From Candidatus Micrarchaeota archaeon (GTDB taxonomy: Archaea; Micrarchaeota; Micrarchaeia; Norongarragalinales; SBBD01): a DNA stretch of 64,000 nucleotides. Numbering within the stretch: the stretch's first letter is position 1; each line of letters opens with the position of its first letter. The notes under the pieces are model-generated. The model saw only the letters and a list, made by a program, of their open reading frames with translations, made no database searches and was not told where the DNA came from. The stretch covers positions 96,001 to 160,000 of the forward strand of contig JAHJQN010000004.1 in the NCBI GenBank assembly GCA_018819225.1. Reading direction: 5' to 3'. Position numbers and translations under genes: made by a program. Below, piece by piece: positions 1 to 64,000 of the stretch.

Positions 1-100
1 ATTTCGGTGGTTTTATTCGGGCCCGAGAAATGTATTCAAAAAGAAGAATGCGAAAATAGTCGCGTAATATCTAACAGAATGATTTCTGTTATAAATAGAC

Positions 101-114
101 GCGCTGGGGATGGG
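101..114 (-). repeat. att-like copy of tRNA-Ser(CGA) 3' end
   Basis: identical to 2127-2140. Confidence 0.75.
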
Positions 115-164
115 CGTATAGGCTTGAGGGAGGCAAATCCGCGGATTCTAACTAATTGTTCAAG

Positions 165-204
165 CGCCGGGGAGGAGATTCAGGCCAAATAGTTCGAATC
201 TCCT
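165..204 (-). repeat. att-like copy of tRNA-Ser(TGA) 3' end plus T-arm fragment
   Basis: 165-181 is the exact reverse complement of 7117-7133; 191-204 equals 7112-7125. Confidence 0.7.
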
Positions 205-209
205 ACAAT

Positions 210-809
210 TTACTTCCTATTCTGTTTTGAATGTTTTTCTCGCTCTATCCAATAATCGTCTGCCAACTTCTTTTGTAGCTCCGCAGCCATCACTGACTCG
301 GGTAAAATAACGGTCGAATCAATTTCTTGAGCTCGTCTATAGTCTTTCAACGCGCTCTTCATTTTTCCTGCATTTTCGAGAAAATATCCACGTTCAACAT
401 ATGCTTCGGCAAATAACGGATGATCTTTTATTATATTGCCCAATAATTTTATTGCTAAATCTAAGTTGCCCAAGTCTCCCAGGGTACGTGCGCGCATATA
501 CCGCAGATATGGACTTTTAGGTGTTAACTTTAATCCTTCTTCGCAATAGAAGAGGCATTTATCATATTCGCCCGAATTCGAATATCCTAACGCTAGGTGT
601 CTAAAGCTAAACTCATCTGGATTCTTAACTTTTTTATATAACCAACGATGAGGAAATTTTTTTTCGGTTGTATGGATTCTATCCATATCTAACCGTAAGT
701 CCTTTGTTTTTTCTGCAATATTATCAAAGGATTCGGGAGGATTCACCGGAGACTTATGCGATGATGGACTACCTAATATTTTGTTTTTAATTTTTTTTAA
801 TATACTCAT
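210..809 (-). CDS. TPR-repeat protein
   Basis: TPR-like helices (LRYMRARTLGDLG, AEAYVERGYFLE..G...AL.DY..A). Confidence 0.8.
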   Translation of the reverse strand: MSILKKIKNKILGSPSSHKSPVNPPESFDNIAEKTKDLRLDMDRIHTTEKKFPHRWLYKKVKNPDEFSFRHLALGYSNSGEYDKCLFYCEEGLKLTPKSPYLRYMRARTLGDLGNLDLAIKLLGNIIKDHPLFAEAYVERGYFLENAGKMKSALKDYRRAQEIDSTVILPESVMAAELQKKLADDYWIEREKHSKQNRK

Positions 810-846
810 AACTATCCCGATGAGATATTACTACTGCCTTCATGAA

Positions 847-1119
847 CTAATGTTTGAAAGTCTCATACTCTTTCTTGCTAATCTCATTCCCATCCGCAAT
901 ACGAATCCGTTCTTTAGAATGCTCATCGCATAATTCGAATAATTTGTTCGCATATTCTAGTTCATGCTTAATCCCATGTATAAAATCTTCTATTTTTTCT
1001 ACTATGTTTCGTTTATCTTCCTTAACATAGCTATACCGATAAAAGTGAGTTGGTTTTTGTTCACAATTTTTAATATAACAACGGTCAATATGCCATTCTA
1101 TTGAAAACGAAGGTTCCAT
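847..1119 (-). CDS. hypothetical protein, possible Zn-binding (CxxxxC...CxxH)
   Basis: 90-aa ORF inside the element. Confidence 0.5.
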   Translation of the reverse strand: MEPSFSIEWHIDRCYIKNCEQKPTHFYRYSYVKEDKRNIVEKIEDFIHGIKHELEYANKLFELCDEHSKERIRIADGNEISKKEYETFKH

Positions 1120-1225
1120 AACAAACGTAGTACTTGAGGTACTATATATTTAACGGTAATAACTTGGGTAAGTATGTGCTCTTTCCCGCGACCTTATAAA
1201 GTATGTTTAAGCCATAATAATTGGG

Positions 1226-2146
1226 TTGAACATGGGAGAAACTCCCGCAGTTATCCGATGGCTCAAAACAAAAGAACCACGCTTCCAATTAAAGAAAAGC
1301 GACCTGATTTCAGGTGAGGAACTAGGAGCGTTATTGGCCGCATGTGACACTGTAAAAAAACGATTCTTTATTGCGGTTTTATATGAAAGTGGTGCACGAA
1401 TAGGCGAATTGCTTTCTGCCACCGTTGGAAACGTAAAAGTAGACGCACATGGCATCATGTTAAGTGTAGACGGAAAAACAGGCCCGCGTTCTATACGATT
1501 AGTAACTTCTGCCGGTCAATTCGGAGAATATCTTAACGGACATCCCGAACGCAACAATCCAGATGCTCCCTTATTTTATTCAATTAAAGACGGACAATGC
1601 AAACAATGCGAATACTGGACCGCTGCCAAAATGATGCGTCGTTTATTCACGAAGGCGGGCGTTTCAAAAGAAAAAGCCCACTTCCATCTGTTTAGGCACA
1701 GCCGTGCAGCAGAAACGAAGCGATTCATGCCCGAAGATTACCAACGAAGATTTTTTGGATGGGCTCATGGATCGGATATGCCCAGTCATTACGGAGCATT
1801 AGATTCCAGTGACCTAGATAACATTTTACTATCCGCTTACGGAAAAGCGCAACGGAATGCGACAATTCCCGAGATCATTAACCGAATCTGTGAGTGCTGT
1901 CATCATGAGAACTTTCCATCATCTGCATATTGTAGTGGATGCGGATGGAAACTCGGATTAAAGGCATCTCAATTACCACTAACCGAGCGCGAAATAGCTT
2001 TACTAAAGATCATTGCGAACGCTCCGAACTATGAACAAGTGGTTTCATCCCTTCCAACGAATGAATTGGAGAAAATTACTTCTCGATTAATTGATTTACG
2101 AGATGGGGACCGGGACATTAAGTCAGGCGCTGGGGATGGGATTTGA
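1226..2146 (+). CDS. Tyrosine recombinase/integrase with C-terminal Zn ribbon, apparently N-terminally truncated
   Basis: LYESGARIGEL (R), GKTG (K), HLFRHSRA (HxxR), GW and HY catalytic motifs; CECC...CSGC ribbon; in-frame TAA at 1208-1210 limits the N-terminus. Confidence 0.9.
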   Translation: MNMGETPAVIRWLKTKEPRFQLKKSDLISGEELGALLAACDTVKKRFFIAVLYESGARIGELLSATVGNVKVDAHGIMLSVDGKTGPRSIRLVTSAGQFGEYLNGHPERNNPDAPLFYSIKDGQCKQCEYWTAAKMMRRLFTKAGVSKEKAHFHLFRHSRAAETKRFMPEDYQRRFFGWAHGSDMPSHYGALDSSDLDNILLSAYGKAQRNATIPEIINRICECCHHENFPSSAYCSGCGWKLGLKASQLPLTEREIALLKIIANAPNYEQVVSSLPTNELEKITSRLIDLRDGDRDIKSGAGDGI

Positions 2147-2253
2147 ACCCATACGGGCCAGAGGCCCACCAGATATCTGGTCTTTCAACCTTTTTTTATA
2201 GTGTAGGCGAAAGATCTCGAGTCTGGCGCGTTACCGGATTCCGCCACCCCAGC
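2128..2253 (-). tRNA. tRNA-Ser(CGA) with 41-nt intron (2175-2215) at position 37/38
   Basis: GCTGGGG/CCCCAGC acceptor, CCAGA-CT-CGA-G^A-TCTGG anticodon arm, long variable arm, ATGGG-TTCAAAT-CCCAT T arm, BHB-like junction. Confidence 0.92.
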
Positions 2254-2281
2254 ATTAATCGTAGAACTCGATTGAATACGT

Positions 2282-2821
2282 TTATTGGAGGGAGAACGTA
2301 TTTAAGTCTTCATAAACCGCTCCCCTCGGAGAGAGAGTGCTCTTGCGTAGGATAAACTCCTTGACTTCAAACTCGCCGTACTTCTCTTGTTCCAACGCGT
2401 GCTTCAATTGCTTCAACTTGTCCACGTTCTTTTTACCTTTCACGCGGGAGATGGTGACGTGTCCGACATACGGTCCGCGGAACGGTTCTTCCAACAGTTC
2501 GCTCATCTTTTCATGCATTTTTTGAAGTTGTTCCTCCGTTCCGTGCACGCCGACCCAAAACACTTTTATATAGTCCTCGCTCGGAAAAAATCCGCTTCCT
2601 TCCACTTGCAAACGAAATTTGGGGAATTGAAATTGGACGAGTTTTTCCTTGATCTGTTGGGCCTCTTCCTCGGTTCTCTCGCCCAAGAATAGCAAGGTTA
2701 CGTGAAGCTGTTCGGGTTTGGAAAACGAGGCGTGCAAGTCCAAGCGCTTGGCCTGGTGCGTCAATTGCTCTAGTTTGCGCTCGATTTCGTCTGGCAAGTC
2801 GATGGCGATGAACAGGCGCAT
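2282..2821 (-). CDS. thpR: RNA 2',3'-cyclic phosphodiesterase (2H family)
   Basis: MRLFIAIDLP start; two HxT motifs (HVTL, HVTI). Confidence 0.92.
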   Translation of the reverse strand: MRLFIAIDLPDEIERKLEQLTHQAKRLDLHASFSKPEQLHVTLLFLGERTEEEAQQIKEKLVQFQFPKFRLQVEGSGFFPSEDYIKVFWVGVHGTEEQLQKMHEKMSELLEEPFRGPYVGHVTISRVKGKKNVDKLKQLKHALEQEKYGEFEVKEFILRKSTLSPRGAVYEDLNTFSLQ

Positions 2822-2885
2822 AAACTTTAATTGAGAGGACAGCGTTTAAAAGGGTTTTACGCGTTAGGCTTTCCGATATCCGTCT

Positions 2886-3419
2886 ATGCGCTTTGCTCCA
2901 TTTGCTCGAACGGCTTTCTTCATGGTATTCCTGGTTTCGATAGCGCTTTCTCTATCCGTTTCCGCGGGCGTAGCGGTACTCGTCAAGCAAGACGTGGATA
3001 AGGCCACGTGGCAGGCGCGTCCGTGGATGTCCCCCATTATCACGGAAGAAGAGTCGAAAGCCACTCGATGGATTGAAGAGAATACGTTGGAACGCGATAT
3101 TTTTGTCACGGATATTTTTGGCGGCGAACACATTATGGGCAATACGTTGCGGGAAGGCACGGAAGGAGGGGATTGGGCCATTGTTCCAGGAGTCGTTGAA
3201 AAAATGGGGGAAATCAATGAGTTCTATTCGACGAAGGATGCGGATCGCGCGTATGTTCTTGCCACGAAGCATGGCGCGAAATACGTGTTGATTCCGAATC
3301 GACAAATCTTTGCGGGATTCAAATGGTTTTATCCCGAGAAAGGGAAAATGGAGAACGCTCAATATTTCAAGCGCGTGTATTCCGATAACGATTTTGAGAT
3401 TTATCAAGTGATTCGTTGA
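2886..3419 (+). CDS. Membrane-anchored protein resembling the C-terminal soluble domain of GT-C glycosyltransferases
   Basis: N-terminal TM; WIEENT...IFVTD, FY...AY.LA.K.GAKYVLI, VYSDNDFEIYQV pattern. Confidence 0.6.
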   Translation: MRFAPFARTAFFMVFLVSIALSLSVSAGVAVLVKQDVDKATWQARPWMSPIITEEESKATRWIEENTLERDIFVTDIFGGEHIMGNTLREGTEGGDWAIVPGVVEKMGEINEFYSTKDADRAYVLATKHGAKYVLIPNRQIFAGFKWFYPEKGKMENAQYFKRVYSDNDFEIYQVIR

Positions 3420-4738
3420 TGAATGCATTCTTGATGATGAAAAGGAACCCGGTGCCGTTGCTGCTGCTTCTAGCCGTCGCGTTGAGTTTGTATACGCATT
3501 CCATGGTCTGGAAAGAGTTTACGATGCCCACGTACGGGAACACGTTCATTCACGTGGCAAGCATTCGGCACATGTTAGAACACGCGTCTTACCCCGTGAT
3601 TGATTATTCGTATGGCGGAGGGATTCCGAACCTTTACGTGCCGTTTTACCGCTTGTTTATCGCGAATTCCGTGTTGCTTACTGGCTTGTCCATTGACTTT
3701 ATTTCTCGGTTGGCGGTCATGTTGTTTGCGATATTGGTGCCGCTAGGGTTCTTCGCGGTCACGAAGCGCTTGTTCGGCTTGAACGCGGGAATAGCGGCTG
3801 CTTTTCTGGCGAGTTTTCCTGGAGAACTCTTGATTTACACGGTTCGACCGCTACCGCAGTCACTGGGAATGGTCTTGCTCCCCGTTGCCTTCCTTGCTAT
3901 ATTCTCCGAAAAGTGGAGGCCGGCGTTGTTGATCACGTTTGGAATCGCCATGGTTCACCAGGAAGCAATTGCTTTTCTTGTGGGGGCGGTAGGCGTGTAT
4001 GCTGCCGTTGCCTTTTTGTTCTATTTGATTGGTGAGGCGAAGAATATTCGAGTGGGAACTGCGCGCATGATGACGTCTTCTGCGCTTTCCGAGCTCAAAA
4101 TCGCGCGTCTGGCAGTGGTTGTGGCGATCCTGGGACTCGCTTCGTACGTTTTATGGCACTATTTCGTCATGAACTCGTTCAACATCTTTGATATCGCTCA
4201 ATTCAAGTATCATGAAGGGGGTTTGGTGACCGTTGACTCCTTTCTAACTAAAACTGGCATTATCGTAACCGTTTTTTCGTTGTTGGGGCTTACGTTTGTG
4301 GGTTATCGGTTACTGGAACTCGTTGCTTCCCAGTCCCATCGCTTCCGATCCTTGTCGAATGAAGTGCAGTTTGGGCTGCGTAACTCGGCGTTATTCTTGG
4401 TCGTGGCTTTGGCAACGTATTTTCATTTCAATAACTATTCGATGGCTTCCGTGAGCCTTCAAAGCCTTGGCTCGGCCATTGTACTGGGATTGATGATCGT
4501 CATTTTCGTGGCATTTATCTCCCACACGCCGACGTTTATGCAATTGCCGAACTCCTCCTTCTTGTTCACGTTCGCGGTGTTCGGAGCTGGCGTAGCTGCA
4601 GTCAAGAATGACGTGGTGGGCATTCGCGTATTCATGGACCGTTTCTTGGTTCACTTGCAGGAGCCCCTTATTATTTTGGCTGCGCTAGGAGTGGCAGCCG
4701 TATACGAATTCTTCGAAGCAATTAGGGAACGGCCTTGA
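3416..4738 (+). CDS. Polytopic membrane protein, GT-C-fold glycosyltransferase-like
   Basis: many TMs; YGNTFIH, YSYGGG..NLYVP, RPLPQSLG motifs. Confidence 0.65.
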   Translation: MMNAFLMMKRNPVPLLLLLAVALSLYTHSMVWKEFTMPTYGNTFIHVASIRHMLEHASYPVIDYSYGGGIPNLYVPFYRLFIANSVLLTGLSIDFISRLAVMLFAILVPLGFFAVTKRLFGLNAGIAAAFLASFPGELLIYTVRPLPQSLGMVLLPVAFLAIFSEKWRPALLITFGIAMVHQEAIAFLVGAVGVYAAVAFLFYLIGEAKNIRVGTARMMTSSALSELKIARLAVVVAILGLASYVLWHYFVMNSFNIFDIAQFKYHEGGLVTVDSFLTKTGIIVTVFSLLGLTFVGYRLLELVASQSHRFRSLSNEVQFGLRNSALFLVVALATYFHFNNYSMASVSLQSLGSAIVLGLMIVIFVAFISHTPTFMQLPNSSFLFTFAVFGAGVAAVKNDVVGIRVFMDRFLVHLQEPLIILAALGVAAVYEFFEAIRERP

Positions 4739-6641
4739 ATAGCTCGTAACGCCGGTTTCCTTCCTCGTACTCCCATACGACTTCAAAGGCATTCGATTGA
4801 CGGATTTGTCGGGAGAGGTTTCGGTTCTTGCTTAGCTCGAACGGACTCACTATTACGTAATCAATTCCGTGTACTCCGGACAGATCTCCGCGTTCGATGG
4901 CCGAGTTGACTAGTTTCCGTTGGTTTTGGTAATCCAATCCATGCGACCACATATGGCCTTCATAACCCATAACCACTTGTCTTCCTGCCAGTGAATAAAT
5001 GAAGTGGTTGTGACTGGAGGCGGTTAGAAACAACGCATTTTTTTCGGTAGTCTCGGAAACCTTTTGCGCGGCGTGAATATCGGAAGCGTGAAACAAGACG
5101 TGCGACGTATTATTCCAGTACATGAACGTGAGGATTCCTGAAAAGATGCTTATGAATAACATGATCGAAACGATCCCCGTTGATAGAAAGCGATTCAATC
5201 GAATCCTATGAGCCAACCACGTGAACGCTCGTGATAAGGCAATGGATGCAAGGAAAGCGGTGAGGAGTAGCCAGTGCGCAAAATATTTGATGTTATCCCA
5301 ATCCCACGGCTGGAACCGCGCGATATTGGCCGCTAGAAACACGAGGGCAAACGGGATATAGAACGTTCGAAGCTTGCTGTCCGCTAACACGAATCCAATC
5401 AATGCAAGCGGAATCAATAACCCCGTATTCGCGATCCAGAAAACGCCTATATCCACTATATTGGTCGTATTGGCCAGCCAGCCGGCTTGCCATTCAAAAA
5501 ACGTTTCGGTGCGGGGTTGTTCGTTTATCCATAACAGCTGTGGTAAAATTAGGAGGAAGCCAAATATCGCTGAGAAAAGAACGGGTTTCTCCAATTTCTT
5601 TTTTTGAAAAATACGCCATGCCAGCAAGAAAGCGGTTACGAAACCCGCGATAGCGAATGAAGCAATGTGGATAAGGGGAAGCAACGCTAGAACGAACGCG
5701 AGTAAATAATATTCGTTGTTTTTCGCTTCGTTCCAATGAATGCGCGCCAACAACCAATACGCTACAAGGGATAAAGCGAAGCCCATCAATACGGTGCGTT
5801 GGGGAATGAATACGGAATAAACGAGATTCATGAACTCAATGTGTTGGTCTTGAATTTTCGAGTAGTCTTGCGGAAGTCGTGATAAGAACGCACCGACATC
5901 CGGAGCGCCTTGAATGTCTTCAATGAAGGACAGGAATCCGAAATTCCCGTTAATAAAGAATAGGAGTATCGCAAACACGGCAACATACTTCATTTTTCCG
6001 GAAAGTGTTGAGAAGAATAATCTCGCAAGGAATACGAGAGCGAACAGCAAGAGCAAGTTCGGAATAATAATGCTATGCTGCAACGACAGGCCTCCAACAA
6101 TTAAAATGGCTGAAAGGAAATCAAACAGAAAGGGATACCGCATGACCGCGCCCTCCAGATTCGGGTAAATGGGTGGAAAATTGTCGCGGAGAACGAACGA
6201 ATTGATGATGCTGACGTGAAATGGGTAGTCCCCCCAGGCATTTTGAATGGAGTAAATGGATCCGCTCGAGTCCACGTTGAATGAAAGAAAGTTGAAATAC
6301 GCCAATAAAAGAAATACGCCTAATGCGGCTGCGAATCCGTAAGAAATTCCGTTCAGTGAAAGTTCGGGTAATCCTTTTTGCCACCGCTTGTTCGAATTCA
6401 ATAATGCAGTTGAGACGCCGACACTCATGATGACTACTCGTAGAATCATTAAGAAATCCAATTCGCGGACGATTAATGATAAAAGGAACGTCGCGAACGT
6501 AGTGATGGCAAGCCCCAACGCCATTCCGATGGCCAGAAATGTTGAAACGGATTTCTTGGTTGGAAAGTAAACGGAAATGGCGAACCCGAGTAGTACGCTG
6601 GATAGTACAAACAAAAGGGCGAGCCACATGTGGTTTCCCAC
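4722..6641 (-). CDS. Polytopic membrane protein, GT-C-like
   Basis: WGDYPFH..IINSF, YPFLFDF, PQR, FQPWDWDNIK, GY.GH.WSHG. Confidence 0.7.
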   Translation of the reverse strand: MGNHMWLALLFVLSSVLLGFAISVYFPTKKSVSTFLAIGMALGLAITTFATFLLSLIVRELDFLMILRVVIMSVGVSTALLNSNKRWQKGLPELSLNGISYGFAAALGVFLLLAYFNFLSFNVDSSGSIYSIQNAWGDYPFHVSIINSFVLRDNFPPIYPNLEGAVMRYPFLFDFLSAILIVGGLSLQHSIIIPNLLLLFALVFLARLFFSTLSGKMKYVAVFAILLFFINGNFGFLSFIEDIQGAPDVGAFLSRLPQDYSKIQDQHIEFMNLVYSVFIPQRTVLMGFALSLVAYWLLARIHWNEAKNNEYYLLAFVLALLPLIHIASFAIAGFVTAFLLAWRIFQKKKLEKPVLFSAIFGFLLILPQLLWINEQPRTETFFEWQAGWLANTTNIVDIGVFWIANTGLLIPLALIGFVLADSKLRTFYIPFALVFLAANIARFQPWDWDNIKYFAHWLLLTAFLASIALSRAFTWLAHRIRLNRFLSTGIVSIMLFISIFSGILTFMYWNNTSHVLFHASDIHAAQKVSETTEKNALFLTASSHNHFIYSLAGRQVVMGYEGHMWSHGLDYQNQRKLVNSAIERGDLSGVHGIDYVIVSPFELSKNRNLSRQIRQSNAFEVVWEYEEGNRRYELFKAVP

Positions 6642-6740
6642 TAATCACATAAAATAACTATATAAACGCTCGGACGGCCTTTTCAAAAAAGTCGACCAAA
6701 AGTTGCATTTGAATAATATGCACTCAATTTAAGAAAAAAA

Positions 6741-6763
6741 GCGGGCCCAACGGGATTCCGAAC
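6741..6763 (-). repeat. Duplicate of tRNA-Arg(CCG) 3' end (att scar)
   Basis: GCGGGCCCAACGGGATTC(C)GAAC repeated 63 bp from 6804-6825. Confidence 0.75.
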
Positions 6764-6804
6764 GACCTTTCTTATGAAGAAAGCTCGACCAAAGAAAAAG
6801 AAAG

Positions 6805-6987
6805 CGGGCCCAACGGGATTCGAACCCGCAACCTACTGGTCTCTCCCCCATCACGCTGTTGCGCCGAAGGAAAAAGGACTAGCCCTTTTCCCGGGACCGA
6901 AGCCACGACTTCCGTCTCTTCCAATAAAAAGTGAAAGAGCAAGTGGGACCGGAACCAGTCGCTCTGTCCTGGTTGAGCTATGGGCCC
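6805..6987 (-). tRNA. tRNA-Arg(CCG) with 108-nt intron (6841-6948)
   Basis: GGGCCCA/TGGGCCC acceptor, ACTGG-TT-CCG-G^A-CCAGT anticodon arm, GCGGG-TTCGAAT-CCCGT T arm; BHB central helix TTCC/GGAG. Confidence 0.88.
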
Positions 6988-7009
6988 TTATTTCAATTAC
7001 CTGGTATTC

Positions 7010-7025
7010 TGAAGTTTAAAATACT
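7010..7025. promoter_or_regulatory. Probable shared TATA box between divergent tRNA genes
   Basis: TTTAAAATA roughly 30 bp from both tRNA 5' ends. Confidence 0.45.
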
Positions 7026-7050
7026 TGGCCTGTCAGAAGTTATGCGCGTG

Positions 7051-7133
7051 GCCGGGGTGGCAGAGCGGTTATTGCGCTGGTCTTGAAAACCAGTTCCCGC
7101 AAGGGATCAGGAGTTCGAATCTCCTCCCCGGCG
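7051..7133 (+). tRNA. tRNA-Ser(TGA)
   Basis: GCCGGGG/CCCCGGC acceptor, CTGGT-CT-TGA-AA-ACCAG, variable arm TCCC-GCAA-GGGA, AGGAG-TTCGAAT-CTCCT. Confidence 0.95.
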
Positions 7134-9968
7134 TTCAAAAGATAAGCTTTTATTTGATAGATTAGAAATGCGCTTCCGAACGATCAGGGAGACAATGCCT
7201 ATAATGAAGAGAATCATGATGGGATGCCATTCCGGTGTTCGGCTTGAAACGATTCCGGTTCTTTGAATGTCGCAGGAATCGCTTCCGACCCCTGAAGAAG
7301 CACGGACTTCATAGTTTATGCTCAGTGGCGTGTCAACGATATACCTGAATACGTTTCCGTTTACTGCTTCCAATTGATGAGGAGCACCGCTTAAAACGAC
7401 GCCCGAACATGCTTTTCCTTCAACGATACATTGAACGGTTATGCGGGTATGATCGGACGCAGTAATGCGCGGGCAGGCTAGGGATAACACGCTTGCTTCT
7501 TGATATTCACCTGGCAACCCGCCATCTCCTCCCGGATCGGGTGTTGGCGTAATGGGTGGAGCGCCTGGTGGAAGAATGGTTATACTGGCTTCATCCGAAT
7601 CGGAAAGGCCGCCGTCATCCCACACCGTTAGTATAGCTAAACGAGTCGTTTCTTCCGTGCACATGACGTTAAACGTATCGGTTTGTTGTCCGTTCAAAAT
7701 GCAGTCGGTAGTATCATTTAATTCCCATAACCAGGCGACGATCGTTCCGTCCGGATCATGGGATGCACTTCCATCCACGTTGACATCAATGCCTACCCAC
7801 GTAAACACGTCTCCTCCTGCATTTGCAGAAGGAGGTATGTTTTCTCCACCGGGTGTAGCAGAAATGATCCATTGTTCTTGAAGATAATCGCTTTGAGATT
7901 CGTTATCCACGCACGTAGCATCTACCAGCCAAAGGCCTTCAAACAGTAATGGTACATCGGAGTGATCTAATACCCAAAAATCGGTTCCGGGTACTTGAAC
8001 CGCGTTGTCGTTGAAGACTTCTGAACTGGCAGGGTTTGTCATCGATAGCGTAACGAGGTCTAAAGCATTTTCTGGATCCGTGCATTCTGTCCGTGTTTGG
8101 TAAACGGTTTCTTCAAAAACAAGACTCGTGCAGTCCCCCCAATTTTCTGAACCCGTAGAATCGCATTCGATAGAGCTAATTATTGGAGGTAAGTTAGAGT
8201 TGATTTCCCAAACTTCGTCTCTGCTTGTGGTTTCAATGGGAAATCCGTGACATGTGGCTCTTAACCGCCAAGCCCCCCCTTTATCGACGGGAACATTTAG
8301 TCCCTGTAAGCTATAGAAGTCCCCCTCTTGTTGAGTATACCATCCGGAAGCGCGTTCGATCATGTCCGGATCAATCAATCGGAAATCTACGTAATCGACA
8401 CCCCAGTCTTCATCCGCACATTCCGCTCCCACTGCGGTAATCATTTCCATATACCGTGCATTCGTGCAATTAACGAATCCATCCCCTTCATCGCAAAGAA
8501 TGTCTCCGAGAACCAGGGGAATGTTTTCATTAAACCGTTGGGCAAGGACGCTCGTGGGGGGCAACCCATGGATGTCCGATCCTTTCTTGCCGAAACCCAT
8601 GATGACTCCCCCGCCGCTATCCGGAATCGATTTAACGCTTTGAAAACCAAATCCAGAGCTGTCCGTGGAAAGTATGATGTTTGGGTTCCATAACGGATCC
8701 TTAACGCCATTACTTAGGTATTTCGTTACATAATAGTATCGATCTGCCCCGATGGTTACGTCCGCATAATGAAGATAGACATCGTTTAACGAATCCATGG
8801 TGGCATCAATGCTCCAAGCAGAATCATCGATCGTCTTTAGCGTAGTCCATTCTGGAGCGATGGTTCCATTCGCCTGAACGCGCTGTAAAAATGTACGGCC
8901 ATGGTATCCTTGTCCATTGACGAACGTTTCGGTAGTCCTTCCAATATAGTAAAATCCATTTTCGTTATCTGGCAATATTTTTTCAATGAACCCCTTGTTT
9001 GGAAGCGTGAGGTCTATACCCGTACTTCCCCACACTGGAGCAGGTGAGCCATTCTCATCCAGCTTGAGGAAACGCACGCGGTATTCGCTTCCTGGTAATC
9101 GGTAGTTTATTCCAACATAAGTGTATCCGTCACTAGAACGCGCTATGTATGCAAATGATTGCCATTCCCAAGCCGGATTATGATTCTGAATCAAAAAACC
9201 TTCTGCCGGCCAGCCCACTTCAACATCTCCACTCCCGTCCAAACGAATCAAGTAGATTTTTCCATCTGAAGTATCATGCCATGAAACAAATACGCCTCCA
9301 TTCCCGTCGATGATGCCACCGGCCATTCCTGAATTAGAGTTAGGAGCGTATATCGATTCCTTGATTAACGTCCTGAATAAAACCGTTCCCGTCGGACTTA
9401 CTTTTAAGGCCCATAAATCAGCCACACTAGAACCTAGTTTTCCGCAATCACCAGAGTTTCGACAGCGAGTATAAACGACATAGAAGTTACCATCGGAATC
9501 CGTAAACATATCCTTCAAATAGTTTTTTCCTTCATCCGAGTTATGGATTCTGGTTTTTCCCCAAATAATATTTTCATTCCCATCCAATCGTGCAGCGTAC
9601 AGATTATAGTCATATCCATAAGCAGGCGGCACGTTTGTTGCCCAAACCATGTATACTCCATTTGCGCCATCACTCGCAGACATTAGCCCGTGGCTCCATG
9701 GAGAAAAGTTTACGTCAAGACTCCATAACGGTCTCCCAAAACTATTGAAATGATTTACAAAAGGTTGTGGATCCGCATAACCATTAACCGTTGCGTCATC
9801 CACCCATGTCACGAATGCGCCGCCGAGTCCGTCATCAGCGATTTGAACCGTCTGGCCGCGATGATCGGAGACTTCCCAACGATAGGCTCCATAGAGGTGT
9901 TGGATGGCTGCTTCAGAAGAACTGGAAACAAGCAGCAATACCATGGCGATTTTGAGTAAGTGGTTCAT
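7107..9968 (-). CDS. Large secreted surface protein (beta-propeller-like repeats, Cys-containing Ig-like repeats, PKD domain, PEF-CTERM-like anchor)
   Basis: signal peptide; DG.GG repeats; PPSANAG..DGSASHDPDG PKD motif; TPEW + TM + RKR tail. Confidence 0.8.
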   Translation of the reverse strand: MNHLLKIAMVLLLVSSSSEAAIQHLYGAYRWEVSDHRGQTVQIADDGLGGAFVTWVDDATVNGYADPQPFVNHFNSFGRPLWSLDVNFSPWSHGLMSASDGANGVYMVWATNVPPAYGYDYNLYAARLDGNENIIWGKTRIHNSDEGKNYLKDMFTDSDGNFYVVYTRCRNSGDCGKLGSSVADLWALKVSPTGTVLFRTLIKESIYAPNSNSGMAGGIIDGNGGVFVSWHDTSDGKIYLIRLDGSGDVEVGWPAEGFLIQNHNPAWEWQSFAYIARSSDGYTYVGINYRLPGSEYRVRFLKLDENGSPAPVWGSTGIDLTLPNKGFIEKILPDNENGFYYIGRTTETFVNGQGYHGRTFLQRVQANGTIAPEWTTLKTIDDSAWSIDATMDSLNDVYLHYADVTIGADRYYYVTKYLSNGVKDPLWNPNIILSTDSSGFGFQSVKSIPDSGGGVIMGFGKKGSDIHGLPPTSVLAQRFNENIPLVLGDILCDEGDGFVNCTNARYMEMITAVGAECADEDWGVDYVDFRLIDPDMIERASGWYTQQEGDFYSLQGLNVPVDKGGAWRLRATCHGFPIETTSRDEVWEINSNLPPIISSIECDSTGSENWGDCTSLVFEETVYQTRTECTDPENALDLVTLSMTNPASSEVFNDNAVQVPGTDFWVLDHSDVPLLFEGLWLVDATCVDNESQSDYLQEQWIISATPGGENIPPSANAGGDVFTWVGIDVNVDGSASHDPDGTIVAWLWELNDTTDCILNGQQTDTFNVMCTEETTRLAILTVWDDGGLSDSDEASITILPPGAPPITPTPDPGGDGGLPGEYQEASVLSLACPRITASDHTRITVQCIVEGKACSGVVLSGAPHQLEAVNGNVFRYIVDTPLSINYEVRASSGVGSDSCDIQRTGIVSSRTPEWHPIMILFIIGIVSLIVRKRISNLSNKSLSFERRGGDSNS

Positions 9969-10063
9969 GAACAAAGTATGAATTACGCCTAAATAAGCTT
10001 TGCTCTTCCATCAAAAAATAAGTAGACACAAGTAATTCTAAAGAGAAAAGGAACGGCGTTTGA

Positions 10064-10765
10064 TTACGCCTTCAAGCCGAGTCCTTGTCGGGTCAGTACG
10101 TACCTCGCGTCAATCCACAACGCGTTCACGGGAATCACGCTTACGAACCGGTGTAGCACCGTATTAACCACGATGAACGAACTGGTTATTCCTCCTGCAA
10201 ACATCAATCGTTCGAATGCGACGATGGGAATGAGTGCGGTCCAGAATGCAGCGGTTGTGGGAAAGGTATAAATCCAAACAACTCCACCAACCGAATGCGC
10301 GGTAAACGTGGCTCCCAGGGATCGCATGAACAAGTTTTCAGGCAGGAAACTCGCGATGACGGGTATCAACCAGTATAACGAGTAATACCAGGCTTCAGCG
10401 CCCACCGGATGCAATAAAAATGCGGCCATGGCTACAAGCGGTACGATTCGCGATATTTTGGCGGTTCGGGTCGCAAAATAGTATGCGGCAAACAACATGG
10501 GGGTTAACCGCATCAGGTTGACGAACGTCACGTCTTTTCCAAGCAATAGAAAACCGCCGATTTCCGCCAGCAATACGGAAGCTGCTCCAGCGATTGGACC
10601 TAAAAATCCGCCTGCAATCGGTCCGAGAAACTGAAACATCGTAAAGAATTGATTTTCAGCGCCTAAAACTTGGGAAAAATTGATTTGTTGGGCAATCAAT
10701 GCGGCGACGCCAAAAATCACTATAAACAGCACGCGCTTCCGACTATAAACCGTATTCCAATCCAC
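10064..10765 (-). CDS. Membrane protein resembling an ECF-type S component
   Basis: about 6-7 TMs; F.FLGPIAGGFLGP..GA motif. Confidence 0.5.
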   Translation of the reverse strand: MDWNTVYSRKRVLFIVIFGVAALIAQQINFSQVLGAENQFFTMFQFLGPIAGGFLGPIAGAASVLLAEIGGFLLLGKDVTFVNLMRLTPMLFAAYYFATRTAKISRIVPLVAMAAFLLHPVGAEAWYYSLYWLIPVIASFLPENLFMRSLGATFTAHSVGGVVWIYTFPTTAAFWTALIPIVAFERLMFAGGITSSFIVVNTVLHRFVSVIPVNALWIDARYVLTRQGLGLKA

Positions 10766-10816
10766 GCAAACCCACCCCCCTCGATACAATAAACAGTGCA
10801 GAAAACAAGAATGCTT

Positions 10817-11218
10817 TTACGGAGCAGATTTTAAAACTCTTTCTATCTCTTCCGCCAACTTAAAATACTCTTCAAACTTGTGCGAATAATCGTTTTTCCC
10901 TTTTATTCCGATTCCCTGGCTCCTCATTTTCCTAAGCAGACGCCGGTGTTGCTGAAGCGTTCCCAAAAGGTATACGTCAGTAGTGGGCTCGGAACAGTCC
11001 ACCGCATGAATGGAAACCGCCGCATCCCCTCCTACAGCTAACATTTCCTGTTTTAGGATGTTCGCCACCGCATTACGAACGCTTTTCAGAAATATTATTC
11101 GAAAAACAGCTTTGGGTGCCATGATTCGTGCACCACCCGCGGATGCCCGAGCATCCAGAAAGGCAGCGCAGGCTTCTTTCTCGTTTTCGAACGTTATTAG
11201 CTTTCCCTGATAGTCCAT
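10817..11218 (-). CDS. Stand-alone domain similar to the N-terminal extension of some dihydropteroate synthases
   Basis: GARIMAPKA, ANILKQEMLAVGGDAAV, TDVYLLGT..Q..RL motifs; no TIM barrel. Confidence 0.6.
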   Translation of the reverse strand: MDYQGKLITFENEKEACAAFLDARASAGGARIMAPKAVFRIIFLKSVRNAVANILKQEMLAVGGDAAVSIHAVDCSEPTTDVYLLGTLQQHRRLLRKMRSQGIGIKGKNDYSHKFEEYFKLAEEIERVLKSAP

Positions 11219-11355
11219 GGGTAATTATGCAGGATGCTAGTTAATTATTTAAAAAACAATGCCTCGAGGGCGTATCCACTAGAGATATGAGAAGCGGGAC
11301 CCCGCCCTTTTCCGAACGAATTCGAAAGAAGAGCGGGGCGCAATGGGTTTGCCTC

Positions 11356-11478
11356 CTAGTGAACGTCTCCATTCGGGGATTCGCGGTTAAAGAACCGCCA
11401 GAGAAACCATCCGGATGCAACAAATCCGATCATGATCACGGATGAAAACGCGCTGATAATCCAAGACGTAGCCTCCAT
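11356..11478 (-). CDS. Small single-TM protein, 40 aa (below the ORF track cutoff)
   Basis: MEATSWIISAFSSVIMIGFVASGWFLWRFFNRESPNGDVH*; purine-rich leader and TTTATAAA upstream. Confidence 0.55.
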   Translation of the reverse strand: MEATSWIISAFSSVIMIGFVASGWFLWRFFNRESPNGDVH

Positions 11479-11527
11479 GATTTTTTTCCACTTCCACTAT
11501 TTACGGGGGTTTATAAATATAATAGCA

Positions 11528-11546
11528 TGTCGTCATTCAACCGACA
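11528..11546. promoter_or_regulatory. Candidate operator TGTCG-N9-CGACA
   Basis: palindrome between the divergent promoters of the TrmB-like gene and the small ORF. Confidence 0.4.
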
Positions 11547-11579
11547 ACTTAAAAAATAACGACGTATATACAAATAAGT

Positions 11580-12353
11580 ATGTTAGAGGAGGATTTGATC
11601 GAACTGGGCCTCACCAAGAACGAAGCAAGAGTATACCTTTCGCTTCTGAAAAAGGGGCCGCTCACCGCCCACGAGATTTCCAACGCCTCGGGCATCTATC
11701 GGCCGTCGGTATACGATTGCCTGAATACGTTGATGGAGCAAGGTTTGACAAGTTACATTCTTGTCGAAGGAAAGAAACGTTTCCAGGCCGCGAACCCCCG
11801 TTCGTTGGAGGATTACTATGAACAACGTCTTCAGAAAGTGAAACAAGTGGTAGTCGAACTGTCAAAATTCTCTCCGAAAGAACGGGAAGTGGCGACCGTT
11901 GAAGTTTATCGGGGACGCAAGGCGTTGAAGAAAGCCTTCCGGGACATTCTGGTGGAATTAAAGCGAACCCGGGTGCCTCATTTGGGAATGGGCATTGACG
12001 ACTCCTACTTTATCAATGAGGATCCGTACTTCAGTGAATGGTTCATACGAAATTTGGAAAAACAAAACTTGAAAGAAAAGATGATCACGTTCGAGGGAGC
12101 AACGGGATTCGCTGGCGGAAAGACCACCGAATACCGATTTATTCCTCCGGAATTCTTCAATCCAACGAACATCCTGATTGACGGCAACTTGGTTACGATC
12201 ATCATTTGGACCGAGCCGCGATATGTCATTAAAATCCGCAGCAAACAGATCTCGGAATCGTACCGCAAACAGTTCGAGCTGATGTGGCGCGGAGGTAAGA
12301 AAATGAAGTGGACTCAATCGTTCAGGCAGCGGGTTCCTTTGAAGAACGCATAA
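11580..12353 (+). CDS. TrmB-family transcriptional regulator
   Basis: LGLTKNEARVYLSLL..G..TA.EIS..SGIYR.SVYD wHTH; C-terminal effector domain. Confidence 0.9.
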   Translation: MLEEDLIELGLTKNEARVYLSLLKKGPLTAHEISNASGIYRPSVYDCLNTLMEQGLTSYILVEGKKRFQAANPRSLEDYYEQRLQKVKQVVVELSKFSPKEREVATVEVYRGRKALKKAFRDILVELKRTRVPHLGMGIDDSYFINEDPYFSEWFIRNLEKQNLKEKMITFEGATGFAGGKTTEYRFIPPEFFNPTNILIDGNLVTIIIWTEPRYVIKIRSKQISESYRKQFELMWRGGKKMKWTQSFRQRVPLKNA

Positions 12354-13977
12354 ATACGCGGGTCATCCGCTTGCCAAGGTCTCCGACCCGTCGAATGGCA
12401 TTATGGAAGCGCCAGTTCGGTGGGTAATACAGTAGATGCCGGTTTCCCAGCCATCCAACAACCCCCAATTCTGATCGAAATTTTCTAAGTCTCTCTGTTT
12501 CGGATCCTCCTGCTGAAACAATGCTCTTATTCCCATCAGGCAATCGGTCATGTATCTTCTGGAGCGTGTGATAAACAAGTGCGGCTCCGGCTTGTCTGAC
12601 CATTTCACCCCCCAATCCCGCCGGAAGCTCCAATTTCGTTGGTGTAATCAATGCAATAGCGGCATATACGGGTCGCAATTGTTCTCGCTTTACCCATTCT
12701 TCTCGAGATTCTCCCAATCTTTTTTTTTCGCGTTTATCCGCGGTTGCATTCAATCGACTTCCAGTGACACCGAGTCCGCTTCGAGTTAACTCGGCAATCG
12801 TGTTTCGAAAAGGATGTCCACGAGGAAGATCTTCTCTTCGGAGTTCCCGGACGACGCCTGGACCAAAATACCCTATGTGTTCATAGGCCGCAAATCCGAA
12901 GGGAATGCGCCGATTCGATCGTCCTCGAGAACCGGTGTAGCTTAGGTAAACCATGTACAAGGGATGAGTTGCGGTTGATTTAAATCGAAGGTACATTTGG
13001 TGAGCTGCAATAGCCGTTCCAATATCTTCACCAGTTCTTCTGTGCATCTGAGGTGCCCATTGTTTGAGCACTTGAAGCGCGTCGGAACGATGTAGGTATG
13101 GATGGTAGTTTTCGACTCGAATCGCTACGCCCTTCGGCAATGAATTTCGAAATTCTTTCAATTTTCTAACGAGTGAGGGTTTTGGGGAAGTAAATACGTG
13201 TTCCAAAGAAATGAGCGGGGAAGCATACCGATCATCATCCATTGGCCATTTTCCATCCCACTTGTCCCCTCTACGATAATCCGTAAATCCCTGCTCCTTC
13301 GTCAACCTCAGTTCAAGAAATGGATTTGCTTTTTTTACGATGACCTTGTCTCGGGTCGACTTTCCGAGTTGTTCAGAAATAATTCGGGTTAGGGCAGCCA
13401 TGCGACGAGGTTTTCCCTCGGGGCTCAAAATGACGAAAGGAGCCCTATTGTGCTCTTTGGTCGCAATGATGAGGAATCCGTCACTGCCTCCATTGAGGAG
13501 GACGATCCATGGTCTTTCGCAGTGACGGGCGGCTTGCATTGCCCACAGAATCGAGCGGCCATAATGTGGGACAATCTGAGTTTTTTCAAGCCCCTCTTTT
13601 CTCAGTAATTTTTGGCTTAGGGAATAAACGTCTTCATTGGATAAAGGGCGTATCTCAACATTCGGCGTTTTACCCCGATTCTGATATATCGCCATACGGT
13701 TTTCAATGGACTCCGTGTTTTGCGACAAGATCTGCAAATGGTGTTCGTATGGTTTCATTCGTTGGGCTTCAATCGAAGCGGTGAGATGGACGGCTTCTTT
13801 CTCCCTATGTATATTTTCCAAATGCCTGATTTGATCCTGATGGGCTCTCAACTGTTTTTGAATTCTTCGTTCAATCCATTCCGGACTCCGCCCAACCAAA
13901 CGACGGGATTCCGTTACCGAATTCGGTATCCGGGTGGGCCACCTCCACTCTTCGTGTTTTTGCTTTTTCGGGGCCAT
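12322..13977 (-). CDS. Arg-rich protein with divergent DUF2156/aminoacyl-transferase (GNAT-like) region
   Basis: DDDRYASP, VENY......DAL.VLKQW, GGSET..LRKFR motifs. Confidence 0.5.
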   Translation of the reverse strand: MAPKKQKHEEWRWPTRIPNSVTESRRLVGRSPEWIERRIQKQLRAHQDQIRHLENIHREKEAVHLTASIEAQRMKPYEHHLQILSQNTESIENRMAIYQNRGKTPNVEIRPLSNEDVYSLSQKLLRKEGLEKTQIVPHYGRSILWAMQAARHCERPWIVLLNGGSDGFLIIATKEHNRAPFVILSPEGKPRRMAALTRIISEQLGKSTRDKVIVKKANPFLELRLTKEQGFTDYRRGDKWDGKWPMDDDRYASPLISLEHVFTSPKPSLVRKLKEFRNSLPKGVAIRVENYHPYLHRSDALQVLKQWAPQMHRRTGEDIGTAIAAHQMYLRFKSTATHPLYMVYLSYTGSRGRSNRRIPFGFAAYEHIGYFGPGVVRELRREDLPRGHPFRNTIAELTRSGLGVTGSRLNATADKREKKRLGESREEWVKREQLRPVYAAIALITPTKLELPAGLGGEMVRQAGAALVYHTLQKIHDRLPDGNKSIVSAGGSETERLRKFRSELGVVGWLGNRHLLYYPPNWRFHNAIRRVGDLGKRMTRVFMRSSKEPAA

Positions 13978-14093
13978 AACCCTTTTGATAATCTAATCCT
14001 ATATAATTCCAATTGAAAGAGTATCGTTCCCGATTGAAAAAAATAATTAACGCAAACAAGTAAAACAATTTAAACATGTATTCGTTATTGGCT

Positions 14094-14285
14094 TCATTGA
14101 GCTTTAGAGAGTTTGCGTTTTCTAATCCACATGACCAGCATTATTAAAAAAAATCCCGCCAGTACGGGTATTCCCCGGTCTCCCAACTCCCCCCGTAACG
14201 CGCTCCTCAACCCAAACCAAACCGCGAGAAAGAGCAGAATAACGCCTCCAAGCTTGAGGAGTGTAATGGGTGATTTATCTTTCAA
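14094..14285 (-). CDS. Small 2-TM protein
   Basis: two hydrophobic segments, basic tail. Confidence 0.55.
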   Translation of the reverse strand: MKDKSPITLLKLGGVILLFLAVWFGLRSALRGELGDRGIPVLAGFFLIMLVMWIRKRKLSKAQ

Positions 14286-14297
14286 TTATTTCGCCTT

Positions 14298-14957
14298 CTA
14301 TTTCCGGAAAACCGCCTTAATCTCACACCGACGGTGGGGCGTTCCATGAAATACGTGTTTATAGGCATCTAATGCCAACGATTCCATGTTGAAGCCTTCT
14401 CTCTGGAATGCCTCACGGACTTCCTTTTCTTCAAAATAATGAACCCAAACGTTATTTCCTTTACGGAATGTCCCCGGCTCCACTTCTTCCCCTTTTCCGC
14501 TGCGCAAATCCGTTCGCTCAAAACCCTTGAAGTAGCATAAGCCCCCGGGTTTCAAAACACGATAGGCTTCCGCAATAGCGGCCTCGCGTTCACTTAGATT
14601 AAGGTGTCCGACAATATGAAATAAGAAAACAACATCAAAAAAATTACGTTGAAAATTAAGTGTGCACAAATCGCCAACCGTGATATTCGCTTTTGCCTTG
14701 AATAATTTAGCTCGTTCTTTGGCTAAAGAAATAGCAGTTGGAGAAACATCAATGGCGTATAGCTCGAATCCTTTGTTGAATAGAGAGCTCAAATGTTTTC
14801 CATTGCCACACCCGACTTCGAGAATTCGGCTTCCTTCCGGTAGATCGAGTTTGAAATTCGTGGTTCCCCGCCATCTTCCTCTCCCCGACTTGTACTCTTT
14901 TTCCCAAGCATACACGTGATGCTTTGATAACGGACCAGAAGAATAGGGCAATGGCAT
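14298..14957 (-). CDS. Class I SAM-dependent methyltransferase
   Basis: ILEVGCGNGK, AIDVS, FDVV, RVLKPGG. Confidence 0.9.
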   Translation of the reverse strand: MPLPYSSGPLSKHHVYAWEKEYKSGRGRWRGTTNFKLDLPEGSRILEVGCGNGKHLSSLFNKGFELYAIDVSPTAISLAKERAKLFKAKANITVGDLCTLNFQRNFFDVVFLFHIVGHLNLSEREAAIAEAYRVLKPGGLCYFKGFERTDLRSGKGEEVEPGTFRKGNNVWVHYFEEKEVREAFQREGFNMESLALDAYKHVFHGTPHRRCEIKAVFRK

Positions 14958-14969
14958 TCCTCATCATCC

Positions 14970-15461
14970 TTATACCGGCCTGGCTTTTTTCCCCAACCGG
15001 GTTTGTAAACACTCGAACGTTGTCGGAACCGACAAATCAAGGTGAAATCGCTCAAAATCTTTTCCCTGTTTATCGGTGGATCGAAATCCCATTTGATGGA
15101 AGTGATCCATCAGTTTCGTATTAATCACCGGAATAGATGCATGGCGAATTCCTTGTTTCCGTAACCAATTAAATGATTCCAACCGCAGCTTGATTCGTAT
15201 CGTATTATCTCGAATTTGTTGGTGAATAAGTCGCGTGTCCATTCCCCCGCGACCGTTCGATTGAATGCGTGAAAAGGCTAGACCAATCATTCGATTACCC
15301 GAATAAGCGGCGTGAACGATGTTTTCTTTTTCCCTGAAATAAGATTCCGCTTCGTTGGGTAATACCGGTGCACCCGTGTCGCCGCTGAGAAATCGACGTA
15401 CTTGAGCTCGGTCTCTCTCGTTAAGTTTTTGGAGGGCTTGAATTTCATATCGTTCCGCCAC
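14970..15461 (-). CDS. GNAT-fold acetyltransferase-like protein with degenerate motif A
   Basis: VHAAYSGNRMIGLAF, WLRKQG, FHQMGF; paralog of 15887-16372 and 19348-19839. Confidence 0.6.
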   Translation of the reverse strand: MAERYEIQALQKLNERDRAQVRRFLSGDTGAPVLPNEAESYFREKENIVHAAYSGNRMIGLAFSRIQSNGRGGMDTRLIHQQIRDNTIRIKLRLESFNWLRKQGIRHASIPVINTKLMDHFHQMGFRSTDKQGKDFERFHLDLSVPTTFECLQTRLGKKARPV

Positions 15462-15484
15462 GGTTTGATCGCCTGCATTATTTG

Positions 15485-15838
15485 TTACGCTTTGGTAATT
15501 CGTTTAACGAGAACTTCAGGATTCACAAACGCATTTTTTTCGTTGTCGAAATACGTCTGAACCGCTTTTTCGCCCACACTCTTGAAAAACGAGTCCCAGG
15601 CATCCGCATACTCCGGTTTCAATCCAGCTTTTTTCATCTTAGGAAGTTCTTCGGGGAGAAACGGAGTCAATATTACAGAGGCGTTCTCCAAATCCGTCGC
15701 GGAAGGCTTCCGAGCGAATACGCCACGCGATTTCACATCGAACTCGAACCCTTTTTCCGTAAATATGGCTTGCAATGTTTTCGCAACTGCATTACTGGAA
15801 ATGCCGTGATCGCAAACCACGAGGATTTCTTTGTTCAT
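15485..15838 (-). CDS. PTS EIIB/LMW-PTP-like Cys P-loop protein
   Basis: ILVVCDHGISS, ..DV.S.G, LENASVILTP. Confidence 0.6.
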   Translation of the reverse strand: MNKEILVVCDHGISSNAVAKTLQAIFTEKGFEFDVKSRGVFARKPSATDLENASVILTPFLPEELPKMKKAGLKPEYADAWDSFFKSVGEKAVQTYFDNEKNAFVNPEVLVKRITKA

Positions 15839-15886
15839 GATATTATAGATACATGGGTGTTCAAATGCTTTTCCTCCGGATTAATT

Positions 15887-16372
15887 TCAAGGAAATTTTC
15901 TTACGCGTTGTTCAACGTGCGCCCATTCCGCTGCATTTCCAATAGGTATGTCGAAGCGTTTTTGGGCGGGATTAACGGATTCCGTTCTTTCCGGAAATCC
16001 GGACAAGCGAAGACTCCGGATAATGCGGTTGTTTTCCACGCGACGAATGCTGGCAGTTTTTGCTCCGCGATTCCGTAACCCGTTTAAAGTGGATAAAAAC
16101 AATCGGTTCCCAATGTTTCGATATCGTTCGCTGGGCTCAACCAATACGTACGACAAACGACCCCGTTCCTTATTTATGCTGGTTAACGCGAATCCCACGA
16201 TTCGACCTCCCCTAAAAGCGGCATGAATGAACCGATTAGGTGACGAAAAGAATGCTTTGACCGATCGCTCCGAAACCGCGTGTTCGCGTTCCGATTTCAA
16301 CAAATCGAGAATTTGTTTCCGGTGACCCTGGTCCAAGTGCTGCAATTCACGGAATTTCACAAGTTTCGGCAT
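15887..16372 (-). CDS. GNAT acetyltransferase
   Basis: GRIVGFA, YVLVEPSERYRNIGNRL (motif A), LSGF. Confidence 0.75.
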   Translation of the reverse strand: MPKLVKFRELQHLDQGHRKQILDLLKSEREHAVSERSVKAFFSSPNRFIHAAFRGGRIVGFALTSINKERGRLSYVLVEPSERYRNIGNRLFLSTLNGLRNRGAKTASIRRVENNRIIRSLRLSGFPERTESVNPAQKRFDIPIGNAAEWAHVEQRVRKFP

Positions 16373-16403
16373 GATCTCACTTCTTTTTTCGACATATTAG
16401 CTA

Positions 16404-16943
16404 TTATAATCGTTCCATTCGATGTTGCAATAAACCAATTTTTTTCCTTAATATGCGTAGTGCTATGCTGGTAAGCGGAACTCCGCCTCCTTGATCAAAT
16501 CCGCCGCCACCTTCAGGTTCCTCGGTTCGAAACGCAAATCCCTTTTTCTGTGCAGCCAGTGTTGAAAGAACGCCTACATCTTGGGGACCAAATGTCTCGG
16601 ATTTCCAACCATTTGCCACGAATCTAAAATGGCTGGCGGGAAAATGACCTTTTTGGTGGGGATGTGGTTCAAGTGATAGGGTAAGTCGGACTTTGTCGCC
16701 TAAATCCCCTTCAACACGGTGAGTAAGCCCACCCGTATGAACGGCACGGATCTGGTTAGACTCTTCAAATAAGTGCAATACGACTTCTCTTACTCGTCCA
16801 GGGGCCGTAACCCTTGGAAGAACGCGCAATAGCGTTCTGCGGACATTATGCAAATCCCCTTCCCGAATCTTTTCGTGATGGGTCGATAGCACTCGATCAA
16901 CGAATCCTTCCCATTCCCTCGATTTAGGTGTTGATTTAACCAT
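16404..16943 (-). CDS. Hypothetical protein (family X)
   Basis: paralog of the disrupted 17491-18029 gene (STHH.KIR.GD, EG.LGD..RLTL, GGGVP). Confidence 0.65.
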   Translation of the reverse strand: MVKSTPKSREWEGFVDRVLSTHHEKIREGDLHNVRRTLLRVLPRVTAPGRVREVVLHLFEESNQIRAVHTGGLTHRVEGDLGDKVRLTLSLEPHPHQKGHFPASHFRFVANGWKSETFGPQDVGVLSTLAAQKKGFAFRTEEPEGGGGFDQGGGVPLTSIALRILRKKIGLLQHRMERL

Positions 16944-17463
16944 TTCTATTACCGTTCCTTTTGGTACTAACTTGCAACTTGCCTTGTTTTTTCAATGCTC
17001 GAATAATCTCCTTGACCAGTAGCTTCGGATCCTTATAACCAGAAGCGTCTCTCACCGAAAAAAATCCGGGTCTGTCAACAAAAAATAAGTATGGAATTTC
17101 GGGGTGAGAAAGAACGAATTCGGGATAGTTTTTGTACATGCCGGGTTTTTTTTTCTTTCGCTTGAATTCTCGACCATTTTCCGGAGTTCTTTTTTTTGGT
17201 AAGGGTCCGATAATGACATTCGGGTTTCCGATGTCCGGCCAAATTCGATCGCGATGTGAGTATATTGCAGAAGAAATGGGAAGGTAGCGGGCTCGGACGT
17301 TATGACCTTGTTTAGTAAAATGGGCATTCAATTCCCTCGATATTTGGCTACTGCGGTCTCCAGCCAAGCAAACGACTACGACGTCCTTCTGGGGCTGCCC
17401 CGCTCCATAGGGATCTTGCCTAAAAAATTCAACTGGTTTATGGTATAGCTTTTTTATTGGCAT
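16936..17463 (-). CDS. PTS EIIB/LMW-PTP-like protein
   Basis: VVVVCLAGDRSS..SR.LN..F..QGHNV. Confidence 0.5.
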   Translation of the reverse strand: MPIKKLYHKPVEFFRQDPYGAGQPQKDVVVVCLAGDRSSQISRELNAHFTKQGHNVRARYLPISSAIYSHRDRIWPDIGNPNVIIGPLPKKRTPENGREFKRKKKKPGMYKNYPEFVLSHPEIPYLFFVDRPGFFSVRDASGYKDPKLLVKEIIRALKKQGKLQVSTKRNGNRNG

Positions 17464-17473
17464 TCAATCACTT

Positions 17474-17491
17474 GTTATTAATTGTATGAAC
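17474..17491 (-). repeat. 18-bp junction palindrome, copy A (GTTCATA-CAAT-TAATAAC)
   Basis: overlaps a TAG stop, followed by AAGTGA SD-like sequence and ATG at 17463. Confidence 0.7.
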
Positions 17492-18029
17492 TAATCTGCT
17501 TGTCTGGCCGTCTGTATTAAATCAGAAATTATTTTCTACATCTTCATTAAAGCTAAACGCTTACCAGGGACTCCTCCGCCCGGATCCATCGTATCTATCA
17601 ATGATCCCACAATTTCGTAATTTGTAATATCTTTCGGGCGCGCTAGCGAAAAGTGAATTCCCATATCGCGGTCTTCAAAATGTTCTCTATTCCATCCTTC
17701 AGTTACCCAATGAATGCCCATGCGGGCGTGCAGCGGTTTGCTTCCTTCACGAGAAACGAATAGAGTCAAACGCATATTATCGCCCAGGTTCCCTTCAATA
17801 CGCATTTTTCGACCGCCAAAGCTCACTGCGCGTACCCGATTTGATTTTTTAAATAAACTGCGAATAAAGCCTCTCTAGCAAAAACGGGTTCTTGGGCATG
17901 TTGTATTACGCGGATGAGTTCGCGCTGTACATGGTTTTGGTCTCCTGATCGAATTTTATCATGATGAGTGCTAACGTATCGGCGTATGTATTCTTCATTT
18001 TCTGATTCGCGAGGCCTTGGCATAACCAT
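17491..18029 (-). pseudogene. Disrupted family-X paralog
   Basis: frameshift near 17826 and in-frame TAG at 17536-17538; frame continues KIISDLIQTARQAD to TAG at 17491-17493. Confidence 0.7.
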
Positions 18030-18035
18030 CCAGCT

Positions 18036-18497
18036 TTACTTATGTCCCGGCACTAATTTTAGGTGTTCCGCTATACTCCACCACAATTCATGCATGGGCA
18101 CTAAATCGCCCCCTTTTACCATAAACGGAAATATGGGCCGATTCCCGGCTTCCGTTACTAACAACTTCCAGTTTTTTGCGTATTCTACGGCCCCTTTGTC
18201 ACGTTGGAGCCGTAAAGATTTCTCTGCGAGAGAAAGAATTTCCGATCGATCCGAAGGAGTCACGAATGCATCGGCTTTTTGTATATACTCTCGTCGACGA
18301 GCTTCTGACAAGCGTTGTAACGGAATGACAAATACCCGAACGGGATGATTCGCCAAATCAAATCGAATTTGCAATAATCGTTTAATATAACCACTGCGCG
18401 TCCCATGGTCGCATACTACTGCAACGTGTTTTTCGAGGAGTCCTTCCACGAATCGTGCGCGTTCCCTTCCTTTCTTCGATAAATGAAGGCTCATCAT
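18036..18497 (-). CDS. PTS EIIB/LMW-PTP-like protein
   Basis: VAVVCDHGTRSG, IQKADAFVTP. Confidence 0.5.
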   Translation of the reverse strand: MMSLHLSKKGRERARFVEGLLEKHVAVVCDHGTRSGYIKRLLQIRFDLANHPVRVFVIPLQRLSEARRREYIQKADAFVTPSDRSEILSLAEKSLRLQRDKGAVEYAKNWKLLVTEAGNRPIFPFMVKGGDLVPMHELWWSIAEHLKLVPGHK

Positions 18498-19123
18498 TCC
18501 AATGTCCCGCGATTTTTTTGTTCGGAGGGTATTACAACCCAGAAAGTCCCGCGTCGTGTATACGGGTCCCTGTGCACGTGAAGGCGGGCTTTTTCCGCCT
18601 TAATGGCCTGCTTCAAATCCCTTTGAATTGGTTTCTGGGATTCCAAAAAATTCTCAGGAACCAGGAACCGGGTGTTCATTAATCGGGCAACGCGTATAGC
18701 GGTTTGGAATCCGGTCACGCGCCATCGCTGGTACTCTTTCGGAAGACCCCGAGGAAGCGGGAAAGCGTAGTGTTTCGAGTGGCCCTGCACTCCAACGAGT
18801 CGGAGCATTGACGGGTTTTCGCTTGATTCCCGCATCCGTTTGAATACGAGGTGGAGACTTCCGATGGAACCCAGGTGCCGCGAGGCCGGACCGTGCGGGT
18901 GAACATGAGCCCCGGATTTTTCGTGGGCATGAAAATGTTCGGCTCGAGGGAAGATGAGGATGGGTGCGAAGCGTCCCTGCTCCAATCCTTTCACGTTCTC
19001 GTATGAAACGGTGACTAGATTGCCTTTTCGGGCTACGCGCCATTCACCGTCGGAGTGCTCGAAATTGCCTCGTTTATAAGCCCACGCGTGCCGGGCCAAG
19101 TCATTTGGAGAGAAAGCGGTCAT
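18494..19123 (-). CDS. Hypothetical basic protein
   Basis: 209-aa ORF, SD-like AGGCGA, translationally coupled to the next gene. Confidence 0.6.
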   Translation of the reverse strand: MTAFSPNDLARHAWAYKRGNFEHSDGEWRVARKGNLVTVSYENVKGLEQGRFAPILIFPRAEHFHAHEKSGAHVHPHGPASRHLGSIGSLHLVFKRMRESSENPSMLRLVGVQGHSKHYAFPLPRGLPKEYQRWRVTGFQTAIRVARLMNTRFLVPENFLESQKPIQRDLKQAIKAEKARLHVHRDPYTRRGTFWVVIPSEQKNRGTLE

Positions 19124-19139
19124 GACCGAATTCGCCTAC

Positions 19140-19328
19140 TTACCCTTTGTTTTTACTTTGCAGAACGGCGAGATTTCTCATTCCTTTACACACATGCAGG
19201 GTATTTCCCGAAATCGGATTGCTCGTTAATTCCACTTCAGTGATTGCGTCAAGAATTCTCACTTGGACGTCGCCTCCATGCCGTTTAGGACCTCTAACGT
19301 AAACAACAATTGCCGCCACATTATTCAC
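19140..19328 (-). CDS. Small hypothetical protein
   Basis: fills the gap directly after repeat copy B. Confidence 0.4.
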   Translation of the reverse strand: MNNVAAIVVYVRGPKRHGGDVQVRILDAITEVELTSNPISGNTLHVCKGMRNLAVLQSKNKG

Positions 19329-19330
19329 TT

Positions 19331-19348
19331 GTTCTTATGAATATGAAC
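19331..19348 (-). repeat. 18-bp junction palindrome, copy B (GTTCATA-TTCA-TAAGAAC)
   Basis: overlaps the TAG of the GNAT gene, followed by AAGTGA. Confidence 0.75.
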
Positions 19349-19839
19349 TAAATGGATAGGATTTTTTCCCATGATCTCTTATTCTGAAGTGGGATATAAA
19401 ATGAGACCTCAGGAGTGTCTGGTGTTTTAATCTTTCGAAACCCTAGTGAAGTCAGCTTTGCGATGATTGCTGGCCTATAGACAGGGACGAACGCCTGTTT
19501 GACCCCCCTTTTCCTTAGCCAATCCAAACTATTACGAAACAATTGCCTTCCAACTCCCAAATACCGATGGGCTTCTGCAACATAACCAAAATAGACTATT
19601 GGTTTAGGCGGATCGCCGATTCGTGAGAAAGCGACGCCCACCAATTTTCCATCGACTCGTGCGGTATGAACTGCATGATCCGTTCCATCAAAGAAATCGG
19701 ACGCATTACTGAATCCGGAGACTTCATAGGGACCTATCCAACGCTCGCCTCGATCTGCTGCTTTCAATAAGTCCTCAACCTCCAATCTGTTTCGGAGACT
19801 CAAGTTATGGAGTTTTTCGTATTCAACCATTTTTACCAT
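19348..19839 (-). CDS. GNAT acetyltransferase
   Basis: DGKLVGVA, YVAEAHRYLGVGRQL, LTSLGF. Confidence 0.8.
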   Translation of the reverse strand: MVKMVEYEKLHNLSLRNRLEVEDLLKAADRGERWIGPYEVSGFSNASDFFDGTDHAVHTARVDGKLVGVAFSRIGDPPKPIVYFGYVAEAHRYLGVGRQLFRNSLDWLRKRGVKQAFVPVYRPAIIAKLTSLGFRKIKTPDTPEVSFYIPLQNKRSWEKILSI

Positions 19840-20119
19840 TTATACCATCTCGCTATAACGTCTGTTTTCAAACCATCAACTCATCCATCATCTTAATATA
19901 GCCAATCCCTTTTTTTATCATTTTTGATTTCTTTGCCTTTGGAGGAAGCGTTTAGGCAAGCCCCCATGGCCCCAATTTCCCCCAGCACATTAAAATGATG
20001 AAACCACCATATCAAAACCTCCAAACCCTCGTTTTTCCGGTTCCATCATCCCAAGAAAACGACTTGCGTACATCACCTCGTTATATTGCTACGTTGTTAA
20101 TATTAGGCAAAGAGGTCGC

Positions 20120-20266
20120 TTATTTTTTCTTCGAGATGGGGGTTAAACTATTCATTTCTTTTTCAATTTTTTCAAGCGTGTTATTTATTCTCTTTAATTG
20201 AACTTCAACAGCCGAAATCAACCACCCGAATAAAAGAACGGAGAGCAGGGCTAACAAGTCATTCAT
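20120..20266 (-). CDS. Small TM plus coiled-coil protein, 48 aa (not in ORF track)
   Basis: MNDLLALLSVLLFGWLISAVEVQLKRINNTLEKIEKEMNSLTPISKKK*; GGTGGTGA SD after repeat C. Confidence 0.6.
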   Translation of the reverse strand: MNDLLALLSVLLFGWLISAVEVQLKRINNTLEKIEKEMNSLTPISKKK

Positions 20267-20279
20267 TATTCACCACCTT

Positions 20280-20297
20280 GTTCTTACCCATACGAAC
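20280..20297 (-). repeat. 18-bp junction palindrome, copy C (GTTCGTA-TGGG-TAAGAAC)
   Basis: 3 bp after TAA, before the SD. Confidence 0.8.
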
Positions 20298-20300
20298 CAC

Positions 20301-20888
20301 TTATTTTATGTTATGGGATCGTTTAAACATTTCCGCGCATTTCTCCAACAACTTCCTTTGTCTAGGGTTAAGGGCGATGTGAGAGTTTAAGGGAAGGGCG
20401 GCGATACGGCGCGCGAGATGTTCCATGAACGGGTACTCGTTGGGAGACAAAGCGGTTTTATTGCGCGTTTGGCCAGTAGGATCGTTGGAAAAGTATTCGA
20501 TTCGAGCTCCGCGGCCGCCAGGCGATCGCGTCCACTTGTGTTCAACCCGGAAATAATGGCGGCCCACACCAAATTGGTTTCTACGGCTTCGGTCGGGCAA
20601 AGTCACGGGCTGAGTTGATGCGGGTGAATTCCAGGAACGAAAATCCTGAATGACGATGTCCACGCCTTTAGTATGGAGGACGACAAGACCCGTGATCCCC
20701 ATGCCAGGATAATTGGAACCGTCCGCTTGCTTGAATTGGAAATCCGCTTGAAAACCCGTTTTTCCTACAAGACCTTCGAACCGGTGAGCTTTAAACACGA
20801 GTTTTTCGGGAAGCGCAAGTTCACGCATCTCTTGAAGGTGAGGCAAACGAGATCGTTCCAAACCCTTATTTTCTTTGTTCATACCCAT
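20301..20888 (-). CDS. Hypothetical basic protein
   Basis: start codon lies inside repeat D. Confidence 0.6.
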   Translation of the reverse strand: MGMNKENKGLERSRLPHLQEMRELALPEKLVFKAHRFEGLVGKTGFQADFQFKQADGSNYPGMGITGLVVLHTKGVDIVIQDFRSWNSPASTQPVTLPDRSRRNQFGVGRHYFRVEHKWTRSPGGRGARIEYFSNDPTGQTRNKTALSPNEYPFMEHLARRIAALPLNSHIALNPRQRKLLEKCAEMFKRSHNIK

Positions 20889-20894
20889 ACGAAC
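20877..20894 (-). repeat. 18-bp junction palindrome, copy D (GTTCGTA-TGGG-TATGAAC)
   Basis: immediately after TGA; identical to copy E. Confidence 0.8.
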
Positions 20895-21278
20895 TCACGT
20901 TTTTTCCTTGATATGATAGAAACGATTCGGAACCGAATAATCCCTGCGAAGCCATTTCCTTAAAATCCGCTTCCCCCATTCAGGGTTACTTTTTTTCGTT
21001 ATTTCTATCTTCGTCCTTTGCACACCGCTGCGATCCACGAGCAACAACAAATCCAGCTTGATTGGGTCCTCACCGCGGACCAACTGCAACTTACCAGTAT
21101 CGAGCTCGACGAATTTCTTTAACCTCCGCACAGCTTCCCCTTCTCCGTGCGCCGCGTTCATCACCGTGAAGTCTAAGGGGTGAAACGGAACCACGATGTG
21201 GCCATCTTCATGCAATTTGAAGGGAATGCGTTTCTGATCCAACAACTTTCCGATCTTTTCTAAAGGGCGTTCTTGCAT
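20895..21278 (-). CDS. Hypothetical protein (family Y)
   Basis: 127 aa; helix plus beta-hairpin N-terminus shared with three neighbours. Confidence 0.6.
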   Translation of the reverse strand: MQERPLEKIGKLLDQKRIPFKLHEDGHIVVPFHPLDFTVMNAAHGEGEAVRRLKKFVELDTGKLQLVRGEDPIKLDLLLLVDRSGVQRTKIEITKKSNPEWGKRILRKWLRRDYSVPNRFYHIKEKT

Positions 21279-21291
21279 AAAAAACCACCTC

Positions 21292-21309
21292 GTTCATACC
21301 CATACGAAC
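21292..21309 (-). repeat. 18-bp junction palindrome, copy E (GTTCGTA-TGGG-TATGAAC)
   Basis: 6 bp after TGA, followed by GAGGTGG SD. Confidence 0.8.
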
Positions 21310-21315
21310 CATTTT

Positions 21316-21684
21316 TCATTTTCGTTCTTGAATGATAATAAAATTCTTTTTTCCTACTGCAGCATGCATAACGTTTACTTCTCGTCCGTGAGCCCCTAAA
21401 TTCATTACTAACCGAAGCAGGTAGCGGTGCACATTGGGAAATTCTTGCCCATATTTTCCCAATTCGACATTCGTGCGAACAGATCGCGTAAAGACCTTGA
21501 CTGCTTCAGGAGTTACGGGACGTAGCCCAAGAATTTCTGCATCAGCATGAACAGCTAAAGAAATGAGTCTTTCAGTATTATTAGGGGTAAAAGGAATGCT
21601 TAAGCCCTTGCCGACCCAATGATGTTGCACACCAACACGACTAAATACTCGTGAGAGAAGCAATGAAGCGGATTCACGAACCAT
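21316..21684 (-). CDS. Hypothetical protein (family Y)
   Basis: 122-aa ORF in the array. Confidence 0.55.
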   Translation of the reverse strand: MVRESASLLLSRVFSRVGVQHHWVGKGLSIPFTPNNTERLISLAVHADAEILGLRPVTPEAVKVFTRSVRTNVELGKYGQEFPNVHRYLLRLVMNLGAHGREVNVMHAAVGKKNFIIIQERK

Positions 21685-21713
21685 ATTTTATCGTCCAAAA
21701 TACTCGTAAACAT

Positions 21714-22040
21714 TCATCCATGTTGATAAATGTGTAATTCCCGCCCTAATTTAATGGATTTCTTATCCCTACCGCGGTAGGTCACAGTAGCTAACGTGTG
21801 CTCAATGGCATTCCGCGGAACACCTGCTTCCTGGCAGAGGCGATGTAAAATGGGCCCGTGCAATAAAATTCCTTGTTTACCGGGATATTCATCTTTCAAG
21901 ACAGCTAGTAAGTGGTCTGCATGATCGTTCGTGAGACGAATCACTAAACGCCTCTGAGACCTTTCAAGATTAGAAATGATTTTGCGTCGGTTTAAAGCCT
22001 GTTGAAGCTTTTCTAAATGATTAAAATTATTGGTATTCAT
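21714..22040 (-). CDS. Hypothetical protein (family Y)
   Basis: 108-aa ORF in the array. Confidence 0.55.
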   Translation of the reverse strand: MNTNNFNHLEKLQQALNRRKIISNLERSQRRLVIRLTNDHADHLLAVLKDEYPGKQGILLHGPILHRLCQEAGVPRNAIEHTLATVTYRGRDKKSIKLGRELHIYQHG

Positions 22041-22050
22041 ATATCTTTCA

Positions 22051-22389
22051 TTATTTTTTTAAAGAAATTTTGATACCCACCAACTCCTTATTCTTACGTA
22101 AATGTTCAAAATGGAATCGAGAGGAATCGTGTCCATGGCGTTCCAAGAGAGCTCGAAGCATGACGACACGCCAGTCTCGATGGAGGCCTCCGGAAATCGG
22201 TCGTTGTATATGCTCCATTTGGCGGTCCAAGCCCAAATCTGCCCATTGCCGGTGCAAAATCCGTTCAACGGAGAGGCCATCAAATTGAGTTCCTACCTGA
22301 ACCAAAACGTGGTCTTTAGCAAGGACCGGGTACAGTCTTTCCTCACTCAAAATGCGATGGAATTCCGCTGGGGACGGGACTTTAGGCAT
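22051..22389 (-). CDS. Hypothetical protein (family Y)
   Basis: 112-aa ORF in the array. Confidence 0.55.
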   Translation of the reverse strand: MPKVPSPAEFHRILSEERLYPVLAKDHVLVQVGTQFDGLSVERILHRQWADLGLDRQMEHIQRPISGGLHRDWRVVMLRALLERHGHDSSRFHFEHLRKNKELVGIKISLKK

Positions 22390-22402
22390 AAAACATCATC
22401 TT

Positions 22403-22897
22403 TCATTCAAGGGAATATAAAGCATTCTGACACCATTTTAGTTGTTTTTGAGCATCATAATAAGCAGTTTCTGCAGGAGAAACAATGCCTACAGCACCGA
22501 AACCCAAGCGAATTAGATTCGTGTTCTGGATAAAGCGACGAGCAGCAGCTCCGGCATCTATAGCGGAACCACAGACCACTCGTTCATTCGGAGGCAAGGG
22601 TTCTGTAATGCACGTTACTGCTGCAGTGATGGAATAGGAGTCGAAATCAGGTGGACATTCATTAATCCAAGCAAGAAAATCATTGCGATCCATGTGCTGT
22701 TCGGCGTACGAGTAAATCATTGTGTAGGTTGAGGCATCCACATCCCCAAAATGTTCGGAAGCCAGACGATCGGGAATCAACTGGCTATTCTTGAACTTTT
22801 CTGCATGAGGAAAGAGAACGAATACCGTAAACACGATAAAAAGGAATACCAATCCGGCACCCCACACGACGCGTTTGTCCGATTTCATTCCGTTCAC
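22403..22897 (-). CDS. Membrane-anchored hypothetical protein
   Basis: N-terminal TM, four Cys. Confidence 0.6.
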   Translation of the reverse strand: MNGMKSDKRVVWGAGLVFLFIVFTVFVLFPHAEKFKNSQLIPDRLASEHFGDVDASTYTMIYSYAEQHMDRNDFLAWINECPPDFDSYSITAAVTCITEPLPPNERVVCGSAIDAGAAARRFIQNTNLIRLGFGAVGIVSPAETAYYDAQKQLKWCQNALYSLE

Positions 22898-23098
22898 GCC
22901 TCATATTACGTGAAGAATGAATGAAATACGAGAATTAATATCCGTTCCCTTCCCTGTTTTTTAGGAACAGCGCATGGACTTGAAGCGGAACCAATCGCGG
23001 CGTATCCCGAATTAATTGAGCGGGCAGCGTATGATCCTTCCGGCGAGCAGAAATAAGGGCGGAACGTATTTTCATTTTTTGTTTTTTTCCGATTTTTT

Positions 23099-23473
23099 TC
23101 AAGGATAATCGCCGGGATCTTCACCAATCGCTCGAATGGAACAAGAGAAATTAACCGGAAGTTTTAGTTTATTAACTTTTTCCTTGACTTTCACTTATTC
23201 AGCACCCGGATTAATGTATATACTTTTTGGGAGAGTGCGTAGCCGGGCGATTTCTTCAAGAATTTTTTCGGTAAGGGAAGGCGGCAAGTATATTGAAATC
23301 CAATCAAGAGACTCTTGAATAGCGTCCAATGATTTGTAGAATGGAATTCCCTCAATTGAAGTGTTTTTTAAATTAACTGGGAATACTCGATGACCACGTT
23401 TTAAAAACGCTCGAACGGCTATGTTACCGAACTTTCTGCGGTCAGGTGAGGTCCCCACTATAGCAATATTCAT
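23099..23473 (-). pseudogene. CoA-binding protein with an in-frame stop
   Basis: IAIVGTS.DRRKFGN, VFPVN, NPGAE*; frame continues ...CSIRAIGEDP after TAA at 23195-23197. Confidence 0.75.
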
Positions 23474-23529
23474 CAACATCACGGGAGAAACGAATTTGGC
23501 AATTTTCATTGAATACTACCGAAATCGAC

Positions 23530-23904
23530 TTACGGGGATTCGCGGGGATTGTCGGATACGTACTCGATGCGTTCTAAAATGTGCTTCACTTCCGCATCCA
23601 GGGAAACAAATGAAACGTGTTTGACCTGTTCGGCAACCAAGTAGTTAAAATCAAGGAGTCGAACGATGTTGGAGACGATTTGGATATTGGATAGACGACT
23701 AAGCGGAATGGCCGCATACATCCAAAGAAGTTGCTTCACAAATCCCTTGTTTAACAAAATATACAATTTATCCTGCGTAAGGACCAGCATGCCCAGTTGA
23801 GACTTTTTGGAATCATCCAGAACAAACGTGCCGCTGCTGGAAAGAATCACTTCCGAATCCTTCGGTAACAAGTCCCGCCATTTCATGATACGCACCTTAC
23901 GCAA
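23530..23904 (-). CDS. PH/GRAM-like domain protein
   Basis: G.LVLTQDKLYI, IPLSRLSNI pattern. Confidence 0.5.
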   Translation of the reverse strand: MRKVRIMKWRDLLPKDSEVILSSSGTFVLDDSKKSQLGMLVLTQDKLYILLNKGFVKQLLWMYAAIPLSRLSNIQIVSNIVRLLDFNYLVAEQVKHVSFVSLDAEVKHILERIEYVSDNPRESP

Positions 23905-23997
23905 GCATTCGTCGAATCGTGATAACCATCAACGCCATAGCAAATGTCGCGAGAATTCCTAAAATCAATCGCGCGAAAAAATGAAATTGCTCCTCCA

Positions 23998-24183
23998 TCA
24001 TTTCCGATCCAACCATTTTTGCTGCAAACGAACGATTTCGCCTTCAGCCGCTTCCAATCGTCTCTCCATCGCACTCACTTTTTCCATCATCATGCTCGCT
24101 TCATCCTGCACTATTTCAGCGATGCATTCCTTGCATAACGCGGTGTCCAGCATTTTATTGCATTTTCCGCAGTGGATTTCCAT
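23998..24183 (-). CDS. Small Zn-binding coiled-coil protein
   Basis: CGKC...CKEC; GGAGGTGG SD. Confidence 0.55.
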   Translation of the reverse strand: MEIHCGKCNKMLDTALCKECIAEIVQDEASMMMEKVSAMERRLEAAEGEIVRLQQKWLDRK

Positions 24184-24236
24184 GAGAAGCCACCTCCACG
24201 ATGTTGTTTAGAAGAGAACCAAATTATAAAAGCACT

Positions 24237-24419
24237 TCACCCGCTTTCATGTTTTTGTTGAAGAGTCAAAATGACTTGCTTCAACGGTAATTGGCGCGTG
24301 GCATCCGTTGAAACGGCAATGATGGCCGGGGGGAGATTGTGACTTTTTTTGTAAAATTCAATGAACGCGCGTACGTCATTCTCTGAAAATCCGTCGAGTA
24401 GAATAATTTTTTCTGCCAT
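24237..24419 (-). CDS. DUF3783-like small protein
   Basis: IILLDGFS..DV..FI..YK, IIAVST....LPLKQVI..L..KHE. Confidence 0.6.
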   Translation of the reverse strand: MAEKIILLDGFSENDVRAFIEFYKKSHNLPPAIIAVSTDATRQLPLKQVILTLQQKHESG

Positions 24420-24424
24420 CGTCT

Positions 24425-24709
24425 TCACCTTTTTTTGCGGTGCTTGTGGTGTTTGGAATGATGGGACAACGCATTCCACTGATGCAAGACCATAATATGA
24501 TTACCCAGATCGTTTAAGTGATGCGTTCGCACCGTTTTGTGAGCGGAACGTGCAGGCGTTTTTCCTTGAGGCTTCAATCGAACGTGCCCGTCGGACCAAG
24601 CGGCCATTAGAGCGGATAAGGCTTTTCCTAACGGAATGCTTTCCTCGGCACATTTGGCTTTGAATTTCCGAAAAGCTCCTTCCTCCAAATTCCGAAACGT
24701 CGCGTCCAT
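24425..24709 (-). CDS. Ribbon-helix-helix-like protein with His-rich tail
   Basis: TFRNLEE.AFRKFKAKCAEE...LG.AL..LM..W. Confidence 0.55.
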   Translation of the reverse strand: MDATFRNLEEGAFRKFKAKCAEESIPLGKALSALMAAWSDGHVRLKPQGKTPARSAHKTVRTHHLNDLGNHIMVLHQWNALSHHSKHHKHRKKR

Positions 24710-24868
24710 CCGGATCACCTCGAGCATACAAATACTATAACGAAAGCAAGTATTACTAATATGCGAACGCAAACTCATTATATAAAGGTTGCGGTATGAG
24801 TGTGGTTTGATTATCCAAACGTTTATAATCGTGGACCGGCAAGAAGAAGATACTTTTTATTTGAGTTT

Positions 24869-25612
24869 ATGGTGAAGGTCGTCCTTTTGACGAATGAGGT
24901 TGAACAACGTATGCCGGAAGTGGCTATGCCTGGGGATCATCTTGGAATTGAAGAAGAAGTATTGGGGGATCAGCAAACCTATTCCGAGAAAGGAGACGTG
25001 TATTCCGCGGTCATGGGAGAAAAAAAACTAGATGGAATGGAATTGCATATCCATCCCAAGAAAACGGTGCGCATACTCCAAGTCGGGGATGAAGTCATGG
25101 GACGCGTGGAAGACGTGTACGATTCCATCGCCTTGATCGTGATCAGCCCGGGGTATACGGAGCCTCGACGAGCCATCGGTTCCTCATACGCCTATTTACG
25201 GATTTCCGAAATATCGAAAGGAAGGTATATTGAAAACTTTCGCGAATGCCTGCGCATTGGAGACATTGTAAAGGCGAAGGTGTTGGATATCCAGCCCTTG
25301 GGAACGCATTTGACCCTTACGGAACCAGGACTCGGCGTCGTCAAAGCATTTTGTTCGCAATGCCGTCAGCCACTTCAAGAAAATGGTAGGATCCTCACGT
25401 GCACTTATTGCGGAAACAAGGAAACGCGTAAACTGGCGAGCGTGGCAGAAGAACCCCCTTCGTTGGAAGAACAACGACGAAGGCCGTCAGCCCGAATGGG
25501 AGGACGTGGCCCTCCCATGCGCGGAAGAGGTCCCAGTTCAGGTAACCGGAGATCCTCATTCCGAGGGTCGCCGCGCGGGGGAAGCCAAAAATTCAGTAGC
25601 GAACGTCGATAG
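24869..25612 (+). CDS. csl4: Exosome RNA-binding protein Csl4
   Basis: AMPGDHLG..EE, S1 domain, LGVVKAFCSQC...CTYCGNKETRKLA. Confidence 0.92.
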   Translation: MVKVVLLTNEVEQRMPEVAMPGDHLGIEEEVLGDQQTYSEKGDVYSAVMGEKKLDGMELHIHPKKTVRILQVGDEVMGRVEDVYDSIALIVISPGYTEPRRAIGSSYAYLRISEISKGRYIENFRECLRIGDIVKAKVLDIQPLGTHLTLTEPGLGVVKAFCSQCRQPLQENGRILTCTYCGNKETRKLASVAEEPPSLEEQRRRPSARMGGRGPPMRGRGPSSGNRRSSFRGSPRGGSQKFSSERR

Positions 25613-26198
25613 CGCCTTTTCGAAGAACACGATACGGCGTTTGCGTTACGTCCAAAACGGTTGAAGGAGCTTGTTTTCGAAGGGTTCCCCCATTAACCAA
25701 TAAAACCATTTCATGAGAAAACGTTTGAAAAATTTCTTTAAATGAATAGATTTCGTTACCTCCGGAAACGTTGGCACTGGTTGCCGTCAAGGGTTTGCCG
25801 TATTGTTTAACGAGCTTTGAAATAAATGGGTGGGAGGAAACGCGAATGGCTACGGAATCCTTAAAATACGCGGGGGAAAGGGCGTGCGAAGTCTTGGGCG
25901 TAAGCACTATGGTTAACGGACCCGGAAGGAATTGTTTCATCAGGTGGCGAACCCTCGAGGAAATGATCGCGTAATGGGTGGCCATGGCATATCCGGATAC
26001 GAACACGGAAACCTTTTTTTCAGAAGAACGGTGCTTGGCACGGAATACCTTTCGAATGGCATCTGTTTGAGTCGCATCCGCCAGAATGCCGTAACAGGTT
26101 TCCGAGGGCGCGATAACGAGATGACCTCTCGCAAGCCATCGGCACGCCAGACGAATCGCGCTCGAATCATTCGCCCGGATGATAACGGATTTGGTCAT
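25593..26198 (-). CDS. sua5: L-threonylcarbamoyladenylate synthase (TsaC/Sua5, YrdC domain)
   Basis: PSETCYG, KHR, PGPLT, TATSANVSG, PSTV. Confidence 0.9.
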   Translation of the reverse strand: MTKSVIIRANDSSAIRLACRWLARGHLVIAPSETCYGILADATQTDAIRKVFRAKHRSSEKKVSVFVSGYAMATHYAIISSRVRHLMKQFLPGPLTIVLTPKTSHALSPAYFKDSVAIRVSSHPFISKLVKQYGKPLTATSANVSGGNEIYSFKEIFQTFSHEMVLLVNGGTLRKQAPSTVLDVTQTPYRVLRKGAIDVRY

Positions 26199-26208
26199 GC
26201 AACCACTA

Positions 26209-26748
26209 TTAGAAAAAGTTTTCCATGGACTCTCCAAGGCTTTTCTCTACCGAATGTTTTCGCCGTTCCCTGAAGTAAACGTAGTCTTCCGCAAAACGTA
26301 TCAACAGAATGACGATGGTGTAGACGACCAACGCGATTCCCAACGGTGAAATAAAGGGCTTGAATTCAAACGGAATCAAGTGCTGAAGGTCAACGAAAGA
26401 AAAGGTCGCATCGGTTAATGGAAACAAGATGGCTTCGTGATCTAGGAACATGTCCGCCACCAAATGACCGGTCAACATGGCCGCCATGACCAAGAAAAAG
26501 AACTCCAGTTCGCGAGCACTCCAATGCGACCTGAAATGACGCAATATGAAGAATAGGCCTATGGGTAATACGATGGCGATGAATACGTTATGAAACGGGC
26601 GAAGCGTGGTGGATGTTAAGAAATAGTCGAAATCGAGTAAGACGCCCATTAATGCCGCCAAACCCACGAACCACAACTTGTGCCGTTTGTGCAAATCAAG
26701 AGCCAAAGCGGCGATGAATCCGAACAGGAAATGAAAAAGAGAATCCAT
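26209..26748 (-). CDS. Metal-dependent membrane hydrolase (YdjM-like)
   Basis: MDSLFH, LLDFD, FHN, GHLVAD. Confidence 0.7.
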   Translation of the reverse strand: MDSLFHFLFGFIAALALDLHKRHKLWFVGLAALMGVLLDFDYFLTSTTLRPFHNVFIAIVLPIGLFFILRHFRSHWSARELEFFFLVMAAMLTGHLVADMFLDHEAILFPLTDATFSFVDLQHLIPFEFKPFISPLGIALVVYTIVILLIRFAEDYVYFRERRKHSVEKSLGESMENFF

Positions 26749-26800
26749 GGGGAAGTAATTCTGAATGCGTTTAAATCCCTTTGCTCCCCAATGGGCTATT

Positions 26801-27295
26801 ATGGGAACTGGATTGATTATCGGGCGCTTTCAACCCGTGCATAACGGTCACATGCAGGCGATCCAGACTATTTTGAAGCATCACGATCGAGTGGTCATCA
26901 TCGTAGGCTCCGCTCAGGAAAGCAGGACCTCGTTAAATCCGTTTTCAATAGCGGAACGTCGCGCCATGTTGGATTGCGCCATGGCAGAAATCACCCCTAA
27001 TAAAATGATTCGGATCATGGCATTGGAAGATCAAGGGATTCATGCGGAATGGATCGAGAAGGTACGGGAAGGCGTACCGAATGCGGACACGGTTTATTCA
27101 AGCAATCCGTTGGTGGAACGCTTATTGAAACCGTTCATGCACGTCAAAGCGATGACATCGAACGTGGACATCAATGCAACGAAAATACGAGAATGGATGA
27201 AGCAAGGGAACGACGAATGGCGAGAATATGTTCCAAAAAGCGTTCAATCATATCTCGATGAGCATGAACTCATCGACGTGGTTCGTTCGTTATAA
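26801..27295 (+). CDS. nadM: Nicotinamide-nucleotide adenylyltransferase
   Basis: IGRFQPVHNGH, GSAQES, NPFS..ER, NATKIR. Confidence 0.92.
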   Translation: MGTGLIIGRFQPVHNGHMQAIQTILKHHDRVVIIVGSAQESRTSLNPFSIAERRAMLDCAMAEITPNKMIRIMALEDQGIHAEWIEKVREGVPNADTVYSSNPLVERLLKPFMHVKAMTSNVDINATKIREWMKQGNDEWREYVPKSVQSYLDEHELIDVVRSL

Positions 27296-27848
27296 ACCAG
27301 TTAGCAAACTTTTCAAGGGCCTTGCGCCGATGAGAAATCTCTGCTTTTTCTTTTGCGGACATTTCCGATAATAATTTTTTCCTTCCGTTTGGAATAAATA
27401 GGCGTTCGTACGGGAATCGCAGACCGCGTACGCCATGAAGACTGGCCGCACGAGATATTCGACCCATGCACGTACCAATAAACGTTTTTTCCCGATAGTC
27501 ATCCACATAGGCAACAGCTGTTTTGAATAAAGCCCCTCGCGGTTTTCCGTTCAAGAGTTTAAGTAAGCCTTCTAAACCAAGCGCGTCATACGCGTACGCT
27601 GCGTACAATCCCGGAAACAGCGGATACGCCTTAAAGTAAATACTCGTGTCTTCCGCAATAATAGGTACATGAAGGCGTTGATGCGCATAACGGGCTTTGG
27701 CAAGAGCAACGGCTTCCGGAGACTCCAAGCGCGGTTCATTAAGATGCATGCGTTGAGAACGACAAGGAATGCCCGTATGGGATAAAACGAAACGGACTTC
27801 CTTGATCTTTTCAGGATTCGACGAGACGAACGTCAGTATTTTTTTCAT
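27270..27848 (-). CDS. rdgB: Non-canonical purine NTP pyrophosphatase
   Basis: SSNPEK..E, AEDTS, FPG.Y, KAEISHRRKA. Confidence 0.9.
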   Translation of the reverse strand: MKKILTFVSSNPEKIKEVRFVLSHTGIPCRSQRMHLNEPRLESPEAVALAKARYAHQRLHVPIIAEDTSIYFKAYPLFPGLYAAYAYDALGLEGLLKLLNGKPRGALFKTAVAYVDDYREKTFIGTCMGRISRAASLHGVRGLRFPYERLFIPNGRKKLLSEMSAKEKAEISHRRKALEKFANWFITNEPRR

Positions 27849-30532
27849 ATTTTTCGCACTCGCTTAAGGAATTCAAGGATGACCAAAAGGGATCCGGCCA
27901 CTAAAAGAATTGAAATCCATTCGAAAGCGCTAAGTGGCACGGTTTTGAATACGGGTTCTAATACGCGTAATTGGACCGCCGCAAATTGCAATATGGCCCC
28001 AACGAAAAATGCTCCCCATATGAAGCGATTGCTGAAAAGACCTACTTTAAACAACCCCCCTATTTCCGAACGGAAGTGGAAGGACAGGAATAATTGAGAG
28101 AAGACCAGGGTCGTAAACGCCATGGTGCGCGCTTTCTCCAAGGAGGAGCCTTGATGTAATTCATAAATGAACAAGGCCAGCGCAACGATCGCCATGTAGA
28201 AACCGATGAGTAATAAACCGCCGATGTTATCCCTCGTCAATACATTGTCGGACTTCTTTCGAGGAGGACGTTTCATGACCTGCGGATCCGGCGGGTCATA
28301 CCCTAACGCTAGCGCAGGCAAGGCATCCGTTACAAAATTCATCCACAAGATTTGTAGAGCAATCAAGGGCATTTGGATGGACGCGAGCATGGCAATGAAA
28401 ATCGTCAATATTTCTCCTATGTTGCATGAAACCAGGTATTTGACGCTTTTCATGATATTGTCAAAAATCGTGCGGCCTTCTTCCGTGGCCGCCACAATGC
28501 TGGCAAAATTATCGTCGGTTATGACCATATCGGATGCTTCTTTAGCGACTTCGGTTCCCGTAATGCCCATTGCGACGCCAATGTCTGCTTTCTTGATTGC
28601 TGGAGCATCGTTGACGCCATCACCCGTCATCGCGACGACTTCGCCTCGCTTTTGTAGCGCAGTTACAATACGCATTTTGTGTTCGGGAGACACGCGGGCG
28701 AAAATGGCGATATCCTTGACCTTTTCCGATAACGTTTCATCCGTCATGTCATCCATATCATTTCCCGAAATAACGAGCGAGCGTTTTTGAAGCATGCCCA
28801 GTTCTTTCCCTATGGCTTTAGCGGTTTCGGGATTGTCCCCCGTGATCATGATCACGCGGATACCGGCGGATCGAGTCAAGGCAATGGCGTCCCGGACTTC
28901 CGGCCGCGGAGGATCATTCATGGCAGCGAGTCCGAGGAACGTCAGACCATTTTCAACGTCCTTCATGGAATAAGAGGGTTGTTTGGTAACGGATCGGAAT
29001 GCGAAACCCAGTACTCTCAATGCATCGGAAGCAAAGTCTGCGTTCTGTTTTAAGATGCGTTGCTTGTCCGCCAGTTCAATCGGAACTTTTTTTCCGTCGG
29101 TGATGACGTGGGTGCAGATATCGAGAATGGATTCGGGCGCGCCCTTTGCATACGATATGAGGCTGTTGTTTTCAGCGTATATGACGGACATTCGTTTCCT
29201 GCGGGAATCAAACGGAAACTCGTGCACCAGTTTGCTGGATTTCTGTTCGTGACGGTAATCCATTCCCGCTTTTTGCCCTAATACGAGTAAACAACCTTCC
29301 GTAGGATCGCCGATGACGTGAACGGATCCATCCCGCTCATCTAATTTCGCATTATTGCATAGGATAGCGGTTCGAATAAGGTGTTTGAATTGATTGCCGG
29401 GGTTCGATACCTTTTCTTTTTTAGCGGATTGGAAGATTCCATTCAACGCATAGCCTTCCCCGGTAACGGAATACGTCTTTCCATCCGTATATAATTGCCG
29501 TACCGTCATCTCATTTTTTGTGAGTGTACCGGTCTTATCGGAGCAGATGATCGTTGCCGCCCCCAAACCTTCAACAGCAGCCATCTTTCGAACAATGGCA
29601 TGACGCTTGACCATGCGTTGAACGCCGATGGCGAGCGTGATGGTTACAATGGCTGGAAGACCTTCCGGAATGGCTGCGACGGCGAGGCTGACGGAAAATA
29701 CGAACATTTCCAGCATATCATTTCCGCGCAGTATCCCAAATACAAAAATAATGGCCACTGCAACTAATGCAATGACGCCCAACTGCTTACCCAGAACGTC
29801 TAATTTTCGTTGAAGAGGCGTCTGGGTTTCCCCTGCTTCCGAAACTAATTGGGCCACGCGACCGATCTGCGTATTCAATCCAATTCCGGTAACGATGGCC
29901 TTCGATTTTCCGTGCGTCACGATGGTGCTCATGAACGCCATATTGAGTTGCTCGCTTATGCCGGCTTTTTCAGGAAGAAGGCCATCGCCTTGCTTTTGAA
30001 CGGGGACGCTTTCACCGGTTAAACTGGATTCGTCGATCTGAATTTCTGATACATCAAACAATCGGCAATCCGCCGGAACTCGATCCCCTTCCATTAAAAG
30101 AACGACGTCTCCGGGCACGAGATCTGATTTGTCTATTTGGTGTTCGACCCCGTCGCGTAGAACAATGGCATGCACGGCCACGAGTTTCTTGAGGGATTCA
30201 AGGGCTTTCTCCGCTCGGTACTCCTGAATAAATCCAAAAACGGCTATGAGAATCACGATGACAAAGATGGCTGCTGAATCCAATGTTTCGCCAAGCAATC
30301 CGGAAATCGTGGCCGCGATCAATAAAATGATGATGAGAATGTTGGAAAACTGCGAAATGAATATGGAGAGAGCGGTTTTCCCTTGTTTGACGGGCAAGGC
30401 ATTGCGTCCGTGTTGCTTGCGGCGTTCTAAGACATCGGCTGAAGAAAGCCCCTTTTCTTGACTAGCTAATTCCTCAAAAACACGTTTGATGGAAAGTGAG
30501 TGAAAAGGCAATGAATGCGAGCGAACATCCAT
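27845..30532 (-). CDS. P-type IIA (Ca2+-type) ATPase
   Basis: TGES, PEGLP, DKTGTLT, KGAPE, TGD, GDGVND. Confidence 0.95.
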   Translation of the reverse strand: MDVRSHSLPFHSLSIKRVFEELASQEKGLSSADVLERRKQHGRNALPVKQGKTALSIFISQFSNILIIILLIAATISGLLGETLDSAAIFVIVILIAVFGFIQEYRAEKALESLKKLVAVHAIVLRDGVEHQIDKSDLVPGDVVLLMEGDRVPADCRLFDVSEIQIDESSLTGESVPVQKQGDGLLPEKAGISEQLNMAFMSTIVTHGKSKAIVTGIGLNTQIGRVAQLVSEAGETQTPLQRKLDVLGKQLGVIALVAVAIIFVFGILRGNDMLEMFVFSVSLAVAAIPEGLPAIVTITLAIGVQRMVKRHAIVRKMAAVEGLGAATIICSDKTGTLTKNEMTVRQLYTDGKTYSVTGEGYALNGIFQSAKKEKVSNPGNQFKHLIRTAILCNNAKLDERDGSVHVIGDPTEGCLLVLGQKAGMDYRHEQKSSKLVHEFPFDSRRKRMSVIYAENNSLISYAKGAPESILDICTHVITDGKKVPIELADKQRILKQNADFASDALRVLGFAFRSVTKQPSYSMKDVENGLTFLGLAAMNDPPRPEVRDAIALTRSAGIRVIMITGDNPETAKAIGKELGMLQKRSLVISGNDMDDMTDETLSEKVKDIAIFARVSPEHKMRIVTALQKRGEVVAMTGDGVNDAPAIKKADIGVAMGITGTEVAKEASDMVITDDNFASIVAATEEGRTIFDNIMKSVKYLVSCNIGEILTIFIAMLASIQMPLIALQILWMNFVTDALPALALGYDPPDPQVMKRPPRKKSDNVLTRDNIGGLLLIGFYMAIVALALFIYELHQGSSLEKARTMAFTTLVFSQLFLSFHFRSEIGGLFKVGLFSNRFIWGAFFVGAILQFAAVQLRVLEPVFKTVPLSAFEWISILLVAGSLLVILEFLKRVRKI

Positions 30533-30597
30533 GAGTAGTATAGGCCGGAACCATTTAAAAATGCGCCCGGATAATTCGCGTAACCACGGGGAAAAAA

Positions 30598-32739
30598 ATG
30601 ACTGAAACGAATGTGGAAAGAGTCACGACGCGCGAACGGTTCAAGGCGTGGGTCCAAAAGCTTAGGCAAACGGTCTCGGATCAAATCGAGCCGTCGGATC
30701 CATCCAATTTATGGGATCGCAGTCGTTTTATGGAACACGCGCTCCCGAGCCTTGGAATCCTGGCCGTAATAGCCGTTCTATCCTTATCCGCATACATCAT
30801 GAATTCCGGTTTACCGAACGATTTTGATTTGTATGATACGGCGGTTCACGCCTATCGCTTGTGGTACTTTAACGATTTCGTCATGGAATACGGATCCCTT
30901 CCGTTATGGACATCCGATTGGTATGGCGGAATGCCGTTTTTAGAATTGTATCCTCCCTTAGCCCTGTTTCTTTTCTTTTGGCTCGAAGCCTTGTTTCGGC
31001 CGGAAGACGCCATTCGAATGGCCCTTTCGTTGACGCATATTTTGGGCGTGTTATTCTTTTTCTTTTTTGCACGTCGCATGTTTCATAAAAACGTGTTGTT
31101 GACGCTGGGGGCATCCCTCGTTTACGCATTCTTCCCGTATACGTTGTTCGAGGTTTATCCTCGGGGAGCCCTGGCAGAGGCGACTCTTCTCATGTTGGTG
31201 CCCCTCATCTTTCACTTCTATGAAAAAGCGCGCGGCCATCCCACATGGCGAAACCATGCGGCACTGGGATTATCGTTAGGAGCTGCATTACTGGCTCACT
31301 TCGTTATGGGAGCGTTCCTGTTCATTTGCGTATTAGCCGTTGTCGTTTTCGATCACGCACGAAAACAAGGAGATATTTCGAAATCGTTCTGGTTTATTGT
31401 TGCCGGAGGGCTCATGGCCACGTTTTATATTATAACGACGATCGAACTCCTGCCGTCAACTGTTCTTGGAACCGCATCGTTGCCCGATTTTACGCCGTTC
31501 GATCCCGCTCTGCTTCTATACAAAAATACGCATAATTCCCTATTTATTGGAATCGTTGGAATCATTGGAATCCTTGCGAGCTTCTGGTCGGTTCGTAAAG
31601 ACGAGTTCGGAATTCAGAAATACGCGTTATTATCCGGCGCAATCGTGTTGATTGGATGGGTGGCTTCCTGGATCCTGCCCCCGTTCATCCTGACACCCAT
31701 TCAGTTCGCCTCTCGATTTTTTGTCGTCCTCTCCGTACTATTCGCATTATTAATTGCGCTGGGATTTCGAGAAATTTCGAATCAATTGGCAGCGTATTTG
31801 CAAGAACAGCCATTTGCAAGCGAATGGACTCGAAAAACAACGGTACTCGTATTCGCATTACTGATCGTCATCACGATCGTCGATTTTTCCGCGTATTTAC
31901 CGCCTGGAGAAAACCGCGATATCCCCCTAGGAATTCAAACGTTCAATCGTCAAATTGCGGATGAACCCGATTTCTATCGTGTGGATGACATACACTTTTT
32001 CCGCTTCGGTTTCTCTCCGGCATATCACCATCATGGAGCGATGGTAGGCGGTTTCGCTGAAGGCGCCGCGGCCTACTCGTATCTGTTTTATTCAGGCATG
32101 TACAACGCGTTAACCGATGGCACTCCATCCATGAAGAAATCGGCCGTAAACGCCTTGGGATTCGTATCCCAAAAATACGCCGTCGTCGATACTCCCGTTG
32201 ATTTTCCAAAATTCCGACAAGTGGAATGCACTCTAGACTATTGCATTTACGAAAATGAACAATTTCAACCCCACCTGCGCCTCGTTCAAAAAGTCGCCGG
32301 CGCCACCGGAAGCATTCAAGCCATTTACGAAGGAATCACGAATGACGTTCGAGAAGGCCGTTTAGACTTATTGGATGCTCCCATCGTTCTATCGGATGAA
32401 GCATTGGAGGATTACAGTGGTCAGGCCATGCTTCAAATGCAAATCATCGAGAAAAGGCCGGGATTCGTGCATGTGCGAATTCAAGGAGCCACGGATCAAA
32501 ACAAGGGGTATTTGGTTTTATCCGACGCGTACTATCCGAAATGGAAGGGGTACGTAAATGGAGTGCGAACACCCGTATATCAAGGCATTCCGACCGTGAT
32601 GGTTTTACCGATTGACAATGGAGACGTCATACTCAAATATGAACTGGGACTAATGGGATGGATGGCCGGCATAATGTCCGTGCTCGCCATGATGACGCTC
32701 ATCGGTCTCCTGGTTTACGGACACGCATCCAAACAATAA
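30598..32739 (+). CDS. PTPS-related/YfhO-like GT-C membrane protein
   Basis: W..DWYGGMP..LYPP, RGALAE, VLSDAYYPKW..YVNG. Confidence 0.75.
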   Translation: MTETNVERVTTRERFKAWVQKLRQTVSDQIEPSDPSNLWDRSRFMEHALPSLGILAVIAVLSLSAYIMNSGLPNDFDLYDTAVHAYRLWYFNDFVMEYGSLPLWTSDWYGGMPFLELYPPLALFLFFWLEALFRPEDAIRMALSLTHILGVLFFFFFARRMFHKNVLLTLGASLVYAFFPYTLFEVYPRGALAEATLLMLVPLIFHFYEKARGHPTWRNHAALGLSLGAALLAHFVMGAFLFICVLAVVVFDHARKQGDISKSFWFIVAGGLMATFYIITTIELLPSTVLGTASLPDFTPFDPALLLYKNTHNSLFIGIVGIIGILASFWSVRKDEFGIQKYALLSGAIVLIGWVASWILPPFILTPIQFASRFFVVLSVLFALLIALGFREISNQLAAYLQEQPFASEWTRKTTVLVFALLIVITIVDFSAYLPPGENRDIPLGIQTFNRQIADEPDFYRVDDIHFFRFGFSPAYHHHGAMVGGFAEGAAAYSYLFYSGMYNALTDGTPSMKKSAVNALGFVSQKYAVVDTPVDFPKFRQVECTLDYCIYENEQFQPHLRLVQKVAGATGSIQAIYEGITNDVREGRLDLLDAPIVLSDEALEDYSGQAMLQMQIIEKRPGFVHVRIQGATDQNKGYLVLSDAYYPKWKGYVNGVRTPVYQGIPTVMVLPIDNGDVILKYELGLMGWMAGIMSVLAMMTLIGLLVYGHASKQ

Positions 32740-32757
32740 ACCAAGGACGTTACGCGC

Positions 32758-34944
32758 TTAGTCCAGGAAATCCTTCGCGGTAGGAACGATTTCTGAATCG
32801 CCTTTGCGCTTACGGATTTGTTGCACAATCTTGGATTGCAAATCACGCGGCAATTTCTCATACCCCGCGTACTCGTAATACCAAACCGCCCGCCCTTGAG
32901 TTGCTCCGCGAATCTCATTGGCAAATCCAAACATTTCGGAAACAGGTACTTTGGCTACCACGGCAACGGCCTCGCCCTCCTGTTCAATATTCGTGACCTG
33001 ACCGCGACGACCTTGAACCTTCAAGGTAATATTGCTCAAGTATTCGGCTGGAGCATTAACAAAGAGGTTTTGCTTGGGTTCCATGAGCACGCAATTGGCA
33101 TGCAACATGCCCGCGTAAATCGGGCGTTTAATGGCCGGGAATAACTGGGCGGGACCACGGTGGGCAGGATCCACGTGAATGGCGGCATCCGTCAACTTGA
33201 CTTTCACGCCCACGCACTTTTCTTTAGCGAGTGGTCCTTGCACCATGGCTTCCTGGAACGCGGTCACAATGGATTCTTGAATGTCTTTAAGATACTGAAC
33301 GCCTTTCGTCATGTCCAGGAATAAATTGCTATTGTGCATGGCAATCACGCTTCGCGCTTCATCGCGCGGCAGACCCGCCTCAATAAGCAATTTTTGAAGT
33401 TCCTTACCCTTTTTCTGAGACGTAATCGTTCCGTCGTTCATGGCATTCAAAACGCCTTCCTCCATGGGTTCCACCATCATCTTGAACTTGTTGTGCTTGT
33501 TCGGAGACTTGCCTTCCAAAATCGGGCCTTTTTCGAACAAGGTTTCATTGTAAACGACGATGGGGGGCGACGTGACGATATCCACTTTCTTTTCATTCCT
33601 GATTTTAAACTCGATGATTTCCAGATGAAGTTCGCCCATACCGGAAATCAAGTGTTCACCCGTGTCCTGATCGATTTCCACGCGCAACGTCGGATCCTCT
33701 TTCGCCAACTTTTTCAGCGAATCAATCAGCCGGACAAGATCCCGCGGATTCTTGGCCTCAATACTTTTAGTGACGACTGGAACGCTGTGGTGTTTGATTT
33801 CCTCAAACGGTATTAATTCCCCTTCCGAAACGGTTTCACCGGAAAAGGCTTCCTTGAGTCCCACCAGCGCCACGATGTTTCCGGCTGGAACCTCATCAAT
33901 CATGATGCGGTCTTGCCCCATGTATACGGCGACTTGTTGCAACTTTTCGTGTTTGAATTGGGAGGCCAAGTAAAGTTCCTGACTCTTGTGAAGGGTACCG
34001 GCATACAATCGACCGACCGCGACCTCTCCGGCATGTGGATCCACTTGAATGGCCGTCACCATGAAACACGCTCTTCCGTTGGCGTCGCACGTCATCATCG
34101 CTTTACCCGATTCACTCTCCAGATCGCCTTTCCAAATAACGGGAATACGATACGTTTGAGCGGTCAACGGATTCGGTAAATGTTGAATCACCACATCCAT
34201 GAGGACTTCTCCAATGGGAAGTTTTTTCTCCAATTCCTTGTGGTTTTCATCCGCACAGGCTTGATAAATGTCTTTAAAGGTCATACCGGACTTTTTCATT
34301 TGCTTGCCGGAAACCGCCCATTTATGAAACGCGGTTCCGAAGACGACGTTGCCCTTCATGACCTCGATTTGCCATACCTCTTTGAATTCCTCAGACGCAT
34401 AATCTTTGATTAACTTGTTAACGCCCATAATCACTTTCATGAATTTGTCCTGCATGCCTTTCGAGTCCAGCTTCAATTCGTTGATCAAGCGATCAATCTT
34501 GTTGATAAATAGAACGGGTTTCACTTTTTCCTTTAATGCCTGCCGTAACACGGTTTCCGTCTGAGGCATAATGCCTTCGACGGCATCAATAACGAGGACG
34601 ACGCCATCCACCGCTCGCATCGCGCGCGTCACATGACCTCCGAAATCCACGTGACCCGGAGTATCAATCAAATTAATGAGATAGTCTTGCCCCTCATACG
34701 CATACGGAATGGAAACGTTAGCGGACTTGATCGTAATACCGCGCGCCTGCTCTTGTTGATCATAATCCAAGGCGCGTTGTTCGCCGGCCAGCTCGGTTGA
34801 AATCATCCCGGCGAGCGCGATTAACGAGTCGCTTAACGTCGTTTTACCATGATCGATATGAGCGACGATGCCCATGTTACGAATGTTCGGCCGATTGCCC
34901 ATCAGTTTGGATACGTCTTGTACAATGGTTTCCTTTCGTGCCAT
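32758..34944 (-). CDS. fusA: Archaeal translation elongation factor 2
   Basis: AHIDHGKTT, RGITI, DTPGHVDF, NKID, diphthamide loop HRGPAQ. Confidence 0.97.
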   Translation of the reverse strand: MARKETIVQDVSKLMGNRPNIRNMGIVAHIDHGKTTLSDSLIALAGMISTELAGEQRALDYDQQEQARGITIKSANVSIPYAYEGQDYLINLIDTPGHVDFGGHVTRAMRAVDGVVLVIDAVEGIMPQTETVLRQALKEKVKPVLFINKIDRLINELKLDSKGMQDKFMKVIMGVNKLIKDYASEEFKEVWQIEVMKGNVVFGTAFHKWAVSGKQMKKSGMTFKDIYQACADENHKELEKKLPIGEVLMDVVIQHLPNPLTAQTYRIPVIWKGDLESESGKAMMTCDANGRACFMVTAIQVDPHAGEVAVGRLYAGTLHKSQELYLASQFKHEKLQQVAVYMGQDRIMIDEVPAGNIVALVGLKEAFSGETVSEGELIPFEEIKHHSVPVVTKSIEAKNPRDLVRLIDSLKKLAKEDPTLRVEIDQDTGEHLISGMGELHLEIIEFKIRNEKKVDIVTSPPIVVYNETLFEKGPILEGKSPNKHNKFKMMVEPMEEGVLNAMNDGTITSQKKGKELQKLLIEAGLPRDEARSVIAMHNSNLFLDMTKGVQYLKDIQESIVTAFQEAMVQGPLAKEKCVGVKVKLTDAAIHVDPAHRGPAQLFPAIKRPIYAGMLHANCVLMEPKQNLFVNAPAEYLSNITLKVQGRRGQVTNIEQEGEAVAVVAKVPVSEMFGFANEIRGATQGRAVWYYEYAGYEKLPRDLQSKIVQQIRKRKGDSEIVPTAKDFLD

Positions 34945-35081
34945 ACCGGTATTCACCATTAATGCATTAATCGAATCAGGCCCCATTCGACCTGCCACTG
35001 TTGTTGCAAGCTTTGAAGAAGCAACCGGAAAACAGGAAATAGGTTAAGCAAATGAAGTTTTTTAAACGTTGGGAGATCCGG

Positions 35082-37736
35082 TTACCGTTTCCCTCGTGCT
35101 AAACGCGCCGTCCCACCGCCTGCTGCACCCAATTTCCTTAATAGATCTAACGCGTTCCGGCCACTCTTTTCATGCGCAGCGCACGTCACGACTCCGTGCT
35201 CATTATATAGGCACGCCGAGAATCCGGGAACCGCCGCAATTTGAAGCGCTACTTTCGTTAGCAGCGCAGAAGGTAACGAAACGCATTGTTCGATGTGAGT
35301 GCTTTGAATGTTTTTCGCTTGGGAAATCAAGCGGTCAGCCAAATGATCGGCAACGTGCCGGTGCACCCGATCCAATTCATTGCCGCGTTGTTTCCATTCA
35401 TCAAAAAAGCGTTTAGACACTTTAGGCAACTCCTCTTTCTGAACGGAAAACGCGGAGGATGCGACATCCAATAACTCTTCATGGGTTTGCACGAGTTCCA
35501 ACGCCTTCAGGCCCGCAACAAATCGAATGCGAATCACGCCATCCTGAACCTGCTCCACGGATTTGATCTTGAAAAAACCGATATCCCCCGTATTGTGAAC
35601 GTGCGTTCCCCCACAGCACTGCACATCAAAATCCTTCACGTCAATGACGCGAACCGTTTTCCCGATGGCTCCAGCCCCAGTGTATAAACGAAAACCGTAT
35701 TTTCGTTCCGCTTCGCCGCGTTCCAAATCATAATGCGTGACGGGAATGCGTTTCAAAATCGTTTCATTAACGAGCAATTCAATGGCGCGAACCTGTTCGC
35801 GCGAGGGTTTTTCATAGTGGGTGATATCCAAATGGGCTTCATGCGTGTCTTTTCGTGCGCCCGCCTGCCAGACGTGACTTCCCAAAATGCGCATGCAGGC
35901 TTGCAGAAGCAAATGCGTGGACGTATGATGACGCATGATGGTGCGGCGACGCGTTTCATTGACCGCTCCCTGCACGGACTTGCCTACGGCGAACGCATTT
36001 GGTTTATCCACGTAATGCAGGATAATGTCATCCACTTTTTCCACGCGGATAACCCGCGCATTTCCAAGCTCTCCGGTATCATAGACTTGTCCGCCGCCTT
36101 CCGGATAAAACGCGGTGGCTTCCAAAACAATCGCGTCCCCGAATATCGCAAGGACTTTGCTTTTGAAGACCATGGGATCGGATTCGTCATAATAGAGCAT
36201 CCGCGTTTTAGGCAGGGATTGAAAGCGCGGGTCCTCCATGAGACCGTGCCTCTTTTTCGACCCCTTATCCATGACGTGCTTTTCCGTTAGCTTATGATAA
36301 AAATCCGTAGGCACATGCATTACAGATCCGGATTGACGGGCCACCCGCTCGATGATTTCGGGCGTCAAGCCATGCGATTCGTATAAAAGCATCATACGCT
36401 CCGAAGAAATGGAACCCGCTTTAATGATATCCGTTGCGAGCTTCGTCGCTTTATGAGTGGTCTCGTCAAACTTGCGTTTTTCAACGTCCAGAATTTTTCG
36501 AGCCGTAACCAAATTTTCCGAGAGCTCGGGAAACACGTCGCGGTATTCGCGAGCTTGCTTCTCCATGATATCATACAACTCAAATTGAAATTCGTTGTTT
36601 TCAATGAACGAAAATGCGCGGCGGGCTAAAACGCGCAAATTATAGCCGCCTGCGCTATTGGATGGAAGCGCGCCATCCGATAAGGCAAACAACAACGCGC
36701 GTGAATGATCGGCTATGGCGTAAATATTTTGGAGCGGCAACACCGTCTTCTCAAGCTCCGTTAAAGAAACCCCCAAATCCTTCGCAATACGCTGCTTTTC
36801 TTCTTTAACGCTTTTGACTTCCTCGACATTGAGTTTAGCCGCCAGTTTGGAATATCGTCTAAACAAATCATCGTGTCCTGAAAGTCCGACTTGCTTTTTC
36901 ATGAAAGCTATTTCGCGGGGAAAAACCGAGTCATAAACGGATGGAGTGCCATTGTAAAACCAAAGCAACCGCTCGAACCCCCATCCGACATCAATGACCT
37001 TCAACGGAAGTTCCTCTTGTTTTCCGTTACTCCACCGATAATTCATGAACACGGAGTTCACCAACTCGAGGCCGCCGGAAAAGCTTTCCATGGACGGGCC
37101 ATACGCTGAAAAGTCGGGCATCGCCCACAAATCCTCAACGTAGGTAATTTCATTCTTAGGAATCTTGAGAACCTGCGTCAGTAAATTATAGTTATGTTGA
37201 ATGCACTCATCCATCCAATATCCGTCTTTTTTTCCTTTGGATTGGAATGCGTGCTGGCCGGCCATCGTAAAACAACTCAAGTGGCGACCGGTCACACCGA
37301 CATTGGCAATGTCCACAAATCGGAGGCATATTTGAGGAACCATCAAGGGATTTGCGGGATATTCGAATACCACCTTGCCGCGTTCCAAGCGCTGAAAATC
37401 AACGATGCTGGCAATCGTAAAATACAAGTCATCACGCCACCTGGAAATCACGGGATAACGGGGTATGACTTCATGCCCGGCTTTCTTCCAGAACGAGGCA
37501 AACTTCTTCCAGAATGCAGCGTAATCCAGTTGTTCGCCCTCCCGGCGCTTTCCTATAAATGAATAAGGGTTATGACTGGAATCCCCGCAATTGGACTCTT
37601 CAGAGGTACTCCAGAAAGCATGCCCGCACGTGCGGCACATTTTGCGCGAGAATTCGTTTTTCTTGAACAACTCCACGGAGTAATAGCGAGAAGAATCCTT
37701 CGCGAAAGCTTCGGAAAGCCCTAATTTAGTTGGCAT
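35082..37736 (-). CDS. alaS: Alanine--tRNA ligase, archaeal type
   Basis: CRTCG..FW, RWRDD.YFTIASI.DFQ, HTSTH, CCGGTH. Confidence 0.96.
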   Translation of the reverse strand: MPTKLGLSEAFAKDSSRYYSVELFKKNEFSRKMCRTCGHAFWSTSEESNCGDSSHNPYSFIGKRREGEQLDYAAFWKKFASFWKKAGHEVIPRYPVISRWRDDLYFTIASIVDFQRLERGKVVFEYPANPLMVPQICLRFVDIANVGVTGRHLSCFTMAGQHAFQSKGKKDGYWMDECIQHNYNLLTQVLKIPKNEITYVEDLWAMPDFSAYGPSMESFSGGLELVNSVFMNYRWSNGKQEELPLKVIDVGWGFERLLWFYNGTPSVYDSVFPREIAFMKKQVGLSGHDDLFRRYSKLAAKLNVEEVKSVKEEKQRIAKDLGVSLTELEKTVLPLQNIYAIADHSRALLFALSDGALPSNSAGGYNLRVLARRAFSFIENNEFQFELYDIMEKQAREYRDVFPELSENLVTARKILDVEKRKFDETTHKATKLATDIIKAGSISSERMMLLYESHGLTPEIIERVARQSGSVMHVPTDFYHKLTEKHVMDKGSKKRHGLMEDPRFQSLPKTRMLYYDESDPMVFKSKVLAIFGDAIVLEATAFYPEGGGQVYDTGELGNARVIRVEKVDDIILHYVDKPNAFAVGKSVQGAVNETRRRTIMRHHTSTHLLLQACMRILGSHVWQAGARKDTHEAHLDITHYEKPSREQVRAIELLVNETILKRIPVTHYDLERGEAERKYGFRLYTGAGAIGKTVRVIDVKDFDVQCCGGTHVHNTGDIGFFKIKSVEQVQDGVIRIRFVAGLKALELVQTHEELLDVASSAFSVQKEELPKVSKRFFDEWKQRGNELDRVHRHVADHLADRLISQAKNIQSTHIEQCVSLPSALLTKVALQIAAVPGFSACLYNEHGVVTCAAHEKSGRNALDLLRKLGAAGGGTARLARGKR

Positions 37737-37800
37737 AGGCCCATTAATCATCATGGGAATCCATTTAAGAGTTTGTGCTGAACTTCCTGTAGGTGAAAAT

Positions 37801-38505
37801 ATGCCTCAACAGAATCCTGAACGGGAAATAACCGGAAGAAGAGAGTACGAACCCGTTTACCGCGCATTGCATTCCGTCTATTTGGAGGAACAAAGATTGA
37901 GGAGAACCGTCCGCGATGATCCAAGGAAATCCATTTCAAGCATGTGGTCGGCAATTAATGCGGCATTCAAACCTCTTGAGAAAAGACATGGCAAAATCAT
38001 TCTGCCCATCCGCTCGCAACTATTTCATTTCGAAGAACGTCCACCTAATAACCAAGTTCTTTTTGATTATGAACAACCATTGCATGGCATTGAAAAAAAT
38101 GAGTCCATTGACCCGGAATACGGATTGCGCTTGGCGCGGGGTATTGCGGAAATCGGGGCGTGGATGGCCATGTCACGCATCCGAGCATCTTCCCCTAAAG
38201 TGGGAACTGCAAAAGGAATGAAAGGCAAACAAGTGGGGCAAATAAAGAAAATAACGCGAGAAGACCCGTTAAGCATCATTTCACAAATCCGGGATTTAGT
38301 GGAAAGAAGAAAGCACGGAAGCCGTTTTGATGCCATGGTTGCAATGGCCCGGCACCAAATCAATCAGCACGAAGGAAGATCGGGACCCGAAAGAATCCAT
38401 TCGGTAAGAATGAGCCCTTACGAGCCTACCTTCGCGTCCACGGGATATCGCAAAGTATTGGATTTCGTTCGTGAAATAAAAAAACCTGGAAAAAAGGATA
38501 GGTAA
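37801..38505 (+). CDS. Hypothetical basic protein
   Basis: AGGTGA SD; Arg/Lys-rich ORF. Confidence 0.6.
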   Translation: MPQQNPEREITGRREYEPVYRALHSVYLEEQRLRRTVRDDPRKSISSMWSAINAAFKPLEKRHGKIILPIRSQLFHFEERPPNNQVLFDYEQPLHGIEKNESIDPEYGLRLARGIAEIGAWMAMSRIRASSPKVGTAKGMKGKQVGQIKKITREDPLSIISQIRDLVERRKHGSRFDAMVAMARHQINQHEGRSGPERIHSVRMSPYEPTFASTGYRKVLDFVREIKKPGKKDR

Positions 38506-38515
38506 CGCTTACCGG

Positions 38516-39646
38516 CTATTTCAAAATGAAGTCCATGTCGCCACGTTTCTCGAATACGCGATTCAATTGAAGCGTGTTTCCGATCTGCAAAGCGAAGTCG
38601 GTTAAAGACGAATTGAATAATCGGTAGGTGCGATGCAGACCATAATGAACGTCCAATATGCGTCCGTGTTGTGCCCTCCAACACGACTCGTACTCCAGCG
38701 TCTCCTTTTCGTTGGAAAGAAAAGCCGTCGCTTCCTCCGCAAGGGCGCGTGCACATTTACTGCCAAAAATGACCCCGCCTCCGGTTGTCGCCTTGACTTG
38801 ACCGGCCGCATCCCCAACCAATAACCCATAGGCTTTCCCGAAGCGCTTCTGGGTTTGCTTGCGGTACCTCAACGGGATCGTGTAATGGAAATCGAACGTT
38901 TTCCTAGCCCCTTCTATTTGGTCGGCAATCGCCGGATGGGAAAAGACGGCTTTCCGAGCCTTATGAATTTGGGCCATGTCAGTTGTTGCGACGCCGACGC
39001 GAATGCGTTCCTCATTGACGGGTATGGTCCATGCAAAAAAATGCTTGTACGCGTCCGTATCCAACAGTACGTCGACCATTTCCCGATCCGGTACGTTAGC
39101 ATTTTCAAATTCGGCCTGATACGAGAGCACGAGATCGCTGGTTTTAAACGGAGGCAACTGCCATTTTTTAGCTGCAAGGGAACCGACGCCATCGGCTGCA
39201 ATCATTACCTTTGAAGAAAACGTGCCGTGGGTTGTAAGCGCTTTCATTGAACCATTGGAGGAGTAGTCGGTGACGCGATGGTTGAGTAACAAGTGCGCGC
39301 CCGATGAAACGGCTTGATCCGCGCAAAGCTCGTCGAATTGCTGCCGGTCCAGCACCACTCCTTTGACCGAAGAGGATTTGATCCGCATTTCTTTTTTTCG
39401 CGATAAAATTCGGGCACCCTTTACCTCGTTCAGCAGAATGCGCCGGTAGGGAACGCCGGTCTGGTCCATGCCTTCCTTTGAAAAGATGCCTCCACAGCGA
39501 TTAAACTTACCGGCTTTTGCATCCTCTTCCAAAAGAGTCACGTCCAAGCCCTTATCCGATACGTATTTAGCGGACAATGAACCGACGGCTGACGCGCCAA
39601 TAACCACTACGTTTTTATTCCTTGGATCCATAGTAAGCGTTTCCAT
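38516..39646 (-). CDS. Geranylgeranyl reductase-family FAD oxidoreductase
   Basis: VIGAS..G, CGG, LDRQQFD, IAADG, VGDAAGQVKATTGGG. Confidence 0.88.
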   Translation of the reverse strand: METLTMDPRNKNVVVIGASAVGSLSAKYVSDKGLDVTLLEEDAKAGKFNRCGGIFSKEGMDQTGVPYRRILLNEVKGARILSRKKEMRIKSSSVKGVVLDRQQFDELCADQAVSSGAHLLLNHRVTDYSSNGSMKALTTHGTFSSKVMIAADGVGSLAAKKWQLPPFKTSDLVLSYQAEFENANVPDREMVDVLLDTDAYKHFFAWTIPVNEERIRVGVATTDMAQIHKARKAVFSHPAIADQIEGARKTFDFHYTIPLRYRKQTQKRFGKAYGLLVGDAAGQVKATTGGGVIFGSKCARALAEEATAFLSNEKETLEYESCWRAQHGRILDVHYGLHRTYRLFNSSLTDFALQIGNTLQLNRVFEKRGDMDFILK

Positions 39647-39665
39647 TAAGAAGTGTTAAAACAAT

Positions 39666-39980
39666 ATGGTTGAACCCGTTCTCGTGATTCAAGGCATTAT
39701 AGGGGGAATCCTCTTCTTTCTTACGGGATACGTTTTGTCGCTCGTTTTCTTTAAAGAAGGAGAAATCGATAACGTGGAACGCGTCGTGTACAGTATTACA
39801 TTCAGTATTCTAATTCCCGCCATAGCGGTTTTTGTGCTTAACATTCTTTTGAGGATCCCCATTTTTACAACGGAAGGCGTGTATGCGGTATTCATCGTAT
39901 TGAGCGCTGGATCGATAGGATACTTGCATTCCAAGAATCGGAATCCCTTTACTATGCAGCGTAAATACGGAAAACGTTGA
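39666..39980 (+). CDS. DUF1616-like membrane protein
   Basis: GYVLS..FF...EID.VER..YS..FS. Confidence 0.6.
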   Translation: MVEPVLVIQGIIGGILFFLTGYVLSLVFFKEGEIDNVERVVYSITFSILIPAIAVFVLNILLRIPIFTTEGVYAVFIVLSAGSIGYLHSKNRNPFTMQRKYGKR

Positions 39981-40828
39981 TGACCATGCGGTTGGGATCC
40001 ATTCTCGTACTGTACTCTTTTCTTAACGTCCAGTTGTTTGCGCTCATTGTCGGAGTTCTATTTATAGTAAGTAATACTCAACCCATTAATAGCGACCCCT
40101 CTGCTGTAGAAAATTCATTTTCGTTCATGGCGTACATTATTGTGGCGGCCATAGCGATTCTAATTGTTCTGAAATACTACAAGGGAAAAATGTTGTTTTA
40201 TATCCTGGAATTAGCGCTCGTATTCATTACGAGTTGGACGTTCTTCTCATTATTTCTGAATGAATCGTATGGGTTGGGACTCGCGATCGTTGCCGTGATT
40301 GCGCGCCTCTTGTTTAAACAGCATCGAAACATTTTCCTTTTATTCTCCTCGTCCGTCATTGGAGCACTCCTTGGGATTTCGTTCGATATTCTCCCGGCGG
40401 CCGTGTTTGCGATACTGCTTTCCGTATACGATTATGCGGCCGTGTTCTTGACCAAACACATGATAACCCTTGCTGAAGGATTGCGATCCCGTGAAGCCTC
40501 TTTCAGCATCTCGTTCCCCAGTCACGCTCCATCGAAAAGCAAACAGCGTCTTTCCCAAACGCCGAAAAAAGGATATCGTGCCGTGAAAGTCGAGTCCATT
40601 GAATTGGGAACCGGTGATTTGGTGATTCCGGCCATGCTGATCGTGTCGGCCTTGAAGCTATCCCTTGTTCACGCGTTTATCACGCTTCTGGGGAGCGTGG
40701 CGGGCATCACGTTGCTCTTCTACTATATTGAAAAACGGAAGGGATACTGGCCGGCATTACCCCCCATCGTCGGCTTATCGCTCGCGTTCTTGCTCGTTTA
40801 CATGGGAGTCCTCTGGTTCATGGGATGA
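39977..40828 (+). CDS. Presenilin/SPP-family intramembrane aspartyl protease
   Basis: YD, LGTGD, PALP motifs. Confidence 0.9.
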   Translation: MMTMRLGSILVLYSFLNVQLFALIVGVLFIVSNTQPINSDPSAVENSFSFMAYIIVAAIAILIVLKYYKGKMLFYILELALVFITSWTFFSLFLNESYGLGLAIVAVIARLLFKQHRNIFLLFSSSVIGALLGISFDILPAAVFAILLSVYDYAAVFLTKHMITLAEGLRSREASFSISFPSHAPSKSKQRLSQTPKKGYRAVKVESIELGTGDLVIPAMLIVSALKLSLVHAFITLLGSVAGITLLFYYIEKRKGYWPALPPIVGLSLAFLLVYMGVLWFMG

Positions 40829-40846
40829 AGTGAAGGAAAAAAAGCG

Positions 40847-41659
40847 TCATCCCTTCAGGGCTTTTCGGAACGCGAACGGAATGGCATCCACCAAATCATC
40901 CGCGTTATACGCAATATCCATTTTTTTCTTAAGCAGGTCCCCCGCATAGCCGTTCAAATAACAGGCCGCTTTTGCCGCAAGAAACGCTTGATTATGGCAG
41001 AAAAAGGCCGCCGCCAAACCCGATAAGGAATCGCCGGTTCCACCTTTGGTCATGCCGACATTTCCCGTCACGTTTCGAAACAATTGTTTTCCGTCGGATA
41101 CCAAGTCGTAGGTTCCTTTCAAGACAATCGTGCAATCGTATTCGCGTGCTTTTTGAATCACATGAAGGGGTGAAGGAGGAACTCCAAATAATGAATAAAA
41201 CTCGTTGGTATTCGGCGTGAGGATCATATTGTTGCGGAGTTCCTGAAGCTTCACCATACGCAACGCCCCCGCATCCAACACCATGCGGGTTCGCGGATAG
41301 GATTTCAATAGGGCATGCAGACGGCTCCGGCATTCTCCCGTGGTCAATACCCCATTGCCGATCAGTACACATTCGCTTCGTTTTATCGCCTCCGGCAGCT
41401 TTCGTTCATCCACGGCAATAAACGCGCATAAACGGGGTTTTAAGAACCGGATCAATTCAGCATTATCCCGCTCGATGGAATGAAAGTACACCAAATCCAC
41501 GAATCGCGAGGCCGCTTTCATGGCAAGCAAGGGGGCTCCGTGATACGTCTTGGACCCTCCAATCACGGTCATCACGCCGTTCTGACCTTTGTGACTGTCC
41601 GCCTTATAGGTATGAAGCTCTTTCAATATGCTACGGGAAATCAGTTGCGAAGAGATCAT
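40847..41659 (-). CDS. nnrD: ADP-dependent NAD(P)HX dehydratase
   Basis: HKGQNG, GGSKTYHGAP, LDAGAL, TPN..EF, GGTGD. Confidence 0.9.
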   Translation of the reverse strand: MISSQLISRSILKELHTYKADSHKGQNGVMTVIGGSKTYHGAPLLAMKAASRFVDLVYFHSIERDNAELIRFLKPRLCAFIAVDERKLPEAIKRSECVLIGNGVLTTGECRSRLHALLKSYPRTRMVLDAGALRMVKLQELRNNMILTPNTNEFYSLFGVPPSPLHVIQKAREYDCTIVLKGTYDLVSDGKQLFRNVTGNVGMTKGGTGDSLSGLAAAFFCHNQAFLAAKAACYLNGYAGDLLKKKMDIAYNADDLVDAIPFAFRKALKG

Positions 41660-41699
41660 AACAACACGATTGAATGGTAGAGATAGTGTACGATACTAA

Positions 41700-42941
41700 T
41701 TAAAAGTCAAACGCAATAGGATCCGAAGAAAGAGTTTCAAGATCCTTTTTTAATTGTTGGATCAGCCGGTTTCGCGATTCCGCCGCAGCCTCTTGCTTCG
41801 ATTTCATCAAAGAATATTGTTTTTGAAGATGACCGCGTTCCCATTCTTGGGATCGTTGAACCGATTGTTCTCCTTCCAAATCAAGACGTCGGCGCTCGAG
41901 ATCGGCTAACTGCTTATCTATCTCTTGCGTGCGTCGGAACGGTTTATCCACACCGCCTTCCAAAATTCGGCGAATAACCTGCCGGGCTTTCGCGTTCTGT
42001 TTTTCGTCGGATTCAAGATCACCTTTCTTTAATGATTTTTCGATTTCCGTACACAATTTTAATAAATGAGGATGGCCAGGCGATTCCGCACTTAATGCGT
42101 CCCACGCATTTTCAGAATAATCACGCGCCGTGCGAGCCGTATCCTTTTCCAAACAAACGCGCCCAAATTTGCGGAATAATCGTTGCAACGACGTAATCAG
42201 GGAGAGCGCTTCGGATTTGGCGAGGGATCCAGACGATTGCACGTTAGAGATTTGGGAACGGATATCGCGCAATACCGGTTCAAGCCGTCTAACCTCGGCC
42301 GATGATTCAACGGGCATATTATCAATGGACTGCAATAATTCCGTTAACCGTTTTTCACTTTCCTGAATTTCGCGCTCGGATTCAGCCATTCGTTTCATGG
42401 AATCTTGAATGCGATCAATGCGCTGGATGCGCGGACGAAGGCCGTCCAACCACCTACCCAATGCATCGGTTTTCTTAACCAATTCTTTTAACACGAGACC
42501 CATATTCTCAAAGTCTTCTCGATACATGGCAATCAAGTACCGGTTATCGGATGCGATCTTGTTCAAGTTTTGAAGTTGTTCAAGAACCGACCGTTGAAAC
42601 GCATCCACGTCGTGATAATCCGTTCGAGGAGGCACCCGAATTTCTTGGGCCTGGGAAACCCGTTTCAAATAATTTGTTTTCATTTGTTTCGCGATGCGAT
42701 GGAATGCAATGTTATCGGATTCCAAGGGCTTTTGAAAAAGGGAGCCCATGATCTCTTGCAAGTGTTTGAAATCGGACTGAATGCCGTCCATGAGCCGCTG
42801 GGCGTCTGAAAGCGTGGGTTGAAGGGACTTTTCCTTTAGTTGGTTGACGAACGAGTCGACATCGGTCCAGGACAGATGAATGGGTTCACGCGGCGGTTCA
42901 GGTGCCTTCTGTTTACGAAATAAGCGATTGAAAAGACCCAT
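41700..42941 (-). CDS. Coiled-coil hypothetical protein
   Basis: MGLFNRLF start; long heptad-rich helices. Confidence 0.65.
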   Translation of the reverse strand: MGLFNRLFRKQKAPEPPREPIHLSWTDVDSFVNQLKEKSLQPTLSDAQRLMDGIQSDFKHLQEIMGSLFQKPLESDNIAFHRIAKQMKTNYLKRVSQAQEIRVPPRTDYHDVDAFQRSVLEQLQNLNKIASDNRYLIAMYREDFENMGLVLKELVKKTDALGRWLDGLRPRIQRIDRIQDSMKRMAESEREIQESEKRLTELLQSIDNMPVESSAEVRRLEPVLRDIRSQISNVQSSGSLAKSEALSLITSLQRLFRKFGRVCLEKDTARTARDYSENAWDALSAESPGHPHLLKLCTEIEKSLKKGDLESDEKQNAKARQVIRRILEGGVDKPFRRTQEIDKQLADLERRRLDLEGEQSVQRSQEWERGHLQKQYSLMKSKQEAAAESRNRLIQQLKKDLETLSSDPIAFDF

Positions 42942-43095
42942 GACTGTTTCCTATCGCGCGGAACGCTAATAAATCCGCGGTTTTACATTCAAATGAAAAC
43001 CCGTTCGAGAACGTTGGTTTATTATTCGCTCACTAAAACCCATGTTTTTTATTCCTTAGGTTCGTATGGATTTGCGCACGAGGTAGAATCATCCC

Positions 43096-44346
43096 ATGAA
43101 AAAACGTCCAAAACCATCCAAGAACATGCCCAAAGGAGACCGAAAGGTAGCTCATGAGACATCGCGTCTCCGTTTAACGAAAATGCACGGAATGGGCGTG
43201 GCATTGATCGTACTCGCATTTGCGGTATTGTTTGTATGGTTTAACGGATTCCCCGGGACCCAACCTGCCGTGACCCCGACACCGCCCGTGGTGACTCCTT
43301 CCGCCACGTTTCCAACCGTTCGACTCGTTAAAATCACCACGAATGATTGCACGGATTGCTTTGATGCGGAACTCATGACCGATGCCGTTAAGCGGACCGG
43401 AATGAAAATTTCAAGCGAAGAATCGGTGGATTACCGGTCATCGGAAGGGCAAACGCTGATCCAAACGCATGCCATTGAAGGCGTGCCGACTTTGCTCGTG
43501 TTCGTGAAAGCAGGGGATGCCGCCGTCGCGAAAGAAATCAGCAGCTTTATGGAAAACAAGGGAGGCGGCGTGTACGCTTTTGATCGCCTCATTCCCATCT
43601 ACTACGATACCCAGGCACAAAAAATAGTCGGGAGGATTACCGCGACATTCATTGACGACCCCCGTTGCCTGAAATGCGTGGCATTAAGTTTGGCGCCCAT
43701 CGAAACGGCTGGAATCAAAATTTACCGGAAGAACCGGGTGGATTACGATTCCCAACCGGGTCGGGAACTCATCGAAAAATTCAAGATCACTCGCGTACCC
43801 TCCCTCATCCTATCCTCGGATTATGAGGCGTACGAGAATTTGCGCATCGAATTATTGAAAATTGGAACCGAGGCAGAGGATGGAACGTATATCTTCCGCG
43901 ATTACAATCCGCCATTTCGAAATCTCGAAACCGATGAAATTGAAGGGTATGTAAGCTTCATTTACATCGATGATATGGATTGTCCGGGTTGCTATGAGCC
44001 GGAAACCCACCGGCGCGCGATGGAAAACCGGGGCGTGAATCCGGTGTCGGAATCCGTTTACGACGTCAACTCAATCATCGGGAAAGAATACATCGAAAAA
44101 TACGGTATTGACAAAATTCCAACGGCCATTATCTCGCCGGAGATTGGCACGTACCCATCCGTGGCCACCATACTCGAACAAATATTTTCGGAAGAAAAGG
44201 ATGGATGGTTCGTGTTTCGGAAGTTCGACGCGCTGCCTACCGCCAATTACCGCGATCTGGAAACAGGAGAAATCGTCATTCATAATGATACGATGAGTGA
44301 ACTCGTGATCCCGGTTGGACCCGACGGCGAGATCCTCATCGAGTAA
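43096..44346 (+). CDS. Membrane-anchored protein with three thioredoxin-like CxxC repeats
   Basis: CTDC, CLKC, CPGC, each followed by a G..LI.K..I..(V/I)P motif. Confidence 0.75.
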   Translation: MKKRPKPSKNMPKGDRKVAHETSRLRLTKMHGMGVALIVLAFAVLFVWFNGFPGTQPAVTPTPPVVTPSATFPTVRLVKITTNDCTDCFDAELMTDAVKRTGMKISSEESVDYRSSEGQTLIQTHAIEGVPTLLVFVKAGDAAVAKEISSFMENKGGGVYAFDRLIPIYYDTQAQKIVGRITATFIDDPRCLKCVALSLAPIETAGIKIYRKNRVDYDSQPGRELIEKFKITRVPSLILSSDYEAYENLRIELLKIGTEAEDGTYIFRDYNPPFRNLETDEIEGYVSFIYIDDMDCPGCYEPETHRRAMENRGVNPVSESVYDVNSIIGKEYIEKYGIDKIPTAIISPEIGTYPSVATILEQIFSEEKDGWFVFRKFDALPTANYRDLETGEIVIHNDTMSELVIPVGPDGEILIE

Positions 44347-44414
44347 ATAAACCAAATGTATTTATACGTGGAAAGCCGCGGAACGGTATAACGCATTCAA
44401 TTAGGGGAGTAAGC

Positions 44415-44777
44415 ATGAAAACCAAAAATATTATTTTATTCGGGGTCCTAGGCGTGGTGGGATTGATTCTCATTCTCGGCGTCATGGCATCATCACCCGG
44501 AAACGAACCGTATTTGGATGATTCGTCGCCCGTCATGTATTTCCATAGCGATTCCTGTCACTTTTGCGCGCAACAGAAACCGATTCTACGCGAGCTGGCC
44601 TCTGAAGGATATCGCGTCAAGCTCATGGACGTGGGCAGAAACCCCGCGTTATGGCAAGAATACGGTATCACGGGAACCCCCGCGTTTATTGCAGAGAACG
44701 GGGAACGCTTGTCGGGCCTGACTCAGAAGCAGGCGCTTCGAACGTTTCTGGCCAGTAACGGAGCCAAGATCGCGTAA
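44415..44777 (+). CDS. Membrane-anchored thioredoxin
   Basis: YFHSDSCHFC, YGITGTPAF. Confidence 0.85.
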   Translation: MKTKNIILFGVLGVVGLILILGVMASSPGNEPYLDDSSPVMYFHSDSCHFCAQQKPILRELASEGYRVKLMDVGRNPALWQEYGITGTPAFIAENGERLSGLTQKQALRTFLASNGAKIA

Positions 44778-44786
44778 CCCCGCGTA

Positions 44787-45536
44787 CTACGCAAGCATTA
44801 GAACGAGCGATACTAAAATCGGTTGGTGAATGAGATAACCCACGAGCGTACGCCGGCCGAACCATGCCAGTGATCGGGCGAGTACGTGGTTTCGAAGACT
44901 TCTTTGAGCTTTGGGCAGTTTGGAAAGTAGTATCGGAGCCGTGCTTATGCCCAGCAAGAAGGGAAGCGACCACGGAATCAGCGGAACGTAATCAAAAGAC
45001 TGAAAGCCCGCTGGAGGAAATCCAAACCATATTAGCCACGGGGACGCGTACGAAAGAGAGGGTAAGAGAGCAATAATCACGAGGACGATTAGGGCGGCGG
45101 CTCCTGCGCGTTTTGGATGTCGCGTTAATGGCCAGAATAATATAATGCATAGGGCTATGGCGTGGAGAATACCGAACCAGATCGTATTTTCAGGAAATAA
45201 ATTCATGGTCACTACCGTAATAAGTATGCCCGCACCAAGAATCTGGAAACCTCTTTTCATATGGTGTCCAAAGCGATGGCGCAATGAAAGTCTGGAATCG
45301 CTTAATACGAGAGAAATACCTGCAATGAATAGAAACGATCCCGCAATGCTGCGGGCCATCCAATACCAGAATCCGGTGTAGAGTTCAACGGGATACTCCT
45401 TAAAGAACACCAAATCGAATAATAGGTGATAGAGGACCATGCCTAAGAATATGATTCCTCGAATGGCATCCAATGCGATCCAGCGTTCTTTGGCCCTAAA
45501 TTGTCCGTATGCCATGCAGAGTTTAAAAAGATCCAA
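44787..45536 (-). CDS. DUF1624/HGSNAT-like membrane protein
   Basis: LDAIRG, YH..FD, FGILH, DYVPLIPW, YLIHQP. Confidence 0.85.
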   Translation of the reverse strand: MDLFKLCMAYGQFRAKERWIALDAIRGIIFLGMVLYHLLFDLVFFKEYPVELYTGFWYWMARSIAGSFLFIAGISLVLSDSRLSLRHRFGHHMKRGFQILGAGILITVVTMNLFPENTIWFGILHAIALCIILFWPLTRHPKRAGAAALIVLVIIALLPSLSYASPWLIWFGFPPAGFQSFDYVPLIPWSLPFLLGISTAPILLSKLPKAQRSLRNHVLARSLAWFGRRTLVGYLIHQPILVSLVLMLA

Positions 45537-45605
45537 CAGTTTATATAGGAGAATGACCTAATTAGATAGTACTGATCAGTGGTAATATTCAATGAGGAGG
45601 CTAAC

Positions 45606-46934
45606 ATGAACCCCTTGAAGATCGCTGCCAAATGGACCATTATTGCACTAATAGTACTGCCGTTAATGGTTCAAGCGAACGACGTAACGCGTTATTCCGA
45701 TCCCATTAACGGAGAAGTCATCGTACTGATAAAAGAGAGTTCACTTGGCGACTTTGAGCTTCAAAATCAACTAAACGCCCAAATCCCATCTGCGCAATTA
45801 ACTTACAAACCACTTCACAAAACAGAATTATCGACACGTGACGACAATTACGGGCCTCGGTTCATTAAAGTATATTTTGACCAGTCCATTTCTCCAATAA
45901 GCATCTCGGACTCATTGTCACAGCTATCATTCGTTGAGTTTGCAGAACCCGTATTTTACGGCATAGGGACCTGGATTCCCGATGACGAATATTTTGACGA
46001 ACAATGGGGGCTCGAACAAATCGAGGCTCCGCGTGCATACGGCTACGAAAAAGGGAATGCCGACGTGGTTATTGCCATAATCGATACAGGCGTGGATTTG
46101 GACCATGAAGACTTGCAAGAGAAGCTATTACCGGGGTATGACGCCGTTGATTTGGATCATGTTCCTGAAGATGATCACAGCCACGGAACGCGCATGGCCG
46201 GCATTGCTGCAGCAGTCACGGACAACGGCATGGGAATAGCAGGAACGTGTCCAAATTGTGCCATTCTGCCGGTACGCGCAGGGTATAACAATAACGGTTA
46301 TGCCTCGTTCCCCAATGACGCGGTATTCCTCGGAATCGAATACGCTATTAACAATCCAAGAAATATCGAAGGAATCCCCGAAAATCTGAATCCGGCCGAT
46401 ATTCTATCCATGAGCTTTACGTTCTCTTACGCCAGCGAAAGCATGAACACGAGCATTGCAGATGCGGCATCAGCAGGAGTGCTCATGGTGGCTGCAGCCG
46501 GCAACAACGGAAACGACGAACAACGCTATCCCGCAGCCTATAACGAAGTTATAGCTGTGGCGGCAACAGACGAAAACGATGCCCGGCTCTCATGGTCGAA
46601 TTACGGAGACTGGGTGAACGTGGCCGCACCCGGAAGACTCATCAAAACCACGTCCATAGGCAATAGTTATGCATTAAGTAGCGGAACCTCCGCATCCACT
46701 CCATTTGTTGCAGGACTAGCCGGACTCATGCTCGCCCGGTCAAAAGGAACGTCATTTTCAGCGGAGGATTTAATGTCCACATTGATTCAAACATCGGATC
46801 CCGTCAGTAATTTCCCGGCAATAGAAGGAGGAAGAATTAACGCGTATAACGCCATTATCCATACCCCGAAAAAGCAGTCCAAGAAAGGATATTTGCCGTA
46901 CGAACAATACGGAGAATGGGAGGGATCCGATTAA
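45606..46934 (+). CDS. S8 subtilisin-like serine protease
   Basis: IIDTG, HGTRMAG, AAGN, SGTSASTP. Confidence 0.93.
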   Translation: MNPLKIAAKWTIIALIVLPLMVQANDVTRYSDPINGEVIVLIKESSLGDFELQNQLNAQIPSAQLTYKPLHKTELSTRDDNYGPRFIKVYFDQSISPISISDSLSQLSFVEFAEPVFYGIGTWIPDDEYFDEQWGLEQIEAPRAYGYEKGNADVVIAIIDTGVDLDHEDLQEKLLPGYDAVDLDHVPEDDHSHGTRMAGIAAAVTDNGMGIAGTCPNCAILPVRAGYNNNGYASFPNDAVFLGIEYAINNPRNIEGIPENLNPADILSMSFTFSYASESMNTSIADAASAGVLMVAAAGNNGNDEQRYPAAYNEVIAVAATDENDARLSWSNYGDWVNVAAPGRLIKTTSIGNSYALSSGTSASTPFVAGLAGLMLARSKGTSFSAEDLMSTLIQTSDPVSNFPAIEGGRINAYNAIIHTPKKQSKKGYLPYEQYGEWEGSD

Positions 46935-46973
46935 CAAGAGAAGCTTTTTATTCTCGGGTGCAACAAGCGTATC

Positions 46974-47333
46974 ATGCTACGACAACGACCGCATTCGGTA
47001 ACCAAGGAAGGCCTCAAATACGAGTTTGAATACGAAAAAACGCAGATGCAAAGTATATCGCAACTGATCGCCGCAGCCATACTATCTCTCGCGTTGTTTG
47101 CGACGATCTTTATCGGAGTCGTCACGATGAATTGTCAAACCACGCGGGATTGCGGGTATGACTTTACTGTTTTCTATGTGCTGACGATCATGCTCATGAT
47201 CTCTGCAACGGTTTCCATCATGTTCCAGGCGCGCCGACTCTGGCGTCTCACGCAAGCCATCGAAGCCTTTGAGCACCCGAAGAAACACCGCAAGAAAATG
47301 TCGCAGAACATTTCAACGGTTACACTCAAATAG
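46974..47333 (+). CDS. 2-TM hypothetical protein
   Basis: two hydrophobic helices. Confidence 0.55.
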   Translation: MLRQRPHSVTKEGLKYEFEYEKTQMQSISQLIAAAILSLALFATIFIGVVTMNCQTTRDCGYDFTVFYVLTIMLMISATVSIMFQARRLWRLTQAIEAFEHPKKHRKKMSQNISTVTLK

Positions 47334-47338
47334 GACGC

Positions 47339-47926
47339 GTGAAACGCATGTCGGCCAAACCTAAAGAAAAGAATGCAGTACGTACATCCATCCGAAAACC
47401 CACGTGGGCGGAAACGCGTCAAAAGCTTTTAGCCGCATTCTTTGCTTTTCTAGCCATCGCATTTACCTTGTTTTATGGAAATAATGCTGTTGAAATCATA
47501 CGGGAAGCGCAGGATGTGTTATTGGGAGTATACACCTATTGCGGATTGGAAATGACCCCATCGTGCATCACCTTCCTGCCCGAACGATGGATTCAAGGAA
47601 TCGCGAGCGGATTAGCTGCCCTCGGACTTCTATTCGCGTTCGCGCAAGCCGCCGGATCCGCATGGAGTCGACGCGCCAAACGATACGCGCTTGAATTCGA
47701 TCGCAAAGCCGTATATGCGCTCTCGATGGCGATGCTCGGATTGGCGATTTCGGGAATAATGGAAGCGTACAAATGGTTCCGTTTGTTTTGGTTTCACGAA
47801 AACGCGTTATTCCATATCGGGTTAACGGCAATCGAACTCATCCTTCTCCGAAAACTATGGAACGAAGTCAATAAAATGTCGGACGGCGAAGCCCTTTCCC
47901 TGGAATGGCACCGCCACACCCAATAA
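47339..47926 (+). CDS. Multi-TM hypothetical protein
   Basis: about 4 TMs. Confidence 0.55.
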   Translation: MKRMSAKPKEKNAVRTSIRKPTWAETRQKLLAAFFAFLAIAFTLFYGNNAVEIIREAQDVLLGVYTYCGLEMTPSCITFLPERWIQGIASGLAALGLLFAFAQAAGSAWSRRAKRYALEFDRKAVYALSMAMLGLAISGIMEAYKWFRLFWFHENALFHIGLTAIELILLRKLWNEVNKMSDGEALSLEWHRHTQ

Positions 47927-47972
47927 ACCCATTTTTTAATTCACGGTATACGTTACTACATTGAGTTAAGAT

Positions 47973-49367
47973 ATGGTTCGAAAGGAGCGGCCAGTCGAAT
48001 CGAAGTATACTCTTCCGAACGTCATGGAAGAAGAGTTAATGGAAGAACTGCGTTGGCATGGTATTGATTCGCATCCCGTGGTCAACGGAAGCATTAAGCT
48101 TGCCCGAGAGTTTCATCTCCCTATTATGCGCGAGGATGGACGAAGCCAATTGACCGCGCATATCTTTCACGCCGCCAAACTCTACTTGGAATCCCTTCGC
48201 GCAGAAAATCAGAGAGCGGATCCGCTAAACGTCGCAAAAATTTTATTACATGATTCAAAAGAGATTGAGATTCAGCAACGGGAAAAACGAGACACGTATA
48301 TGCGAACTCAATTGAGTAGATATGGAACTCGGTCTCAAGTCGATGAGATAATGAGTGGAGTGGATGAACACACCAAACCTCCCGAATACGAATTTAACGG
48401 AAAGAGTAAAGCCGAACGAAAACGAATGCGCGACAAGGCATTTGATGCTCAATTTTCATTGGCCTCGCCAGACGCGCAGAGACGCCGATTGGCCGACCGC
48501 TTATCCAATCTAATGAGTCCGAATGTAAATGATGACCGAAGAAGATCGACCGCAAGATCATCGCATCGATACGTTGAAATCGCTCATTCGTTCCCATTTT
48601 TCAGAACCCGATTTCCAACCGCACTCAAGATATTCACGAAACCGCCGCAAGCTGTTCGTTACGAAATACCGCCGTGGCGCCGGAAAAAAGGACCGGTTTA
48701 CGTCGAGGAATTCAAACGCGGTTCGTTGAGATACTATAATGGAAGTACGAAGGAACACGACTCGTTACCCGTACGAATTATTCGTGGAAAATCCGATACG
48801 GCCATATTATTACCTTTTGCATTAAGTGAAAATTCTTCAGCTTTTATTAGAGACAATTGGTTAACGGGAACCCGACAATATCCTCAAACTCGCGGGATGC
48901 GCGGAAATGTCAGCGTTAAGACCGCAGCCGAACATGGGCCAGAACGTGATTTACTGTATAAGCCCATTCCAAAGGAAGCCGGCATCTGGGACGAGGTGCG
49001 CACACTCCTTTATTTACGAACCATGGGCTTGAGAACCGAAACGCCACTGGGGGTATACATCGATCGCAATAACAATGCCCGATATTTAATTACGCGCGCC
49101 TTACGGGGTAAATATAAACTCGTTCCGGATTCTCAACTACGGGAATTTAGAGGAATGATTCGAAAAGCGGGATTCCATGCCGACCGAAAATCATTCAACC
49201 GACACAACGTGTTATGGAAAGAAGAGAGAGGGGGCGAATCCAAACCATTTCTTGTAGGGGCATGGAAACTAAGGCCTCGAACGGATGAATTGGCTCGATT
49301 GACTCGCGTCAAACGAGCGAAAACAACGTGGACTCAACGTTTATTGGACAGAATACGGCGCGTCTAG
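47973..49367 (+). CDS. RelA/SpoT-hydrolase-like HD domain fused to a degenerate kinase-like domain
   Basis: A..FH....R.DG.....H, LLHD..E, V...TK, LADRLSNL; C-terminal LLYKP, E...L..L...GL.TE.PLG, HNVLW. Confidence 0.6.
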   Translation: MVRKERPVESKYTLPNVMEEELMEELRWHGIDSHPVVNGSIKLAREFHLPIMREDGRSQLTAHIFHAAKLYLESLRAENQRADPLNVAKILLHDSKEIEIQQREKRDTYMRTQLSRYGTRSQVDEIMSGVDEHTKPPEYEFNGKSKAERKRMRDKAFDAQFSLASPDAQRRRLADRLSNLMSPNVNDDRRRSTARSSHRYVEIAHSFPFFRTRFPTALKIFTKPPQAVRYEIPPWRRKKGPVYVEEFKRGSLRYYNGSTKEHDSLPVRIIRGKSDTAILLPFALSENSSAFIRDNWLTGTRQYPQTRGMRGNVSVKTAAEHGPERDLLYKPIPKEAGIWDEVRTLLYLRTMGLRTETPLGVYIDRNNNARYLITRALRGKYKLVPDSQLREFRGMIRKAGFHADRKSFNRHNVLWKEERGGESKPFLVGAWKLRPRTDELARLTRVKRAKTTWTQRLLDRIRRV

Positions 49368-49453
49368 TTACACCATAGCGCTATGTTTATATACGACGGT
49401 GCAGTCGAAGCGTTATATCACATTGATATTTCTGCGGATCAGGTTAGAACGGC

Positions 49454-49864
49454 ATGAGCGCATGGAACTACGTCAAACCTACGATGTTTCGCTTGCTATT
49501 GGTACTGGCCTTATTCATTATGGCCAACATCCCGTATATAGGAACCATTGTCAACGGAGAAAGCAAATGCTTGGAAGTACAATGCGATCCCTTGGATGCG
49601 CACTGCCGTTCCGACCGCCAATGTTTAACGTATTATGAAGCCCGACCGTCCGGGGTATTCTGGTGGCCTTATCCTGAATTCACGCTCACGTATTCTGAAG
49701 TGCAAGTCAGCGCGGACACCATACCCATTATTGCAATGACTCGAAATCAATCCGAGCTATTAAACGAACCAGCCCTCGCAACCACGTTCGCTTACTGGTA
49801 TTTGATCGCCCTGATCATTACGATTCCCGGCGCAAACGACGCCAGAAAACGGAATCAAGTTTAA
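49454..49864 (+). CDS. Membrane protein with Cys-rich loop
   Basis: two TMs and four Cys. Confidence 0.55.
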   Translation: MSAWNYVKPTMFRLLLVLALFIMANIPYIGTIVNGESKCLEVQCDPLDAHCRSDRQCLTYYEARPSGVFWWPYPEFTLTYSEVQVSADTIPIIAMTRNQSELLNEPALATTFAYWYLIALIITIPGANDARKRNQV

Positions 49865-49878
49865 AGCAGGTGTAGAAC

Positions 49879-50376
49879 ATGGAAGAACCATCGGCATTGA
49901 CGACGAAACGCTTGGAACCCGCATCGCGCGGTATTCCCAGCAAAGAATCACTCTGGTTCGCGTACAGTAAGCTGCCCATGAGCACGGAAGCCCGTTGGGA
50001 ACCGGACGATATCTTGAAACTCGTGTTTCCCCCTCAATACAAGCGTTCCCAATACGATATCGCACTCAAACTCCTAAAGCATTTAAGCGAACGAGAACAA
50101 TTAACGGGCGACGAGCTCGCGGCCTGGCAAGCCCAACAACACATACCGAACTCGACGCTTCGAAATCTCGTGATCCCGCGCTTGATTGCCGTGGGACTGA
50201 TTGCCCGAGAACGCCGAAATCCCACGGGCCAAACCGAAAAAGACAAGCGCCATCACATGGTATTAAAAACCAGCAAACGTTTCGGCGAAGCCTTTAAACA
50301 CATCGGAGAACAATGGAACGCCATGGTGGAAACCTGGCGCGTTAAACGCAAGCAATCCATAGAACCCATGCAGTGA
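49879..50376 (+). CDS. Winged-helix-like protein
   Basis: IPNSTLRNLVIPRLIAVGLIARE. Confidence 0.6.
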   Translation: MEEPSALTTKRLEPASRGIPSKESLWFAYSKLPMSTEARWEPDDILKLVFPPQYKRSQYDIALKLLKHLSEREQLTGDELAAWQAQQHIPNSTLRNLVIPRLIAVGLIARERRNPTGQTEKDKRHHMVLKTSKRFGEAFKHIGEQWNAMVETWRVKRKQSIEPMQ

Positions 50377-50384
50377 ATTGAAGC

Positions 50385-51821
50385 ATGCGTCGCGTCATCT
50401 GGATAATGTTGTTCGTCAGCTTGGCACTTGCGGCTCGGCACGACGGCTTCGGGCATTACCGCGTCCTCATTCAAGGAGACGTTATTTTCAATGAATACGA
50501 CGAACAACTACGCGTTCAAAACATCAATATGACGAACGATTCCGCGATTCTTCAAATGATTGATGCATCGGGAGCCGCGAATTACATGACGGTGATCGGG
50601 GGACAACAATACACGTATGGCGAAGAATGCATTCTCATCGATCTCATCTACTCAACGTCAGGAAATAATTACATCGAACTCACGTGGAGTCCGAATCCCT
50701 GCATTCTAGAATTTACCCCCACTCTTTATGACTTGTTTGTAGCCCATGCCGGAAAAAATTCAGCGGTGATCTCGTGGCTTACCAACCTGGAATCCAATGC
50801 GTCCGTCATCTACTGGTCCGAAAACGCGTCCGAAAAGGAGTCCGTTTCCCCGTCATTCGTTACCGAGCATTCCATAACGCTTCGGTACTTACGCCCCAGC
50901 ACCACCTATTACTTCAAAGTGAAGAACTGCAATGAAGGTAATAACAGCAATTGCACGTTATCCGTTCCCAAGCGATTCATTACGCTTCCGGGAGATGAAC
51001 TAGATCCCGAAGGTCTTCAAATCGTTGAATATCCGTTGCATATGGGCCGCACGCTCGCACTGCAAGGCTTTATTGTGGAACTCATCGAAGTCAAAGGAGA
51101 CACCGCAACCATTTCATTAAAACATGATGGGGAAGAGTTATGTTCTCAACAAGCCGAGGCGTGTCGAATGGTTCGACTTGTGGAAAACGTTCCTTTCGGC
51201 GAATTAACGGGCATGCACGCCAAGTTAATGGATATCGGAAAGGATACCGCCATCATGGAACTCGCCGTCTCCAGTGAAACCACGTTTCCCCCATCCATCA
51301 TCGTACGCCCCATTCAAACCAATCCCGAACGCAATCGACGAACTCGAATTGACGTGTTCGCGTACGACGTGAATCCGGAAGGACGCCTATTGCAAGCGAA
51401 TCTCTCATACGAGGAAAATGGCTCTATAATAACTCGGGAACTGGTTCCGGGCCAAAACGCCGTATCCCTAACATTTCAAGAAGAAAAAACGTATACGTTG
51501 AATGTTGACGCTGTCAATGACATAGGAAAAAAGATTAGCATCTCGAAAAAAATCACGGTCGTCAAACCCATCCACATTCCTTCGGTCCCGTCCGCCAGTA
51601 CTCATGTGAACAAAGCGTCCGCCAGCCCAACGCCCATTCAATCCAATTTGGAACAAATACGCCAAGAAATCGCGGAAAAGGAAGCCCGGAAAGGATTCGA
51701 CTTTTGGAGCTTGTTCTGGCCGTTTGCAGCCGTTGGATCCGGAATCGCGATCGCGTGGTTCGCTTACTTCTTTCTGCAAAAGCGGAAAAGTAAAGCGAAT
51801 AAAACGCCGCCCAAGAAATAA
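50385..51821 (+). CDS. Secreted, C-terminally anchored FN3/Ig-domain surface protein
   Basis: SAVISWLTN, H.ITL..L.PSTTYYFKV, C-terminal TM with basic tail. Confidence 0.75.
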   Translation: MRRVIWIMLFVSLALAARHDGFGHYRVLIQGDVIFNEYDEQLRVQNINMTNDSAILQMIDASGAANYMTVIGGQQYTYGEECILIDLIYSTSGNNYIELTWSPNPCILEFTPTLYDLFVAHAGKNSAVISWLTNLESNASVIYWSENASEKESVSPSFVTEHSITLRYLRPSTTYYFKVKNCNEGNNSNCTLSVPKRFITLPGDELDPEGLQIVEYPLHMGRTLALQGFIVELIEVKGDTATISLKHDGEELCSQQAEACRMVRLVENVPFGELTGMHAKLMDIGKDTAIMELAVSSETTFPPSIIVRPIQTNPERNRRTRIDVFAYDVNPEGRLLQANLSYEENGSIITRELVPGQNAVSLTFQEEKTYTLNVDAVNDIGKKISISKKITVVKPIHIPSVPSASTHVNKASASPTPIQSNLEQIRQEIAEKEARKGFDFWSLFWPFAAVGSGIAIAWFAYFFLQKRKSKANKTPPKK

Positions 51822-52685
51822 TTATTCAACCAGCGACACAAACGTTTGCTCGAGAACGGGATTCATCTCCGTACAGTATCCGTGATTCGGGCAAGGCGCT
51901 TCCTTGAACTCTTTCGGGGATTGGGCTCTCCAATAAACGTTTTTTGCGATCGATATGGGAATGCCGGGATCGTTCGGCGAATGAATTTGAACGAATGGTC
52001 GCGGCGCAAGCATAGACACATAGTTTTCAGGATCTATCGAGTGAACGAACCGCGTTTCCTGAACAGAAGGCCGTTTCTCCAAGCCGTAGCCCGAAGTGCT
52101 AATTCCCACCACTGCACGGACATCCGGAGCATTTACCGCAGCAATAATAATGCTCCGGGCCCCCATGCTTTCCCCGGCAAAAATAATGCGACGGTCATCC
52201 ACGTCGGAGCGTTGACGCAAATAGTCATACGCGCGAAGAATGTCGTAAACGTTTCGATGCACCGACGGCTCCTTTCCTTCGATAAACAAGGCATAATCCT
52301 CGGAGAGCGAACGTCCCAAAGCGCTGGTTTCTCCCACGCCGCGCGAATCCATGGCCATGACAATAAAATCGTGCGGAACCAGCAAATCGGCATAGGCTTT
52401 TCCCGCTTCCTTCCCCACTCCGGCGCCCGGAACGAATAAAATCGCGGGATACCTTCCATCGGAATTCGGTGTCCAGACCAGCGCCGAAACATTTCCATCG
52501 TTCAGTTGTAAGGTGACTTTATGCTCGACTCGATCAAGGGTATTCGCAAGCATTACCTCGGAATAAACAAGGGACTGGCGTTGAGTCGGGTAATGCAATT
52601 GACCGGATTCACTCACGGAATATGAATCCGGCGTCAAACATCCCAGAAGAAAAAGCACGGCCAGTACGACGAATAACGGGTTCAT
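51822..52685 (-). CDS. Alpha/beta hydrolase lipoprotein
   Basis: LLGC lipobox, GESMG, D and H of the catalytic triad. Confidence 0.85.
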   Translation of the reverse strand: MNPLFVVLAVLFLLGCLTPDSYSVSESGQLHYPTQRQSLVYSEVMLANTLDRVEHKVTLQLNDGNVSALVWTPNSDGRYPAILFVPGAGVGKEAGKAYADLLVPHDFIVMAMDSRGVGETSALGRSLSEDYALFIEGKEPSVHRNVYDILRAYDYLRQRSDVDDRRIIFAGESMGARSIIIAAVNAPDVRAVVGISTSGYGLEKRPSVQETRFVHSIDPENYVSMLAPRPFVQIHSPNDPGIPISIAKNVYWRAQSPKEFKEAPCPNHGYCTEMNPVLEQTFVSLVE

Positions 52686-52942
52686 ACGAGATAGTCGCCG
52701 GTTTCCAAATCCTTGACGCGAATGATGCGCACGGGACAACTGCGAGCGGCATTCAGCAAATCCTCCATATCCTCATCCTCCATCTCTTTCACGTACAAAC
52801 CATCGGATGCCTGCTTCTGGCCATTCAGTAAATCGGCTTTAACATCATCGGACATGATCCAGTTCTTTGGATCCGTTTGAACGCATATCGTGGCCCCGAT
52901 GCAAGCGCTCCGATCATACTCTATGCGGTATCGTTTGACCAT
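52682..52942 (-). CDS. Single-cluster ferredoxin
   Basis: CIGATIC...AARSCPVRII. Confidence 0.85.
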   Translation of the reverse strand: MVKRYRIEYDRSACIGATICVQTDPKNWIMSDDVKADLLNGQKQASDGLYVKEMEDEDMEDLLNAARSCPVRIIRVKDLETGDYLV

Positions 52943-53008
52943 AGTATTCGATAGAACTAGGAACAAAACAAATAAAAATCACCAATACAAATTCCATTAG
53001 GGGGTCAG

Positions 53009-53248
53009 ATGGCTAAAGCAGGCAAGCGCTTATATCGTTCAAGAGAACGCGTTATAGGAGGGGTGTGCGGAGGAATCGCCAAATACTTTGACGTGGACCC
53101 CCGTATCGTGCGAATCCTCTGGTTGTTATGGGTGTTTGCAGGGGGTCTCGGTTTAATTGCGTACCTCGTCGCATGGATTATTGTTCCGTTAGAGCCTGCG
53201 ACCAGTGCTCCAAAGAACCCAAAAAAATCGGGGGGATCCCATGGCTGA
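53009..53248 (+). CDS. pspC: PspC domain protein
   Basis: [23 protein letters not shown]. Confidence 0.88.
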
Positions 53249-53696
53249 AAAAGTCAAACGACTCTATCGATCCAAAGATCGCATGATCGCCGGTATTTGC
53301 GGAGGGATCGCCAAGTACTTGAATGTCGACGTTTCATTGATACGCATTTTATGGCTGATTTGGGTGCTGATGGGAGGAACCGGCCTGATCGCATACATCA
53401 TCGCATGGATCATCATTCCCGAAGAACCCAGCGGCCGCGTGAAATACGATCATGCCGGATTAAAACGTTTTGCCAAGGAAACGAAGAAAATGGCTGCGGA
53501 AATGGAGTCTATAGAAGAGAAGCGAACGGATTACGGAGCGTTCTTTTTTGGGCTCGCATTCGTCGCCATTGGCGCAAGTCTTATCGCGCAACAATTTGGA
53601 TACCTGCGCGACGTCAATCTATGGGGGTTGTGGCCGGTGTTCATCATTATGCTGGGTTTAACCATGCTAGTAAATTTCGCGACGCGTTCCAGGTGA
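53241..53696 (+). CDS. pspC: PspC domain plus DUF5668/LiaI-like TM protein
   Basis: [17 protein letters not shown]; [10 protein letters not shown]. Confidence 0.85.
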
Positions 53697-53701
53697 TACC
53701 G

Positions 53702-53872
53702 ATGAAAATGGGATTTGGATTCTTTATAGGAGTTTTCCTCGTACTGTGGGGATTATTCGAGCTCGCGCGAAACTTCGGATATATTCCAAGAGAACTTAAT
53801 TTTCCGTGGTTTGCCATCCTGTTAATCGCCATCGGGCTATCCATGGTGTTGAAACGTGTCAAACCCCTTTAA
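53702..53872 (+). CDS. Small DUF5668/LiaI-like membrane protein
   Basis: GVFLVLWG.....NFGYI....FPWFAILLIAIG; AGGTGA SD. Confidence 0.65.
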   Translation: MKMGFGFFIGVFLVLWGLFELARNFGYIPRELNFPWFAILLIAIGLSMVLKRVKPL

Positions 53873-54019
53873 ATTACGCATTCCATCGACACGTACTAAG
53901 GACATGCATTCCGAAGACTTGGACATTCCACGAACGCGTGCCCCGGAAATCCGATCGCAAGAAAGATCAAAACAGGATACGGATCGATTGCATCGTCGCC
54001 GTCATTCCCATCGAGAAGA

Positions 54020-55456
54020 TTAGTCATCCTTTCCGTCCTGGATAACGGACTCGACGTAAATGGGTGCCTCCGTTAATTCAATGTCTTGAGCGTCCATCAT
54101 GCGTTCGACTCCCAAATGCGTCGTGACCAAAACACGACCCTCTAACTCTGAGGGAATTCGGTCGCCGGTTTCGCCCCACAGAACGTACGTTTTCCGATAA
54201 GCATCCTTTTCAAACACGTACTGATTCGCTTTGACTCGCCTCACGGATTGGAAGACGTTGAGTTTTTTTACCAACGTTTTAAGCGCTTTAAACACGGGAC
54301 GACGTTGACCCCGACTTGTCACCAAGGCCTCGGATTGTTTCTCTTTCGTGTCCAAATCCATGGCTTGAATGCGTCGATAGAATACTTTTTCAGCATCCGC
54401 AGCAAACGCTTTCACAAACCCTTCGGTAAGAATCAGCGCTTGTTCCTCATCCGTAATAAAGTAATCCCGATATTGCGCTTCATCGGATGGCGGGAATTCT
54501 CCGCTTCCAATTGAGTATCCAGTCAGCCATGCTTCCTTGAACAGGTTCCGCGTGCGCAGGAAGTCGGAGAGCTCGCCTATGCGGCCGTCCTCGGCTTCGT
54601 TGAACGAATGCAATGCCGCGATATCAAAATGGGTTTCAGCCCCTCCGGCCATGACATCCTGGAAATAACTGCGGTGTTCCGGCGAAAAACCAGCCATACT
54701 CCCCAAGAGAATTTGACAATCCTCGCACGCTTCACGAATCGCCGAGGACGTTAACTCTAAAAGGGTCAGATAATCTTTCACGTCTCCTTTAAAGAACTGA
54801 CGGGACGCCGTTCGGATCGAAGGTTCTGGAAACACTTCCCAGTATTTTACGGGCAGTTCGCGCGAGTTATTAGAATAACGCGAGACCGTCGCGCGAACGA
54901 ATGCGTGATAAGCGGTTTGATTGCAGGGAAGACAGCGTTTGACCGCCAGGTTTCCAAACGAAGGCGTGTTGCATGAAACCGGTCGACACGCCACCTGATC
55001 CCAATCGGCAAACGGCCATAAAATGCCTGCAATGATGAGATCGTTTTCAGCTGCTGCTTGAACGTATTCGTCGGCATCTGAAAAATCATAGGTTCCGGGT
55101 ACGCGTTCAATGCGCTGCCAATTGAACGGGCCTTCGAACGGCCGATCCCAATGAATTCCCAGTTCTTTAGCGAAACGAAAATCAAGTTCGCCCATCGAAT
55201 CGGAACCGCCTGCAGACATGACTCCAATACGCGCCTGCTCCAGTTCATGAAAACGTTCCGAAAAAGGCCAAGGAGTCGGGGAAGGCGATGCGGTTGCCGA
55301 AGGCGTCGGTGAAAACGTTGGAATCGTCGTAATGACGGGTCCTTCCGATGACACCGGCGTAGTCATTACCGTAGGAGTTGACTTGGCGTCTTGACCCGGC
55401 AACATGCAGCCCGCAAATATCAACGCAATAAAAATCAAGGGAAGAATCAAACGCAT
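54020..55456 (-). CDS. Clan GH-A-like glycoside hydrolase lipoprotein
   Basis: FAGC lipobox, T/P linker, W..IE...G.YDFS..D, YWEVFPEP, ALHSF, WLTG. Confidence 0.7.
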   Translation of the reverse strand: MRLILPLIFIALIFAGCMLPGQDAKSTPTVMTTPVSSEGPVITTIPTFSPTPSATASPSPTPWPFSERFHELEQARIGVMSAGGSDSMGELDFRFAKELGIHWDRPFEGPFNWQRIERVPGTYDFSDADEYVQAAAENDLIIAGILWPFADWDQVACRPVSCNTPSFGNLAVKRCLPCNQTAYHAFVRATVSRYSNNSRELPVKYWEVFPEPSIRTASRQFFKGDVKDYLTLLELTSSAIREACEDCQILLGSMAGFSPEHRSYFQDVMAGGAETHFDIAALHSFNEAEDGRIGELSDFLRTRNLFKEAWLTGYSIGSGEFPPSDEAQYRDYFITDEEQALILTEGFVKAFAADAEKVFYRRIQAMDLDTKEKQSEALVTSRGQRRPVFKALKTLVKKLNVFQSVRRVKANQYVFEKDAYRKTYVLWGETGDRIPSELEGRVLVTTHLGVERMMDAQDIELTEAPIYVESVIQDGKDD

Positions 55457-55508
55457 GAACCTCGTAGAAGGCGGGAGGAATTTAAAGGCTTCGGACCTAA
55501 TGCTTGGC

Positions 55509-55736
55509 ATGTGTTTGGCGATACCCGGAAAGATCGTGGCATTAAAGAACGAAGGTCGAACGGCCATCGTAAGTTATGGACGCGAGAAACGAGAAGCCGA
55601 CAATTCGATCACTCATTCGGTGGTGGGGGAATGGGTATTGGTGCAACAGCGCGTGGTCGTCGAAAAATTGACTGAACAAGATGCGGAAGAAGCATTAGCG
55701 GGTTGGAGACACGTCACGGAAAACGAACGCGGTTGA
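55509..55736 (+). CDS. hypC: Hydrogenase maturation chaperone HypC
   Basis: MCLAIPGKIV, VGEWVLV. Confidence 0.9.
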   Translation: MCLAIPGKIVALKNEGRTAIVSYGREKREADNSITHSVVGEWVLVQQRVVVEKLTEQDAEEALAGWRHVTENERG

Positions 55737-56448
55737 TCCGTTGCATGTTTTCATCCGTGTAATATTGCAGGCGCTTCACCTCCTCGAATGAAAGGGTTTC
55801 AACGGCTTCGTTCCAGTGAATGGAGATCCAATCGCCTTCGCGCGGATTAGGCAAACGTCCTTGCTGGACTTCGCGAACCATTTCACCAATGGAAAAACCG
55901 CGTTCATTCACGCTTAACCACGTCCCTTTTACCGTCAAATTCTCGTCGTGAATGGATTCGACGCGCCCCGCGTGAATCAAACAGTTATTCAAGTGCGCTT
56001 GAATGGGAGCGACTTTCGACGTCATGAAATTAATGTAGAGAACATGAAACGCGTGATTGGGAAACAAGGATTCTTTCAATTTCGAGGCCTTCTCCTCCGC
56101 AACGCGTTTTGGCAATAACCGCGGGGCACCCAATTGATCACGGATCATGCGTTGCAATTGAGATAGCGAAATGGCGTCCAGCAACGCGTTTCCGATCCAA
56201 TACGCTTCAATGACCTCCGAATCTAACGGATCGCGCCCATTGGAATGTGCAATCAGCGTCAAATAAGCGTACAACCCCTCAAACGAAGGGAATAAGGAGC
56301 GAACCGTGTTTGCATTTTGTTCGGAAGGCTTTTCAAGAAAGGCTTGAAATGACTTGAATGCGTCCTGCGCTCCACAATACTCTTTTTTGTTCGTAATGAA
56401 CGCGTAACGGCAAGCGCGTTTCAACGCTTCAAGACCGTTTTCCGGCAA
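55714..56448 (-). CDS. DUF6390-like protein (hydrogenase-associated)
   Basis: RYAF..N...YCG, VIEAYWIGN.LL, PNHAFHV, GDWISIHW. Confidence 0.75.
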   Translation of the reverse strand: MPENGLEALKRACRYAFITNKKEYCGAQDAFKSFQAFLEKPSEQNANTVRSLFPSFEGLYAYLTLIAHSNGRDPLDSEVIEAYWIGNALLDAISLSQLQRMIRDQLGAPRLLPKRVAEEKASKLKESLFPNHAFHVLYINFMTSKVAPIQAHLNNCLIHAGRVESIHDENLTVKGTWLSVNERGFSIGEMVREVQQGRLPNPREGDWISIHWNEAVETLSFEEVKRLQYYTDENMQRINRVRFP

Positions 56449-57346
56449 GAATAAGACCCGGATTCTTCAATGAGTTGAACAACGCAGAGATTCCGACGAC
56501 GGTGATAGCACCCGTAACCATTAACAGCAACCCAATGCCTTTCTCCAAGGAAACCGTCTGGCCGAGGAATGCGAAAGAGAGCATGGCGGTAATGGGTTGA
56601 CCGAGCATGAGAATCGCGGTAGCCATACTCACCCGGATGTACTTCAACCCCGTATACCAGAATAAAACGAATAGCGTCAAGAAAGCGGTGGTCAGGAATA
56701 CCCATTGCCATTGCATGACGGATAAGGCCCCAACACCCGCCCATTTTCCGGTCAACGCCAAGTATCCCAATAGGAAGAGCGATCCGAAGAACATGCGTCC
56801 AAACGCCACGATGCGTCCGTTCAGGCGAGAGAGCACGTGCTTTGCCCACACGTTATCCGATGCCCAGAGAACCGTAGCCAATAGAATCATGGCATCCGCC
56901 ATCGAGAACGCCGCAAGATCCGAGAAAAAGAAGAAGTTGCCAAGAAGTAACAAAGCCGCTCCGGCTGCAAAGCGTACATCAAGCTTTTCCTTCAAGAATA
57001 TGACTGCGAGAAAAGACGCCCAAATGAATAACGTTTTGTGAATGAATCCCGCATTAACAGCCGTCGTCTGCTGGAGAGCATTAAAGAACAACAGAAACGG
57101 AAGAAAACCGCCAATAAAACCAATTCCGACGAGTGATATCCACTGACGCCCAGAAATCGCCTGCAGGTCCCTCCATTCCCTTAACAAGAACAGTACGGAT
57201 AGCAGGAAAACGGCCACCAAGCCATTCTTGAGAAAGGTGAATAAGGATGCATCAAACCCCCCAACCGCAAATTGATTCAGGAAAATAGATACTCCCGAAA
57301 TGAACGCAGTAATCAACGCGAAAACGATTCCCTTGGATTCCGACAT
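56429..57346 (-). CDS. DMT/EamA transporter
   Basis: duplicated 5-TM EamA pattern. Confidence 0.85.
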   Translation of the reverse strand: MSESKGIVFALITAFISGVSIFLNQFAVGGFDASLFTFLKNGLVAVFLLSVLFLLREWRDLQAISGRQWISLVGIGFIGGFLPFLLFFNALQQTTAVNAGFIHKTLFIWASFLAVIFLKEKLDVRFAAGAALLLLGNFFFFSDLAAFSMADAMILLATVLWASDNVWAKHVLSRLNGRIVAFGRMFFGSLFLLGYLALTGKWAGVGALSVMQWQWVFLTTAFLTLFVLFWYTGLKYIRVSMATAILMLGQPITAMLSFAFLGQTVSLEKGIGLLLMVTGAITVVGISALFNSLKNPGLILAGKRS

Positions 57347-57403
57347 GCCATACCCCTCCGCACGAGCACGGTATTAAAATAACGAGGGAATAAAAGGCTT
57401 TTC

Positions 57404-57814
57404 ATGAAACGTAAAACCGTATTGGTTTTCGGGAATCCGTTAGTGGAAAACGACGCATTAGCCTTGAAAATCATGCCCGCACTCCAAAAAGAGTTTCCCG
57501 AAATTGAATTTAAGGAGTTCGATACCGCGGAAGATTTGGAAAAAGAGGGCCGTACCCTTCTCATATTGGACGTGGTGGAAGGATTGGAGACCGCGAAATG
57601 CATTTCAAATTTCGAGCAACTGCACACGCAAACCGTGTACTCATTACACGATTTTGACTTGGGAGTCACATTAAAACTTCTAAAAAAATTGGAGATCTTG
57701 GACGCATTTACGGTTTTTGGCCTGCCCATGAATGCGCGCCCAGACGACGCCCTTAAACAAGTGATTCCCTTGATCAAGTCCAGTTTACTTTCAGAAAGTG
57801 AGACGCGCAACTGA
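57404..57814 (+). CDS. Hydrogenase maturation protease-like protein
   Basis: VFGNPLVEND, ILDVV, SLHDFDLG. Confidence 0.7.
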   Translation: MKRKTVLVFGNPLVENDALALKIMPALQKEFPEIEFKEFDTAEDLEKEGRTLLILDVVEGLETAKCISNFEQLHTQTVYSLHDFDLGVTLKLLKKLEILDAFTVFGLPMNARPDDALKQVIPLIKSSLLSESETRN

Positions 57815-59069
57815 AGCACGGATCGTATGCTCGAATCAATTTTTCCATTTCGAACGTGATTTTCTCCTTGCTCTTATCCAGATGCTCCGTCACCAACAAC
57901 TTCAAATCATCCTCCATATTGATTTGATTCTGGGCCGAAGGCGTCACAATGTTCGCGTATTGAATGGAACCGTCGGGTTTGATGGAAACCATGTAGTAGA
58001 GATTGCCGCGCGGCGCTTCAATGACCGCAACCCCCGTTGAATCCGTGTTCTTCGGTAAAGGAGCCGGTTGCACCGCCGCTTCCTTCTTGAAATCAGCGCC
58101 TTCCAGAATATCCAGGGCGTGGTCAATGCCGTGTAAAATCTCAATGCCTTGCGCCAAATTGTTATGAAAAATATTATTGGACGGAAACACGCTGATGAAT
58201 TTCTTCGCGTCCCTGATCGTATGGGGATGCAACGCCGCACGATTCAAGTTCATGCGCGGCAACGCCCCGACCATGTAATCCATTCCCTCAAATTCATATC
58301 CGGCGGATTGCGAGTACGGAATGACGACGCGCGTCAAATGCTCTCCGTAATGCTCTTCATGAACGCACAATCCTCGCGAGCTATGAATCATTCCATCCAA
58401 ATAATCGTATTGATCGGATACGAGCGCCACGTTGTGCGTCGTCCTCCGGAAATCGAACGGACAATCCAAGTAAATTTGAAGCAGATCCAGCACGTACGGG
58501 CGCACGTCCCTCAATTCCTTAATAACGGGTTGGATTTGTTCGGTAGTCGGTGCGACCGAATACCCGCCCACTTGGGAATAAATGCCGTGTATGGCGCGCC
58601 CGAGAATCATTTTTGACAACGCGTTTCCGGCACTTTTTACGTGAAACGCTTGGTGAAGCAGCTCCTTTTCCGGCCCTTCCAGATCCAGGACCGAATCTTT
58701 TCCCAACACGTCCGGAAGCGAAAACAAGTACAAGTGCATGGCATGATCCCGAATCATGAGCCCATCCATAGTCAATTGACGAAAGAGGCGCGATTGATCC
58801 GATATCGTGATATCCACCGCCTTTTCAACGGCTTCCAAAGAACAATTCAAATGAGCCACGCTACAGGTCCCACAAATACGGGAAACGAGTTGGGGCACCG
58901 TATGAAAGGGTCGGCCGCGCACCGCCTGTTCGTAAAATCGCTTGTTTTCATTTACTTTCAGCTTAACTTCCTGCACTTCCCCGCTTCGAATCTTCACATC
59001 GATTTCCGCGTGCCCTTCAATCTTGCTGATCTGATCAATCGTGATATCCAAATCCTGTTGATGCGACAA
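57774..59069 (-). CDS. NiFe hydrogenase large subunit (group 3b-like)
   Basis: KIEGH, RICGTC..AH, EAPRG, RAYDPCFSCASH with short C-terminal extension. Confidence 0.92.
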   Translation of the reverse strand: MSHQQDLDITIDQISKIEGHAEIDVKIRSGEVQEVKLKVNENKRFYEQAVRGRPFHTVPQLVSRICGTCSVAHLNCSLEAVEKAVDITISDQSRLFRQLTMDGLMIRDHAMHLYLFSLPDVLGKDSVLDLEGPEKELLHQAFHVKSAGNALSKMILGRAIHGIYSQVGGYSVAPTTEQIQPVIKELRDVRPYVLDLLQIYLDCPFDFRRTTHNVALVSDQYDYLDGMIHSSRGLCVHEEHYGEHLTRVVIPYSQSAGYEFEGMDYMVGALPRMNLNRAALHPHTIRDAKKFISVFPSNNIFHNNLAQGIEILHGIDHALDILEGADFKKEAAVQPAPLPKNTDSTGVAVIEAPRGNLYYMVSIKPDGSIQYANIVTPSAQNQINMEDDLKLLVTEHLDKSKEKITFEMEKLIRAYDPCFSCASHFLKVNWT

Positions 59070-59070
59070 A

Positions 59071-59550
59071 TTACGTCACCCCGAACTCCTTCAAATAATT
59101 CTCCATCACTTTAACGAACGTCGGCTCAATAATCGGGCACCCCGGAACCACGGCATCCACCCTAACGAACGCGTTCAAAGGCTGCACCTTCTCCAAGTGC
59201 TGGAATTGTTGTAAAATGGGCCGAATTTCCTCGCGCGTTGCCTCATCAAAAAAGTTGCGATGATTGGAAGGCGCTCCGCTGATCGCGCACGTGCCAATGG
59301 CAACCACTTTCTTTGAATTCTCGCGAATCTCCAAAAGCTTTCTCCGGTCTTTATCGGAAGCAATCGCGCCTTCGACAAAAGAAACATCAATATCCGCCAT
59401 ATCGTTCTTGTTTCGCAAAACGCGAGCATGCACGAAATCAACCTTGTCCGCCCAATCCCTGATCTTGTAATTGAGGATTTCAACGAACGTAATAACGCAT
59501 CCTTCATCCCCCGTAAACGAGAAGATGCCCACCCGCAGTTTCTTGCCCAT
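59071..59550 (-). CDS. NiFe hydrogenase small subunit, short HoxY/HydD-like form
   Basis: FTGDEGC, VEGAI, AIGTCA, VPGCP. Confidence 0.85.
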   Translation of the reverse strand: MGKKLRVGIFSFTGDEGCVITFVEILNYKIRDWADKVDFVHARVLRNKNDMADIDVSFVEGAIASDKDRRKLLEIRENSKKVVAIGTCAISGAPSNHRNFFDEATREEIRPILQQFQHLEKVQPLNAFVRVDAVVPGCPIIEPTFVKVMENYLKEFGVT

Positions 59551-59593
59551 GCGAAACGAACAACGCGAGCCTAAAAAAAGGTTTCCATTCTTT

Positions 59594-60370
59594 TCATTCA
59601 AAAAACGCGTCCATGGTTTTCTGCTTCCTTTGGAGACCCTTGATTTTCGCCGAAGGATTCCGGATTTCGTACTCCAGTTTAAAGTATTCCAATCCGGAAT
59701 GCTCCAACATCTTCAAGGCATTCGGCGTCACGTGCGGGGAACACAAGATGCCGCGAACGTGTTTCCCTTTGCGCTTGGACAGCTCCTGCACGTATCGCGA
59801 TAACTGAGACACGGCATCCAATCCGGCCTCGCGACGCTTGACTTCGATAACGACCAAATTCCGATCACGATCCTCCGCCAGAATGTCAATCGTGCCCTTA
59901 CGCATCTCGGATTCCTGTTGAAGCGGGATTAAACCCTTCTCGATGAGATGAAGATCCTGCATCAACAAATCGGATAACTCTCTCTCCGAACCAAACAATT
60001 TGAGCTTCTGGTCGTCCTTCAATGAAAACGCGTGCGCGGAATACACGTTAAAAAAGTGCACATCAATTCGTTCATTCAAACCCGTCCGCTTCTTACGAAC
60101 CGCGGATATGACCAGCGCTTCCTCCCCGTTTTCCCTTGAAATTCGGGTCGAAACCACCGCACCCGGGCCTTGATAATTGATGGCCGTCATCCCCTGGGTT
60201 TGATGCACTAAAAACGTGCCGTCATTCTTGATGAGTACGACGCGATCCCCTTCCGACAGCTTCGAGGCCGCTCGACCTTCATAACGGACCCGACAGCTCC
60301 CCACCAGTAAAGTAAACGCGCCCTCCTCTAAAGCGCTATTAACGACTCGCTGGGCCTCCATCAATTCCAT
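59594..60370 (-). CDS. nucS: Endonuclease NucS
   Basis: YEGRA.S.L..GDR...K.DG..LVH, G.IDILA.D, IEVKR, QLSRY. Confidence 0.93.
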   Translation of the reverse strand: MELMEAQRVVNSALEEGAFTLLVGSCRVRYEGRAASKLSEGDRVVLIKNDGTFLVHQTQGMTAINYQGPGAVVSTRISRENGEEALVISAVRKKRTGLNERIDVHFFNVYSAHAFSLKDDQKLKLFGSERELSDLLMQDLHLIEKGLIPLQQESEMRKGTIDILAEDRDRNLVVIEVKRREAGLDAVSQLSRYVQELSKRKGKHVRGILCSPHVTPNALKMLEHSGLEYFKLEYEIRNPSAKIKGLQRKQKTMDAFFE

Positions 60371-60384
60371 AAATAAAAACAAAT

Positions 60385-60891
60385 CTAGTTCAATAGCAAT
60401 TTGGAAATGGCTTCACCAAAATCCTTGGCCGCCTTCGGGCCGTTTGCCGTGACAATCATTCCATCCACCGTTACCGGCGCTCCCGTATACTCCGCGCCCT
60501 TTTCTTTCAAACGCGGGGCCTCACTTTCGAAACACGTGGCTTGTTTTCCCGCCAACACACCCGCGTTCGCCAACGTAACCGGCGCAATGCATATGGCCGC
60601 CGTCGGTTTGCCCGCTCTCGAAAACGCGCGACAAAGATCATGCGCACGAGCGTCATTAAAGTAAATGCTGGCTCCCGCGCCGCCCACAAAAACAACGGCA
60701 TCATATTTTTCCGTTTGGACGTCCACGAACATCACGTCCGTAGACACCCGCTGGCCAAACTTGCTCGTGGACATGCGCTCGTACGAAGTCGTCACCACTC
60801 GAAAACCGCGGTTTTCAAAGACTTGCTTTGGATGAAAATATTCCTCATCCCGAAAATTCTTAGTGGAAATGACCATCAGAATTGTTTTCAT
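60385..60891 (-). CDS. DJ-1/PfpI family protein
   Basis: FRDEE, FVGGAG, AAICIAP, VTANGP. Confidence 0.9.
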   Translation of the reverse strand: MKTILMVISTKNFRDEEYFHPKQVFENRGFRVVTTSYERMSTSKFGQRVSTDVMFVDVQTEKYDAVVFVGGAGASIYFNDARAHDLCRAFSRAGKPTAAICIAPVTLANAGVLAGKQATCFESEAPRLKEKGAEYTGAPVTVDGMIVTANGPKAAKDFGEAISKLLLN

Positions 60892-61020
60892 TTTGGCGAC
60901 TACCTTCCATGCGTTACACGGAGAAATTAGGCTGAGAAGTATAAAAAAGAGTTCGGTTGATCCCGAGCAGCCAACACAAGCCATTAATACTGGTCCAGCC
61001 ATAATCATTAAGTGAATACT

Positions 61021-61302
61021 ATGAAAACCGAATGCGACCACATTAAAGAAAACTCGGATCTTCCCAAAAAAAAGCGCGAATGCAACGAATGCGTGAAGGA
61101 GGGGGCGCAATGGACGTCATTACGCCAATGCCTGACCTGCGGTCACGTGGGCTGCTGTGATTCTTCCGAAAAGAAACACGCCACCAAACACTTTCATGAC
61201 CTTCGGCATCCCGTCATGCAATCATACGAAAAAGGCGATTCGTGGAAGTACTGCTATGTCCACCAAGATTTTGTTAATGCGAAATACGATACGAAATTTT
61301 GA
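61021..61302 (+). CDS. UBP-type zinc finger protein
   Basis: CNEC, LRQCLTCGHVGCCDSS..KHA..H, W.YCY. Confidence 0.9.
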   Translation: MKTECDHIKENSDLPKKKRECNECVKEGAQWTSLRQCLTCGHVGCCDSSEKKHATKHFHDLRHPVMQSYEKGDSWKYCYVHQDFVNAKYDTKF

Positions 61303-61359
61303 AGCCTAAACCGCATCCATATATTCCCGAGCCGCTTGGTATGGCTCGGTGATTCAGGC

Positions 61360-61749
61360 ATGGATAGGGTTACGCACTTCGATGTCCCAGTAAACGACGT
61401 AAAACGCGCCAAGCAATTCTATGCGGAAGCGTTTCAGTGGCAATGTTCGGATGTTCCCGGAATGGGGTATACGATGATTACCACTACCGCAGTGGATGAT
61501 CAGCAAATGCCTAAACAACCGGGCGCCATCAATGGAGGAATGTTCAAGCGAAACAAGGAGCATCCGGTCCAGAATGTTACCGCGGTGGTCGCCGTGGATA
61601 ACCTAGAGGAAAAAATGAAGGCCGTTGAAGCGGCCGGGGGAAAAATCCTTGCGCCCGTTCAAAAAGTGGGCGAAATGGGTTTGCATGCGCTGGTCGAGGA
61701 TACCGAAGGAAATACTTTCGGAATTTGGCAATCCATCAAGAAAGGATAG
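61360..61749 (+). CDS. VOC/glyoxalase family protein
   Basis: HFDVPV.D..RAK.FY, AINGG, DTEGN.FGIWQ. Confidence 0.9.
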   Translation: MDRVTHFDVPVNDVKRAKQFYAEAFQWQCSDVPGMGYTMITTTAVDDQQMPKQPGAINGGMFKRNKEHPVQNVTAVVAVDNLEEKMKAVEAAGGKILAPVQKVGEMGLHALVEDTEGNTFGIWQSIKKG

Positions 61750-61759
61750 ACGGCGTCCA

Positions 61760-61912
61760 TTAAATGTATCCGTGCATGGACGCATACAATAATACGCCGA
61801 TCAGGAAAAATGTGCCTCCCCAATACGTATTCCCTTGACTCAAAAGCCACGCTCCCATTCCTAACGCGACAAATTCCACGTAAAAAAATTCAGCGTGAGC
61901 CCGCAATGTCAA
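61760..61912 (-). CDS. Small 2-TM protein, 50 aa (not in ORF track)
   Basis: TTG overlapping the FTR1 stop; MTLRAHAEFFYVEFVALGMGAWLLSQGNTYWGGTFFLIGVLLYASMHGYI*. Confidence 0.5.
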   Translation of the reverse strand: MTLRAHAEFFYVEFVALGMGAWLLSQGNTYWGGTFFLIGVLLYASMHGYI

Positions 61913-62739
61913 AACCCTCGATGTTTGGAATAGCGCGTATAAATTAAATACAACGAACCCACGTATAATGCATACGCCAATAATTGAAGCGCCGAAGGAT
62001 TCCCATCGTATCCGACCATGCCCTTCAACACACCCCCGATCAACCCCTTTTCATGCCAAAACGGATAGGAACCATCCGCTGATACCGGAGGATTCACGTT
62101 ATACACGTGCTCAACAAACGTGGGCAACACGTTCGCTTCCTGCAATTCATGGATGCCTTGAGAAAACAATCCCGCCGCAAGAAGAAGTAACAAGAGGCTC
62201 GTGTACTTGAAAAACCGGTTCAGATCCAGGTGAGCCAAACGCGAGAAAAACACGTAAGCAAGCAAAACGGCTGCAAGGGCCCCCAACACCACGCTGAACG
62301 CATTCAACGATCCGGTGCTCAGCGATATTCCTCCTAAAAACAAGACGACTTCCACGCCTTCCCGGAATACGGCCACAAAAGCAAACAACACGAGGCCCAA
62401 ACGATGCTCCTCATCCATCGTCACCTTCAGTTTTTGGTGGATGCGTTCCCGCAACCGCGTTTGTTGAAGCATCCACACCAGCAGCCATGTGACGAACAAG
62501 GAAGCCACCACCAGCAGAACGCCTTCAAACAACGCCTCGTTCGCTTCAAATCCTCCGGCAAACGTTTCGAAAGCGAATGCGGAGGCGATGCTCGCCAAAA
62601 CCGCTAATACGACTCCGAGATACACGAAGCGGTTGAATCGGGTGTTCCCTGTCTTATACAAATACGCGAGAATGATGCCGACCAGCAACGCAATCTCAAA
62701 AAATTCCCTGAAGGATACGACGAACTCTGCGAGTGACAC
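61909..62739 (-). CDS. FTR1/EfeU-family iron permease
   Basis: two RExxE motifs (REFFE, REGVE). Confidence 0.9.
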   Translation of the reverse strand: MSLAEFVVSFREFFEIALLVGIILAYLYKTGNTRFNRFVYLGVVLAVLASIASAFAFETFAGGFEANEALFEGVLLVVASLFVTWLLVWMLQQTRLRERIHQKLKVTMDEEHRLGLVLFAFVAVFREGVEVVLFLGGISLSTGSLNAFSVVLGALAAVLLAYVFFSRLAHLDLNRFFKYTSLLLLLLAAGLFSQGIHELQEANVLPTFVEHVYNVNPPVSADGSYPFWHEKGLIGGVLKGMVGYDGNPSALQLLAYALYVGSLYLIYTRYSKHRGF

Positions 62740-62870
62740 TTCGACACCTCAAACGAAAATAATCAGATGCCCCATTATATCGGGTATGATTTAAATACTT
62801 ACGGGTATCCGCATACGGATTAAACAACGCGTTTAAATTGCATGCACGCTTTAGATACTCGGTGAAAAAC

Positions 62871-63449
62871 ATGTCGTTGAACATCGCCGTCATTTACGGA
62901 TCCGTTCGAAGCGCTCGCGTGGGGTTGCGCGCCGCGAAATACATGGCCAACAAATGGAAAGACCGCGGACATGACGCGGAGATCATTGACCCTCAACAAT
63001 ACAATTTACCGATCATCGACAAGAAGTTTGCGGAATACCCCAAAGGAAAAGCCCCAAAAAACATCGCGGAAGTCGCTAAGAAACTGAATCAAGCGGACGG
63101 CTTCATCATCGTATCCGCGGAATACAATCACACGATTCCGCCGGCACTCAGCAACCTCCTGGACCACTATCGAACCGAGTATTCCTTCAAGCCCAGCGCC
63201 ATCGTCTCGTACTCGAATGGCAGTTTCGGAGGCGTGCGCGCCGCCGTTGCGTTGAGAACCATGCTCCCGGCATTGGGCATGCCCCCGATTCCCGCTTCAT
63301 TCCCTTTCCCGTACATCGAGAAAGCGTTGGATGCGGATGGCACGCCATTGGATCCCGCTTACAACCGGCGCATCAAGAAATTCCTGGATGAGTTCGAATG
63401 GTACGTAAATGCATTGAAGAACGCGCGAGCCAACGGCTTGCCGTACTAA
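62871..63449 (+). CDS. NADPH-dependent FMN reductase
   Basis: GSVR..R.G, EYNH..P.AL.N.LD, GSFGGVRA. Confidence 0.9.
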   Translation: MSLNIAVIYGSVRSARVGLRAAKYMANKWKDRGHDAEIIDPQQYNLPIIDKKFAEYPKGKAPKNIAEVAKKLNQADGFIIVSAEYNHTIPPALSNLLDHYRTEYSFKPSAIVSYSNGSFGGVRAAVALRTMLPALGMPPIPASFPFPYIEKALDADGTPLDPAYNRRIKKFLDEFEWYVNALKNARANGLPY

Positions 63450-63486
63450 ACGCTATGTTTTAATTCGCTGGACGCGTACCGATTCC

Positions 63487-64000
63487 ATGCCGCAAGAGCC
63501 CTCCCTAGTCGAACGGTTCAAGAAAATTCACTTTGAAGAGCGCGGGGGAAGCATGGCGGGCGTACGCATGGACGCTGCCCTTCAACAGCACGTGGAAACC
63601 GTTAAACAGACCCTGAGAAAGGACCGAAGCGCAGATGTTTCAGGAGTGCTGCAGGACCTTCGAAGTTTATTGCTGCACCAGCCGGCGAAAAACGAACCCG
63701 GTTTTCACACGCTTCACTCGCAGACCATGGAAAGTATCGCTGAACTCGGCGCGCGAAGCAACCGACCTGAAATCCGGAGAACGGCTGCGGATACGCTGGC
63801 AGAGTATTTTGCCGCGCATGGAAGCGGCATGTCTCCTGCGTTATCCGAAGAACTCGAATCCCACTTGAATTCATTGGAAGACCCTCGTGCACGACTTGTA
63901 CGCGCGAAACGAAAAAAACAAGCTCTTGCAGGGAAACCCGCTGGGCCATCCTTTTCCAGTGAAGAATGGATGCGCGTTCGCGGAACCCTGAAACAACATA
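63487..64000 (+). CDS. Hypothetical helical protein, runs off the window end
   Basis: open frame MPQEPSLVERFKKIHFEE... to the window edge. Confidence 0.55.
   Translation, partial: MPQEPSLVERFKKIHFEERGGSMAGVRMDAALQQHVETVKQTLRKDRSADVSGVLQDLRSLLLHQPAKNEPGFHTLHSQTMESIAELGARSNRPEIRRTAADTLAEYFAAHGSGMSPALSEELESHLNSLEDPRARLVRAKRKKQALAGKPAGPSFSSEEWMRVRGTLKQH

Follow-up and report, generated by a model that had tools for sequence, protein, structure and literature searches.

Palindromes at a replichore pole punctuate a candidate gene-cassette array in Norongarragalinales archaea

Why should an array of co-oriented genes in a tiny archaeal genome carry copies of one 18-bp palindrome at its gene junctions? 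We examined this in a Candidatus Micrarchaeota archaeon (order Norongarragalinales; GCA_018819225.1), using a 64,000-nucleotide stretch of contig JAHJQN010000004.1 (positions 96,001 to 160,000, hereafter the window). An earlier note, made from the sequence alone, had described five such sites (GTTCRTA-N4-TAWKAAC) and suggested that they are recombination sites for an unknown recombinase that inserts or shuffles gene cassettes, with mRNA hairpins or repeated operators as alternatives. The observation was confirmed. The interpretation was partly supported: comparative evidence for cassettes was strong, but no recombinase was found, and the note had missed that the sites surround a conserved core at a replichore pole, which opens a chromosome-biology explanation of comparable weight.

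We first asked whether the sites exceed chance. All five were found on the minus strand with 0 mismatches, and at up to 2 mismatches there were 14 matches, against a chance mean of 2.4 and a maximum of 8 in 100 shuffles. In the whole 1.37-Mb genome (G000 in our numbering) these five were the only exact copies. A weight matrix trained without them scored four at 22–24.5 bits, level with one solo copy on the contig we labelled C1, while site A scored 14–15.5 bits. SD-like RAG(G)TG followed four of the sites. Three details of the note required correction. The TAG at site A is a second in-frame stop, 14 codons after the premature stop of a split paralog that is 36–40% identical to 16943–16404. The two proposed decayed copies were not supported, as 16384–16401 scored −8.2 bits and 20070–20085 is the left TATAAC box of a separate conserved non-coding element. 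Finally, over 167 sites the arms are 8 bp with a 2-bp centre, GTTCATAY-NN-RTATGAAC, rather than 7 bp with a variable 4-bp centre.

We next asked whether the locus occurs elsewhere. Clusters of sites were found in many genomes of the Norongarragalinales, whereas about 350 other genomes of the class had only scattered singletons. The locus is essentially single-copy and has three parts: the clustered palindromes, a conserved non-coding core of ~160 bp that the note did not report, and, in most families but not this one, a small predicted ribbon-helix-helix (RHH) gene ending at the first site. Fold matches for this gene were only weak (Z 2–3 to TraM, Arc, NikR and MatP). The RHH gene was single-copy in 31 of 60 relatives, and a site lay within about 100 bp of its 3' end in 14 of 19 loci not selected for the motif. 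Genus g28 (genera are numbered here) has the core and RHH gene without sites. Scans of homologous loci with Rfam and ARAGORN returned no RNA family or tRNA hit. Literature searches found no description of the locus.

Features of the array and its surroundings; coordinates are those of the window, and offsets are distances (bp) from the upstream stop codon
Coordinates	Strand	Feature	Observations
21316..21684	-	122-aa orphan ORF ahead of site E	
21292..21309	-	18-bp site E	24.5 bits; offset +6, after the 122-aa ORF; followed by GAGGTG
20895..21278	-	127-aa orphan, candidate single-gene cassette between sites E and D	no homolog among 5.8 billion proteins of similar length
20877..20894	-	18-bp site D	24.5 bits; offset 0, abuts the TGA of the 127-aa ORF; supplies the ATG of the 195-aa ORF
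20301..20888	-	195-aa orphan, candidate single-gene cassette between sites D and C	
20280..20297	-	18-bp site C, last site before the core	22.0 bits; offset +3, after the 195-aa ORF
20120..20266	-	48-aa small hydrophobic ORF between site C and the core	
19894..20048	-	Conserved non-coding core element	~160 bp; fixed-spacing boxes TRTAAC, SGTTWCAY, TATTGT, GCCTAA, AAAAGAA, CGTTAYA; flanking TATAAC/GTTATA boxes extend it to about 19850–20085
19348..19839	-	GNAT acetyltransferase between the core and site B	paralogs at 15887–16372 and 14970–15461
19331..19348	-	18-bp site B	offset −1, overlaps the TAG of the GNAT gene
17492..19328	-	Multi-gene segment between sites B and A	62-aa, 209-aa and 153-aa ORFs, and a split paralog (18029–17823, 17826–17536) of 16943–16404
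17474..17491	-	18-bp site A (weakest)	offset −1, overlaps an in-frame TAG behind the split paralog
12322..17463	-	Downstream tail of the co-oriented array without recognisable sites	175, 179, 161, 117 and 163 aa ORFs, methyltransferase, 551-aa ORF; partly shared with family relatives
8000..20000	.	Approximate zone in which silent-site AT skew changes sign (replichore pole)	

The locus lies at one of the two replichore poles of G000, either origin or terminus, and on a skew switch in three further genomes (G005, G026 and G040). The switch was weak or absent in G032 and G036, and sampling in G016 was noisy. Gene-orientation bias was nil and skew polarity differed among families. A TCACGTG motif at the opposite pole was dispersed and specific to this family, so it does not settle polarity.

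The position of the sites relative to genes was far from random. Within this family 42 of 63 sites, and elsewhere 49 of 102, lay within −22 to +15 of a sense stop, against 4.8 and 7.2 in controls. In this family the gene-proximal arm is the variable one upstream of the core (32 against 6), although this asymmetry was absent outside the family. Genome G003 has 14 sites in 6.6 kb, bounding single genes and HicAB-, VapBC- and RelBE-like pairs (named by sequence resemblance, not by Pfam), with no site inside a pair. A locus found through an unrelated protein had the order RHH-site-gene-site-Fic-site-core-FokI-like nuclease, with offsets of 0, 0 and 14. Toxin-antitoxin and defence genes recur among the cargo.

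We then asked whether gene order changes at the sites. Shared genes kept their next neighbour in 1 of 13 comparisons across a site and in 13 of 16 without one, a tally transcribed by hand and confounded by toxin-antitoxin linkage. In the closest pair (89% identical) homology ran through an identical 18-mer and stopped at its last base. This is the only clean breakpoint, and one case (G003 versus G006 after the VapC-like gene) did not fit the rule that the arm travels with the gene. No excision joint, circle or strain indel was seen in two read runs, one likely the source run and one of low depth, compared as contigs only, which is no evidence of absence. An identical (100%) ENA contig offered no strain comparison. 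Viral contigs gave scattered matches, nearly all single, and no homology to the arrays. Some arrays also appear static: 25 of 127 spacings were under 120 bp, and the layout was conserved across three species of genus g16, which looks like selection on the sites themselves.

No recombinase of any tested family was linked or universal. PF00589 was found in 23 of 41 genomes, was missing in many array genomes including the near-complete G016, and never lay beside a site, although a very diverged enzyme cannot be excluded. The only PF00589 gene in G000 (1226–2146) is 15 kb away with no site nearby, and 30 integrase loci of relatives carried no site. In searches of five genomes each, resolvase exceeded the cut-off in two, Cas1 was present in one (110 kb away) and Y1 in one (on another contig), while reverse transcriptase and IS110 transposases were likewise patchy or absent. 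The central dinucleotide was identical in 17% of neighbouring sites against 9% between loci, contrary to the matching centres expected of serine-recombinase sites. Neither the genome's tyrosine recombinase nor TrmB, both named in the note as candidate partners, is an order-wide partner.

The reading we favour, with moderate confidence only, is that the palindromes are the joints of a gene-cassette array built around a fixed chromosomal platform at one replichore pole. The analysis itself establishes that the platform (core, site cluster and usually an RHH gene) is order-wide and essentially single-copy, that it sits on the skew switch in the four genomes named above, that sites abut stop codons, that site-bounded single genes and toxin-antitoxin pairs change neighbours between genomes, and that the site is read as double-stranded sequence rather than as a hairpin. 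The mechanism is inferred. In this view a dimeric protein would bind each palindrome (the RHH protein where present, an unidentified protein in this family), and a recombinase encoded elsewhere, on the chromosome or on passing mobile elements, would exchange strands in or at the end of the invariant TATGAAC arm. A module would thus run from that arm through SD, gene and stop to the variable GTTCRYR arm and centre. Inserting a circular module at an existing site would lengthen the array by one gene and one site, genes would be expressed from read-through, and matching centres would not be required. Lineages would differ in activity, with genus g4 dynamic, g16 static, and several keeping sites with no gene between them.

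The main rival, which we consider possible but less likely, is that the palindromes are chromosome-organising binding sites (SegB-, parS- or matS-like, or accessory boxes of an origin) clustered around the core and bound by the RHH protein or a substitute. Site-plus-SD units would then be copied by duplication or gene conversion, intergenic DNA trimmed in a compact genome, and genes turned over in a plastic region by ordinary recombination. In its favour, there is one cluster per genome at a skew switch, and no strong site was found in about 1.3 Mb of other sequence from six relatives. In genus g30 a site covers the RHH start codon, as for autoregulated centromere-binding proteins, and SegB is itself an RHH protein whose palindromes cluster at its own locus near oriC1 (bioRxiv 10.1101/2025.02.07.637068). 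Gene-free site clusters, static arrays and the lack of a recombinase also fit. However, the RHH gene was not found in this family, which has the longest and cleanest arrays. An RHH-like gene at 24425–24727 is not a linked substitute, as its G005 homolog is 75 kb from the array. A 140-aa winged-helix gene lies near the core in several families but occurs across Micrarchaeota in unrelated contexts, gave only non-significant MarR-like hits in a fold search, and is not a required part. No ParA-like partner was seen among the recurring neighbours, and no ParB exceeded the cut-off. Nor does this model predict one site per gene or per toxin-antitoxin pair, gene-oriented arm asymmetry, or homology ending at the last base of a site.

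It is unlikely that the sites are ordinary operators or transcription roadblocks, through RHH autoregulation or the neighbouring TrmB. They are palindromic and recognised as double-stranded DNA, a site covers the RHH start in g30 and lies 50 bp upstream in genome G027, and TrmB flanks the array in four genomes of this family. Yet the sites follow stop codons of unrelated, fast-turning genes and occur in gene-free runs, no regulon was found elsewhere in the genome, TrmB linkage is limited to this family, and the RHH gene is missing from it. Still less likely are mRNA hairpins that cut or tune a polycistronic transcript. The position between stop and SD and a possible 7–8-bp stem with a short loop would allow them, but across 167 distinct sites Watson-Crick pair counts equalled the expectation from column frequencies at every position, with no compensatory change and many A-A, T-T and G-A mismatches, and inverted and gene-free copies exist. 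Chance matches or tandem duplication of paralog ends, conditions under which the note would have abandoned its reading, are refuted, since although the array holds paralog families (three GNATs and a duplicated two-gene unit), the motif is far above background, the genes ahead of the five sites are not homologous to each other, and the sites are conserved across the order with unrelated cargo.

A more far-reaching reading is not excluded but remains doubtful. Here, the chromosome's own origin or terminus locus would double as a cassette platform, forming a new class of gene-capture system in DPANN archaea. Palindromes bound by a chromosome-organising protein would be recombined by an enzyme outside the known tyrosine, serine, HUH, DEDD and Cas1 families, and the whole platform (core, sites, RHH or winged-helix gene) could also travel in defence islands.

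These findings make two questions testable. Our searches found no description of where these DPANN archaea start or end replication, and a single-copy core on the skew switch in several families is a precise candidate, with its boxes and candidate binding proteins named. Known cassette systems depend on tyrosine recombinases, and an order-wide array with an 18-bp site, toxin-antitoxin and defence cargo and no such enzyme would point to unknown recombination chemistry, and to how streamlined archaea gain orphan genes. Even under the main rival, this is an undescribed centromere- or matS-like system in DPANN.

How does the locus compare with known systems? Like CRISPR arrays and REP/RAYT elements it has short palindromic repeats in tandem, some only 20–50 bp apart, but spacing ranges from 21 to 2418 bp and is mostly gene-sized rather than 30–40 bp, the repeats vary, Cas1 and Y1 enzymes are unlinked and mostly absent, and there is no hairpin covariation. 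Like an archaeal oriC it has a single-copy non-coding element with inverted boxes at a skew switch, including a GTTCCA-like box followed by a G run. However, it has no canonical ORB and no AT-rich unwinding element in the core, and cdc6 lies 57 kb to over 300 kb away; ORB-like TTCCAG boxes lie instead upstream of cdc6, where skew does not switch.

Set beside the SegB centromere-like sites of Sulfolobales (bioRxiv 10.1101/2025.02.07.637068) and bacterial parS/ParB and matS/MatP, the locus likewise has palindromes clustered at a pole-associated locus, in most families next to a predicted RHH gene. The motif here is different, and whereas SegB sites are mostly inside genes and scattered over the chromosome, these sites are intergenic, confined to a few kb, and punctuate mobile-looking genes. 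The pdif/dif modules of Acinetobacter and Xer-dependent elements integrating at chromosomal dif (PMC6449649, PMC12907356, PMC13141974) share short sites with a variable centre, bounding modules that include toxin-antitoxin pairs and are shuffled by a recombinase encoded elsewhere, which here is only inferred, and possibly a link to the terminus. However, dif is 28 bp (11-6-11) and needs XerC/D or XerA, whereas here information is confined to 18 positions (8-2-8, mostly one orientation), the flanks carry at most 0.33 bit, and no tyrosine recombinase is universal.

Integron cassette arrays, including archaeal integrons and CALINs (bioRxiv 10.1101/2022.02.06.479319), differ in several respects. 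The attC site is a 55–141-bp RYYYAAC...GTTRRRY foldback, and no such pair was found in gene direction within 200 bp of any of the five stops. The site here is instead a fixed 18-bp GTTC...GAAC palindrome without covariation, no IntI was found by the PF00589 search, and the array straddles a conserved non-coding core at a replichore pole and, in most families, starts at an RHH gene. Like integron arrays, however, it consists of co-oriented promoterless single genes and toxin-antitoxin pairs, each followed by a site just after the stop, with shuffled order, an inferred crossover at the 3' end of the site, no adjacent recombinase, and GNAT, toxin-antitoxin and defence cargo of the types reported for archaeal integron cassettes.

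The five 18-bp sites reported in the earlier note are present exactly as it described them. All five are perfect matches on the minus strand, and the window contained 14 matches at up to two mismatches against 2.4 expected by chance. They are the only exact copies in the 1.37-Mb source genome (G000). A weight matrix trained on relatives ranked four of the five, together with one solo copy on contig C1, at the top of the genome, whereas shuffled genomes gave 0-2 hits at 20 bits or more. The sites lie +6, 0, +3, -1 and -1 bp from the stop codons ahead of them. Site A follows a second in-frame stop behind a split paralog, within an old tandem duplication of a two-gene unit in which the upstream copy of the second gene is split by a premature stop. 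The note's suggestion of two further, decayed copies is not supported.

The exact motif occurred in 14 of 40 relatives and a looser form in 26, usually as one cluster. In contrast, in about 350 genomes of other orders of the class we found only scattered singletons, at the level of the reversed-pattern control. About 1.3 Mb of sequence outside the locus in six relatives held no strong site. From 167 distinct copies, the consensus is GTTCATAY-NN-RTATGAAC, with flanks that carry little information. Base-pair counts equalled the expectation from column frequencies at every position; thus, the site is recognised as sequence, most simply as double-stranded DNA by a dimer. These copies were selected with the motif itself, which inflates the conservation but does not create the lack of covariation. 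The centres differ between neighbouring sites.

We investigated how the sites are placed relative to genes. In six relatives (G003, G005, G006, G007, G009 and G010) and two groundwater contigs, sites separate single genes and toxin-antitoxin-like pairs, and do not split a pair. Of the sites in the family of the source genome, 42 of 63 lie at a sense-strand stop, as do 49 of 102 elsewhere, against about 5 and 7, respectively, for displaced controls. Shared genes nearly always changed their next neighbour across a site (12 of 13) and seldom where there was none (3 of 16), although the second group is mostly toxin-antitoxin pairs. As kin are not independent, the p-values calculated in these analyses overstate. 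In the closest pair, homology covers the whole downstream site and ends at its last base. In this family, upstream of the core, the gene-proximal arm is the variable one. The relative G001 has an array at the same address as the window, with mostly different cargo. Against a cassette arrangement, a fifth of spacings hold no gene, and genus g16 is static across three species. Three loci contain runs of 7-8 sites with few or no genes between them, many of them 38-58 bp apart.

Clustering of neighbouring genes showed a small ribbon-helix-helix (RHH)-like protein in 12 array loci. Its gene is single-copy in 31 of 60 relatives, and 14 of 19 loci found through it alone have a site within about 100 bp of its 3' end. 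In genus g30, an 18-bp site supplies the start codon of the RHH gene, which is thus flanked by sites on both sides. The gene was not found in G000, and in its family appeared only as one weak, unlinked hit. The fold of the protein resembles RHH proteins only weakly as a monomer. A non-coding core of ~160 bp lies inside every array of this family examined, including that in the window. An iterated profile found the core beside the sites or the RHH gene in about 30 loci across the order, several only weakly, and also in genus g28, which lacks the sites.

G000 has a second copy of this platform, in which a core and the solo 18-bp site are accompanied by several shorter TTTCATA-GA-TATGAAA variants. 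It lies next to a winged-helix gene, inside an island with a type IIG restriction-modification gene, an HNH nuclease and an HTH-peptidase/DUF4411 pair, and a small skew dip occurs here. The uncharacterised winged-helix family, of ~140 aa, has at least 268 members, named mostly as Micrarchaeota, with no Pfam family, and is patchy in this order. A metagenome contig reached through an unrelated winged-helix protein shows the complete order RHH, site, gene, site, Fic, site, core, FokI-like nuclease. The metagenome defence island L249 holds RHH, three sites, core, Fic, FokI-like nuclease, winged-helix, D12 methyltransferase and a DEAD/PLD helicase, and its Fic gene is 59% identical to one in G000.

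Locations of the array features and of associated loci. Window, the 64,000-nucleotide stretch; G, genome; C, contig of that genome; L, sequence of an individual locus.
Feature	Genome or sequence	Location
Non-coding core of the array	Window	19894-20048
Old tandem duplication of a two-gene unit	Window	16404-18497
Tyrosine recombinase gene	Window	1226-2146
Solo 18-bp site	G000	C1:13135
Second copy of the platform	G000	C1:12869-13152 (L077:9870-10153)
Member of the ~140-aa winged-helix family (alignment A5)	L077	8941-9378
Broad sign change of silent-site AT skew	G000	C2:104-120 kb
Sharp sign change of silent-site AT skew	G000	C6:67-70 kb
AT-rich gap at the opposite skew pole	G000	C6:69711-70404 (L210:9712-10405)
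AT-rich gap at the opposite skew pole	G005	C1:88.3-88.7 kb
TTCCAG boxes upstream of cdc6	G000	C2:57.7-58.0 kb (L211:7700-8050)
Fic gene 59% identical to that of L249	G000	C2:14.7-15.6 kb
Metagenome defence island	L249	2171-6405
Site supplying the RHH start codon, genus g30	L090, L093, L095, L096	L090:7713; L093:6981; L095:334
Runs of 7-8 sites	L033, L022, L069	L033:942-1464; L022:9742-10580; L069:9672-11043
Two cdc6 genes	G016	C1:437 kb and 1103 kb
Array	G016	C1:761 kb

We next analysed the chromosomal position of the locus. Silent-site AT skew in G000 changes sign twice, broadly around the array and sharply on contig C6. Contig-end overlaps, with two joins assumed, gave a circle with replichores of about 677 and 695 kb and a consistent A-rich strand from the array to C6. 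Contig C4 of this genome, of 27 kb, has repeated ends shared with C2 and C3 and may be an integrated or excisable element, while C2 and C7 end in a CRISPR-like array next to cas1. The locus also sits on a skew switch in G005, G040 and G026, but weakly or not at all in G032 and G036, and the opposite pole of G005 matches that of G000. The opposite pole holds an AT-rich gap with repeated parS-like TCACGTG boxes, next to a tRNA and a Hef-like helicase gene. The same 14-bp motif is dispersed (10-20 copies) in most genomes of this family, is at control level in other families, and in G000 avoids about 190 kb on either side of the array. That the locus is an origin is suggested by G-rich strands leading away from it in G005 and G040, and by the rRNA and ribosomal-protein operon of G000, which point away from it. 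That it is a terminus is suggested by classical polarity in G000 and G026, by the accessory cargo, and by the AT-rich gap with parS-like boxes at the other pole. We consider these two possibilities nearly even. Four co-oriented TTCCAG boxes lie upstream of cdc6 in G000, but there is no skew switch there, perhaps reflecting autoregulation rather than an active origin. In G016, the two cdc6 genes lie almost symmetrically about the array.

No recombinase that is linked to the arrays or universal among their carriers was found among those searched for, and no joint was seen in contig data; this is the main gap. The only tyrosine recombinase of G000 is a 306-aa protein with a C-terminal zinc ribbon, encoded beside a doubtful tRNA-Ser call, with no 18-bp site near it.

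The best reading of these data, which we regard as about as likely as not, is a pole-anchored cassette array whose joints are these palindromes, with crossover in the invariant arm by an enzyme acting in trans. The clustering of sites, their placement at stop codons, the core and the changes of neighbours rest on direct comparison of sequences, whereas the crossover, the enzyme, binding of the palindromes by a protein and a role as origin or terminus are inferred. The proposal in the earlier note that the sites may be recombination sites for gene cassettes is partly supported. The main rival, which is possible but less favoured, is a centromere- or matS-like site cluster in a plastic region. 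We found no description of such a locus in the literature searched. The array works like an integron or pdif array, but fails the defining tests of both.
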